In this document: positions 1 through 20,649 of the stretch, piece by piece
Numbering within the stretch: position 1 is the first letter of the stretch
How the letters are laid out: each line of letters opens with the position of its first letter
Source of the DNA: a virus
Taxonomy: Duplodnaviria; Heunggongvirae; Uroviricota; Caudoviricetes
Strand: one strand, 5' to 3'
Length of the DNA: 20,649 bases
Virus record (IMG/VR): IMGVR_UViG_2563366912_000001
Program-made: the position numbers and the translations under genes
Notes under the pieces: model-generated
Seen by the model: the letters and a program-made list of their open reading frames with translations, nothing else
Databases searched by the model: none
What the model was told of the DNA's origin: nothing

Positions 1-1188
1 GTGGCACGGACAACACGCCCCCTTACCAACACCGAAGTTCTTCGCGCTAAAGCGTTAGAGAAGGATCTAACTCTGCATGATGGCGATGGCCTTTTCCTGA
101 TAGTGAAAACCAGCGGGAAAAAGCTCTGGCGTTTCCGTTATCAACGTCCAGCGACAAAACAGCGGACAATGATGGGGCTTGGTGCTTTCCCCGCCCTTTC
201 ACTTGCTGACGCCCGAGGGTTAAGAGCGGATTACCTTGCCTTGTTAGCCAACGGAATTGACCCACAAATTCAGGCCGAAGTTGCAGAGGAACAGCAGCAA
301 ATCGCTCTGGACAGTATTTTCTCAATGGTCGCCGCTAACTGGTTCCAGCTCAAAAGTAAAAGCGTTACCCCTGATTACGCAAAAGACATTTGGCGCTCAT
401 TGGAGAAAGATGTATTCCCTGCCATCGGTGAGATCCCCGTTCAGCAAATTAAAGCCCGAATATTAGTTGAAGCATTGGAACCAATCAAAGCTCGTGGAGC
501 GCTTGAGACTGTACGTCGACTAGTGCAGCGTATTAACGAGATAATGATTTATGCCGTAAACACTGGTCTGATTGATGCCAATCCAGCATCAGGTATTGGA
601 ATGGCCTTTGAGAAGCCCAAAAAACAAAACATGCCGACGCTGCGGCCAGAAGAATTGCCGAAGCTGATGCGTTCTTTAGTCATGTCAAATCTGTCTGTTC
701 CGACTCGCTGTCTCATTGAATGGCAACTCCTGACGCTCGTGCGCCCTTCTGAGGCCTCTGGTGCCCGTTGGGCAGAGATCGATCTCGATACGAAGCTCTG
801 GACTATTCCAGCCGAACGGATGAAAGCTAAGCGGGAACACATTGTTCCTTTATCACCACAGGCATTAGAGATTCTGGATGTAATGAAGCCAATTAGCGCT
901 CACCGAGAACATGTTTTTCCCAGCAGGAATGATCCTAAACAACCTATGAATAGCCAAACTGCTAATGCTGCTCTTAAAAGGATTGGTTATGGCGGTAAAC
1001 TCGTTGCTCATGGGCTTCGTTCTATAGCTAGCACAGCGTTGAACGAGTCTGGTTTTAATTCCGATATTATAGAATCAGCTTTAGCGCATATAGATAAAAA
1101 TGAAGTACGGCGGGCGTATAATCGTTCTATTTATTTAGAACAACGCAGAGAATTGATGTCATGGTGGGGTATAAAAGTAAAATCATAG
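1..1188 (+). CDS. int: P4/CP4-57-family tyrosine integrase; GTG start at window position 1, so the true start may lie at or just upstream of the window edge
   Basis: 395-codon ORF. N-terminus MARTTRPLTNTE...DGDGLFLIVKTSGKKLWRFRYQRP matches the N-terminal arm of P4-type integrases. C-terminal region has H-x-x-R (VAHGLRS) and a Tyr-containing tail (RAYNRSIYLEQRRELMSWW). Confidence 0.9.
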   Translation: MARTTRPLTNTEVLRAKALEKDLTLHDGDGLFLIVKTSGKKLWRFRYQRPATKQRTMMGLGAFPALSLADARGLRADYLALLANGIDPQIQAEVAEEQQQIALDSIFSMVAANWFQLKSKSVTPDYAKDIWRSLEKDVFPAIGEIPVQQIKARILVEALEPIKARGALETVRRLVQRINEIMIYAVNTGLIDANPASGIGMAFEKPKKQNMPTLRPEELPKLMRSLVMSNLSVPTRCLIEWQLLTLVRPSEASGARWAEIDLDTKLWTIPAERMKAKREHIVPLSPQALEILDVMKPISAHREHVFPSRNDPKQPMNSQTANAALKRIGYGGKLVAHGLRSIASTALNESGFNSDIIESALAHIDKNEVRRAYNRSIYLEQRRELMSWWGIKVKS

Positions 1189-1204
1189 GGCTTTCGCCCT
1201 ATGA
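1183..1204. terminator. 9-bp stem / 4-nt loop hairpin between convergent int and the 99-codon ORF; candidate bidirectional terminator
   Basis: tcatagggc-tttc-gccctatga overlapping the int TAG stop, followed by T-rich sequence. Confidence 0.4.
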
Positions 1205-1212
1205 TTTAATAA

Positions 1213-1512
1213 TTATAAAGTTTCCAATGCGAAATTTCGATATCTCATTAGTGCATAAATATATCTAGTAGTAGATGCAGGTGTCCATGTTCTCTCAAGT
1301 TCTTTTGCTAGTGCTGCCCCCATCATTTTCTTATCATCATCGCCAAATTTATTTACATAAGCATTTAATATTTTGATAGCTGGAGATTCAGTGACTAACC
1401 TAGCTAAAGCCCTTTCAAGGCTGATGCTTTCTAATATAACTTCTATTTTATTATTTATCACCACACCATCATCTTGTCGAGAACAAAAACCTAAAGAAAT
1501 TAAATCCTGCAC
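1213..1512 (-). CDS. Hypothetical small protein (99 aa), downstream partner of the nuclease-NTPase gene
   Basis: Open frame in AT-rich DNA where stops are frequent; GTG start at 1510-1512 overlaps the 3' end of the upstream ORF by 13 nt (stop 1500-1502), same strand, suggesting co-transcription. No recognisable motif. Confidence 0.4.
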   Translation of the reverse strand: MQDLISLGFCSRQDDGVVINNKIEVILESISLERALARLVTESPAIKILNAYVNKFGDDDKKMMGAALAKELERTWTPASTTRYIYALMRYRNFALETL

Positions 1513-3446
1513 TGCATTCCTATGTTTATTCGCCTGAATGAATGGCTCATTTTTTTATTGGCGCACAGATACTCGGCAACTTCGAGTGTTTTTTCTGGCG
1601 AAGTAGCAGCTAAGAAAAGTGATCCTCTTCTATTGCGTGCCCCTCTTTTATCTAGATCAATCGCCCCAAATGCTGGGGAAAACAACTCGCCATCATATAT
1701 AACCACAGATTTCCCGATAACCGCTATCAGCCCCGTAAATTGTAACCAAGCCAATAATTTTGAACTATAAGACTTAGGATAACCACCGTCTTTATTCTTA
1801 TAAGTATGGGCTATTATAGATTCATACTTATCGATAGGAACTCTTCTTAAATCGGCATCAACAATATTCTCTGCCAATTCTAACAAAACACTATGACTCT
1901 TAAAATGCTCACGAAGAAACTCAGGGACATTTGTGATAGTCTGTTTACAAACTATATTCCCATTTAAATCTCTGTCTATGAGAACAAAATACTGCAAATC
2001 CATTAAAACATTTATTAATGTTCCCCGACTATATTTTAGTTTAGTTTGCAGTTCATCCAAGCTAATGGTTTTGAACGAGTTTACAACATCAAGAATTAAC
2101 AAAACCATTTTCGGAGATGTTGATGGCATATATGACCATGGTATAACTGGAAGGTCATTTCCTTTCAAGTAATCTCGAAAAACGTCCCAATACACTGATA
2201 ATTTTTCACCTGTTTTAATTACCATCCTATCTGAAATTAGCTCTAAAACAGTATCACTCCCAAACTCTTTAGTAACTTCATATTGACTAATCGGAGAGTT
2301 CTTTGCCACAAATTTTAAACATGAATTTTGTTTTTCAGGCCTATCTAAATCCTCATGAAATAAATTTGAGATCTGTAGTTGACTAACCAACATTTGATCC
2401 TGTGAGATACCTCCTTTTAGTTTTTTGAATACATGAATACAAAGCTTTTTCAATAACCATGGATAACCTTGAGCTTGCTGAATAAGACGCGTGCGTAAAG
2501 GTTTATTTAATTTAAACCCTGTATTTAGCTCGAAACTATTAATTAATTTAGATGAATCTTTTAGATCAAAAGGCTCAAGTTTCTTTTCAACCCTATAATC
2601 TTTTAGCCGATTCCACATTGAGTACGCTGGATTTTCATCCCCTAAAGTAATACCAGTTCTCCATGAGAACCCTACAACTAAATTGCTTTGTAGTGCCGAG
2701 ACATCGAGTGCGAATCGTTCAAATTCTTTAAATAGCCCGAATAGTTCCTCTTTCATAAAGACTTCTTCGAACTGATCAAAGAAAATAGTCAATACCTTAT
2801 CATGTTCGGAAAGGTATTTTAAACATTCCTGAACACTCTCAGATCCTATGATATCCGTAACACTCTCAATCAGGAATGGTTTTTCATATTCGATAAAACC
2901 TTCTTTGATCGCACTGCTGAAAGCTTTAACGACAGCTTCTGCCACAAAACGTCCGCCTCTAGCAGAACGGACATCGACTGGTGTAAGGAAGAATTTATTC
3001 TTCCATTTTTGATTTTTAAATCTTGAGGATAGCCTTGCTATTAAAGATGACTTTCCATTTCCTGAACCGCCTATAAGTGATAGGACTCTACTTTGAGAGC
3101 TATTTCCTCTAACATTCTCAAGATAATCCCAAACTTCTTTCTGTATATATTCGCGACCAACAAAGTCTTTCGGCTGACATGGCTTATAATCCATAAAATC
3201 GTCAGCAAGAATTATTTCACTGACAATTTCCCTTTCGTAATTTTCAGATAATTTTGAAGACGAAACAGTTTGTTCCGGTTCAGATAATATATAAAAATCA
3301 GTTACTTCCAACCCTTCAAAAAGCCCTTGCTCCTTTATAATATCACTTATGCGACTGACACTTGGAATTTTACTATTTTTATTTATAGCGAACGGCACCA
3401 CTCTTATAGGGCTACCATTTTCAACTTCTTGCAAAAGCCAAGTCAT
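1500..3446 (-). CDS. P-loop NTPase fragment (C-terminal ~80% of the interrupted gene; AAA+/STAND-like, family unassigned)
   Basis: 648-codon ORF. Walker A GGSGNGKS (LSLIGGSGNGKSSLIARL) and Walker B-like hhhhD (LTIFFDQFEEVF) about 90 aa later. Frame stays open upstream of the listed Met through 3447-3598 to the IS1 boundary. AT-rich. Confidence 0.7.
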   Translation of the reverse strand: MTWLLQEVENGSPIRVVPFAINKNSKIPSVSRISDIIKEQGLFEGLEVTDFYILSEPEQTVSSSKLSENYEREIVSEIILADDFMDYKPCQPKDFVGREYIQKEVWDYLENVRGNSSQSRVLSLIGGSGNGKSSLIARLSSRFKNQKWKNKFFLTPVDVRSARGGRFVAEAVVKAFSSAIKEGFIEYEKPFLIESVTDIIGSESVQECLKYLSEHDKVLTIFFDQFEEVFMKEELFGLFKEFERFALDVSALQSNLVVGFSWRTGITLGDENPAYSMWNRLKDYRVEKKLEPFDLKDSSKLINSFELNTGFKLNKPLRTRLIQQAQGYPWLLKKLCIHVFKKLKGGISQDQMLVSQLQISNLFHEDLDRPEKQNSCLKFVAKNSPISQYEVTKEFGSDTVLELISDRMVIKTGEKLSVYWDVFRDYLKGNDLPVIPWSYMPSTSPKMVLLILDVVNSFKTISLDELQTKLKYSRGTLINVLMDLQYFVLIDRDLNGNIVCKQTITNVPEFLREHFKSHSVLLELAENIVDADLRRVPIDKYESIIAHTYKNKDGGYPKSYSSKLLAWLQFTGLIAVIGKSVVIYDGELFSPAFGAIDLDKRGARNRRGSLFLAATSPEKTLEVAEYLCANKKMSHSFRRINIGMQCRI

Positions 3447-3589
3447 TTCTATTTCAGGATGAACTAAAAGTGTTGCACTAGTATATTTTGCCGGAATGTC
3501 ATCTGTTGGAATATCCTCAACCTTACCTGTTGCAAGTATAGATATAAGAATCTCTTTTTTATCAAAAAAAGAATAATCTATACGCTCAT

Positions 3590-3598
3590 CAAGTCTAT
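3590..3598. repeat. IS1 target-site duplication, left copy (caagtctat)
   Basis: Identical 9-mer immediately outside both IS1 ends. Confidence 0.9.
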
Positions 3599-3653
3599 GG
3601 TGATGCTGCCAACTTACTGATTTAGTGTATGATGGTGTTTTTGAGGTGCTCCA

Positions 3654-3929
3654 GTGGCTTCTGTTTCTATCAGCTGTCCCTCCTGTTCAGCTACTGACGG
3701 GGTGGTGCGTAACGGCAAAAGCACCGCCGGACATCAGCGCTATCTCTGCTCTCACTGCCGTAAAACATGGCAACTGCAGTTCACTTACACCGCTTCTCAA
3801 CCCGGTACGCACCAGAAAATCATTGATATGGCCATGAATGGCGTTGGATGCCGGGCAACTGCCCGCATTATGGGCGTTGGCCTCAACACGATTTTACGTC
3901 ACTTAAAAAACTCAGGCCGCAGTCGGTAA
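3654..3929 (+). CDS. insA: IS1 InsA (91 aa)
   Basis: Translation [43 protein letters not shown]... is the IS1 InsA zinc-finger/HTH protein. Confidence 0.95.
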
Positions 3930-4351
3930 CCTCGCGCATACAGCCGGGCAGTGACGTCATCGTCTGCGCGGAAATGGACGAACAGTGGGGCTATGTCGGG
4001 GCTAAATCGCGCCAGCGCTGGCTGTTTTACGCGTATGACAGTCTCCGGAAGACGGTTGTTGCGCACGTATTCGGTGAACGCACTATGGCGACGCTGGGGC
4101 GTCTTATGAGCCTGCTGTCACCCTTTGACGTGGTGATATGGATGACGGATGGCTGGCCGCTGTATGAATCCCGCCTGAAGGGAAAGCTGCACGTAATCAG
4201 CAAGCGATATACGCAGCGAATTGAGCGGCATAACCTGAATCTGAGGCAGCACCTGGCACGGCTGGGACGGAAGTCGCTGTCGTTTTCAAAATCGGTGGAG
4301 CTGCATGACAAAGTCATCGGGCATTATCTGAACATAAAACACTATCAATAA
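3848..4351 (+). CDS. insB: IS1 InsB frame (expressed as InsAB' transposase by -1 frameshift)
   Basis: 167-aa ORF ...[54 protein letters not shown]... overlapping insA in the -1 frame. Confidence 0.9.
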
Positions 4352-4361
4352 GTTGGAGTCA

Positions 4362-4727
4362 TTACCCAAGTCTATAATCCTCAAGCGTTGACTGAGCATC
4401 TTTACCCAAATCAGAAATTGAAAAAAGTGCAATTTTTTTAACTCTCAACCTAAATGCTTGAGAAAATGCCAAATCAACCACAGATGAATCAACTTTTTGC
4501 TGCATGAATTTACATTCTACATACAGCTTTTCATTTGATGGTGTATGAGTAGCCTGAATATCAATTTCCATGCCAGATTTTCTGACTTCCATACCATCAA
4601 TTCTATACGATTGCCGGCGGAGTATATCAGCGCAAAAATTCTCGAAAAACTTCCCTCTCGAGGTATTGGAATAATTACTAGGTACACAAACTATCAAATC
4701 TTTATTCAGTGGTAACGGCCTGGCCAT
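4362..4727 (-). CDS. Mrr-type PD-(D/E)xK restriction-endonuclease-like domain; N-terminal fragment of the interrupted nuclease-NTPase gene
   Basis: Motif GKFFENF...ADIL...SGMEIDIQA...KLYVECKF fits the Mrr catalytic core (D ... E-x-K). AGGAG RBS 7 nt upstream of ATG at 4727. ORF ends in a stop created by the IS1 terminus. Confidence 0.65.
   Translation of the reverse strand: MARPLPLNKDLIVCVPSNYSNTSRGKFFENFCADILRRQSYRIDGMEVRKSGMEIDIQATHTPSNEKLYVECKFMQQKVDSSVVDLAFSQAFRLRVKKIALFSISDLGKDAQSTLEDYRLG
4367..4375. repeat. IS1 target-site duplication, right copy (caagtctat)
   Basis: Identical 9-mer immediately outside both IS1 ends. Confidence 0.9.
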
Positions 4728-4847
4728 TTATACACTCCTTATCTCATATCCTTTTGACAAGTAAGATATCAACCTCGAGTTTCAGAAACCAGTATCTTGC
4801 GCATATTTACGACATCAAAACTTTTGGTTATGCACCCACAGCGCGCA

Positions 4848-4866
4848 GTGCTTTCCCCGCCTCGCC
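4848..4866 (-). other. cos site (19-nt cohesive-end sequence of P2/P4 type)
   Basis: Reverse complement of 4841-4866 is GGCGAGGCGGGGAAAGCACTGCGCGC, matching the P2/P4 cohesive end and adjacent bases as I recall them. Position between the cargo and psu matches the P4 map. Confidence 0.75.
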
Positions 4867-4969
4867 CGCCCGCTTTGCGGGGCGGTTTTAATGCAGTTGC
4901 ACTGACACGCTCAGACCGCGCCGGGAATGGTGCGGTCTGCAGAAAATGAGGCAGGAAAACGCATGCAAA

Positions 4970-5000
4970 GCCATGCACCTTATCGATGCATGGCTTTTTT
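4970..5000. terminator. Hairpin plus T6 just beyond the psu stop; candidate bidirectional terminator
   Basis: gccatgca-(9 nt)-tgcatggc followed by tttttt on the + strand and preceded by an A-run as seen from the minus strand. Confidence 0.4.
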
Positions 5001-5030
5001 CAGTAAAAACGGGAGGATTTTCGGGGAATT

Positions 5031-5603
5031 TTACACAGACTGACGTGATGCCAGTTGCGCACTTTTACGCGAAAAAATCATGTTCTGCGCAGGGGTGAAT
5101 TTTTCACGGCTGTCATCCACCGAAGCCGCGTCAGGCCTGAATCCGATGGTCGTTAAAATGTCACTATCCTGTGCGGAATAATTAATTTTTTCCCCCTTCG
5201 CAAGCCAGGACAGAAGGGCTTCACGCAGGGCATCTGTGGCACGCTGTATGGCACAGTTTCGGGCAATGGCCGTCAGCTCACTGTAGCCCATCAGCTCCGG
5301 TGCCAGTGCCGCCGCCAGTGCTGTGCCGTGCTGCTGCATAAAATCATTCAGCCGGTCGCGGATGCTGATGTGCTGAACGGCTTCATGCGAACGAATATAA
5401 CGACCGGCGGCCTGATTCACCTGCCATTTTCTGACTTCGATAATATTGCGTAATTCGTCCAGGCGACTGACGTTTCTGCCTTCTCCTGACTGAATCCGCA
5501 GATATTCCTGTTCGGCCGCAGCCAGCTCATTTTTGCGTTGCAGCCATGCTGCTTTGTTATTCTGACAGGTGTCAAAGGCCTGCTGTAAGGCTGTGCTTTC
5601 CAT
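5031..5603 (-). CDS. psu: P4 Psu-like polarity suppression protein (190 aa)
   Basis: Length matches P4 Psu (190 aa); last gene of the sid-delta-psu late operon arrangement. Confidence 0.85.
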   Translation of the reverse strand: MESTALQQAFDTCQNNKAAWLQRKNELAAAEQEYLRIQSGEGRNVSRLDELRNIIEVRKWQVNQAAGRYIRSHEAVQHISIRDRLNDFMQQHGTALAAALAPELMGYSELTAIARNCAIQRATDALREALLSWLAKGEKINYSAQDSDILTTIGFRPDAASVDDSREKFTPAQNMIFSRKSAQLASRQSV

Positions 5604-5676
5604 CGTTATCTCTTTCTCATCATGCTGAAGAATAAAAATACGGTGTGCGGCGACGGCCGGTGTTAACCGGCAGCCC

Positions 5677-6177
5677 TCATTCCAGACGCAGCGAATATGA
5701 TTGTGTTTTTAACCGTACTGGCGGCAGTTCCTGTTTTTCATGCAGACTTTCTGCAAGCTCGTCCGGCGTGACCGGGCGGACAATGAAGCGGTTGATGGTC
5801 TGAAGCGTTTTAAACACCAGACCACAGCCCGGATCCGTGCACACATAAAAACGCTCGGTGACTTCCTGAGACAGACGCCGCGATGTTCTTGACAGCGCAA
5901 GGCCTTTACATCTCCGACAACAATATCCGGTAACAAGCATTCTTTTCGGGCGCTTCATGCTGCCGGAGGCTGACGTCAGTGAATCGCGGTATCTCTGTTT
6001 GCCTGAAATGTATTCCATTCCTGAATCTTTACAGTCAGAGAAAAAGCTTTCACTCGCTTCAAATGTCGCAGAGCAATAAATATTCCGGCACTGTGCAATC
6101 ATTATCTTGGTGCCATCGTCCATGAAATGTGCGCGACGGGTGTGAGCAACATGTCCACACGACGGGCAGTAAATCAT
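5677..6177 (-). CDS. delta: P4 Delta-like late transcription activator (tandem Ogr-type zinc fingers, 166 aa)
   Basis: Two Ogr-like modules: CPSCGHVAHTRRAH...C..IYCSATFEASES and YCCRRCKG...VCTDPGCGLVFKT. Length equals P4 Delta. Start overlaps the sid stop. Confidence 0.9.
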   Translation of the reverse strand: MIYCPSCGHVAHTRRAHFMDDGTKIMIAQCRNIYCSATFEASESFFSDCKDSGMEYISGKQRYRDSLTSASGSMKRPKRMLVTGYCCRRCKGLALSRTSRRLSQEVTERFYVCTDPGCGLVFKTLQTINRFIVRPVTPDELAESLHEKQELPPVRLKTQSYSLRLE

Positions 6178-6908
6178 GACAGCAGTCCTCTGGCCTTAAG
6201 CTTTGCTCCCTGCTGGTCTATTTTGTCCTGCCACACCTTGCGCTGTGCCGGTGTGCCTGCCACCTCATAATCCATGTGCGGGAGTGTTGCCGCTGACAGT
6301 CCGGTCAGCCGGAGAACCGGCTCGCCGGTGAGGCTGATTTGCATCTGTTTTATTTTCTGTTCCAGCGATGATTTCACCTGCTGCATGACAGCCTTTTCCG
6401 GTGCGACGTAGCCCTGATGGCCGGTGGTGTTGGCGAGCGGATTTTCCTGTACCAGGATGCTCAGATGCATTGCCCGGACAAGCGCCTCACAGGTTTCATT
6501 CAGGGCGTGTTCCAGCTCATGCTCTGCATACAGACTCAGCAGGTGATGATGTGCCTTCCGGTAGGCGGTGGCCGTGCTGTCACACGCCCCTTTCAGGCGT
6601 TCGCGTTCAAAATTCAGCACCACGGCCAGATTGTCATATTCCTGTACCAGCTCCCGGCGTGCCACGCGCTCAATGTGGCGCTGTTTCAGCTCGTCGCTCA
6701 GGACACCACCGGCTGCACGAAAGGCCGTGCGCCAGTCGTCAGCGTCGTTTCCGTCGGCCTGCGCCAGCGCATTTTTTTCCTGCTCTGCCCGTTCAATGGC
6801 CGTGACGGTCTCATCCATCAGGCGGGCGTTCTCAAGATGGGCGGCTCTGGCCTTTTCCAGTTGTGCCAGTGCGGGTTTCAGATATTCAGGGATAGTGTGG
6901 TCAGACAT
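6174..6908 (-). CDS. sid: P4 Sid-like capsid size-determination protein (244 aa from ATG at 6908; the track's longer form uses GTG at 6926)
   Basis: ATG at 6906-6908 is preceded by AGGAG with 7-nt spacing and gives MSDHTIPEYL..., 244 aa as in P4 Sid. Helix-rich, charged protein. Confidence 0.85.
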   Translation of the reverse strand: MSDHTIPEYLKPALAQLEKARAAHLENARLMDETVTAIERAEQEKNALAQADGNDADDWRTAFRAAGGVLSDELKQRHIERVARRELVQEYDNLAVVLNFERERLKGACDSTATAYRKAHHHLLSLYAEHELEHALNETCEALVRAMHLSILVQENPLANTTGHQGYVAPEKAVMQQVKSSLEQKIKQMQISLTGEPVLRLTGLSAATLPHMDYEVAGTPAQRKVWQDKIDQQGAKLKARGLLS

Positions 6909-6942
6909 TTTCCGGCTCCTCGTCACTTCAGGTTAAGAAAAT

Positions 6943-6998
6943 TGTGACGTACACCGGACAGCAACACGACGCATTGCAGATGTGCCAGCCCTGACACA
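6943..6998. promoter_or_regulatory. Divergent late-promoter region with two TGT-N12-ACA dyads (Delta/Ogr-responsive; Psid leftward and PLL-like rightward)
   Basis: TGT-gacgtacaccgg-ACA at 6943-6960 and TGT-gccagccctgac-ACA at 6981-6998, directly upstream of sid. Confidence 0.5.
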
Positions 6999-7077
6999 GG
7001 AGACTCATCCTCACACCGGCAAGCCAGGAAAAGGTCGCAGGAAAAACCGGCTTACTGTTTGTTTTTTTATATTTTAC

Positions 7078-7181
7078 TGTTCACCTCTGTTCACCTTAAT
7101 AAAAAAGATAAGTAATACAGTAAGTTAAAGGATGAACAATCGCAGTAATGACTGTTCACCGTCTGTTCACCACTGTTCACC
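7078..7181. repeat. ori-like cluster of TGTTCACC type-I iterons (alpha-binding repeats)
   Basis: Five direct TGTTCACC copies (7078, 7088, 7153, 7164, 7174) plus an imperfect inverted copy near 7132; AT-rich flanks. Confidence 0.6.
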
Positions 7182-7460
7182 CGCTCATGGACTTTTTGTG
7201 CTGTTTACTACTGTTTGTTTTTATTAATTCGCCGGGAATGAATAAGAAGAAACGATTTGTATTTCACTATAAAAATTACAAATTGCTTTAAGTGGCTTTA
7301 AATGACTTTAAGTGGAAATGAACAAAAAACACACAACCATTGTAAGGCTGCCGGAACAAATCCCCCCTGTTGCGTCTGCTGAAAATATTCACAAAATAAA
7401 GCGCTACCCGAAGCCGGACGGACTTATCCGGTGCTGTATGGACATTAACGAGGTAGCCCG

Positions 7461-7727
7461 ATGCAAGCTGTTTTTTCTTCCCCGTCTCCCGCCCCTGTGA
7501 CGCCACTGATGCCGCTGCCGGACATCACACAGGAGCGTTTTTTACGTCTTCCGGAAGTGATGCACCTGTGCGGCCTGTCACGCTCGACCATCTATGAACT
7601 CATCCGTAAGGGGGAATTTCCGCCGCAGGTGAGTCTTGGCGGTAAAAATGTGGCCTGGCTGCACTCTGAAGTCACCGCATGGATGGCCGGCCGCATTGCC
7701 GGACGCAAACGGGGGTACGACGCATGA
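7461..7727 (+). CDS. AlpA/Vis-family small DNA-binding regulator (prophage excision/late-promoter regulator; start uncertain, alternative ATG at 7509)
   Basis: ...[51 protein letters not shown]... is the AlpA-type HTH signature. Sits as first gene after the PLL-like promoter, as P4 vis does. Confidence 0.7.
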
Positions 7728-7821
7728 TGATGCCTGTTCTGCAAAAAGTCCCTTTTTCTGGCTTGCCTTTTTCCGGCATTTGCGGATATAGTTTTTCCGC
7801 TGCCGCAAAATCGGCAGCCGG

Positions 7822-7847
7822 GCGTGAGAACCCGTGTAACTCGAAGG
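7822..7847 (+). promoter_or_regulatory. seqA-like target element of the P4-type RNA immunity system
   Basis: gcgtgagaac...ctcgaagg repeated at 8065-8106 and complementary to 8020-8040. Confidence 0.35.
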
Positions 7848-7855
7848 CGACATAT

Positions 7856-7877
7856 GACGCGCCATGCGTCTTTTTTT
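7856..7877 (+). terminator. Intrinsic terminator-like hairpin in the early-operon leader (candidate immunity terminator)
   Basis: gacgcgccatgcgtc stem-loop followed by T7. Confidence 0.5.
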
Positions 7878-7939
7878 GTGTCGCAATCAACGCCACAGAG
7901 CGCCAGATTATGGTGTGGCGTGTGGTTTGCCGTGCAGGT

Positions 7940-8060
7940 ATGATCCTGTTCGCAATCGCATGTTATGCCACTGAGTCAATGGTAGCTCAGGCGGGGCAGC
8001 CTCCGGGCTGGCCGGTATTCTTCGAGGCCGGTATTCTCACCCCCGTCTGGGCTATCGCCA
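7940..8060 (+). ncRNA. Candidate CI-like immunity RNA region containing a seqB-like element (8020-8040); boundaries approximate
   Basis: Structured GC-rich non-coding stretch between the leader terminator and the next RBS. cttcgagg...attctcac is the complement of the seqA/seqC motifs. Contains a tRNA-like GGTAGCTCAG segment. Confidence 0.3.
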
Positions 8061-8064
8061 TCGA

Positions 8065-8106
8065 GCGTGAGAACTCCGGCGATAGCAGTTATTTGCTACT
8101 CGAAGG
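8065..8106 (+). promoter_or_regulatory. seqC-like element overlapping the RBS of the 65-codon ORF
   Basis: gcgtgagaac...ctcgaaggagg; the AAGGAGG RBS for the ATG at 8117 lies inside the repeat. Confidence 0.35.
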
Positions 8107-8116
8107 AGGCTGCCTT

Positions 8117-8314
8117 ATGGCTACAACCCTTACCCCCTCACACCCTGAATTTGTCTTTGTGTTTGCGGCTGTCCGTCGCGCAGACCGTCATCCCCGTATC
8201 TGCATGCTTCGCACCGTCGCCGGTGATGAACGCAGCGCCCGCCGTTCCCTTGTCCGTGACTATGTGCTCTCCCTTGCTGCCCGTCTGCCGGTGGTGGAGG
8301 TGTCCCGTGCGTAA
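8117..8314 (+). CDS. Small early-operon protein (65 aa; possible kil-like gene, function unassigned)
   Basis: AAGGAGG 7 nt upstream of the ATG. The track's longer 211-codon form has no support upstream. Confidence 0.5.
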
Positions 8315-8594
8315 TAAAAAAGCCCCTCAGACCGTCTCAGCACGTCATGACGCCCGTGAACACCTCAGCATTGAGGCTTACCATAAGCTCAACCGCGCCA
8401 GCGCCGTATCCCAGTTTGTTGGGGGTGATTTGATTCACCGTGAACTCTCCGGCCTGCATCAGCTCTACATTCCGCATATTTTCAGCTACCTGAATGAAGA
8501 TATTGATTTTGTGCTGAATGAGCTGAAAGCCAAAGGCCTGTGCCGCGATTTTCTCGCCCAGCAGAAAGACCGGGGAGACAGGACGCATGTTTGA
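8307..8594 (+). CDS. Small early-operon protein (95 aa; candidate epsilon-like derepressor)
   Basis: GTG start with GGAGG 6 nt upstream; start overlaps the preceding stop and its stop overlaps the next start (ATGTTTGA). Confidence 0.5.
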
Positions 8595-9042
8595 TTTTCC
8601 CCAGCCCGGTGAGATTTACCGTTCTGCCGGTTTTCCCGATGTGGCCGTGGTCGGCATTCTGGAAGACGGTATTCCGTGGGAAATGCCGTACCGCTGCCCG
8701 GACATTGTCTGGAACCCGTACCGCCGTAAATTCAGTATCCTTGTGCGTATCCTCGATGACGGGCGCACCACAGACATCCCGCTGGGGCGTTTTCTGCGGG
8801 AATTTACCTGTGACCGTCCTGACCTGTTTAAACGCAGCCCCGTAAACCGGCATGCGGTACTGAAAGAAATGGCCGGAGACCCGGAATTACAGAAATGGCG
8901 GGAGAAATATCTGGATATTTACCCGCAGGACACTGTTCCGGCCAGCCGGGCGGCACCGGTGGCGCGGGAATGGCGGGAAATTCCCCGCACGGAGCCTGAC
9001 CCGGAAATCACCCCGGATAACAGTTACCGCAATTATCTGTAA
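8587..9042 (+). CDS. P4 orf151-like hypothetical protein (151 aa)
   Basis: Translationally coupled to the upstream ORF; same length as P4 orf151; typical codon usage. Confidence 0.55.
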   Translation: MFDFPQPGEIYRSAGFPDVAVVGILEDGIPWEMPYRCPDIVWNPYRRKFSILVRILDDGRTTDIPLGRFLREFTCDRPDLFKRSPVNRHAVLKEMAGDPELQKWREKYLDIYPQDTVPASRAAPVAREWREIPRTEPDPEITPDNSYRNYL

Positions 9043-9177
9043 TTAAAAAACGATACCCGAAAAATTAAATGTGCGTATTCGCGCAGGGATACGCACGTCT
9101 TCAGGAGACGCAGATATGCCTTATCAGTTAATGCAACCGGCACGGAATGCAGTCATCTGTCACAGGGAGGAAAACAA

Positions 9178-9498
9178 ATGAAAACACCCTTACCGCCCGT
9201 CTTACGCGCTGCCCTTTACCGTCGCGCTGTCGCCTGTGCCTGGCTGACCGTGTGCGAACGTCAGCACCGCTACCCGCATCTCACCCTTGAGTCACTGGAG
9301 GCGGCCATCGCCGCTGAGCTGGAAGGCTTTTATCTGCGCCAGCACGGTGAGGAAAAAGGGCGTCAGATAGCCTGTGCCCTGCTGGAAGATTTAATGGAAT
9401 CCGGCCCCCTGAAGGCCGCGCCGTCGCTGTCCTTTCTCGGGCTGGTTGTGATGGATGAACTCTGTGCCCGTCACATAAAAGCGCCGGTACTGCACTGA
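9178..9498 (+). CDS. Hypothetical early-operon protein (106 aa)
   Basis: GGGAGG RBS upstream of the ATG; lies directly upstream of the primase gene. Confidence 0.55.
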
Positions 9499-11343
9499 AG
9501 GAGAACAACACCATGAAAATGAACGTAACCGCCACCGTCAGCCATGCGCTCGGCCACTGGCCGCGTATTCTCCCGGCGCTGGGGATTCAGGTGCTGAAGA
9601 ACCGTCATCAGCCCTGTCCGGTCTGTGGCGGGAGTGACCGCTTCCGTTTTGATGACAGGGAGGGGCGTGGCACCTGGTACTGCAATCAGTGTGGTGCCGG
9701 TGACGGCCTGAAACTGGTTGAAAAGGTGTTTGGTGTTTCCCCGTCCGACGCGGCCGCAAAGGTGGCTGCCGTGACCGGCTGCCTGCCCCCGGCTGACCCG
9801 GCAGTGACGGCCGCCGCCGGTGCTGAAACAGAAGCCGCCCGGAAGAACGCCGCCGCACTGGCACAAACCCTGATGGCAAAAACCCGTCCCGGAACCGGTA
9901 ACGCCTACCTGACCCGCAAGGGCTTTCCCGGCCGGGAATGCCGGATGCTGACCGGCACACACAGAGCCGGTGGCGTGAGCTGGCGCGCCGGTGACCTTGT
10001 GGTGCCACTGTATGACGACAGCGGCGAACTGGTTAACCTTCAGTTAATCAGTGCTGACGGCCGTAAGCGCACCCTGAAAGGCGGACAGGTCAGGGGCACC
10101 TGTCACACCCTTGAAGGACAGAATCAGGCAGGAAAACGTCTGTGGATAGCGGAGGGATACGCGACCGCACTTACCGTGCATCACCTGACCGGTGAAACGG
10201 TGATGGTGGCGCTTTCTTCCGTGAACCTCCTTTCTCTGGCCAGCCTTGCCCGACAGAAGTATCCGGCCTGTCAGATTGTCCTTGCCGCAGACCGTGACCT
10301 CAGCGGTGACGGCCAGACAAAAGCCGCCGCAGCCGCAGATGCGTGTGAGGGCGTTGTTGCCCTGCCGCCGGTCTTCGGTGACTGGAATGATGCCTTCACG
10401 CAGTACGGCGGGGAGGCCACCCGTAAGGCCATTTACGATGCCATCCGGCCACCGGCTGAAAGCCCGTTCGACACCATGAGCGAAGCGGAGTTTTCCGCCA
10501 TGAGTACCAGCGAAAAGGCCATGCGTATCTATGAGCATTACGGCGAGGCGCTCGCGGTTGATGCCAACGGCCAGCTTCTGTCCCGCTATGAAAATGGTGT
10601 CTGGAAGGTGCTGCCACCACAGGACTTTGCCCGGGATGTGGCCGGGCTGTTTCAGCGTCTGCGCGCGCCGTTCTCCTCCGGGAAGGTGGCCTCCGTGGTG
10701 GACACCCTGAAGCTGATTATTCCGCAGCAGGAAGCCCCCTCCCGCCGCCTGATTGGCTTTCGTAACGGCGTGCTCGACACGCAGAACGGCACGTTCCACC
10801 CGCACAGTCCGTCACACTGGATGCGCACCCTGTGCGATGTGGATTTCACCCCGCCGGTGGACGGTGAAACACTGGAGACCCACGCCCCCGCGTTCTGGCG
10901 CTGGCTTGACCGTGCCGCCGGTGGCCGTGCGGAAAAACGCGACGTGATTCTGGCCGCACTGTTTATGGTGCTGGCAAACCGCTACGACTGGCAGCTCTTT
11001 CTGGAGGTGACCGGTCCCGGCGGCAGCGGCAAAAGTATCATGGCCGAAATAGCCACCCTGCTGGCTGGTGAGGATAACGCCACGTCGGCCACCATCGAGA
11101 CGCTGGAATCCCCGCGTGAACGTGCCGCGTTAACTGGCTTCTCACTGATACGCCTGCCGGACCAGGAAAAATGGAGCGGCGACGGAGCCGGACTCAAGGC
11201 CATCACCGGCGGCGATGCGGTGTCCGTTGACCCGAAATACCGGGATGCGTACTCCACGTGCGTATTACCGTGAAGGAGATCGGTGAGTAACATCGATGGA
11301 GATCGGTTCGTGTCACTTTCACAGAACCGTTTTTAAATTACCT

Positions 11344-12093
11344 TCACTGATCTCCTTCGGTCAACGGAGATTGTATTTTCCGCATTGATTCTCCTTTAAG
11401 TTCGATCTTGATACTGCCATGAACCAGTCGATCTAGGATGGCATCCGCATGTGTGGAGTCTCCGATCATTTTGTACCAGTTTTCCACCGGCAACTGGCTC
11501 ACTACGATGATTGAGCCTCGTTGGTACATCAGATCCACTATTTCCAGCAGGTCGCTACGCTGTTCTGATGAGAGAGGTTCCAGCCCCCAGTCATCCAGAA
11601 GCAGCAGATCGCTATTATTCAGCCTGGTCAAAAGTTTGCTGTATCTTCCATCAGCATGCCCCTGATAGCACTGTTCCATCAGCGCTTTAAGGCGATAATA
11701 GTAGACCTTGTATCCCTGTCGGCAGGCATTATGACCAAGTGCACATGCCAGGAACGTTTTACCGCTGCCGGTGGCCCCGGTCAGTAAAATATTTTGTTTC
11801 AGGGTTAACCAGTTTCCCTGACTGAGTGAACGGATGAGGGCCCTGTCCAGCCCTCTATTGTTACGATAATCCAGCTTTGATAACTCAGCATTAAGTCTGA
11901 ACCGTGCATGTTTGATCAGACGCTCTGCCTTCCTGTTTTCACGGCAGGTTAGTTCTTCTGCTGTCAGTAATGACAGGCGTTCTTCGAAGCCCAGCTCCTG
12001 GTATGTGCCCGGCTGAGCAAGTTGCTTTTTAAGCGCATCACGGAAGCCGGTGAGTTTAAGTGCGGTCAGTTGTTCGTAAAGATGATTCATCAT
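11344..12093 (-). CDS. istB: IS21-family IstB helper ATPase (249 aa)
   Basis: Walker A LLTGATGSGKTFLACALG and Walker B LLLLDDWG; gene follows istA with an 11-nt gap. Confidence 0.9.
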   Translation of the reverse strand: MMNHLYEQLTALKLTGFRDALKKQLAQPGTYQELGFEERLSLLTAEELTCRENRKAERLIKHARFRLNAELSKLDYRNNRGLDRALIRSLSQGNWLTLKQNILLTGATGSGKTFLACALGHNACRQGYKVYYYRLKALMEQCYQGHADGRYSKLLTRLNNSDLLLLDDWGLEPLSSEQRSDLLEIVDLMYQRGSIIVVSQLPVENWYKMIGDSTHADAILDRLVHGSIKIELKGESMRKIQSPLTEGDQ

Positions 12094-12104
12094 TGGATCC
12101 CGTA

Positions 12105-13646
12105 TCAGTGGTAATACTCACTGCCGCGTACGTTTTCGTGTTCCATCGTGGATAACAGATCTGGTTTTGGATCCTGAACAGGTTGTTTATCCAGACCTTT
12201 TTCCAGGATCGATTTAATACCTGACAGACGCCATACCTTTGTTTTCAGAGCTCTTGCACATGCTGCATTAAGTCTGGCTTTACTGTATTTTTTATGAAGG
12301 TTCAGGAGTCCAAGGCAGAAGCGATAGCTTTGTTCCGGATGTGGACGAGAGTTCAGTATATGAAGCACATAACTATGAGTTTCACTGCCTATGTGCCCCG
12401 CCCATTCCAGAAGACGCTCTGGCGTCCAGGTGGCATGCTGTCGATGAGCTTCAGGCATGTGCTCGTTGCGGGTACTGTAGCCATAAGTACGCTTGCGCGG
12501 GTGCACAGCAACCTCCTGCCCCTGATTGAAGAGTCTTACCAGTTCTCCGGAGATCCATGCTTCCAGTTGCTGGCCTAACAGCGAACATGGAACCGAGTAG
12601 TAATGTTTGTCGATTTCCACGTGGTAATCGGCATGAACTCTGACTTTCTTCACCAGGGTGTAACTGTAACTGGCTTCAGGAAGAGGCTTCAGTGCGGGTT
12701 TATCAAGCTGGATGAAGAGTTCTGCACGTGAATAACCCAACTTCTGCATTATTTTGTTATTCAGTCTTTCCAGCAACTCCCGAATGCGCTGATTAAGCGA
12801 TGCAAGGCTGTAGAAGATCTCATGCCTGATTCGGGCCATGATCCAGCGTTCAACAACCTGAACGCCAACTTCAGCTTTGGCTTTATCTTTCGGTTTACGT
12901 GGCCGCGCAGGCAAAACTGCGACATTATAATGCTCAAGCATCTGCTGGTAGGTAGGGTTAACGTCAGGATCATACTTACATGCCCTGGATGTGGCGCTTT
13001 TCAGATTGTCCGGAACAACAAGTTCAGGAACGCCACCCAACCACTGGAAGCAGCGAACATGACTCATCACCCAGTCTTCAAGATGCTGAGACCAGGTGGC
13101 CTCTGCCCATGTGTAACTTGATGCCCCGAGAACAGCTACGATGACCTGAGCAGTTCTTATTTCTCCGGTCTCAGGGTCGGTAACGCCAACGGTAGGTCCA
13201 CAGTAATCAACGAAAAGTTTTTCGCCAGCTTTATGTACCTGACGCATTGATGGTGAAGTGGTTTTGAGCCATTCACGGTACATCCGGCAGTAATGGTTAT
13301 AGCTGTAAAAACCGCCTGGATTACGCTCACAGTATTCTTCCCAGAGTAGCTGCAGCGTCACGCATTTATTACGCAGTTCCCGGTGTACTGTAGCCCAGTC
13401 AGGCAGAGAGTGCTTCTTCATCTTAACCTGGGTCTGAAGGAACGCATGTTTTAGTTTTGTATCATCCCATCCTGTAGGTAAGGGCCACTGCTTTATGCCA
13501 AGTTGAGCCGCCCGATTAGCATATCTGGATACAACGGAAGGGGAGATTGCAAGACTACGACCAATTTGTCGATGGCTGAGTCCAACACCGTATTTAAGCC
13601 TAAGAATTTCTTTAAGTTTTCTCATAGAAATTGGAACTGTTGGCAT
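12105..13646 (-). CDS. istA: IS21-family IstA transposase (513 aa)
   Basis: N-terminal HTH (LSHRQIGRSLAISPSVVSRY) followed by an integrase-core-like region; AAGGA RBS; paired with istB. Confidence 0.9.
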   Translation of the reverse strand: MPTVPISMRKLKEILRLKYGVGLSHRQIGRSLAISPSVVSRYANRAAQLGIKQWPLPTGWDDTKLKHAFLQTQVKMKKHSLPDWATVHRELRNKCVTLQLLWEEYCERNPGGFYSYNHYCRMYREWLKTTSPSMRQVHKAGEKLFVDYCGPTVGVTDPETGEIRTAQVIVAVLGASSYTWAEATWSQHLEDWVMSHVRCFQWLGGVPELVVPDNLKSATSRACKYDPDVNPTYQQMLEHYNVAVLPARPRKPKDKAKAEVGVQVVERWIMARIRHEIFYSLASLNQRIRELLERLNNKIMQKLGYSRAELFIQLDKPALKPLPEASYSYTLVKKVRVHADYHVEIDKHYYSVPCSLLGQQLEAWISGELVRLFNQGQEVAVHPRKRTYGYSTRNEHMPEAHRQHATWTPERLLEWAGHIGSETHSYVLHILNSRPHPEQSYRFCLGLLNLHKKYSKARLNAACARALKTKVWRLSGIKSILEKGLDKQPVQDPKPDLLSTMEHENVRGSEYYH

Positions 13647-14450
13647 AGGTATCCTTTACCGGAATGGCAAAAGATACAGATCAACACACCTGTGAAGTTC
13701 CAATAACATTGATGGAGATCACTGAATAACAAAATGAGTCAAAAGTGATCTCCATCGATGTTATTCAGCGATCTGTTCAAATGTTATTACCCGATCTCGA
13801 TGGAAGTTATTGAGTGATCTCCTTTCATGAAAATACGCACTCCACGCACATCCCGGCGGTAATTCTGGCCGTGAACAATAACCCGATGCGCTTCACCGAC
13901 CGCAGCGGCGGCGTGTCACGCCGGCGGGTGATTATTCACTTCCCGGAACAGATAGCCCCGCAGGAGCGCGACCCGCAGCTTAAGGACAAAATCACCCGCG
14001 AGCTGGCGGTCATCGTGCGTCACCTGATGCAGAAGTTCAGCGACCCGATGCTCGCCCGGTCACTGCTTCAGTCCCAGCAGAACTCAGACGAGGCACTGAA
14101 CATCAAACGGGATGCCGACCCGACGTTTGATTTTATCGGCTATCTGGAAACCCTGCCGCAGACCAGCGGCATGTATATGGGGAACGCCAGTATCATCCCG
14201 CGTAATTACCGTAAATACCTCTATCACGCCTATCTGGCCTACATGGAGGCAAACGGCTACCGGAATGTACTCAGTCTGAAAATGTTCGGGCTGGGGCTGC
14301 CGGTGATGCTGAAGGAATACGGACTGAATTACGAGAAGCGCCATACCAAACAGGGGATACAGACCAACCTGACGCTGAAAGAGGAAAGCTACGGCGACTG
14401 GCTGCCAAAATGTGACGACCCTGCAACAACCTGACCATCATGACTCATCT

Positions 14451-14474
14451 GACCGGCATCTGCCGGTCTTTTTT
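14451..14474 (+). terminator. Rho-independent terminator after alpha
   Basis: gaccggca-tc-tgccggtc followed by T6, 17 nt after the alpha stop. Confidence 0.6.
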
Positions 14475-14483
14475 CATCCCTGA

Positions 14484-14797
14484 ATCCCCCGAAGGTGAAC
14501 AATCCAGTGTTCACCCTTCACCGTATGTTCACCCGTTATCACACTGAAATCAAAAGAGAAAAACGAAAGGTGAACAGTGTGAACAATCAAATCAAAAAAA
14601 ACTTTTTTTCTTCCTGTGTGATTTTCAGTGCGGAGGATTAATCGCCGGTATGAGTCACACCGGCAGAATGCCGGAGGTGAAGAATCGAATGTTCACCCTT
14701 CACCCATTATTCACCACCTATCCAACTGAAATAAAAGGAAAAAACAGAAAGGTGAACAGTGTGAACAGTTCTTCCGAAAAAAAATTTTTTTCCTGTA
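14484..14797. repeat. crr-like cis replication region: two ~125-bp direct repeats, each with TGTTCACC/GGTGAACA iterons
   Basis: Copy 1 about 14484-14608 and copy 2 about 14674-14797 share gaaggtgaa...atgttcacccttcacc...aaaggtgaacagtgtgaaca...A/T runs. Confidence 0.65.
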
Positions 14798-15077
14798 CGA
14801 TATAGCATCAATCCAAGTAAAAATGCGCTTTCATTTCACATTAACTTACAGCCATTGGTATACGATTAGGTATACGCACAAAAACTGAATTAAACAAAAT
14901 CATTAAAAATCAAAGCAATACAATATTTATTCAAACTCCGCCAGCCAATCATGATTGGACGGTATAAGGACAACACCAATAAAAACAGGAAGTTAGCAGT
15001 CTCAGCAGGACACCGACCAGACGGTGAAGAGACATAAAAGGATACGCAAAGGAGCCGCGGCTCCTGGTGACATGAAA

Positions 15078-15098
15078 GCCCACAGATGTGGGCTTTTT
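15078..15098. terminator. Hairpin plus T5 downstream of the autotransporter fragment; candidate bidirectional terminator
   Basis: gcccac-agat-gtgggc followed by ttttt, 10 nt from the stop at 15108. Confidence 0.45.
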
Positions 15099-15107
15099 CG
15101 TTGATGG

Positions 15108-18100
15108 TCAGAACGACCAGTTCACACCAGCTACCCCGTTCCACGGGGATTCCACACCGGCACCATGGCTATACCCCACCCCAAGATGCCCGCTTAACGT
15201 ACTGCTGAATGAGGCTTTAATACCTGCCTGGTATATTCCACGTCTGCCCGACAAATCATTGACGAAATTACCGTCACTATTCACTTTCACCCGGTTATCA
15301 TCGACAAATTCTTTGCGCACAGCCGCCTTCAGCCACGGCTCAACTTCCATACCGTTCCCCAGACGCATGTTGTAACTCAGCGTTGCACCCAGTTCACGAT
15401 ATAAACTGCGGGTATCGACTGATTTCGATTCCATGCCATTGGATAAATGATATTCAGGGTTATCAGCGGTGAACCCCCGTTAACGATGCATACGGCGTCA
15501 GGTTCCAGTTACCATCGGTAAATCGCATCCCGGTTTCAATGTGACCGCCCAGCCCGTAGCTGCGATAACTGCCGTTGGCGGCTCCACCGCTGCCAACCGT
15601 GGAGTCGCGAGCTTCGGTACCTGCTAATACCAATAAATTACCGCCATTTTCCAGCAACATATTGGTCGCTAAATTGCCGGAAATGGAAAAAGTGCCGTAC
15701 TGGTGAGTACCGCTGATTTCAATACCGTTAGCCGTGCTCGTCTGGAGAGCGGCACCGCTGTTCTGGACGATATCTGTCGCTTTGCCATTATCGTTAACTG
15801 TCAGCGTACCGCCTTCATTGATCTTTGTTTTTATTGCCTCTCCGTTAGCTGAAACTGTTTGTATTCCGCCGTCGTTAATCGTTGTCTCATTCGCCACCCC
15901 CTCGACGATTTGTTCGCCGCCGGTGAGCGTCGTGCCTGTCGCAGTGGCTTTTGTTTTGACGATCTCCCGTCCGCCCGTATTGACCTGTGTTTTGTCAGAA
16001 GAGGTGTCTGACTCCACGGTTAACACGCCGCCATTTGCCAGCAGGATATTGTTCGCCGCACCCTGCTCGATGCTGAACGCGACGCCATCCGCGCGTGTTC
16101 CTGTGACCCGCGTCGCCCTGGTGGTTGCAACCAAAGCGCCCTGGCTACTCTGCTGTATCCCCGTTGCGCTGCCTTTCTCCCGCACATCGAGTGTGCCGCC
16201 GTCATTAAGCACCGAGTTTTCAGCCAGACCGCCCTCATTAACTACCTGTGAACACCCATTAATAATGGAACCTTCCGCTATCCCGTTTGCCATAATTTGT
16301 TGTAGGCCAGAGACGATATCGGTATTGATCGCCTTACCATAATTCTGAACGGTTTGTGTGCCGCCATTGATGTGCGTTTTGTCAGTTGACCCACCATCAA
16401 CAATTTGTTCACCACTTTCAATATTTGCCTCAGTGGCTAAACCATATACCGTTTGCTTGCCACCTTTGATATTTGCTTTATCAGAAGTGGCACTGGCATA
16501 TATTGTTTGGGTGCCAGCACTATTAAGTACAGTGCCAACATCTTTTCCATAAACATCCATTTTGCCGTTGGCATTAATAATCGTATCAACTGCCCGGGAA
16601 CCAGTGACGACTGTTAATGAGCCAGCGTTTTCCAGCACTACATTTTTAGCTTCTGAATTCCTGATGTAGAAAGCATCACCATAACTGTTGGTTCCTTCGA
16701 TAAGGGTTCCGGAAGTTGTGGAAGCAATTAATGCGCCGCCGGATTGTTGCTCAACATGCTTAGCCTCACCACCGTCCTGAACCTCCAGAACGCCACCATT
16801 ATTAAGTCTGGTGGTATCTGTTTTAGCCTCCTTCTGGACAATCAGCTTACCGCCAGCATCAACGGTAGTATTTTTCGCCGAGGTTTTAGCCACTACCGTC
16901 AGTTCGCCGGTATTTTCCAGCACAACATAATTAGCCTCCCCTCCGGTAATAGTGAAGTGAGAGAGCTTGTTGTATCCTTCAATATCAGTCCCTGCGCCCG
17001 TGTTGGCAACTAAAGCACTGCCCGTCTCCTGGTTAACCCCATGTGCAATACCGCCGGTATAGACAATCAGCGAGCCTCCGGCGCTAATATTGCTGCCAAT
17101 TGCCGTACCATCTTTCTCAACAACTTGCTGGCTCCCGGAGGATATAATTGTTGTGTCAGCTTTCCCACCGCTTTTGATATTTTGCGTTCCGCTGTTGATA
17201 TTGGTGCCTGTGGCTATGCCATAATTATTAAGATTCTGTGTGCCACCATTAATTATGGTATTTGTCGCGTTTCCTGCAACATCCATAACCCCGCCATTAT
17301 CTATTCGGGTCGCATCAGCTTTAGCATTCGTTAAAACTGACATTGTTCCTTTATCTTTAATAATCGTCTTGTTTGCGGAATGAGATACTTCTAAATGGCC
17401 TCCATTTTCCAGCAACACATTGTCTTCCACTTTATTGTGGATGGAGAATGCACCTTCACTATTCGTACCGCTCACCGTCGTACCGTTAGTGTTTGTTTTT
17501 AAAATTGCACCATCGTGCTGGGTAACATTTGTTGCCGTACCACCACTAACATCAAGCACGCCACCGGAATAAACTTCAATAACATCCGAGGTGCTGGTGT
17601 TATCAACAATTTGCGTGCCACCAGAATAGATCTGCGTAATTTTTGCCGTTGACTTACTATTCAGAGACTGAGTTCCGCCTTCAATCGTCGTGTCCAGCGC
17701 ACGGCTCTCATATACTCTTTGCTCACCGCCATTTTTAATGGTTGTTGTTTCTACTGTGCTCTGTTCAACATACTGTCGACCACCATTTATGGTTGTGTTC
17801 GTTGCCAGACTTCCTTGTACTACGTCCTGAGAGCCAGACTTATTTATCGTTGTACCATCAGCATGCCCTTGAACTTTTACTATCTGGCTACCACCATCAA
17901 TGAGTATTCCATTCGCACTCCCTCCCTCTACGCGTGAAGCACCGCCCTTAATTGTCGTTCCATTGCTGATACCCCCTTTATAAACGTCCTGATTGCCACT
18001 CTCGATTGTCGTACCTGTGGAAATACCCCCGTCATGAATTGACTGTCTGCCACCGTTAATGGTTGTATTATTAGCCTGCCCCACAAAATTGTTATGACTT

Positions 18101-18492
18101 CCTATATCTTGATATCCACCAGATTCAATAAGACTTCCATTAGATACCCCGCCATGAACATTCTGCTGGCCATGGTTGATAATATGAGTGTTATTTGTTG
18201 TACCTCGTTCATCCACTTTTTGGTTGCCATCTACAGTCTCATCGTTTACCACACCAATAACATCAGGAGTGAAGGCCGCCATACCGGGCGGGGCATATAT
18301 CAAGGCAGATATCAATAAGGAAAGTACTGAGCGGCGACAATAATGGGGACTGGTCCTGTTCATAAATTTCATCCTCTGAAAAGTGAATACTGAGTAGCGT
18401 TTAAGCGACCTTAGCTCTGCTGCAACATCAGCCCACAGGCACCAGACCAGGGGATTCATCCTGAAGAGACAGCGCAAGTGTATTGTGTTCAC
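15108..18492 (-). pseudogene. AIDA-I-type autotransporter adhesin, disrupted: passenger ORF (15463-18492, probable start near 18363-18372) and beta-domain C-terminal ORF (15108-15434) in different frames
   Basis: Extended signal peptide MKFMNRTSPHYCRRSVLSLLISALIYAPPGMAA. About 900 aa of degenerate beta-helix repeats (TTINGG.Q..). C-terminus ...LGVGYSHGAGVESPWNGVAGVNWSF is a beta-barrel terminal strand. Frames separate at a C5/G5 tract (15474-15478). Translocator portion looks too short for a 12-strand barrel. Confidence 0.75.
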
Positions 18493-18701
18493 CGCTCATC
18501 AAAGACATCATGATGAAATGATGATATTCCACATAAGAAAGAAGCATTTTTTAAACGCAGTGCGCTGAAGTATGGTTGGATAAAAAAGTCAATCTATTCA
18601 GGGAATACGGGGGTATTCTTTTCTTTCGACAATCAGGTCGTCGGCAAAATAAAATGATTTACATAATCGTTTCTGATGAATATCTTCTGCTCACATAAAA
18701 A

Positions 18702-18941
18702 TCACACAATAACTTTGAGATCGCAGATTCTTTTACTTTTACAGCATTCGTCCCCCCATTGTTGGGCAAATATAGATTGGGCCAGAGCACGAAAGTTAAT
18801 ACCACGTTTGCACAGCTCCTCCAACAGCACGACAAGATGCCACATACTGCGCCCCAGTCGGTTCGGTTTACAGACTACCCGTGCGTCCACCGCCGATAAT
18901 GTCCTGAGCAGTTTTTTCAGTCCGGACCTCCTGCCACGGTT
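18702..18941 (-). pseudogene. Remnant of a Pin/Hin/Gin-family serine DNA invertase
   Basis: ...RSGLKKLLRTLSAVDARVVCKPNRLGRSMWHLVVLLEELCKRGINFRAL parallels the invertase core ...RPGLKRALKRLQKGDTLVVWKLDRLGRSMKHLISLVGELRERGINFRSL. In-frame stop at 18942-18944; upstream frames show stops; C-terminus divergent. Confidence 0.6.
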
Positions 18942-19275
18942 TTACGTTGAAGAGGTAACCCTGAGCACGCAGTTCATCAGTCAGGCGTGGTGTACCGTAA
19001 CCCTATTATTGATGGGTAAGATCAAAAAAACTTTCAGGCAGCTAAGGAAAGTTGAACCAGACATTAGAATAAATATTTCAACCAATTACAGCACCAATTC
19101 AGACACCGCCAGCTCAACAAATAAATCAAGGGGTTACGTGAAAGCGTAGCCCCTTTTTCTTTGGTAGTGGCAGCAAAATGGTTGTAGTGTAAAAAATAAT
19201 CCCGTTTAATCAATCAATAATACATATTGTTTCAATCTACGTTATTATCTCTTTGTAAAAATAGCCATTTATTAA

Positions 19276-20649
19276 TCATTGAAAACTGCTTTTAGAACTT
19301 GATACAACGGGACTAGTCACAACAGGACTATTCTCAACGGGATCATCCTCAGAGGAACTATCATCAAAGTCATCATCCATAAATAAAATATCATCGAATG
19401 GTGCCACGCCCGTGATGAGTTTTATTTTATTATTACGATCAGTCAAGACTCCACTTAAACCGTTTTCGCTCACAGGTTTTAATGATTTTTCATTACTCTT
19501 GTTGTAAGCAGGCGCATTAAAAATACACGGAGTATCAAGATCAAACAATGACGTTCCCCAGTTCACATATTGAATATCATAGTTACTGAAGTTCTGTCCA
19601 GAAAAGAAGCATCCCTTAAAATCCAATCCACCTAAATTATATAAACCATCCTCTTCTTTTTGGAGAGTAATGTTAATTTTGGCTATCTCCCGGACATCAT
19701 CGCCATTTTTATATTTGAATACCGTTTCAAGATTTTCCCCACACAGTTTGACTTCTGGAAATAATTTGAAATCAAAGCCTATATTATTATGTATCAACGT
19801 AGATGAACAAAAGATGGAGAAAGCTTGCAGTGCTGAATTATAGCTTTCGATTTTATCCTGAGGCTGCGCTCTTGGTAAAAACTCATAGCAACATTCATAA
19901 AAATTAAGTAGAAACTCTGAAGACCTTCCATTTTTATCAAATAATATCCCCTTGAACTCATTCACAAACGCATCTTTTTTTTCTTGAATATCTATGGGGT
20001 GTTCCTTTGACTCTGACAAAGATGAAATCTCATCTATTTTGTTTTCATATGAATTACGTGATTCCATACAGACATTTGGCGGCGTTTCTAAAATAACACT
20101 ACGCGTACTACTTGGCTTAAGTAAACCAACATGAAAATCACTTTTTCTTATATTATCGAAAAGGTTCTGTTCATTTCTTTTAGCGCATTCAAAAAACTGA
20201 TCGGCATTATTTTTATTCGATAATTTTTTAGTTTCAGAAAACACATTTTCATTGTTTTCCAGCTTTAGTTTAATGAGAAGATTTTCCCAGACCTGCTTGC
20301 TTAAACATATTACGTCAGGCTCACCAGAACTAACTAACTCGTGATTATTATTAAAGTGTACGTTGAATACCTTTAAGTTATTTTCACCAACTTCATATTT
20401 AATACGTTTTAATTGTTCTCCAGCTCCCATAATGACAAAGGCGTTGCCTTCTTGATATATACATTCAGACATCATTTTTTGTAAAGTTTCAAGAGCACCG
20501 CGATACGTCTCTGATGCAGCTTCCTTACAAATTAATTTTAAAATACTATGAGCTAGTAGCTCCATGTGTTTAGAAGATTTATTTTCATTATAACTTCCAC
20601 TACCCAAAACTGCGCTAGCGTTAAATCCGTTGCTTTTACTAACTAACAT
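19276..20649 (-). CDS. AT-rich hypothetical protein (457+ aa) with pentapeptide-like repeats and an acidic Ser-rich tail; start at the window edge, may be partial
   Basis: Long ORF in AT-rich DNA. Ser/Asn-rich N-terminus. Repeat-like block NLGGLDFKGCFFSGQNFSNYDIQYVNWGTSLFDLDTPCIFNAPA. Acidic tail DDDFDDSSSEDDPVENSPVVTSPVVSSS. Confidence 0.5.
   Translation of the reverse strand: MLVSKSNGFNASAVLGSGSYNENKSSKHMELLAHSILKLICKEAASETYRGALETLQKMMSECIYQEGNAFVIMGAGEQLKRIKYEVGENNLKVFNVHFNNNHELVSSGEPDVICLSKQVWENLLIKLKLENNENVFSETKKLSNKNNADQFFECAKRNEQNLFDNIRKSDFHVGLLKPSSTRSVILETPPNVCMESRNSYENKIDEISSLSESKEHPIDIQEKKDAFVNEFKGILFDKNGRSSEFLLNFYECCYEFLPRAQPQDKIESYNSALQAFSIFCSSTLIHNNIGFDFKLFPEVKLCGENLETVFKYKNGDDVREIAKINITLQKEEDGLYNLGGLDFKGCFFSGQNFSNYDIQYVNWGTSLFDLDTPCIFNAPAYNKSNEKSLKPVSENGLSGVLTDRNNKIKLITGVAPFDDILFMDDDFDDSSSEDDPVENSPVVTSPVVSSSKSSFQ

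Follow-up and report, generated by a model that had tools for sequence, protein, structure and literature searches.

A doubly inactivated nuclease-STAND gene in a P4-like satellite and the probable Avs-like working of its intact form

The window analyzed here, a stretch of 20,649 nucleotides (virus record IMGVR_UViG_2563366912_000001), carries a minus-strand cargo between the int and psu genes of a P4-like satellite. Is this cargo a two-gene system of unassigned type, as an initial annotation proposed, and what would its product do? The same annotation had described the cargo as AT-rich and placed it in the P4 int-psu defence hotspot, and both points were borne out. The GC content is 33-38% over positions 1001-3500 compared with ~50-58% in the psu/delta/sid backbone, and int and psu flank the gene in the window (Table 1) as well as in two intact E. 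coli loci that were inspected. The terminator-like hairpin sits just past the true stop codon of the cargo gene (1213-1215) and overlaps the 3' end of int. The P4-like satellite itself is crippled through an IS21-family insertion that breaks its primase gene.

Table 1. Features of the int-psu region of the window; residue numbers are those of the intact 913-aa protein
Feature	Position	Strand	Description or basis
P4-like int	1-1188		Stop at 1186-1188; convergent with the nuclease-STAND gene
Terminator-like hairpin	1180-1207	-	12-bp stem, then T-rich tract; terminator scan
Sensor repeat unit B, aa 780-913	1216-1613	-	Split by the frameshift in the window; alignment, hhalign, conserved residues
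Frameshift site	1537-1544	-	(CATT)2, against (CATT)3 in intact copies; pairwise alignment, three-frame translation
Sensor repeat unit A, aa 606-765	1656-2135	-	Winged helix, then helical and winged-helix-like part
Helical and first winged-helix domains, aa 463-600	2151-2564	-	AF2 model, conservation
STAND (nSTAND1) nucleotide-binding domain, aa 255-460	2571-3188	-	Pfam, motifs, fold matches
Walker B, IFFDQFEE	2763-2786	-	
Walker A, GGSGNGKS	3048-3071	-	
Small acidic beta-rich domain, aa 125-208	3327-3578	-	AF2 secondary structure, pLDDT, charge analysis
Target-site duplication copy 2, CAAGTCTAT	3590-3598		Exact 9-bp direct repeat beside IS1
IS1 insertion	3599-4366	+	768 bp; interrupts the gene after codon 120
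insA/insB-like ORFs of IS1	3654-3929 and 3848-4351		ORF list
Target-site duplication copy 1, CAAGTCTAT	4367-4375		Exact 9-bp direct repeat beside IS1
Gene 5' fragment, codons 1-117	4376-4727	-	Most of the Mrr-type PD-ExK nuclease domain
Nuclease motif YVECKF	4506-4523	-	
Nuclease motif GMEIDIQA	4551-4574	-	
Start codon ATG	4725-4727	-	
Ribosome-binding site AAGGAG	4735-4740		
psu	5031-5603		
delta	5677-6177		

One gene, inactivated twice

Positions 1213-4727 of the window hold a single pseudogene that has been inactivated twice, by IS1 at codon 120 and by the loss of 4 bp after codon 806. The intact locus is a 2742-bp coding sequence for a 913-aa protein (WP_000113630.1), uninterrupted in 53 of the 54 complete E. 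coli genomes with the locus. The 53 full-length copies are 99.96-100% identical and lie between a P4-like int and psu. RefSeq gives the gene as a single CDS, named "restriction endonuclease" or "nSTAND1 domain-containing NTPase". Alignment of the window with the intact copies demonstrated that the IS1 and the 4-bp deletion are the sole differences.

The disruption of the cargo gene by IS1 had been recognized before and is plain in the window, where the element ends in imperfect terminal inverted repeats and is bordered by exact 9-bp repeats; all 53 full-length copies lack it. Removal of the IS1 and one repeat copy in silico restored an 816-codon ORF in the window, so that the rebuilt gene of this length proposed earlier does exist as a reading frame, but the true product has 913 residues. 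The missing part is accounted for by the second lesion. A repeat-slippage deletion of 4 bp, positioned inside the fourth (last) winged-helix domain, shifts the frame after residue F806, and 10 missense codons then lead to a TAA stop at 1500-1502. Phase variation at (CATT)n was considered and judged unlikely, given a tract of just three units and 53 full-length copies that all match the (CATT)3 reference, with no length change among them.

It is because of this deletion that the second ORF (1213-1512) is split from the main one; rather than a separate gene, it is the frameshifted last 107 residues of the 913-aa protein. The homologues agree with this. Our searches found 536, and among the matches listed most were 890-946 aa long with 97-100% query coverage. 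The coverage of the 913-aa query by the ~900-aa homologues takes in the part assigned to the second ORF, and residues R812, N813, L818, L821, W890, S894, and R897 within this part are invariant. We examined the surroundings of nine full-length homologues and found no conserved neighbour gene, and there was no family match for the 99-aa ORF alone in Pfam, PADLOC, or NCBIfam.

The alternative of two genes, whose products would be an 816-aa nuclease-NTPase and a 99-aa partner acting together, does have a genuine counterpart in Avs8 (PD-lambda-4), an Mrr-NTPase system with a small partner, and both ORFs are present and overlapping in the window. However, the split arises from a deletion unique to the window copy, the gene is a single ORF in all 53 full-length E. 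coli copies and in the ~900-aa homologues, the break interrupts what is predicted to be a folded winged-helix domain, and the 99-aa ORF by itself matches no family. The alignment to intact copies together with the length and coverage of the homologues rules out the two-gene cassette, to which we give practically no weight, and the annotation is corrected to one 913-aa gene without a partner. A pair of 656 and 313 aa was also evaluated as a natural split version and rejected, its halves being separated by an IS21-family insertion. Separately, a pair of 216 and 652 aa in A. baumannii was noted as a candidate split homologue.

Domain organization of the intact protein

The intact protein begins with an Mrr-type PD-ExK nuclease. 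A small beta domain and then an acidic linker lead on to an nSTAND1 NTPase, and a 300-aa C-terminal region follows. The fusion of an Mrr nuclease to a P-loop NTPase, suggested earlier from motifs, was confirmed by profile HMMs, with both domains above their Pfam cut-offs. Mrr_cat (PF04471) scored 32.1 bits (cut-off 21) over residues 24-117 and nSTAND1 scored 32.3 bits (cut-off 27.1) over residues 255-402, Pfam assigning the NTPase to nSTAND1 and not to NACHT or NB-ARC. Across 57 homologues there is no variation at the catalytic residues E54, D56, and E71-C-K73, in the Walker A motif S296-G-x-G-K-S-S, or in the Walker B motif F391-D-Q-F-E-E. The AF2 model of the whole protein has a mean pLDDT of 84.5, with a low-confidence acidic linker (residues 211-254) after the beta-rich domain. 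The helical domain carries an invariant G-x-P-W-x-L-K-K...H506 motif and, with the first winged helix, completes the STAND module (NBD-HD1-WHD). The hallmarks of a STAND protein are thus all found: a P-loop NBD, helical and winged-helix domains, Walker A, an acidic Walker B, and a GxP-type motif.

The initial annotation saw no repeat sensor domain in the C-terminal region, and this description did not hold. The 300 residues are two homologous winged-helix plus helical units, not TPR repeats; the internal duplication was detected by hhalign with a probability of 97%. The model of the region has a pLDDT of 86.6 and a pTM of 0.81, and its structure matches were to single winged helices only. The sensor is the most divergent part of the protein, with ~29% mean identity compared with 57% for the NBD. 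An exhaustive search with the sensor profile (400 matches) found no other effectors on the same sensor, and a word-indexed search with this profile gave 6 fragments only. The shorter matches, considered as effector swaps, turned out to be either fragments of the gene or copies that had lost the N-terminus and with it Mrr. One short match adjoins an IS30-like transposase tail.

Relation to known systems and distribution

Comparison of the predicted structure with the PDB by Foldseek gave Avs4 bound to the phage portal as the top match (8dgf_B, E 7e-12), and the best fold matches for the model were Avs4, NLRP3, Cdc6/Orc1, and MalT, with SeAvs3 also present. Single-sequence and PDB profile searches found no significant sequence relatives among solved structures. 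PADLOC-DB 2.0.0 includes models for Avs1-5/AVAST, bNACHT, and PD-lambda-4, and none of these matched the query or 10 diverse homologues. PADLOC matches were confined to short stretches in the P-loop, the nuclease head, and the winged helix (DndF, PDC-S20, and mad8, E 1e-3 to 1e-6), and no NCBIfam model came near its cut-off. Membership of a named defence family was rejected, as PADLOC and NCBIfam gave local matches only, mostly to the P-loop. The earlier description of the protein as unassigned stands insofar as no named system or NCBIfam model claims it, but it is an nSTAND1 STAND and has already been catalogued twice.

Rousset et al. 2022 (Cell Host Microbe; PMC9122126) list P4 hotspot system #13 (AAA_35/Mrr_cat, an NLR-like protein) in their Table S1B as a single-gene psu-int system with 97 loci, and WP_000113630 in their Table S1A. 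The rebuilt protein, which starts MARPLPLNKDLIV, matches the Table S1B representative over the 400 residues compared. The entry for system #13 is the intact gene, whereas the window copy is a pseudogene with the IS1 and the 4-bp deletion; it is a dead copy of an already catalogued candidate anti-phage gene of P4-like satellites. The protein is absent from the tables of tested systems in Rousset et al., and its catalogue entry carries neither a name nor a mechanism. We found no published experimental test of the protein, and a full-text search for the accession matched no paper. The second entry is seed #134 of Lee et al. 2026 (doi 10.64898/2026.01.04.697583), a survey of STANDs associated with defence in which 119 were cloned. 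By the NTPase boundaries of that survey the sensor is 397 aa long (913 minus 516), just below its 400-aa cut-off for sensor clustering, and the family may therefore have escaped functional screening.

Like the two catalogue entries, the surroundings of some homologues speak for a role in defence. In a P2-like prophage, a 29%-identical homologue is flanked by the replication and portal genes, a position that is the P2 defence hotspot; an Acinetobacter homologue is inside a prophage, and a Photobacterium homologue adjoins IS66, HEPN, and RnlA genes. Counting against such a role, several others are solitary among housekeeping genes without defence neighbours, and no homologue was matched in phage genome records.

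In its layout the protein resembles the Avs proteins in general, sharing the tripartite effector-STAND-sensor arrangement (Mrr_cat, nSTAND1, and a 300-aa divergent module), but it lacks their large TPR-like sensor for a conserved phage protein. By fold, Avs4 is the closest. Both proteins run from an N-terminal Mrr-like nuclease through a STAND NTPase to a C-terminal sensor, and both nucleases are presumably activated by oligomerization. However, Avs4 is ~1500 aa long with a large TPR-like portal-binding sensor, compared with 913 aa and a ~300-aa duplicated winged-helix sensor here, and the PDB profile search detected no sequence similarity between the two. Avs8, also from E. coli, likewise combines an Mrr nuclease with a P-loop (STAND) NTPase, and the phage protein that it senses is the HK97-fold capsid; it is a two-gene operon with Avs8B, whereas this locus has no partner gene and gave no PADLOC match to PD-lambda-4. 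NLRP3, ZAR1, MalT, and Cdc6/Orc1 differ from the intact protein in their effector and sensor domains. E. coli Mrr and the type IV enzymes share with it the Mrr_cat PD-ExK catalytic domain, including the (D/E)...ExK signature, as well as winged-helix domains. Mrr, however, lacks an NTPase and its single winged helix is N-terminal, whereas the intact protein has an N-terminal nuclease, an inserted STAND NTPase, and then four winged helices, a departure from the type IV architecture.

Proposed mechanism and alternatives

We consider it likely that the intact 913-aa product is a single-protein, NLR-like immune sensor, carried as int-psu cargo of a P4-like satellite and working in the manner of Avs proteins, and that the window holds its pseudogene. 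By analogy with Avs3, Avs4, Avs7, and Avs8, the resting monomer would be auto-inhibited and ADP-bound. Upon infection, the divergent C-terminal module may bind a phage-derived ligand, and nucleotide exchange would lead to ATP-dependent oligomerization, probably into a tetramer. The oligomer would gather the Mrr domains into an active nuclease, with DNA degraded and the infection aborted. This Avs-like mechanism is likely for the intact protein; in the strain of the window the system is dead. Every Avs with a known trigger has a TPR-like sensor, and the sensor here is not TPR-like, so the protein-sensing step is an extrapolation.

The nature of the sensor allows for another scheme, in which the protein would sense DNA in a restriction-like, NTP-dependent way: a sensor whose winged-helix array binds foreign or modified DNA and whose ATP-driven assembly activates the Mrr nuclease, with no phage protein recognized. 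The winged-helix domain of E. coli Mrr binds DNA likewise, type IV enzymes have Mrr_cat as their catalytic domain, and one RefSeq name is that of a restriction enzyme. With a net charge of +5 and a pI of ~9 the sensor region is mildly basic, and the NTPase module is as close to the DNA-bound initiators Cdc6/Orc1 as to NLRs. Yet the conserved positions of the winged-helix recognition helix are N-x3-D-L, not basic residues, the NTPase is an nSTAND1 member with STAND hallmarks, and no homologue context that was examined held a methyltransferase or specificity partner. We regard this scheme as unlikely. Considerably less probable still is a function outside immunity, as a STAND regulator of the MalT or AfsR kind or as a selfish module that serves mobile elements for addiction or maintenance. 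MalT and AfsR are among the fold or weak sequence matches, and the solitary homologues in housekeeping neighbourhoods and the repeated strikes of IS elements on copies of the gene would suit such a role. In contrast, the nuclease catalytic residues are invariant across homologues of 28-81% identity, the gene recurs in prophages and in the cos-proximal defence hotspots of P4 and P2, and there is no operon partner to regulate.

The immune-sensor reading can be taken one step further, tentatively. The intact protein may represent an uncharacterized, compact Avs-like family of ~400 clusters at 50% identity; as its sensor is a duplicated winged-helix module instead of a TPR array, what it detects might be some feature of nucleic acids or a small factor from the phage, not a large conserved phage protein fold.

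For the window itself little is at stake: the copy is doubly inactivated, and the primase gene of its satellite has likewise been broken by an IS element. The useful outcome is the corrected annotation. The intact family is a fairly widespread Mrr-STAND candidate with a non-TPR, duplicated winged-helix sensor, and it recurs in cos-proximal hotspots, in a P2-like phage as well as in P4-like satellites. Finding what triggers it would tell whether winged-helix arrays can act as the sensors of STAND immune receptors, possibly with nucleic acids as the ligand.

One cargo gene between int and psu

Between the P4-type int (1-1188) and psu (5031-5603), the window is AT-rich, with a GC content of 33-38% over 1001-3500; the psu/delta/sid backbone has about 50-58%. 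Upon deletion of IS1 and one copy of its direct repeat, an 816-codon minus-strand ORF was regained that starts at 4727 downstream of an AAGGAG ribosome-binding site; GC profile, repeats, and rebuilt ORF agree with the IS1-split cargo described in the initial annotation. The Mrr-type nuclease and P-loop NTPase proposed there were also recovered above their Pfam cut-offs: Mrr_cat reached 32.1 bits (cut-off 21) over aa 24-117, and nSTAND1 reached 32.3 bits (cut-off 27.1) over aa 255-402. IS1 leaves two minus-strand ORFs: a bare Mrr nuclease domain of 121 codons (4362-4727) behind the native ribosome-binding site, and 648 codons (1500-3446) with an internal Met start that span the NTPase and most of the C-terminal sensor. 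Between the STAND gene and psu, a 69-codon ORF (4769-4978; hypothetical in RefSeq, WP_071590453.1) is overlapped by a GC-rich terminator-like hairpin (4866-4885) in the expected cos-proximal region and may not be a real gene.

The cargo locus was matched at an identity of at least 99.8% in 54 of 5426 complete E. coli genomes, always chromosomal and single-copy. In 53 of these 54 it is a single unbroken 2742-bp CDS between P4-like int and psu, encoding 913 aa (WP_000113630.1; labeled "restriction endonuclease" or "nSTAND1 domain-containing NTPase" in RefSeq). Base-by-base alignment of the window with an intact copy showed two differences only, IS1 and one CATT lost from (CATT)3. This loss shifts the frame after F806, adding the ten missense codons and stop that explain the 816-codon figure, and leaves the last 107 codons in another frame, where a 99-codon GTG-start ORF had been read as a small partner, "gene B". 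Most homologues, down to an identity of 28%, have 890-946 aa, and these span 97-100% of the 913-aa query. Within the "gene B" part, R812, N813, L818, L821, W890, S894, and R897 are invariant or nearly so among homologues, and just beyond the true stop codon lies a terminator-like hairpin. No common neighboring gene was found across nine full-length homologue contexts examined. Collectively, these results refute a two-gene unit: the ORF is conserved with the upstream part, on which the claim had been made to depend, but as the out-of-frame C-terminus of the same protein. By these sequence comparisons, "gene B" is not a gene.

Features of the cargo locus, the intact 913-aa protein (aa, AlphaFold2 model), and the satellite
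Feature	Position	Strand	Remark
Terminator-like hairpin	1180-1207		12-bp stem; just beyond true stop codon
Frameshift site	1537-1544		(CATT)3 minus one CATT; from alignment to intact copy
IS1	3599-4366		768 bp; exact 9-bp direct repeats CAAGTCTAT at 3590-3598 and 4367-4375
IS21-family element	11273-13824		ISEc12-like; multi-repeat terminal inverted repeats
istB	11344-12093	minus
istA	12105-13646	minus
PD-ExK nuclease	aa 1-120
Acidic beta-rich domain	aa 125-208
Acidic linker	aa 211-254		partly disordered
P-loop NBD	aa 255-460
Helical domain	aa 463-535
Winged helix	aa 539-597		completes STAND module
Three more winged-helix-like domains	aa 613-833
Terminal helical bundle	aa 835-912

Architecture and relatives of the intact protein

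The AlphaFold2 model was built on 57 homologues (mean pLDDT 84.5); the window's frameshift lies within winged helix 4. Invariant among the 57 sequences are nuclease residues E54, D56, and E71-C-K73, Walker A (S296-G-x-G-K-S-S), Walker B (F391-D-Q-F-E-E), G427-F-x-W followed by R/K431, and G495-x-P-W-x-L-K-K...H506. The C-terminal region, described initially as without a recognized motif, holds two winged-helix and helical units. In profile-profile comparison, unit A (606-765) matched unit B (780-913) over 125 columns (probability 97%, E 1e-10) and winged helix 2 matched winged helix 4 (probability 94%), marking the region as an internal duplication. It is mildly basic and the family's most divergent part (mean identity to the query about 29%, versus 57% for the NBD). 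The sensor profile matches two stretches of P0186, a 713-aa fragment of a distant homologue that appears to bear a third unit, so sensor repeat number may vary across the family. In an exhaustive sensor-profile search (400 cluster representatives, E up to 1e-3), nearly all shared an 890-945-aa layout and no other effector was found on the sensor.

Foldseek against the PDB ranked Avs4 bound to phage portal first (8dgf_B, E 7e-12), followed by archaeal Walker-type ATPases, RuvB, and Orc1/Cdc6. A sequence-level search for solved structures gave no significant match to the 913-aa protein. PADLOC-DB 2.0.0, queried with the protein and ten diverse homologues, gave short-stretch matches only, mostly to the P-loop, and no NCBIfam model came near its cut-offs, so that neither assigns a family. 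Avs8 (PD-lambda-4) is a true two-gene system of an Mrr-NTPase and a small partner; the cargo locus differs in having no partner, and a PADLOC match of Avs8 to its protein is absent. While these searches agree with the view that the protein fits no named system, it has already been catalogued. WP_000113630 is in Table S1A of Rousset et al. 2022 (PMC9122126), where the main text mentions hotspot STAND proteins with Mrr_cat effectors and the tested-system tables do not include its sequence. In Lee et al. 2026 (doi 10.64898/2026.01.04.697583 v2), WP_000113630.1 is seed #134 (NTPase 264-516), clustered sensors are at least 400 aa, and 119 STANDs were cloned, which may include this protein, for example as EcAvs19 or EcAvs22-24; by that NTPase boundary its sensor measures 913 minus 516, or 397 aa. 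A full-text literature search with accession WP_000113630 found no paper.

Distribution and inactivation

Homologues were anticipated in hotspots and defense islands, and this holds for some of them. A Providencia homologue (29% identical) lies between the replication (Toprim) and portal genes of a P2-like prophage, the cos-proximal P2 defense hotspot as defined by Rousset et al. (PMC9122126). One Acinetobacter homologue is carried by a prophage, close to DarA- and DdrB-like genes, and that of Photobacterium adjoins copies of IS66 along with HEPN and RnlA genes, but the Serratia and two metagenomic homologues are lone insertions amid housekeeping genes. A search of phage genome records gave no matches, and the 15 plasmids matched reached at most 31% identity. 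In E. coli EC1722-1 (L002 1133-4471), the P4-like element adjoins a second integrase, then an AAA ATPase and a RloB-family protein; because this defense-like pair with its integrase adjoins the element, tandem islands at the site are suggested. In Acinetobacter baumannii (L014 5270-7959), the protein is divided at the linker between two adjoining ORFs: one of 216 aa with Mrr and the beta domain, and one of 652 aa, present on 6 contigs, with the NTPase and the sensor. This may be a nonsense or frameshift pseudogene, or the two chains may be a natural variant.

The satellite's alpha primase-helicase gene is broken by the IS21-family element into 9513-11273 and 13814-14434, and therefore the entire P4-like element, beyond the cargo gene alone, is probably defunct. 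A minus-strand ypjA-type AIDA autotransporter (15108-18492) comprises two ORFs, one of 1009 aa with the AIDA repeats and one of 108 aa with the end of the beta-barrel domain; the gene appears split and may be another pseudogene. Elsewhere, an IS21-family element parts a 656-aa half from a 313-aa half of a family member (L013 1664-6942), a copy without the Mrr domain (L015 2-2526) has the tail of an IS30-like transposase immediately upstream, and ISMic1 interrupts the gene on cyanobacterial plasmid NC_019761 (3108-7144). Recurrent IS inactivation may mirror a fitness cost of the gene.

Proposed mechanism

Domain order, conserved catalytic residues, STAND fold, a duplicated divergent C-terminal module, and recurring hotspot position are directly supported. 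On the model of Avs3, Avs4, Avs7, and Avs8, a ligand bound by the C-terminal module would relieve auto-inhibition, ADP-to-ATP exchange would drive oligomerization, and the clustered Mrr domains would cut DNA and abort infection, a route that we consider likely as a whole. The main alternative, in which the winged-helix array reads DNA directly and the protein is an ATP-dependent restriction-like enzyme, appears improbable. The initial annotation is confirmed in part, for the nuclease-NTPase in int-psu cargo though not for two genes, and its interpretation is partly supported. Two lesions inactivate the window locus, a copy of a single-gene Avs-like candidate that is catalogued but, as far as we could establish, uncharacterized; a non-TPR sensor sets the 913-aa protein apart. 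We tentatively raise the possibility of a compact STAND receptor whose sensor, a winged-helix duplication, might recognize nucleic acid.

Follow-up and report, generated by a model that had tools for sequence, protein, structure and literature searches.

P4 satellites carry their defence hotspot between psu and int (Rousset et al. 2022). The closest described system is P4 hotspot genetic system 13 (Rousset et al.), encoded by the protein WP_000113630.1, for which RefSeq gives the names 'restriction endonuclease' and 'nSTAND1 domain-containing NTPase'. The protein sequence is absent from the table of tested systems of Rousset 2022, and the literature yielded no published test of whether the intact protein acts against phage. 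In a survey of P4 and P2, the loss of a core gene from defective P4 satellites most often concerned the primase (Moura de Sousa et al. 2026, PMC13586616), and defence pseudogenes are rare in P4, accounting for <1% of pseudogenes, with the defences of defective elements usually being intact (PMC13586616). A search of the literature on the inactivation of defence genes by insertion sequences retrieved nothing specific.

Here we describe a disrupted allele of this gene in a stretch of 20,649 nucleotides, referred to as the window, in which a P4-like satellite has integrated as a prophage at ssrA of E. coli. Residues 1-805 of the window allele are 100% identical to WP_000113630.1 and lie at the same psu-int position. 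The catalogued protein is intact, whereas the window allele is broken both by an IS1 insertion and by a 4-bp deletion. With a probability of about 0.9, we consider that the region is a doubly inactivated single-gene candidate anti-phage system in the psu-int hotspot, and that its lesions arose recently in one clone. The positions of the features are summarized in Table 1.

Table 1. Features of the satellite, the disrupted gene and its insertion, by position in the window, followed by the predicted domains of the intact protein, by residue
Feature	Position	Strand	Description
int	1-1188	+	
Terminator-like hairpin	1180-1207	-	12-bp stem, T-rich tail; consensus scan; directly after the true stop
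Whole pseudogene	1213-4727	-	P4-hotspot Mrr-nuclease/nSTAND1-NTPase gene; disrupted allele of WP_000113630.1 (intact, 913 aa)
C-terminal coding region	1213-1534	-	native residues 806-913, stranded in another frame
Middle fragment	1500-3598	-	native residues 121-805 + 11 out-of-frame residues (RRINIGMQCRI)
Second lesion	1535-1542		TGAATGAA, two TGAA units; three in intact alleles (TGAATGAATGAA)
Target-site duplication, left copy	3590-3598		9 bp, CAAGTCTAT; abuts IS1
IS1 (IS1A type)	3599-4366	+	complete, 768 bp; intact ends and frames
IS1 terminal inverted repeats	3599-3621 and 4344-4366		imperfect
IS1 insA frame	3654-3929		open, intact
IS1 insB frame	3848-4351		open, intact
IS1 A6C slippery (-1 frameshift) site	3903		TTAAAAAAC; intact
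N-terminal fragment ORF	4362-4727	-	121 aa; native residues 1-120 + Gly; TAA from IS1
Target-site duplication, right copy	4367-4375		9 bp, CAAGTCTAT; abuts IS1
69-aa ORF	between defence gene and psu		
psu	5031-5603		
delta	5677-6177		
sid	6174-6926		
alpA/ash/derepression region	after sid		
alpha primase-helicase	starts 9513		interrupted in the window
Target duplication of IS21-family element	11252-11258 and 13840-13846		7 bp, CTCCACG
IS21-family element	11259-13839		2581 bp; splits alpha primase-helicase (9513-11258, continuing 13847-14434)
IS21-family istB	11344-12093	-	
IS21-family istA	12105-13646	-	
Predicted nuclease domain	residues 1-120		AlphaFold2
Predicted beta-rich domain	residues 125-210		AlphaFold2
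Predicted disordered linker	residues 223-238		AlphaFold2
Predicted NTPase with helical and winged-helix subdomains	to ~residue 600		AlphaFold2
Predicted further winged-helix-like modules and helical bundle	to residue 913		AlphaFold2

The IS1 insertion and its target duplication

In the pairwise comparison of its two 23-bp ends, which read GGTGATGCTGCCAACTTACTGAT at the left and, after reverse complementation, GGTAATGACTCCAACTTATTGAT at the right, the IS1 copy exhibited identity at 18 of 23 positions. The InsAB product, read in the identical locus L003, comprises 232 aa and contains PF03811, PF12759, and PF03400. The element is 100% identical to RefSeq copies named 'IS1-like element IS1A family transposase', and its transposase is antisense to the disrupted gene. 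IS1 of this kind was found in 4971 of 5426 complete E. coli genomes, with a median of 11 copies per genome.

When both strands of the 20.6-kb window were searched, only two copies of CAAGTCTAT were found, and the chance of a 9-mer match at a fixed position is ~4e-6. The target is AT-rich, at ~37% GC compared to 53% for IS1. The empty site with one CAAGTCTAT was observed at six loci (L001, L002, L007, L008, L012, and L013). The IS1 event is a genuine simple transposition with a 9-bp target duplication and represents a textbook case. An earlier note, made from the window alone, had described a complete 768-bp IS1 within a perfect 9-bp repeat and had pointed to related strains as the place to look for the empty site; the flanking 9-mers were again identical on re-examination, and the site is present, as a single CAAGTCTAT, in related genomes including STEC346.

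The minus-strand ORF that starts from the ATG at 4727 reads ...EDYRL, followed by one G and a TAA. The right end of IS1 supplies the TAA (4362-4364) as well as two bases of the Gly codon, so that the N-terminal fragment indeed ends at a stop donated by the insertion, as had been proposed. In-silico deletion of IS1 and one repeat copy, followed by translation, yielded ...EDYRL-DERIDYSFFDKK... in frame, and the rebuilt ORF of 816 aa remained open as far as 1500, in agreement with the in-frame junction claimed previously.

IS1 is a multicopy element and indels are easily miscalled in short tandem repeats, and therefore an assembly might be suspected of having joined IS1 copies wrongly or of containing a false indel. 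However, a 2.25-Mb scaffold of GCA_000408245.1 matches the window at 100% identity over 11.5 kb, and the same IS1 junctions and/or (TGAA)2 were observed in GCA_000408245.1, GCA_030346285.1, GCA_000326765.1, GCA_047780865.1, SRR30325189, and SRR12175229. Single contigs, the longest of 2.25 Mb, span both junctions, which were found again in several independent assemblies and read sets, and the perfect 9-bp duplication is the signature of a real transposition. The recurrence of the junctions and/or the deletion therefore excludes an assembly artefact, and the probability left to an assembly or sequencing error is negligible.

The IS1 insertion is thus not private to one isolate, since at least six assemblies or read sets in the public record share its junctions. 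Between IS1-bearing loci, the chromosomal flanks are 0-1 SNP apart in 9.5 kb, indicating that these loci represent one clone. The lesions are fixed in this repeatedly sampled clone.

The 4-bp deletion and the ancestral form of the gene

The intact gene encoding WP_000113630.1 is carried by 54 of 5426 complete E. coli genomes, and in 53 of these 54 carriers it is a single uninterrupted ORF of 2742 bp encoding 913 aa. The two alleles differ at a TGAA tract, which is CGCC-TGAATGAATGAA-TGGCTC in the intact form and TGAATGAA in the window. The longer (TGAA)3 version was observed in all of the complete E. coli genomes with the gene (54/54). In the alignment of STEC346 to the window sequence without IS1 (3024 bp), the sole difference was the absence of 4 bp from the window. 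The change from (TGAA)3 to (TGAA)2 is a slipped-strand deletion of 4 bp. It puts the gene out of frame after residue 805, so that the last 108 residues, which are conserved, are lost from the product. In the window alone this frameshift is hidden, because the shifted frame happens to be open for 11 codons.

These results bear on the earlier claim that one gene had been hit by a simple transposition and that its ancestral ORF can be rebuilt exactly, in which case precise excision of IS1 would regenerate a functional gene. The perfect target duplication, the intact IS1, and the in-frame junction without a stop as far as 1500 are all consistent with such a reading. However, the rebuilt ORF of 816 aa ends in 11 out-of-frame residues, whereas all of the intact alleles and the distant homologues have 108 further residues, which are still readable at 1213-1534 in the window, and the 4-bp difference from 54/54 complete genomes already refutes the reading. 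A frame break, which the earlier note itself had named as the finding that would speak against it, is therefore present in the form of the TGAA loss after residue 805, and the rebuilt 816 aa fall short of the ancestral 913 aa. Thus, the simple IS1 event stands, but 'simple' understates the decay of the gene, and excision of IS1 alone would not restore it. We regard a single, reversible IS1 inactivation as highly improbable.

STEC346 also allows the lesions to be placed in time. Its chromosomal flank is identical to that of the IS1 clone over 7800 bp, and its satellite is 99.97% identical to that of the window over 6.9 kb. STEC346 nevertheless has the empty site, three TGAA units, the 913-aa ORF, and an intact primase. 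The presence of an intact allele on an identical flank indicates that both lesions are recent, and the view that the transposition was a recent event, put forward from the window alone, is borne out by the 4-bp indel as the difference over 3024 bp and by the identical 7.8-kb flank.

The (TGAA)2 allele was also observed in L013 (SRR31850240), which carries no IS1. The chromosomal flank of L013 is 2.8% divergent from that of the IS1 clone and is identical to that of L007, and L013 shares a synonymous SNP at window position 1635 (G>A) with the group of L007. The divergent background and the different synonymous SNP indicate that the deletion in L013 arose independently and that L013 is not an intermediate. 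The (TGAA)2 state of all of the IS1-bearing loci, together with the empty site of L013, had raised the possibility that the frameshift preceded IS1; because the deletion in L013 is independent, it is no evidence for that order, and either lesion may have come first. The 4-bp TGAA slippage is therefore recurrent, having arisen independently in two chromosomal backgrounds.

The homologue search retrieved 536 relatives, of which the full-length ones have ~900 aa and cover ~100% of the 913-aa query, down to 28% identity. They originate from Serratia, Pantoea, Pectobacterium, Vibrio, Aeromonas, Acinetobacter, Photobacterium, and metagenomes. The last 108 residues are covered, with few gaps, in 53/53 aligned homologues (28-81% identity). 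In the 53-sequence alignment, R897 is invariant and R812, N813, L818, L821, W890, and S894 are conserved at >=90%, and the mean conservation of the tail is 0.376, compared to 0.398 for the remaining sensor. In the AlphaFold2 model, the tail completes a winged-helix module and forms the terminal helical bundle, with a pLDDT of ~81-94. The presence of the tail in all of the homologues and its conservation indicate that the 913-aa form is ancestral and that the tail is under constraint, and this pattern of conservation suggests that the 108-aa tail is probably essential.

If the tail were instead dispensable, the 816-aa (TGAA)2 form would be a tolerated or functional variant and IS1 would be the sole inactivating event. 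Exact-sequence look-ups retrieved the 816-aa frameshift-only product, without IS1, from 3 public contigs, where it is recorded as HGT7299190.1, HIB9894007.1, and MEF6812051.1, and the independent deletion in a second background could be read in the same direction. However, the tail is retained in 53/53 homologues, with invariant or near-invariant residues and a confidently predicted fold, and the allele is rare, being found in 0/54 complete genomes and in 3 contigs compared to at least 1000 contigs with the intact 913-aa protein. We therefore consider a dispensable tail improbable and retain two inactivating lesions as the preferred reading. The same exact-sequence look-ups found the 121-aa fragment in 8 contigs and the 648-aa fragment in 7 contigs.

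Other truncated alleles were also observed. Public protein clusters contain N-terminal fragments of 84, 123, 161, 165, and 207 aa without a partial flag, and L007 encodes a 767-aa product of the same defence gene. These truncated alleles are several independent inactivations, set against at least 1000 intact copies.

The recurrence of the same deletion in two backgrounds, the several other truncated alleles, and the IS1 hit could together suggest that the gene is unusually prone to loss, as a costly or self-toxic NLR-like nuclease might be, and that (TGAA)3 is a recurrent slippage hotspot serving as an off-switch. Against a TGAA contingency switch, three units are very short, the gene is full length in 53/54 genomes, and exact look-ups of the predicted (TGAA)4 (810 aa) and (TGAA)1 (806 aa) products returned no record. 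Such a switch is unlikely.

The predicted protein and its three fragments

In the intact protein, Pfam Mrr_cat matched residues 24-117 with 32.1 bits (cut-off, 21), and Pfam nSTAND1 matched residues 255-402 above its curated cut-off. E54, D56, E71, and K73 of the nuclease, the Walker A motif (G297-S302), and D392, E395, and E396 of the Walker B motif are invariant within the family (53-sequence alignment). The AlphaFold2 model of the 913-aa protein had a mean pLDDT of 83.7. As in STAND-type proteins, a P-loop NTPase core with Walker A and B motifs is followed by helical and winged-helix subdomains, and, as in the effectors of the Avs/NLR-like group, an N-terminal Mrr nuclease is fused to the NTPase. 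The C-terminal region of ~430 aa is predicted to consist of winged-helix-like modules and a helical bundle, and not of TPR repeats.

Searches with the PADLOC models, including Avs1-5, gave no match beyond a weak one to the DndF P-loop, and NCBIfam and PHROGs gave no meaningful match for the protein. Single-sequence and profile searches of the PDB returned nothing significant, with marginal P-loop and wHTH matches only. On the basis of sequence and model, the protein therefore appears to share the architecture of the Avs group while lying outside the Avs1-5 models, and it is a candidate Avs-like nuclease. An assignment as a type IV (Mrr-like) restriction endonuclease does not fit, as the catalytic domain alone is shared and the rest of the protein is a STAND NTPase with a sensor. 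The RefSeq name 'restriction endonuclease' therefore describes one domain only.

By analogy with the Avs/NLR paradigm (PMC13581612), from which the individual steps are drawn, the C-terminal sensor of the intact 913-aa protein would bind a phage component, the NTPase would then drive oligomerisation, and the clustered nuclease domains would cut DNA, leading to abortive infection. The two lesions would strike this scheme at different points. IS1 at codon 120/121 separates the effector from the regulator, and the loss of TGAA puts the sensor tail out of frame. Either lesion alone should abolish function. With the effector uncoupled and the sensor truncated, the system should be dead twice over, which supports the earlier suggestion that the gene is inactive in this strain.

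In the window, the gene presently consists of three ORFs, of 121, 648, and 99 aa, and not of the two that had been joined into one gene on first inspection. The IS1 insertion at codon 120/121 falls at the boundary between the nuclease and the linker, where the last helix of the nuclease domain spans residues 109-119 in the AlphaFold2 model, and it severs the fusion of the nuclease to the NTPase. The 121-aa fragment contains the complete Mrr-like PD-(D/E)xK nuclease domain (E54, D56, E71, and K73). No start codon was found on scanning the sequence between the IS1-internal stop and M169, and the first start codon of the middle fragment is the ATG at 3446 (M169), which opens a 648-aa ORF at 1500-3446. 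The middle fragment comprises the beta domain, the NTPase with its Walker A (G297-S302) and Walker B (D392-E396) motifs, and most of the sensor. The stranded C-terminal region is listed as a 99-aa ORF at 1213-1512, with the true stop codon at 1213-1215.

The whole nuclease domain in the 121-aa fragment and the whole NTPase in the 648-aa ORF raise the question of whether the split gene works as separate polypeptides, either as a free Mrr nuclease with an NTPase-sensor partner or as a dominant-negative or decoy fragment. However, translation of the downstream ORF would start at M169, with the loss of part of the beta domain, and the sensor tail is missing as well. A promoter scan of 1100-5100, in which sites were no more numerous than in shuffled sequence, found no promoter-like site directed out of IS1 toward the downstream fragment; this counts as weak evidence, and the scan carries no information on the expression of the fragments. 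Moreover, IS1 insertions are classically polar. An Avs effector is activated through covalent coupling to its oligomerising NTPase (PMC13581612), which also counts against separate polypeptides. A working split gene is thus very improbable, and a doubly inactivated gene remains the preferred reading. Because effectors of this kind require oligomerisation for activity, the nuclease domain released as the 121-aa fragment is presumably harmless.

Downstream of the gene, the hairpin at 1180-1207 lies between the convergent integrase (stop at 1188) and defence (true stop at 1213) genes and resembles a bidirectional terminator shared by the two. A GC-rich hairpin at 4866-4885 (CCGCCCGC...GCGGGGCGG, then TTTT) lies within the 69-aa ORF, upstream of the defence gene, and the contig of L013 ends at this hairpin.

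The decaying satellite and its comparison with known systems

Pfam and PHROG matches were obtained for the gene set in the P4 order, and in near-identical loci in RefSeq, Sid, Psu, Ogr/Delta, and the primase-helicase are annotated, adjoining ssrA. The alpha gene, which is split by an IS21-family element in the window, is uninterrupted in STEC346 and EC1722-1, where it encodes 777 aa. The whole satellite element is decaying.

Several further observations were made at related loci. In L002 (E. coli strain 4/4, NZ_CP023826.1), which has the same satellite, an independent IS1 at 9001-9772 lies in the integrase gene, and the defence gene is intact. In L004 (GCA_030346285.1), a junction ~183 bp upstream of int places the right end of the IS21-family element next to the int-proximal attachment region, instead of the ssrA 3' end present in L010; a rearrangement involving IS copies may explain it, as may a join made in the assembly. 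Beyond the satellite, a 1009-aa ORF of AIDA repeats (YpjA/EhaD-like autotransporter adhesin) occupies 15463-18492, and its counterpart in STEC346 and EC1722-1 is annotated as a frameshifted or partial pseudogene.

The locus is a case of ordinary pseudogenisation, that is, the decay of a cargo gene of a mobile element. The target gene had been catalogued before, and GenBank has contained the broken allele for years. The methodological lesson is that an open frame after in-silico excision of an insertion sequence does not prove recovery of the ancestral gene; intact alleles must be compared as well, which in this case exposed a hidden frameshift. WP_000113630.1, an Avs-like nuclease with a predicted non-TPR sensor, whose intact form is not encoded in the window, is a reasonable candidate for experiments.

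Compared with IS1A insertion mutations in E. coli, the element has the same length, ends, insA/insB' frames with the A6C site, 9-bp duplication, and AT-rich target. It thus exhibits nothing unusual relative to ordinary E. coli IS1 insertions, and the interest lies in the target gene alone.

Compared with Avs4 (EcAvs4, PDB 8dgf), the intact protein has ~60% of the length (913 vs 1534 residues). Its sensor is predicted to be built of winged-helix-rich alpha/beta modules, whereas the sensors of Avs4 and other Avs proteins are mostly TPR-like repeats. In addition, it differs from the Avs and STAND proteins in having no sequence-level match to solved structures and no match to a PADLOC Avs model.

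Overall, the locus is a clear example of an uncommon state, namely a twice-broken defence gene in a P4 satellite with a broken primase. As in the defective P4 satellites surveyed in PMC13586616, the primase is pseudogenised, here by an IS21-family element, whereas the defence gene, being broken twice, is an exception to that survey.

Follow-up and report, generated by a model that had tools for sequence, protein, structure and literature searches.

The window analysed here, a stretch of 20,649 nucleotides of DNA from a tailed-phage record, carries between positions 7822 and 8106 two copies of a bipartite repeat, with a segment complementary to both lying between them. The question raised by this arrangement is whether the locus encodes an RNA-based immunity switch like that of satellite phage P4 and, if so, which one. 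In a P4 lysogen the transcripts from promoter PLE end prematurely, and the CI RNA, which comes from the same untranslated transcript, pairs with seqA upstream and with seqC downstream (PMC4825925, PMC3632133). A sequence-only reading of the window had proposed a P4-style module of repeated targets, complementary internal element and leader terminator at this place. We have asked how close that likeness is, which parts of the locus are conserved as RNA, and what its target sequences predict about specificity.

Identity of the locus and its repeats

Compared with the P4 genome (NC_001609), window 4867-14790 aligns at 97.7% identity over ~7.3 kb (36% of the query), in two pieces that are separated by an insertion of ~2.6 kb; in blastn against phage records, positions 7400-8400 match satellite phage P4 at 94.5-95% identity. 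The window is collinear with NC_001609 through psu, delta, sid, ORF88, cI, epsilon, orf151, orf106 and alpha, and the P4 record itself lists ORF88, the old cI ORF, epsilon, ORF151, ORF106 and alpha in this order. Pfam and NCBIfam models recognise psu, delta, ORF88 (AlpA family), an Icd-like protein of 65 residues, epsilon, DUF5375 and a primase, with epsilon, orf106 and alpha identified by Pfam. The immunity locus sits in the P4 left operon, downstream of PLE, with ORF88 on one side and epsilon and alpha on the other, and the historical 'cI gene' annotation of P4, an ORF given as 'cI gene product (AA 1-137)', spans the same bases. We conclude from sequence that window 7763-8314 is the PLE leader with the cI immunity region of P4 itself, and that the element hosting it is a P4 prophage in an Escherichia-type genome. 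The proposal of a P4-style module was therefore borne out, and more closely than it was worded: the alignment, together with the Rfam matches given below, makes this the P4 immunity region itself, and P4 cI falls exactly at this locus and not elsewhere.

An identical 346-nt leader is present in many complete E. coli genomes, among them that of strain RM7190 (NZ_CP015244), and homologues occur in 1045 of the 5426 complete genomes of this species, at up to four places per genome. RefSeq annotation over the immunity sequence consists of the 'Icd-like' CDS only, and PADLOC, run on the hotspot proteins, reported no known defence system. The prophage in the window is probably replication-defective, because an IS21-family element interrupts alpha at ~11258-13839; with alpha split and replication probably lost, the immunity switch may control nothing useful in this particular copy.

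The repeats that define the locus are exact. The 20.6-kb window contains exactly two copies of GCGTGAGAAC (7822-7831 and 8065-8074; 0.01 copies expected) and likewise of ACTCGAAGG (7839-7847 and 8098-8106; 0.13 expected), and 0/100 shuffles reached two copies of either, which rejects chance as their origin. The two direct copies at 7822-7847 and 8065-8106 that had been read from the letters are thus confirmed. The internal segment claimed to be complementary to both is confirmed too: TTCTCAC at 8034-8040 pairs 7/7 with both GTGAGAA copies, and TCTTCGAG at 8019-8026 pairs 8/8 with both CTCGAAGG copies, one G-U pair included. A repeat finder recovered both direct pairs, as well as inverted repeats I1 and I2, through which 8027-8049 is connected to both copies. 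Following the P4 nomenclature, the repeated and complementary parts are:

7822-7847, + strand: seqA, the upstream target (repeats, complementarity, covariation with seqB)
7822-7831, + strand: a1 box, GCGTGAGAAC, pairing core 7824-7830
7839-7847, + strand: b1 box, ACTCGAAGG, pairing core 7840-7847
8019-8040, + strand: seqB, the antisense determinant within the CI RNA (Rfam structure line, fold, covariation with both targets)
8019-8026, + strand: b', TCTTCGAG, in the loop of the major hairpin
8034-8040, + strand: a', TTCTCAC, in the single-stranded joint before the stalk
8065-8109, + strand: seqC, the downstream target (repeats, covariation with seqB)
8065-8074, + strand: a2 box, GCGTGAGAAC
8098-8106, + strand: b2 box, ACTCGAAGG, pairing core 8099-8106, overlapping the kil Shine-Dalgarno

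Leader, CI RNA and the start of kil

The transcribed part of the locus begins directly downstream of ORF88 with a promoter, a leader that ends in a terminator, and the gene for the antisense RNA:

7461-7727, + strand: ORF88, AlpA/Vis-type regulator directly upstream, the ORF88 of P4 (Pfam Phage_AlpA, E = 7e-21)
7763-7792, + strand: PLE promoter, -35 TTGCCT at 7763-7768 and -10 TATAGT at 7787-7792 (promoter scan; presumed active)
7799-7877, + strand: PLE leader, 'seqA RNA' or IsrK-like RNA (Rfam isrK, c4-a1b1, fold)
7856-7877, + strand: intrinsic terminator of the leader (terminator scan; 3' hairpin of the isrK model)
7975-8062, + strand: cI gene, giving the CI RNA, of the C4 antisense RNA family (Rfam C4, fold, covariation)

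PLE is the sole match of the promoter scan within 7300-8700. The -10 hexamer of PLE falls on the feature that P4 record X02534 labels 'consensus -10', the sequence being the same in P4, and transcription probably starts near 7799. From that position the Rfam family isrK (RF01394) matches on the + strand over its whole model (1-77 of 77, at 7799-7876) with 70.7 bits against a gathering threshold of 50, and c4-a1b1 (RF03163) matches 7786-7838, also on the + strand and 137 nt upstream of the C4 match, with 50.4 bits against 46.7. In the predicted fold, the leader consists of a 5' hairpin (7799-7818), a hairpin with a1 in its loop (7819-7834), the b1 box and the terminator, and the leader hairpins are 99.7-100% paired across 73 relatives (see below).

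The terminator is made of the hairpin GACGCG-CCA-TGCGTC at 7856-7870 (six pairs, four of them G-C, and a 3-nt loop), followed by T7 at 7871-7877. It is kept in 73/73 relatives, with one compensatory pair (G-C to C-G, in 10 sequences), and it already forms in the MFE fold of the leader alone. The sequence-only reading had called it a strong hairpin plus T7; both elements are present, but the stem has only 6 bp and, because it is so short, the terminator is better called canonical than strong. We take it to be the P4 terminator t1. This terminator, between PLE and cI, is reportedly stimulated by CI and seqA in an autoregulation of CI (Briani et al., in 2000).

A spacer of ~100 nt separates the leader terminator from the CI RNA. 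Rfam C4 (RF01695) matches 7975-8062 on the + strand with 74.3 bits (gathering 45; E = 4e-13; model 1-87 of 87). P4 itself gives C4 and isrK matches above gathering at the corresponding positions, and its Rfam scan listed no c4-a1b1. Positions 7975-8062 fold at -48 kcal/mol (z = -5.35), and 0/200 shuffles fold as well. The fold comprises a 16-bp stalk (7981-7996 with 8041-8056), of which GGTAGCTCAG is the 5' strand, a minor hairpin (7997-8010) and a major hairpin (8011-8032), with the bases G-CCA at 8057-8060 directly 3' of the stalk. Across the 73 sequences the stalk is 100% paired, with four compensatory pairs, and both CI hairpins are 100% paired as well.

Processing of the P4 CI RNA by RNase P is documented (PMC5499578). 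From the stalk, the G-CCA and this P4 work, we infer that the CI RNA of the window copy would likewise be matured by RNase P. The mature form should be an RNA of ~80 nt with predicted ends at ~7981 and 8060, not 7940-8060, the stretch from which it had been expected. A tRNA-like segment had also been described here and linked to RNase P. A tRNA or tRNA-like gene is rejected, since ARAGORN finds 0 in the whole window; what stands of that description is the RNase P signal, namely the 16-bp stalk followed by G-CCA. The 'structured non-coding stretch' fared similarly: its structure is real, as the z-score indicates, but it is not purely non-coding, given that an open reading frame crosses it. The coding features and one further structure are:

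8117-8314, + strand: kil, first translated gene after PLE, 65 codons, Icd-like (NCBIfam NF033153 phage_ICD_like, E = 1.6e-21)
7724-8314, + strand: eta ORF, 196 codons, three consecutive ATGs at its start (open frame; Pfam Phage_ASH PF10554)
8051-8086, + strand: alternative hairpin of 8051-8059, the 3' strand of the CI stalk, with 8078-8086, holding a2 in its loop (inverted repeat I6)

The Shine-Dalgarno sequence AAGGAGG at 8103-8109 overlaps b2 and stands 7 nt before the ATG at 8117, in agreement with the earlier claim that the second repeat copy lies over the AAGGAGG of the 65-codon ORF. We take this ORF (8117-8314) to be kil, whose name and toxicity reportedly go back to Forti et al. in 1999. 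It is nearly identical to kil of P4, and its RefSeq name is 'host cell division inhibitor Icd-like protein'. The longer ORF (7724-8314), in frame with kil and spanning seqA, cI and seqC, is presumably the P4 gene eta, which has 197-199 codons in P4; eta is said to be translated only from PLL transcripts (again Forti et al., 1999). Pfam Phage_ASH matches its residues 22-143. The alternative hairpin forms 9/9 pairs, and in relatives 99.2% of its cells are paired, with three compensatory pairs. It shares the 3' strand of the stalk, so that alternative hairpin and CI stalk are predicted to be mutually exclusive.

Covariation and the proposed mechanism

Relatives of the locus were collected by anchoring on ORF88, with 42 loci from bacterial assemblies (one genome per species) and 80 from IMG/VR. 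The 122 fetched loci yielded 73 distinct leaders, which were aligned, and pairs were counted on the named structure. Three loci (L033, L034 and L124) were missed by blastn with the C4 of the window, yet Rfam detects C4 and isrK in all three, which add another 'b' allele; the no-hit loci L036 (698 bases) and L043 (325 bases) were left out of this Rfam follow-up. Among the 73 leaders, 6/7 pairs of a1:a' are changed on both sides (99.8% of cells paired) and 6/8 of b1:b' (98.8%), and the downstream target behaves in the same way, with 6/7 pairs of a':a2 (100%) and 6/8 of b':b2 (98.1%). Compensatory changes are thus found at 12/15 pairs for seqA:seqB and at 12/15 for seqB:seqC. As a control, sliding the partner by one to three columns lowered pairing to 32-52%, and 0/500 shuffles reached the observed pairing or covariation score. 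The covariance analysis that the sequence-only reading had named as a check therefore supports it: seqA:seqB and seqB:seqC complementarity has been conserved through compensatory change, at 98-100% pairing.

These data bear on a reading in which the repeats are a by-product of coding, i.e.: peptide motifs of Eta or of the 'Ash' family (PF10554), with incidental complementarity. The ORF behind this reading is genuine. Its 196 codons run through the region and match Pfam Phage_ASH, and in 102/105 distinct relatives the frame of kil remains open over 357 nt or more upstream of the ATG; in the two alternative frames, a stop comes at a median distance of 30 and 129 nt. Yet the variable sites alter amino acids freely and keep Watson-Crick complementarity among the three sites, with compensatory changes at 12/15 pairs for either target; a shift of the partner by a single column makes the pairing collapse, and covariance models that score structure match strongly. 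We find a coding origin of the repeats hardly credible and have rejected it: the substitutions keep the pairing, not the peptide. The eta ORF is still real and conserved, and the PF10554 match probably reflects the conserved RNA.

With P4 identity, RNA families, structure, complementarity with covariation, and overlap with the ribosome-binding site all seen here, we are highly confident that the locus is the immunity region of a P4 satellite prophage, with a PLE transcript, a CI RNA and pairing at seqA and seqC. From published P4 work we take over the processing of the RNA, the dependence on CI of termination at t1, t4 and timm, and the block of kil translation; the switch would then operate as follows. 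PLE, being constitutive, would give one transcript holding seqA, t1, the cI RNA, seqC and kil. RNase P would recognise the stalk and the 3' G-CCA, cut the cI segment at its 5' end and leave a stable CI RNA of ~80 nt. Two short stretches of this RNA would be exposed, b' within a hairpin loop and a' in the single strand next to it, and these would pair with a1/b1 and a2/b2. On seqA, the CI RNA may increase termination at t1, so that CI synthesis would be self-limited; on seqC, it would mask the ribosome-binding site of kil, leaving kil untranslated. Transcription would halt ahead of the genes for epsilon (helper derepression) and alpha (replication), the satellite would stay quiescent, and the cell would be immune to elements sharing the a/b sequences. 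In P4, t4 and the Rho-dependent timm sit downstream of cI. Translation of kil reportedly prevents termination at timm, a masked ribosome-binding site leading to termination (Forti et al., 1999), and the kil/timm region of the window is nearly identical to that of P4.

The leader itself could have another role. In the Salmonella prophage Gifsy-1, a locus of the same layout (IsrK/STnc1160/orf45-anrP-antQ) has an isrK leader that runs to a Rho-independent terminator, followed, as here, by a complementary, processed C4-like RNA. There, translation of the long isoform is switched on by the short RNA, and antiterminator expression follows (Hershko-Shalev et al. 2016, PMC4825925). IsrK is a structural homologue of P4 seqA, as C4 is of CI (PMC4825925, PMC3632133). 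By analogy, the leader RNA 7799-7877 might be the main regulator, acting in trans to open the long transcript or titrate the CI RNA and thereby activating translation of the downstream ORFs, and being a target of repression would not be its chief role. The leader indeed matches the Rfam isrK model over its full length (70.7 bits), and a free seqA RNA could sequester the CI RNA as a sponge, given the complementarity of seqA and seqB. In Gifsy-1 it is the translation of orf45-anrP that the short RNA activates, with the C4-like STnc1160 located downstream (PMC4825925), and in a transposon study the IsrK-like element of P4-like prophages was required in S. Typhi (PMC3632133). However, the genetics of P4, which is 95% identical here, make seqA a CI target that promotes termination (PMC4825925), and seqA:seqB covaries just like seqC:seqB, which fits a target or decoy and not an activator with its own mRNA site. 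We therefore regard IsrK-type control of this locus as unlikely. The IsrK-type role and the CI-target role of the leader are compatible with each other, the IsrK-type part being minor.

The opposite simplification would be a P1-type switch, in which only the translation block at a2/b2, together with Rho-dependent polarity, carries regulatory weight, and a1/b1 and the terminator carry none. The layout is that of P1 and P7, where a1b1, c4 and a2b2 follow each other, with a2b2 over the icd ribosome-binding site, and kil is Icd-like. Natural recombinants also exist (L112 and L063), in which seqA mismatches seqB and seqC still matches, suggesting that matching of seqA is less essential. Against this, the covariation of a1/b1 with a'/b' is just as tight as that of a2/b2 (98.8-99.8% paired), and this covariation, together with a terminator in 73/73 leaders, indicates selection on the upstream interaction too. 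We consider a switch of the P1 type alone quite unlikely, and retain the P4 scheme with both targets.

Specificity alleles and known systems

Base by base, the window and P4 agree fully or almost fully in the CI stalk and hairpins, in the terminator and in kil. Differences from P4 are a 9-nt in-frame deletion, carried by the eta ORF, clustered substitutions at ~7938-7975, upstream of cI, and two offsetting 1-nt indels near seqC. The 'a' boxes are identical, whereas the 'b' box is another allele at all three sites (CTCGAAGG / CTTCGAG in the window vs TTCACAGG / CCTGTGAA in P4), which probably places the window copy outside the P4-homoimmune specificity group:

seqA b site: AATTCACAGG in P4, AACTCGAAGG in the window
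seqB b site: CCTGTGAAG in P4, TCTTCGAGG in the window
seqC b site: TATTCACAGGAGG in P4, TACTCGAAGGAGG in the window

Since the 'b' half-sites of seqA, seqB and seqC have all changed in a matching way, an altered immunity specificity is predicted. In line with this, the predicted b-box duplex of the window CI RNA reaches -12.9 kcal/mol with its own seqC vs -3.7 kcal/mol with that of P4, and -11.5 kcal/mol with its own seqA vs -1.7 kcal/mol with that of P4. Judged from its boxes, the window copy is probably a specificity variant, heteroimmune or half cross-immune with P4.

Such changes are widespread among the relatives. The 73 leaders contain at least six 'a' alleles (GTGAGAA, GTAGGAA, GTGGAAA, TTTGCAG, TTAGCAG and TTGGCGT) and about ten 'b' alleles (CTCGAAGG, TTCACAGG, TCTAACGG, GTTATCGG, TCCATCGG, CTCAATGG, TTCAAGG, ACTATGG, TTATTGG and ACATTGG), in at least 26 combinations among the 73 distinct leaders, and seqA, seqB and seqC vary in concert. 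The GG at the 3' end of 'b' is invariant; it is the start of the Shine-Dalgarno. Predicted duplexes separate cognate from non-cognate partners at both boxes, with means of -13.3 vs -6.0 kcal/mol for b':b2 and of -9.3 vs -3.5 kcal/mol for a':a2. On balance we lean slightly toward the view that P4-like satellites carry a combinatorial two-box RNA 'immunity code' and that the window element is heteroimmune or half cross-immune with P4.

When two elements reside in the same genome, they differ in both boxes in 5/5 pairs, which were paired by hand. These co-resident pairs fit the idea that the code decides which satellites coexist; with no more than five pairs, the argument is weak.

The large genomic surveys of P4-like satellites that we searched leave the immunity RNA unmentioned, and the main text of PMC8628076 holds no words starting with 'RNA'. 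On P4 immunity, a review of Rho and a review of phage sRNAs contain nothing past c4 and IsrK. The principle itself has been published for P1 vs P7 and for P4 vs phiR73, so that the code would be a modest extension and not a new mechanism. Heteroimmunity of phiR73 and P4 is said to lie in their different seqA, seqB and seqC sequences (Sabbattini et al., 1996).

The closest known system is P4 itself, dissected since 1992 (Dehò, Ghisotti, Forti, Sabbattini, Briani et al., 1992-2002), which has the same locus, promoter, leader hairpins, terminator and flanking genes. The c4 system of P1 and P7 belongs to the same Rfam families (RF01695 and RF03163), has the same order of a1b1, RNA and a2b2 on one transcript, and shares with the P4 system an RNase P-processed RNA and an a2/b2 placed over the ribosome-binding site of an Icd-like gene. 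Citron and Schuster reportedly described it in 1990 as an antisense RNA that targets a1/b1 and a2/b2, upstream of icd-ant. The genes under control downstream are epsilon and alpha in the P4 system, in contrast to an antirepressor, and blastn of the window against P1 detected no DNA similarity. The documented output in P4 is premature termination at several sites (PMC4825925). The C4 part of the window (~7979-8087) aligns at 76-83% by blastn with phiKO2, PY54 and related Klebsiella phages. In phiR73 and in the N15-type phages (N15, phiKO2 and PY54), related processed antisense RNAs have their own targets, on other backbones and with other genes under control.

The P4 RNA immunity system at this locus is already known, and Rfam recognises all three of its RNA parts; as the type example of a known system, the locus has small discovery value. 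Its use is in part for annotation, where RefSeq shows only the Icd-like CDS and a Pfam family, 'Ash', overlies the RNA region. For comparative work, it offers a clean natural case of three-way compensatory evolution between an antisense RNA and two targets. For the biology of satellites, allele combinations could predict mutual exclusion among P4-like elements.

Signs of recombination within the immunity region

The three pairing sites of the immunity region, seqA, seqB and seqC, match one another as a rule, and we found natural exceptions to this three-way match in four relative loci: L112 (1847-2171), L063 (1847-2171), and L070 and L062 (1838-2162). At L112, the b1 box of seqA is of the P4 type while b' and b2 are of the window type. 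At L063, seqA belongs to one type and seqB and seqC to another, a pattern suggestive of recombination between seqA and cI, the gene of the CI RNA. The 'b' boxes of L070 and L062 mismatch one another at all three sites, and the eta frame, which runs across the whole region, is broken in L070; these two therefore look like decaying copies.

The spacer directly upstream of cI (window 7938-7975; columns 165-225 of the alignment of 73 distinct leaders) exists as two haplotypes, differing by a 9-nt in-frame indel and about 15 substitutions. Among E. coli-type elements these haplotypes assort independently of the sequence variants ('a' and 'b' alleles) of the pairing sites: L061 and L105, for example, have a common 'b' allele and different haplotypes. 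This independent assortment indicates that recombination is frequent inside this region of 300 nt.

The cI gene itself holds an exact 12-nt direct repeat, GGCCGGTATTCT, at 8010-8021 and 8026-8037, annotated as 'direct repeat 4/4'' in the P4 record X02534. The same GCCGGUAU context precedes both b' and a', a hint that the recognition module underwent an internal duplication long ago. We also found a conserved hairpin (8051-8059 with 8078-8086) that joins the 3' strand of the CI stalk to downstream sequence and leaves a2 in its loop. It covaries, with three compensatory pairs and 99.2% pairing. This alternative hairpin and the mature CI stalk exclude each other, so the hairpin may be relevant to the transcript before processing or to the downstream terminator.

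An interrupted prophage and its flanks

Genes outside the immunity region are as follows.

Features of the hotspot, the interrupted alpha gene and the far flank
1-1188, tyrosine integrase (hotspot)
1500-3446, - strand, nSTAND/AAA_16 NTPase, 648 aa (hotspot)
3848-4351, IS1 transposase (hotspot)
4362-4727, - strand, Mrr_cat nuclease fragment, 121 aa (hotspot)
11258-13839, ORFs on - strand, IS21-family element interrupting the P4 alpha primase/helicase gene
11344-12093, - strand, IstB of the IS21-family element, 249 aa
12105-13646, - strand, IstA-like transposase of the IS21-family element, 513 aa
15108-15434, - strand, AIDA/Ag43-like autotransporter, beta-domain fragment, 108 aa (past 14790)
15463-18492, - strand, AIDA/Ag43-like autotransporter, passenger ORF, 1009 aa (past 14790)
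19276-20649, - strand, DUF5507/DUF5508 protein (past 14790)

The IS21-family element, 100% identical to a segment of several 'PhiR12' E. coli phage records, splits alpha into two pieces (9513-11273 and 13814-14434), and the prophage is therefore probably replication-defective.

Positions 1-4866 correspond to the integrase-to-psu 'hotspot' of the P4-like element; this stretch has no P4 match among the matches listed, and PADLOC identified no known defence system in it. The Mrr_cat nuclease fragment may have been truncated by IS1. At the other side, P4 homology stops at 14790, where the prophage probably ends; no tRNA gene was detected by ARAGORN in the entire window. Past this point lie the autotransporter, which appears to be split into a passenger ORF and a beta-domain fragment, and the DUF5507/DUF5508 gene, suggesting a second island in tandem (14790-20649).

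Co-residence, spread and detection

Elements from one genome, as judged by a shared IMG genome id or assembly, differed in 'a' and 'b' alleles alike in 5/5 pairs (L074/L119, L005/L010, L012/L018, L025/L033 and L034/L037), but the pairs are too few and the allele diversity is too high for significance; L074 has the exact allele of the window. Of 5426 complete E. coli genomes, 1045 carry a homologue of the 346-nt leader, and the copy number per genome reaches four. The only RefSeq feature under these matches is an Icd-like CDS; annotation of the C4 and IsrK RNAs is thus missing there.

The marker for epsilon, the helper-derepression gene, in a large survey of P4-like satellites was PF10554 (PMC8628076). 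In the window, the eta ORF (7724-8314), the translated seqA-cI-seqC RNA region, has its Pfam PF10554 ('Phage_ASH') match at residues 22-143, whereas epsilon (8307-8594) matches PF25738 ('Derepression') instead. The PF10554 marker of that survey therefore actually detects the immunity region.

Follow-up and report, generated by a model that had tools for sequence, protein, structure and literature searches.

Organization of the satellite and its cis-acting sites

The window, i.e., the whole stretch of 20,649 nucleotides analyzed here, begins at the start codon of an integrase gene and carries a P4-like satellite with the following features.

1 to 1188, plus strand: int, 395 amino acids (aa), with Arm-DNA-bind_3, Phage_int_M, and Phage_integrase domains
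1213 to 3598, minus strand: C-terminal ~795 codons of the cargo gene (alignment to twin; Pfam)
3599 to 4366, plus strand: IS1, 768 bp, with InsA/InsB domains
4367 to 4727, minus strand: N-terminal fragment of the cargo gene, with the Mrr_cat nuclease domain (Pfam; alignment to twin)
4848 to 4866: cos, 19-nt cohesive end (reverse complement of GGCGAGGCGGGGAAAGCAC), intact by comparison with P4
5031 to 5603, minus strand: psu, full length, 188/190 residues as in P4
5677 to 6177, minus strand: delta, full length, 163/166 residues as in P4
6174 to 6908, minus strand: sid, full length, 243/244 residues as in P4
6909 to 7460: sid-vis control region, 11 substitutions relative to P4 in 552 bp, none in the dyad half-sites
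6981 to 6998: TGT-N12-ACA dyad upstream of sid, half-sites unchanged
7078 to 7181: ori type-1 iterons (control region, comparison with P4)
7286 to 7315: ori type-2 repeats (control region, comparison with P4)
7341 to 7358: TGT-N12-ACA dyad upstream of vis, half-sites unchanged
7461 to 7727, plus strand: vis/alpA, left operon, upstream of alpha
7679 to 8314, plus strand: Ash-family ORF over the immunity region, left operon
8307 to 8594, plus strand: epsilon, left operon
8587 to 9042, plus strand: orf151, left operon
9178 to 9498, plus strand: cnr/orf106, left operon
9513 to 11258, plus strand: alpha codons 1 to 582 (Zn ribbon, Toprim primase, D5_N, Walker A, Walker B)
11252 to 11258: left target-site duplication copy CTCCACG, 7 bp
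11259 to 13839, minus strand: ISEc12 (IS21 family), 2581 bp (identity to annotated copies, Pfam, repeats)
11344 to 12093, minus strand: istB, 249-aa ORF, IstB_IS21 (E = 2e-67)
12105 to 13646, minus strand: istA, 513-aa ORF, rve and Mu-transpos_C_2
13840 to 13846: right target-site duplication copy CTCCACG, 7 bp
13847 to 14434, plus strand: alpha codons 583 to 777 (helicase motif C, arginine-rich stretch, origin-binding winged-helix domain)
14451 to 14475: alpha terminator, 3' of alpha
14489 to 14790: crr, two ~120-bp repeats with 10 type-1 iterons
14936 to 14955: attR-like core CTCCGCCAGCCAATCATGAT, a shortened form of the 3' end of ssrA

The backbone from cos to crr is colinear with P4 at 96 to 98% nucleotide identity, with homology starting at position 4841, and all of its ORFs besides alpha are intact. 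The late operon psu-delta-sid (5031 to 6908) lies on the minus strand, and the left operon upstream of alpha spans positions 7461 to 9498. Psu, Delta, Sid, Vis, epsilon, Orf151, and Cnr are full length and 97 to 100% identical to the P4 proteins, and the immunity stretch (7728 to 8306), with 51 differences, is the region most diverged from P4. From the late promoters of P2 and P4, we take both TGT-N12-ACA dyads to be Delta/Ogr sites. Among the annotated repeats, 8 of 9 in ori and 9 of 10 in crr are identical to those of P4 (17/19 in total), and the sequence-only reading, in which int, cos, sid-delta-psu, both dyads, the ori iterons, and crr looked intact, is confirmed. All seven genes of the P4-like core set, int, psu, delta, sid, alpA, epsilon, and alpha (PMC8628076), are colocalized in P4 order, with alpha present as two fragments. 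Of the functional replication module (an intact alpha together with ori and crr), ori and crr are intact and alpha is split at codon 582.

The tmRNA gene ssrA immediately precedes int in the source genome, with its 3' end forming attL (CTCCCGCCAGCTCCACCAAATCATGAT), and the 488 bp upstream of the satellite in one locus (L008) are 100% identical to the ssrA 3' region. The int gene has the same coordinates as WP_000124712.1 in an IS-free twin locus of Escherichia coli and in another related locus, with no base differences from the twin, and int, vis, and attL are intact in sequence. The shortened attR core is common to the twin and another related locus (L004) and is not particular to the window copy; a CP4-57-like remnant (ypjA, ypjCB) adjoins attR on its downstream side. 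From attL to attR, the satellite now measures ~15.1 kb and, without both IS elements, ~11.8 kb, compared with 11.6 kb for P4.

In the twin, the intact cargo product is a 913-aa Mrr_cat-nSTAND1 NTPase, for which PADLOC gave only a marginal DndF match (E = 4e-4) and assigned no known defense system. In the window, IS1 interrupts this gene at about codon 118, flanked by the 9-bp target duplication CAAGTCTAT (3590 to 3598 and 4367 to 4375), and the loss of 4 bp from a (TGAA)3 run near position 1534 shifts the frame at about codon 806. With these two lesions, the only cargo gene of the satellite is dead.

ISEc12 and the interrupted alpha gene

The element within alpha is 100% identical over all 2581 bp to E. 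coli copies annotated as "IS21-like element ISEc12 family." It is a copy of a common, named element without any difference, and only its insertion site is particular to the lineage of the window. Its istA and istB genes are intact and consecutive, constituting the IS21 gene pair of a DDE (rve) transposase and an AAA+ helper ATPase. The termini are of the TG...CA form (TGCGTATT... and ...AATACGCA), and GGAGATC-type motifs are repeated at both ends. The insertion point lies after codon 582 of the P4-type alpha primase-helicase gene. Target duplications range from 4 to 8 bp in the IS21 family, and those of ISEc12 insertions in sister satellites are 5 to 8 bp long. Terminal inverted repeats of the form 5'-TG...CA-3' with multiple direct repeats (L1/L2 and R1/R2) have been described for the IS21 family, in which IS5376 generates a 5-bp duplication (PMC10122671), and an ISEc12 copy in tssM of ST131 is likewise flanked by 5 bp (PMC10711316).

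The rebuilt 100-nt empty site, which contains CTCCACG once, is present at 100% identity in many E. coli genomes, and in the twin, position 11258 is joined directly to position 13847 with no sequence loss. Because the empty site is intact in other genomes and the twin shows this direct junction, CTCCACG is a true target duplication and not the edge of an older deletion, which the sequence-only reading had named as a way in which it could be wrong. That reading had described the 2.58-kb IS21-family istA/istB element, its multi-repeat inverted termini, and the ctccacg repeat correctly to the base. The exact alpha/ISEc12 junction of the window is absent in finished genomes, and the two records matching both halves of the query carry ISEc12 elsewhere. 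Misassembly of a repeat-rich genome could be considered as the origin of the junction, as the window derives from a draft scaffold and the contigs of sister assemblies are interrupted at both IS elements. However, the clean 7-bp duplication of a sequence that is single in the empty site argues against such an artifact, as does the same truncated, junction-spanning 586-aa product, found by exact-protein look-up on 5 contigs of NCBI assemblies; in addition, equivalent ISEc12 insertions with duplications of 5 to 8 bp occupy 17 other sites in the sister satellites of finished genomes. We consider the probability of misassembly to be negligible. In a second assembly, one contig extends exactly from IS1 to ISEc12.

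When ISEc12 and one repeat are removed, the rebuilt alpha gene (9513 to 11258 plus 13847 to 14434) comprises 2334 nt, encoding 777 codons plus a stop, which agrees with the earlier proposal of an in-frame resumption and a product of the size of P4 alpha. The rebuilt protein is colinear with P4 alpha, with 767 of 777 residues identical (98.7%), 10 substitutions, and no gaps, and it has all of the domains, including the Zn ribbon, Toprim (EGYATA), D5_N, the P-loop helicase core, and the C-terminal origin-binding domain. As it stands, the window gene does not encode this P4 alpha-type domain set in one polypeptide. The alpha sequence ends at position 11258, as had been read, but the interrupted ORF itself continues for 15 nt into ISEc12 to a stop at position 11273, giving a 586-aa product that consists of aa 1 to 582 and four IS-derived residues and ends in ...YSTCVLP. 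In the rebuilt protein, the P-loop core (DUF5906) occupies aa 500 to 608, with Walker A at aa 501 to 508, the Walker A/B span at aa 501 to 551, motif C at aa 588 to 594, and motif C with the arginine-rich stretch at aa 588 to 612; the origin-binding domain (Pox_D5/PDB 1KA8) follows at aa 671 to 770. The ISEc12 cut lies between Walker A/B and motif C with the arginine-rich stretch and also detaches the origin-binding domain.

On the basis of this domain architecture and the literature, the satellite would almost certainly be unable to replicate on its own, because the helicase core is split, the origin-binding domain is detached, and alpha is needed for ori/crr-dependent replication; a statement in PMC8628076, citing Ziegelin 1993, describes alpha as essential for P4 replication. 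The inactivation of alpha by an IS21-family element, as had been read, is supported, and the suggestion that the satellite is replication defective was a reasonable one. The 586-aa product keeps the whole primase domain (Zn ribbon and Toprim, with EGYATA at aa 214 to 219) and could retain some activity, an in-frame ORF of 206 codons (13814 to 14434) spans the origin-binding domain, and the cis sites cos, ori, and crr are all intact. In addition, genomes with 2 to 5 P4-like copies exist, with some E. coli genomes carrying up to 4 or 5 alpha copies, and a second P4-like element could supply replication in trans. These features would favor a satellite that still functions, with replication supported by the two alpha fragments or by another resident alpha and with mobilization by a helper. 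However, the insertion divides the helicase core after Walker B and before motif C, a promoter scan found no promoter-like site reading into the alpha 3' fragment or outward from ISEc12, and the ~15.1-kb length exceeds the 11.6 kb of P4 (PMC7552001), so that we regard continued function as quite improbable. The 11.6-kb genome of P4 is the size that fits the Sid-determined T=4 capsid (PMC7552001); the literature searched gave this fit but no maximum length of DNA that the P4 capsid can package. At ~30% longer than the small-capsid fit, packaging of the satellite by a helper, which had been held possible from the sequence, is doubtful on this size argument, although cos, sid, psu, and delta are intact.

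Recurrence of ISEc12 in P4-like satellites and the origin of the lesions

Of 958 satellite-bearing complete E. coli genomes, 53 carry ISEc12 in or adjoining the P4-like backbone; this number combines queries carrying ISEc12 in each orientation, which gave 34 genomes and 19 more. An even spread of the 5553 ISEc12 copies would give about 1.8 such places. Among 19 loci examined, 18 distinct insertion sites were found, so that at least 18 insertions are independent. In two cases, at the psu 3' end and between two crr iterons, a pair of independent insertions is separated by 1 bp. As a control, IS1, which is roughly ten times more abundant than ISEc12, is located within the backbone in no more than 2 genomes. 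A preference for alpha was rejected, with 6 of the 18 sites in a gene that makes up 32% of the backbone length. An apparent orientation bias, with ISEc12 antiparallel to alpha in 8 of the first 9 sister insertions (9/10 with the window), was dropped because the search had joined only same-strand pieces. Among species-representative genomes, the ISEc12 end had only one match, a 546-bp contig.

The window insertion is one instance of a recurrent event, the insertion of ISEc12 throughout the backbones of P4-like satellites in many E. coli lineages, and this recurrence may be new. That ISEc12 truly prefers these backbones as a target and is a recurrent natural inactivator of P4-like satellites is a tentative reading, which we hold to be slightly less probable than its opposite. 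If it is true, the window would reflect a specific interaction between the IS and the satellite and not random decay, and ISEc12 would measurably restrict the mobility of satellites in E. coli populations. Both IS elements of the window are real, but their co-occurrence, which had been called notable, is only mildly so, with ISEc12 alone found in about 5% of such satellites.

The window thus carries a P4-type satellite integrated at the ssrA 3' end, and the E. coli lineage concerned includes assembly GCA_000408245.1 together with a few relatives. Most likely, the satellite has very recently suffered three inactivating hits: ISEc12 transposed into alpha after codon 582, generating the 7-bp target duplication, IS1 transposed into the cargo gene, and the (TGAA) run of the cargo gene lost one repeat unit. 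Without its own replication, either after derepression or as a plasmid, the satellite would be a passively replicated chromosomal passenger, and helper-mediated transfer would be very inefficient at ~15.1 kb.

The sequence-only reading had regarded the satellite as probably domesticated. Under domestication, the host lineage would gain from an immobilized satellite whose cargo or regulatory function is useful, and the loss of alpha would have been selected for this reason. Defective P4-like islands with intact defense genes have been described, and these lose the primase more often than any other core gene (PMC13586616), and all other P4 genes of the window satellite are intact, as domestication would have it. 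However, the sole cargo gene is doubly inactivated, and the lesions, in a satellite 2 SNPs away from its twin in 17.3 kb, are so young that there has been no time for visible purifying selection. In addition, other ISEc12 insertions lie in psu, vis, cnr, orf151, ori, and crr, as undirected insertion gives. As the cargo is dead and ISEc12 hits alpha only as often as the length of the gene predicts, there is no sign of selection for immobilization with a useful gene kept, and domestication is very improbable. The state of the satellite is best described as early decay, and we are confident that a P4-type satellite has recently decayed through ISEc12 in alpha and IS1 and a frameshift in the cargo gene, with replication lost.

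Comparison with known satellites

The window satellite resembles P4 (NC_001609/X51522) in gene order and orientation from cos to crr and in its conserved ori/crr iterons and 19-nt cos end. It differs from P4 in that the gop-beta-cII-int-attP arm is replaced by another integrase (395 aa, ssrA specific, whereas P4 uses leuX) and a different cargo gene, and in its diverged immunity region and interrupted alpha.

The closest relatives are the satellites of E. coli EC1722-1 (NZ_CP081192.1), the twin referred to above, and STEC346, which share the same integrase, cargo, backbone, and downstream ypjA/ypjCB remnant and are 100.0% and 99.9% identical to the window, respectively, over the shared 84% of its length. 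The EC1722-1 locus, an IS-free copy of the kind with which comparison had been proposed, lacks ISEc12, IS1, and the 4-bp deletion and otherwise differs only by the 2 SNPs, and a further island separates its satellite from ssrA. The window locus matters little by itself, but it is a clean, datable example of the death of a phage satellite, and together with its intact twin, it provides a convenient natural alpha knockout for studying the excision and transfer of a nonreplicating, oversized P4-like element.

The defective or type B (alpha-less) P4-like elements of Moura de Sousa and Rocha likewise combine a P4-like core with a primase pseudogene. Such elements are reported to be frequent (PMC8628076), and in defective P4-like elements, no other core gene is pseudogenized as commonly as the primase (PMC13586616). 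Unlike in those elements, the loss of alpha in the window is due to one identifiable IS insertion, which is reversible in principle, and the defense-hotspot gene is also a pseudogene, which is reported to be rare (<1% of P4 pseudogenes) (PMC13586616). The cargo gene is thus a counterexample to the reported rule that defense-hotspot genes in P4-like elements are swapped rather than pseudogenized. Primase pseudogenes in defective P4-like elements are already known, and the window satellite is a case of ordinary, recent decay by mobile elements.

Interruption of alpha by ISEc12

The alpha primase-helicase gene is split in the window by an element of 2581 bp whose limits, from the reading of the junctions, are 11259 and 13839. 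Two open reading frames (ORFs) on the plus strand carry the two parts of alpha, and two on the minus strand lie within the element.

ORFs of the interrupted alpha gene (ORF list; products from Pfam)
9513-11273, plus strand: 586-codon ORF
11344-12093, minus strand: 249-codon ORF, IstB_IS21 ATPase
12105-13646, minus strand: 513-codon ORF, rve/Mu-type transposase
13814-14434, plus strand: 206-codon ORF

The element starts with TGCGTATT and finishes with AATACGCA, has several copies of a GGAGATC-containing motif at each end, and is flanked on both sides by CTCCACG (11252-11258 and 13840-13846). It is 100% identical over its full length to RefSeq-annotated copies of ISEc12, a member of the IS21 family that is present in 1909 of 5426 complete E. 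coli genomes. Joining 9513-11258 to 13847-14434, with ISEc12 and a single copy of the repeat removed, yields an alpha gene of 2334 nt (777 codons) with its sole stop at the end. The rebuilt protein matches P4 alpha at 99% over residues 1-773 in tblastn, and a global alignment of the two has 10 substitutions and no gaps. The sequence-only reading had proposed that an IS21-family element cuts alpha, and this is confirmed by the junctions, the repeats, and the rebuilt frame. Pfam and PDB comparisons gave the following domain order.

Domains and motifs of rebuilt alpha
Residues 30-66: Zn ribbon
Residues 210-299: Toprim, with EGYATA at 214-219
Residues 336-467: D5_N
Residues 500-608: P-loop core, DUF5906
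Residues 501-508: Walker A
Residues 588-594: motif C
Residues 606-612: arginine-rich stretch
Residues 671-770: Pox_D5 origin-binding domain (solved P4 structure 1KA8)

ISEc12 follows codon 582, a position inside the NTPase core and ahead of the origin-binding domain, and the product as now encoded consists of residues 1-582 followed by CVLP. A promoter scan found no promoter-like site ahead of the 3' fragment. Alpha is described as essential to P4 replication in PMC8628076, which cites Ziegelin 1993. From established P4 biology, the truncated protein would neither form a working helicase nor bind ori and crr, so that the element would be incapable of amplification after derepression or of plasmid life. 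The replication defect proposed earlier is, given this biology and an insertion in the NTPase core, likely.

Many E. coli genomes contain an exact match to the rebuilt 100-nt empty site, and copies spanning at least 80% of this query occur in 1043 genomes. In addition, a whole-locus twin free of both IS was found in strains EC1722-1 (NZ_CP081192.1) and STEC346. The alignment of the window with EC1722-1 falls into three blocks, which overlap by precisely the 9-bp duplication of IS1 at one boundary and the duplication of ISEc12 at the other. The possibility that the element sits in an older deletion, with flanking repeats that are not a true target duplication, is refuted by the intact empty sites and the block overlaps; judged from these alignments, the ISEc12 event is a simple insertion. 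Once both IS are set aside, window and twin are separated over 17.3 kb by a single 4-bp deletion and a pair of SNPs (5746 and 8626), with no difference in the 6.8 kb downstream of ISEc12. Because this divergence is so small, all three lesions (ISEc12, IS1, and the 4-bp deletion) are dated as very recent.

Backbone, integration site, and element size

The window is colinear with P4 from the right cos end to the crr end (4841-14790) at 96-98% identity. The psu, delta, sid, vis (orf88), epsilon, orf151, and cnr (orf106) genes are full length, with proteins 97-100% identical to those of P4. The window retains an intact 19-nt cohesive end (4848-4866), 17 of the 19 repeats annotated in P4 ori and crr are identical and in position, and the alpha terminator was detected. 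TGT-N12-ACA dyads with unchanged half-sites precede sid (6981-6998) and vis (7341-7358), and by comparison with P2 and P4 late promoters they are read as Delta/Ogr sites. The P4-like backbone, as had been supposed, is otherwise intact. Unlike in P4, the gop-beta-cII-int arm is swapped for a 395-aa tyrosine integrase and a single low-GC cargo gene. The immunity/cI region (7728-8306) shows the strongest divergence from P4 (51 differences, a 9-bp indel among them), and its neighbors are genes 97-100% identical to P4; this suggests an immunity specificity differing from that of P4. A 211-codon Ash-family ORF (7679-8314) overlaps this region. A conserved 69-codon ORF (4769-4978, minus strand), located between cos and the cargo gene, is hypothetical in relatives and has no Pfam match. 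A census of P4-like elements reported a small gene shared across the family but missing from P4, and this ORF is a candidate for it.

None of the 5426 complete E. coli genomes carries the exact alpha/ISEc12 junction. Five NCBI contigs encode a product identical to the 586-aa one; the first, a 2.25-Mb scaffold of GCA_000408245.1, includes the window, and another (GCA_000326765.1) extends from immediately beyond IS1 into ISEc12 and so shares the double-IS state. The 488 bp preceding int in the source genome match the 3' portion of ssrA and its spacer without a difference, which places the satellite at the tmRNA gene, the site of the K-12 P4-like cryptic prophage CP4-57. A ypjA/ypjCB remnant lies downstream of the satellite. 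The ypjA autotransporter gene (15108-18492, minus strand) is broken into two ORFs, one of 1009 codons and one of 108 codons that encodes the beta-barrel; it is a pseudogene in the twin (RefSeq) and an intact 4.6-kb gene in other strains. The attR-like core at 14936-14955 is a shortened form of the attL core, a copy of the ssrA 3' end, and about 6 bp present in attL and in the AH21C062 attR are missing from it. This shortened core recurs in the twin and another strain, and an identical or similar one was found in every examined locus with a ypjA remnant after the satellite. Of the parts relevant to excision, int, vis, and attL are intact, and attR is imperfect throughout the window's lineage.

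The element measures about 15.1 kb from attL to attR, or about 11.8 kb without both IS. The T=4 capsid specified by Sid accommodates 11.6 kb (PMC7552001), so efficient packaging of a 15.1-kb genome is unlikely; an upper packaging limit of the P4 capsid was not found in the literature. On this size comparison, the packaging by a helper envisaged in the sequence-only reading is doubtful.

ISEc12 in other P4-like satellites

Searches with the backbone and the IS, each orientation being queried separately, found ISEc12 in or adjoining the backbone in 53 of the 958 complete E. coli genomes with a near-complete backbone, a count inflated by survivorship in dispensable DNA. An orientation bias in the first sample was a search artifact, as the opposite-orientation query recovered 19 genomes versus 34 in the window's orientation. 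The 19 loci examined represent 18 distinct sites, with every IS full length and flanked by 5-8-bp duplications.

Distinct ISEc12 sites in P4-like satellites
alpha: 6
psu: 3
crr: 2
Intergenic: 2
ori type-2 repeat: 1 (strain AH21C062)
vis: 1
Ash-like ORF: 1
orf151: 1
cnr: 1

Special targeting of, or selection on, alpha is ruled out, since the gene holds 33% of the sites and makes up 32% of the backbone. Two pairs of independent insertions lie 1 bp apart in opposite orientations in different strains, one at the psu 3' end (window ~5037/5038; B1-56 and 160-11H1) and one between two crr type-1 iterons (~14579/14580; 146 and MS 85-1). Only 0.06 such pairs are expected (P of at least two, ~0.002), which suggests that the psu 3' end and crr are local hot spots for ISEc12. 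According to PMC10122671, IS21-family elements lack strong target specificity.

Spread evenly over 28 Gb, the 5553 ISEc12 places would put about 1.8 in these backbones; among them, at least one big block stems from one clonal event, an insertion into tssM in ST131 (PMC10711316). As a control, IS1, which has about 10 times more copies, was found joined to the backbone of 15 genomes and could be internal to it in no more than 2; the limited number of pieces per hit makes this search undercount IS1. IS1 prefers AT-rich DNA, and the GC content of the satellite backbone is 55-65%. In a set of clinical E. coli genomes (AR_0149-0151, WCHEC strains, ESY001-003, and others), an ISEc12 end adjoins a "replication endonuclease" gene, interpreted as P2-like prophage gene A. 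Copies elsewhere border phage tail, portal, and tape-measure genes; prophage DNA is therefore a frequent location. P4 is not a subject in any of the titles and abstracts listed for 20 of the 23 papers mentioning ISEc12. The association of ISEc12 with satellites is the only part of this analysis that might be worth further work.

Cargo gene and standing of the locus

The cargo gene (1213-4727, minus strand) lies in the P4 defense hotspot. Its product in the twin is 913 aa long and combines a Mrr_cat nuclease domain at the N-terminus with an nSTAND1/AAA_16 NTPase; PADLOC (2023) gave no convincing match for it. In the window, the gene is broken by IS1 (3599-4366, 9-bp duplication) at about codon 118 and by the loss of one unit from (TGAA)3 at ~1534, which throws the gene out of frame at about codon 806. 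This loss, the sole indel between window and twin apart from the IS, looks like a slipped-strand frameshift. Domestication is unsupported, because the gene of putative benefit is inactivated and the lesions are too young for selection to be visible. The earlier interpretation thus stands for the structure and the likely replication defect but not for domestication or packaging.

The locus is an ordinary event of an already described kind. In a survey of P4-like elements, the primase is the most frequently pseudogenized core gene of defective elements, and defense-gene-like pseudogenes are rare, at <1% (PMC13586616); the locus fits the former trend and is an exception to the latter.

Follow-up and report, generated by a model that had tools for sequence, protein, structure and literature searches.

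The closest described counterparts of the locus analysed here are YpjA of Escherichia coli K-12 (b2647) and EhaD of EHEC O157:H7, type Va autotransporter adhesins of the AIDA-I kind. The intact K-12 gene has 4,581 bp and encodes 1,526 amino acids, in which Pfam recognises 13 AIDA-repeat stretches, a Pertactin domain at residues 1057-1179, a proline-rich stretch at 1179-1240 and an Autotransporter beta-domain at 1265-1504, the last covering profile positions 1-254 of PF03797. In type Va secretion, translocation of a passenger requires its own linker and a complete barrel. The solved translocators nearest to the C-terminal domain of YpjA are those of Bordetella Vag8 (7AKV, E=2e-26) and BrkA (3QQ2, E=5e-24), and they serve here as a ruler for a complete helix-plus-barrel unit.

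Reviews group YpjA with the biofilm-associated autotransporters AIDA-I and Ag43 (PMC9289746), and surveys of adhesins record whether ypjA is present or not (PMC12547504). A literature search for the specific deletion junction described below found no paper describing it, ypjA being treated by presence/absence or by family placement. Since public RefSeq records flag the identical sequence as a pseudogene, the allele is rated as already known.

Identity and parts of the ypjA locus

The window is the whole stretch of DNA that was analysed, 20,649 nucleotides in length. When positions 14900-18700 were compared by megablast with 5,426 complete E. coli genomes, they matched the locus annotated as 'ypjA: adhesin-like autotransporter YpjA/EhaD'. 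Judged by its sequence, the minus-strand region 15108-18363, from the RefSeq-type ATG to the original stop, is ypjA/ehaD, the gene of an E. coli autotransporter adhesin. It matches K-12 ypjA closely at the nucleotide level throughout, in two collinear blocks that overlap by 10 nt (97.6% over the passenger and 96.4% over the 3' end), and it lies on the ssrA side of the same chromosomal neighbourhood, whose order (ileY-ypjCB-recombinase remnant-ypjA-ssrA side) is the same in K-12 and in many other strains. The window allele shares with YpjA/EhaD the N-terminus, the AIDA repeats and the terminal strand GVNWSF but, unlike them, it is without K-12 residues 927-1366, carries a +1 frameshift and has the last ~160 residues of the translocator divided between two frames. 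We consider, with a probability of about 0.93, that it is a non-functional, vertically inherited allele of this type Va adhesin gene; as such it is a fixed, lineage-wide pseudogene of an ordinary kind. A reading of the DNA made from the sequence alone, without database searches, had recognised an autotransporter adhesin in this place, and the gene is indeed ypjA/ehaD itself.

The allele is 100% identical to ypjA of strain EC1722-1. RefSeq calls the gene of that strain a pseudogene, with the remark 'incomplete; missing C-terminus', and annotates after it, as a protein of its own, a 108-aa 'autotransporter outer membrane beta-barrel domain-containing protein'. The list of open reading frames gives the same division: a minus-strand ORF at 15463-18492, with 1009 aa counted from the first GTG, and a second minus-strand ORF at 15108-15434, with 108 aa and the C-terminus GVNWSF. 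The sequence-only reading had accordingly ended the passenger at 15463 and placed the beta-domain in another frame, and all its coordinates are correct, including those of the C5/G5 run (15474-15478), except for the start of the gene, which in RefSeq is the ATG at 18363 (MNRTSPHY...) and not the GTG at 18492, with 966 aa up to the premature stop.

The retained N-terminal part (15592-18363, minus strand) comprises a signal sequence region, predicted from orthology, and the AIDA-repeat passenger (PF16168, 12 stretches, E=3.3e-139); window residues 1-924 correspond to K-12 residues 1-926 and are collinear with them save for a 6-nt indel. AIDA repeats are the only Pfam matches of the 966-aa product. 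The leftover ORF at 15108-15434 encodes the last beta-barrel strands, matching only positions 164-254 of the 255 of PF03797 (E=2.8e-11), and is annotated in RefSeq as a separate small protein, WP_000444409.1. Directly after the original stop, at 15078-15093 on the minus strand, a GC-rich hairpin (GCCCAC-atct-GTGGGC, then TTT) can be read from the sequence and is kept in K-12; it is a possible terminator, and a consensus terminator scan did not call this hairpin, calling instead a weaker site at 15045-15059.

Two lesions and their effect on the translocator

From the alignment with K-12 ypjA it is evident that exactly 1,320 bp are absent from the window, in frame, which corresponds to 440 codons (K-12 residues 927-1366). 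In K-12 the left breakpoint lies between ...ACGGTTGGCA and AGGGTGGGGCAATG and the right one between ...AAAATGAGCA and GCGGTGGAGCCGCC, while the window joins ...ACGGTTGGCA directly to GCGGTGGAGCCGCC; the crossover is therefore located in the 3-nt 'GCA' at 15591-15593. This lies inside an imperfect 13-nt repeat, GCA-NN-GGTGG-N-GC, that spans the junction (15581-15593, minus strand) and is present at both breakpoints of intact alleles with 10 of the 13 positions matching. The breakpoint sequences are also the same in three further full-length alleles, against which the missing segment measures 1,314-1,326 bp and is in each case divisible by 3. The junction pattern would fit microhomology-mediated illegitimate recombination, and the in-frame deletion most likely arose by slippage or microhomology recombination of this illegitimate type between the imperfect repeats.

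Across the junction the translation reads ...STVG followed by SGGAANGSYRSYGLGGHIETGMRFTDGNWNLTPYASLTG VHR and the stop. The first 42 codons past the junction (15466-15591, minus strand) are thus 39 beta-domain codons, equivalent to K-12 residues 1367-1405, and three out-of-frame codons (VHR). The shift is due to the second lesion. The coding strand around the run reads ...TTAACGGGGGTTCACCGCTGA..., and the alignment of K-12 AACGGGGTTCACC with window AACGGGGGTTCACC places a +1 insertion in the G4 run of intact alleles, giving G5 (15474-15478, minus strand; C5 on the plus strand) and a premature TGA at 15463-15465, 42 codons past the junction. The insertion is read as slippage of one G in the G4 run.

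When one G is removed in silico, a continuous product of 1084 aa is obtained (...SLTGFTADNPEYHLSNGMESKSV...GVNWSF), in which the passenger is followed by exactly 160 residues, not enough to form a barrel. This agrees with the sequence-only reading, which had proposed that a single-base change in the homopolymer fuses the frames, had counted about 160 residues after the last passenger repeats and had suspected an additional internal deletion. That reading also described the gene as lacking part of its translocator; the start of the barrel is indeed lost, but the loss is larger, since the 440 codons also include the C-terminus of the passenger, the pertactin-type (autochaperone-type) domain PF03212, the proline-rich linker and, immediately before the barrel, the stretch that contains the helix in homologues of solved structure. 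The alignment that it had proposed for sizing the deletion was run here against K-12 ypjA, and the Pfam matches reveal no complete beta-barrel: even the frame-repaired C-terminus matches only positions 98-254 of the 255 of PF03797, so that the first 97 positions, ~38% of the profile, are gone. In the alignment with BrkA (3QQ2) the retained window sequence begins at about position 125 of 284, and approximately 7 of the 12 strands would remain, an estimate made by proportion without computed strand boundaries.

Compared with a functional type Va autotransporter, the window allele has the beta-helical repeat passenger. Its reading frame does not run unbroken between the signal peptide and the C-terminal aromatic residue, and it has no complete 12-strand barrel (the real ORF carries 164-254 where the full-length PF03797 is expected) and no linker helix with an autochaperone or pertactin-type junction, PF03212 and the proline-rich linker being both absent. 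From established autotransporter biology, a 966-aa passenger fragment bearing the signal peptide might still be synthesised and reach the periplasm. Since it has no autochaperone region, no linker helix and no complete 12-strand barrel, it would be neither inserted by BAM nor displayed and would be degraded. Because a type Va passenger needs its own linker and a complete barrel, we infer with high confidence that surface display is lost in this allele; carrier strains would then be without the adhesion and biofilm activity mediated by YpjA.

Another decayed autotransporter in the same species is the ycgI remnant beside minE/ymgJ, a beta-domain pseudogene of nearly all E. coli. As in the window allele, the gene has decayed, but ycgI stands at a different locus and has lost nearly its whole ORF, with the last ~114 codons left. 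Over 355 nt it is 96.6% identical to the 3' end of the window allele, and a further ~300 nt upstream are also 90% identical; the extract used (positions 4001-4661 of the ymgJ-minE region of AR_0019) aligned to window positions 15098-15452 and 18393-18700. The E, D and G residues by which the window allele differs from K-12 YpjA are present in the paralogue too, and gene conversion of a few residues between the two loci is a possible source of them. A derivation of the 3' end from ycgI was considered and found unneeded: the whole 3' block is collinear with K-12 ypjA at 96.4%, ycgI covers the last 355 nt only, and an origin from ypjA is thus sufficient.

Linkage of the junction and the G5 run in complete genomes

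The distribution of both lesions was evaluated in the same 5,426 complete E. coli genomes. A 301-nt query spanning the junction and the G run was found at full coverage in 323 of them, and all 60 of the 60 matches listed span 301 nt, hence contain G5. A 39-mer able to seed only on the exact C-GGGGG-T context was present in 321 genomes, once in each. With a chimeric query composed of a junction 40-mer and the G5 39-mer, either piece was detected in 324 genomes and both in 320, which means that the two lesions occur together in about 6% of complete E. coli genomes. The corresponding query with the junction and the G4 context (a G4 38-mer) found both pieces in 0 of the 5,426 genomes, while the G4 context without the junction occurs in about 2,475. 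The deletion and G5 are completely linked across carriers. One genome with the junction but not the exact G5 context, AH01, was inspected; it differs by a T-to-G substitution next to the run, which does not restore the frame. The junction plus G5 offers an easy way to recognise by sequence an E. coli lineage of considerable size (320 of 5,426 complete genomes).

As for possible intermediates, a repaired 300-nt query representing the in-frame state (deletion with G4) had no 100% match, and no genuine frameshift-first allele (full length with G5) was found, the sole match being BHUCD02 (NZ_CM183444.1, extracted locus 1026-5607). In this record an apparently full-length ypjA carries G5, and identity to K-12 is 100% in the 1,320-bp segment, whereas both flanks differ from K-12 by ~1-8% per 200 nt; the chromosome length, moreover, is about that of MG1655. 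On these grounds we rejected BHUCD02 as a real intermediate, and it looks like a reference-filled consensus of a strain really carrying the deletion. A nearby T variant was also tried as a marker of the deletion lineage and was rejected, given that 42 genomes have G4 with T; the four of these that were inspected are without the 1,320-bp deletion or have other lesions.

These counts bear directly on two other explanations of the split. The sequence-only reading had left it between a decaying gene and a sequencing error at the homopolymer, and the survey sustains the former. Indels in homopolymers are a common class of error, and assembly artefacts do occur at the ypjA locus, as in BHUCD02, so that a real gene with one ORF could in principle have been split by sequencing or assembly. 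However, the exact G5 context is found always once in 321 independent complete genomes, 320 of them with the junction, and G4 is confined to genomes without the junction; a random error would not track one haplotype. Moreover, even if the run were an error, the 1,320-bp deletion leaves no functional barrel, and we judge this explanation exceedingly improbable. The G run could alternatively be regarded as a switch turning the adhesin on and off, by slipped-strand mispairing (phase variation) or by ribosomal +1 frameshifting (recoding), considering that the two frames meet at the homopolymer and that some E. coli autotransporter adhesins are phase-variable by other mechanisms; Ag43, for instance, varies through Dam/OxyR. 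The tract has only 5 nt, however, and shows no length polymorphism among the 324 carriers, 320 of which have exactly G5, the one variant inspected being a substitution. In the 'on' product the linker, the autochaperone and 97 of the 255 profile positions of the barrel would still be missing, and further frameshifts lie upstream in some carriers. This is not the behaviour of a contingency locus, and a switch of this kind is extremely unlikely.

Ongoing decay, meaning and genomic setting

The decayed allele is found in diverse surroundings. It adjoins a P4-like satellite island in the window, in EC1722-1 and in STEC346, a CP4-57-like island in 537-20 and another integrase island in O121 RM8352, and in AH01 no island intervenes between it and ssrA. 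The 966-codon passenger ORF is intact in the window, EC1722-1 and 537-20, and at least 29 genomes whose 301-bp core is identical to that of the window also keep it open. O121 RM8352 and AH01 have one extra passenger frameshift each, at different places, and ypjA of STEC346 is annotated with an internal stop; these further, different lesions in some carriers indicate that decay is continuing. In the O121 allele the 3' half is almost exactly shared and the differences are clustered in the 5' half, which suggests recombination there. The variety of islands at ssrA, together with the extra lesions, agrees with a pseudogene that decays neutrally and is passed down in a large lineage. Other E. coli strains have lost the adhesin through independent events at other positions of ypjA: 90-3040 has an internal stop, 2013C-4974 a large 5' deletion and CD09 an IS3 insertion. 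The window allele is set apart from these by its specific 1,320-bp junction and G5.

An intact ORF of 966 codons in the window, EC1722-1 and 537-20, in an allele as frequent as this one, could be taken to mean that the truncated gene has retained or gained a function, as a beta-helix fragment that is periplasmic or released, through export by a paralogous barrel, or by adaptive loss of the adhesin. The independent passenger frameshifts and stops in O121 RM8352, AH01 and STEC346 argue that there is no constraint on the ORF, and the frequency of the allele is explained by descent within a large lineage. No mechanism is known by which a classical autotransporter passenger could be exported in trans when its own linker is missing. 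That the truncated gene has kept or acquired a function is accordingly very unlikely. Little more weight is given to the related proposals that loss of YpjA was selected, for example by removal of a surface antigen or aggregation factor, or that the 966-codon ORF, where it is still open, yields a beta-helix fragment, periplasmic or released in vesicles, that has kept some role; these too we hold to be very unlikely.

The neutral, decaying pseudogene that we favour matters mainly for annotation, for genotype-to-phenotype calls and for avoiding false 'adhesin-positive' strains. Screens scoring 'ypjA' or 'ehaD' by presence or absence would count the carriers as positive, although the gene is predicted to be unable to make a displayed adhesin. 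Likewise WP_000444409.1, the 108-aa 'autotransporter beta-barrel domain-containing protein' of many RefSeq genomes, is a pseudogene fragment.

Left of ypjA, positions 1-14945 of the window are occupied by a P4-like satellite prophage integrated at ssrA, which matches EC1722-1 and STEC346 at 99.9-100%. Its genes include an integrase (1-1188), psu (5031-5603), ogr/delta (5677-6177), sid (6174-6926) and a primase-helicase (9513-14434), the last split into 9513-11273 and 13814-14434 by an IS21-family element at 11259-13832 (istA 12105-13646, istB 11344-12093), annotated as ISEc12 in related genomes. Identity to the island-free AH01 stops at 14945, exactly where ssrA of AH01 begins, and positions 14929-14945 hold a degenerate copy of the 3' end of ssrA (GGCTGGCGGAGTTTGAA), probably the distal attachment-site repeat of the island. 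The hotspot gene of the satellite (1213-4731, minus strand), with Mrr_cat and an nSTAND1 NTPase, is a candidate anti-phage gene; it is intact in EC1722-1 and STEC346 (913 aa, WP_000113630.1) but broken twice in the window, by IS1 at 3599-4366 and by a contraction of (TGAA)3 to (TGAA)2, a 4-nt change near 1535.

On the other side of ypjA a 168-nt recombinase remnant (18771-18938, minus strand), a pseudogene in all records examined, separates it from ypjCB (19276-20649, minus strand; DUF5507/DUF5508, 457 aa), which is intact in the window but a pseudogene in K-12-type strains, O121, AH01 and other strains.
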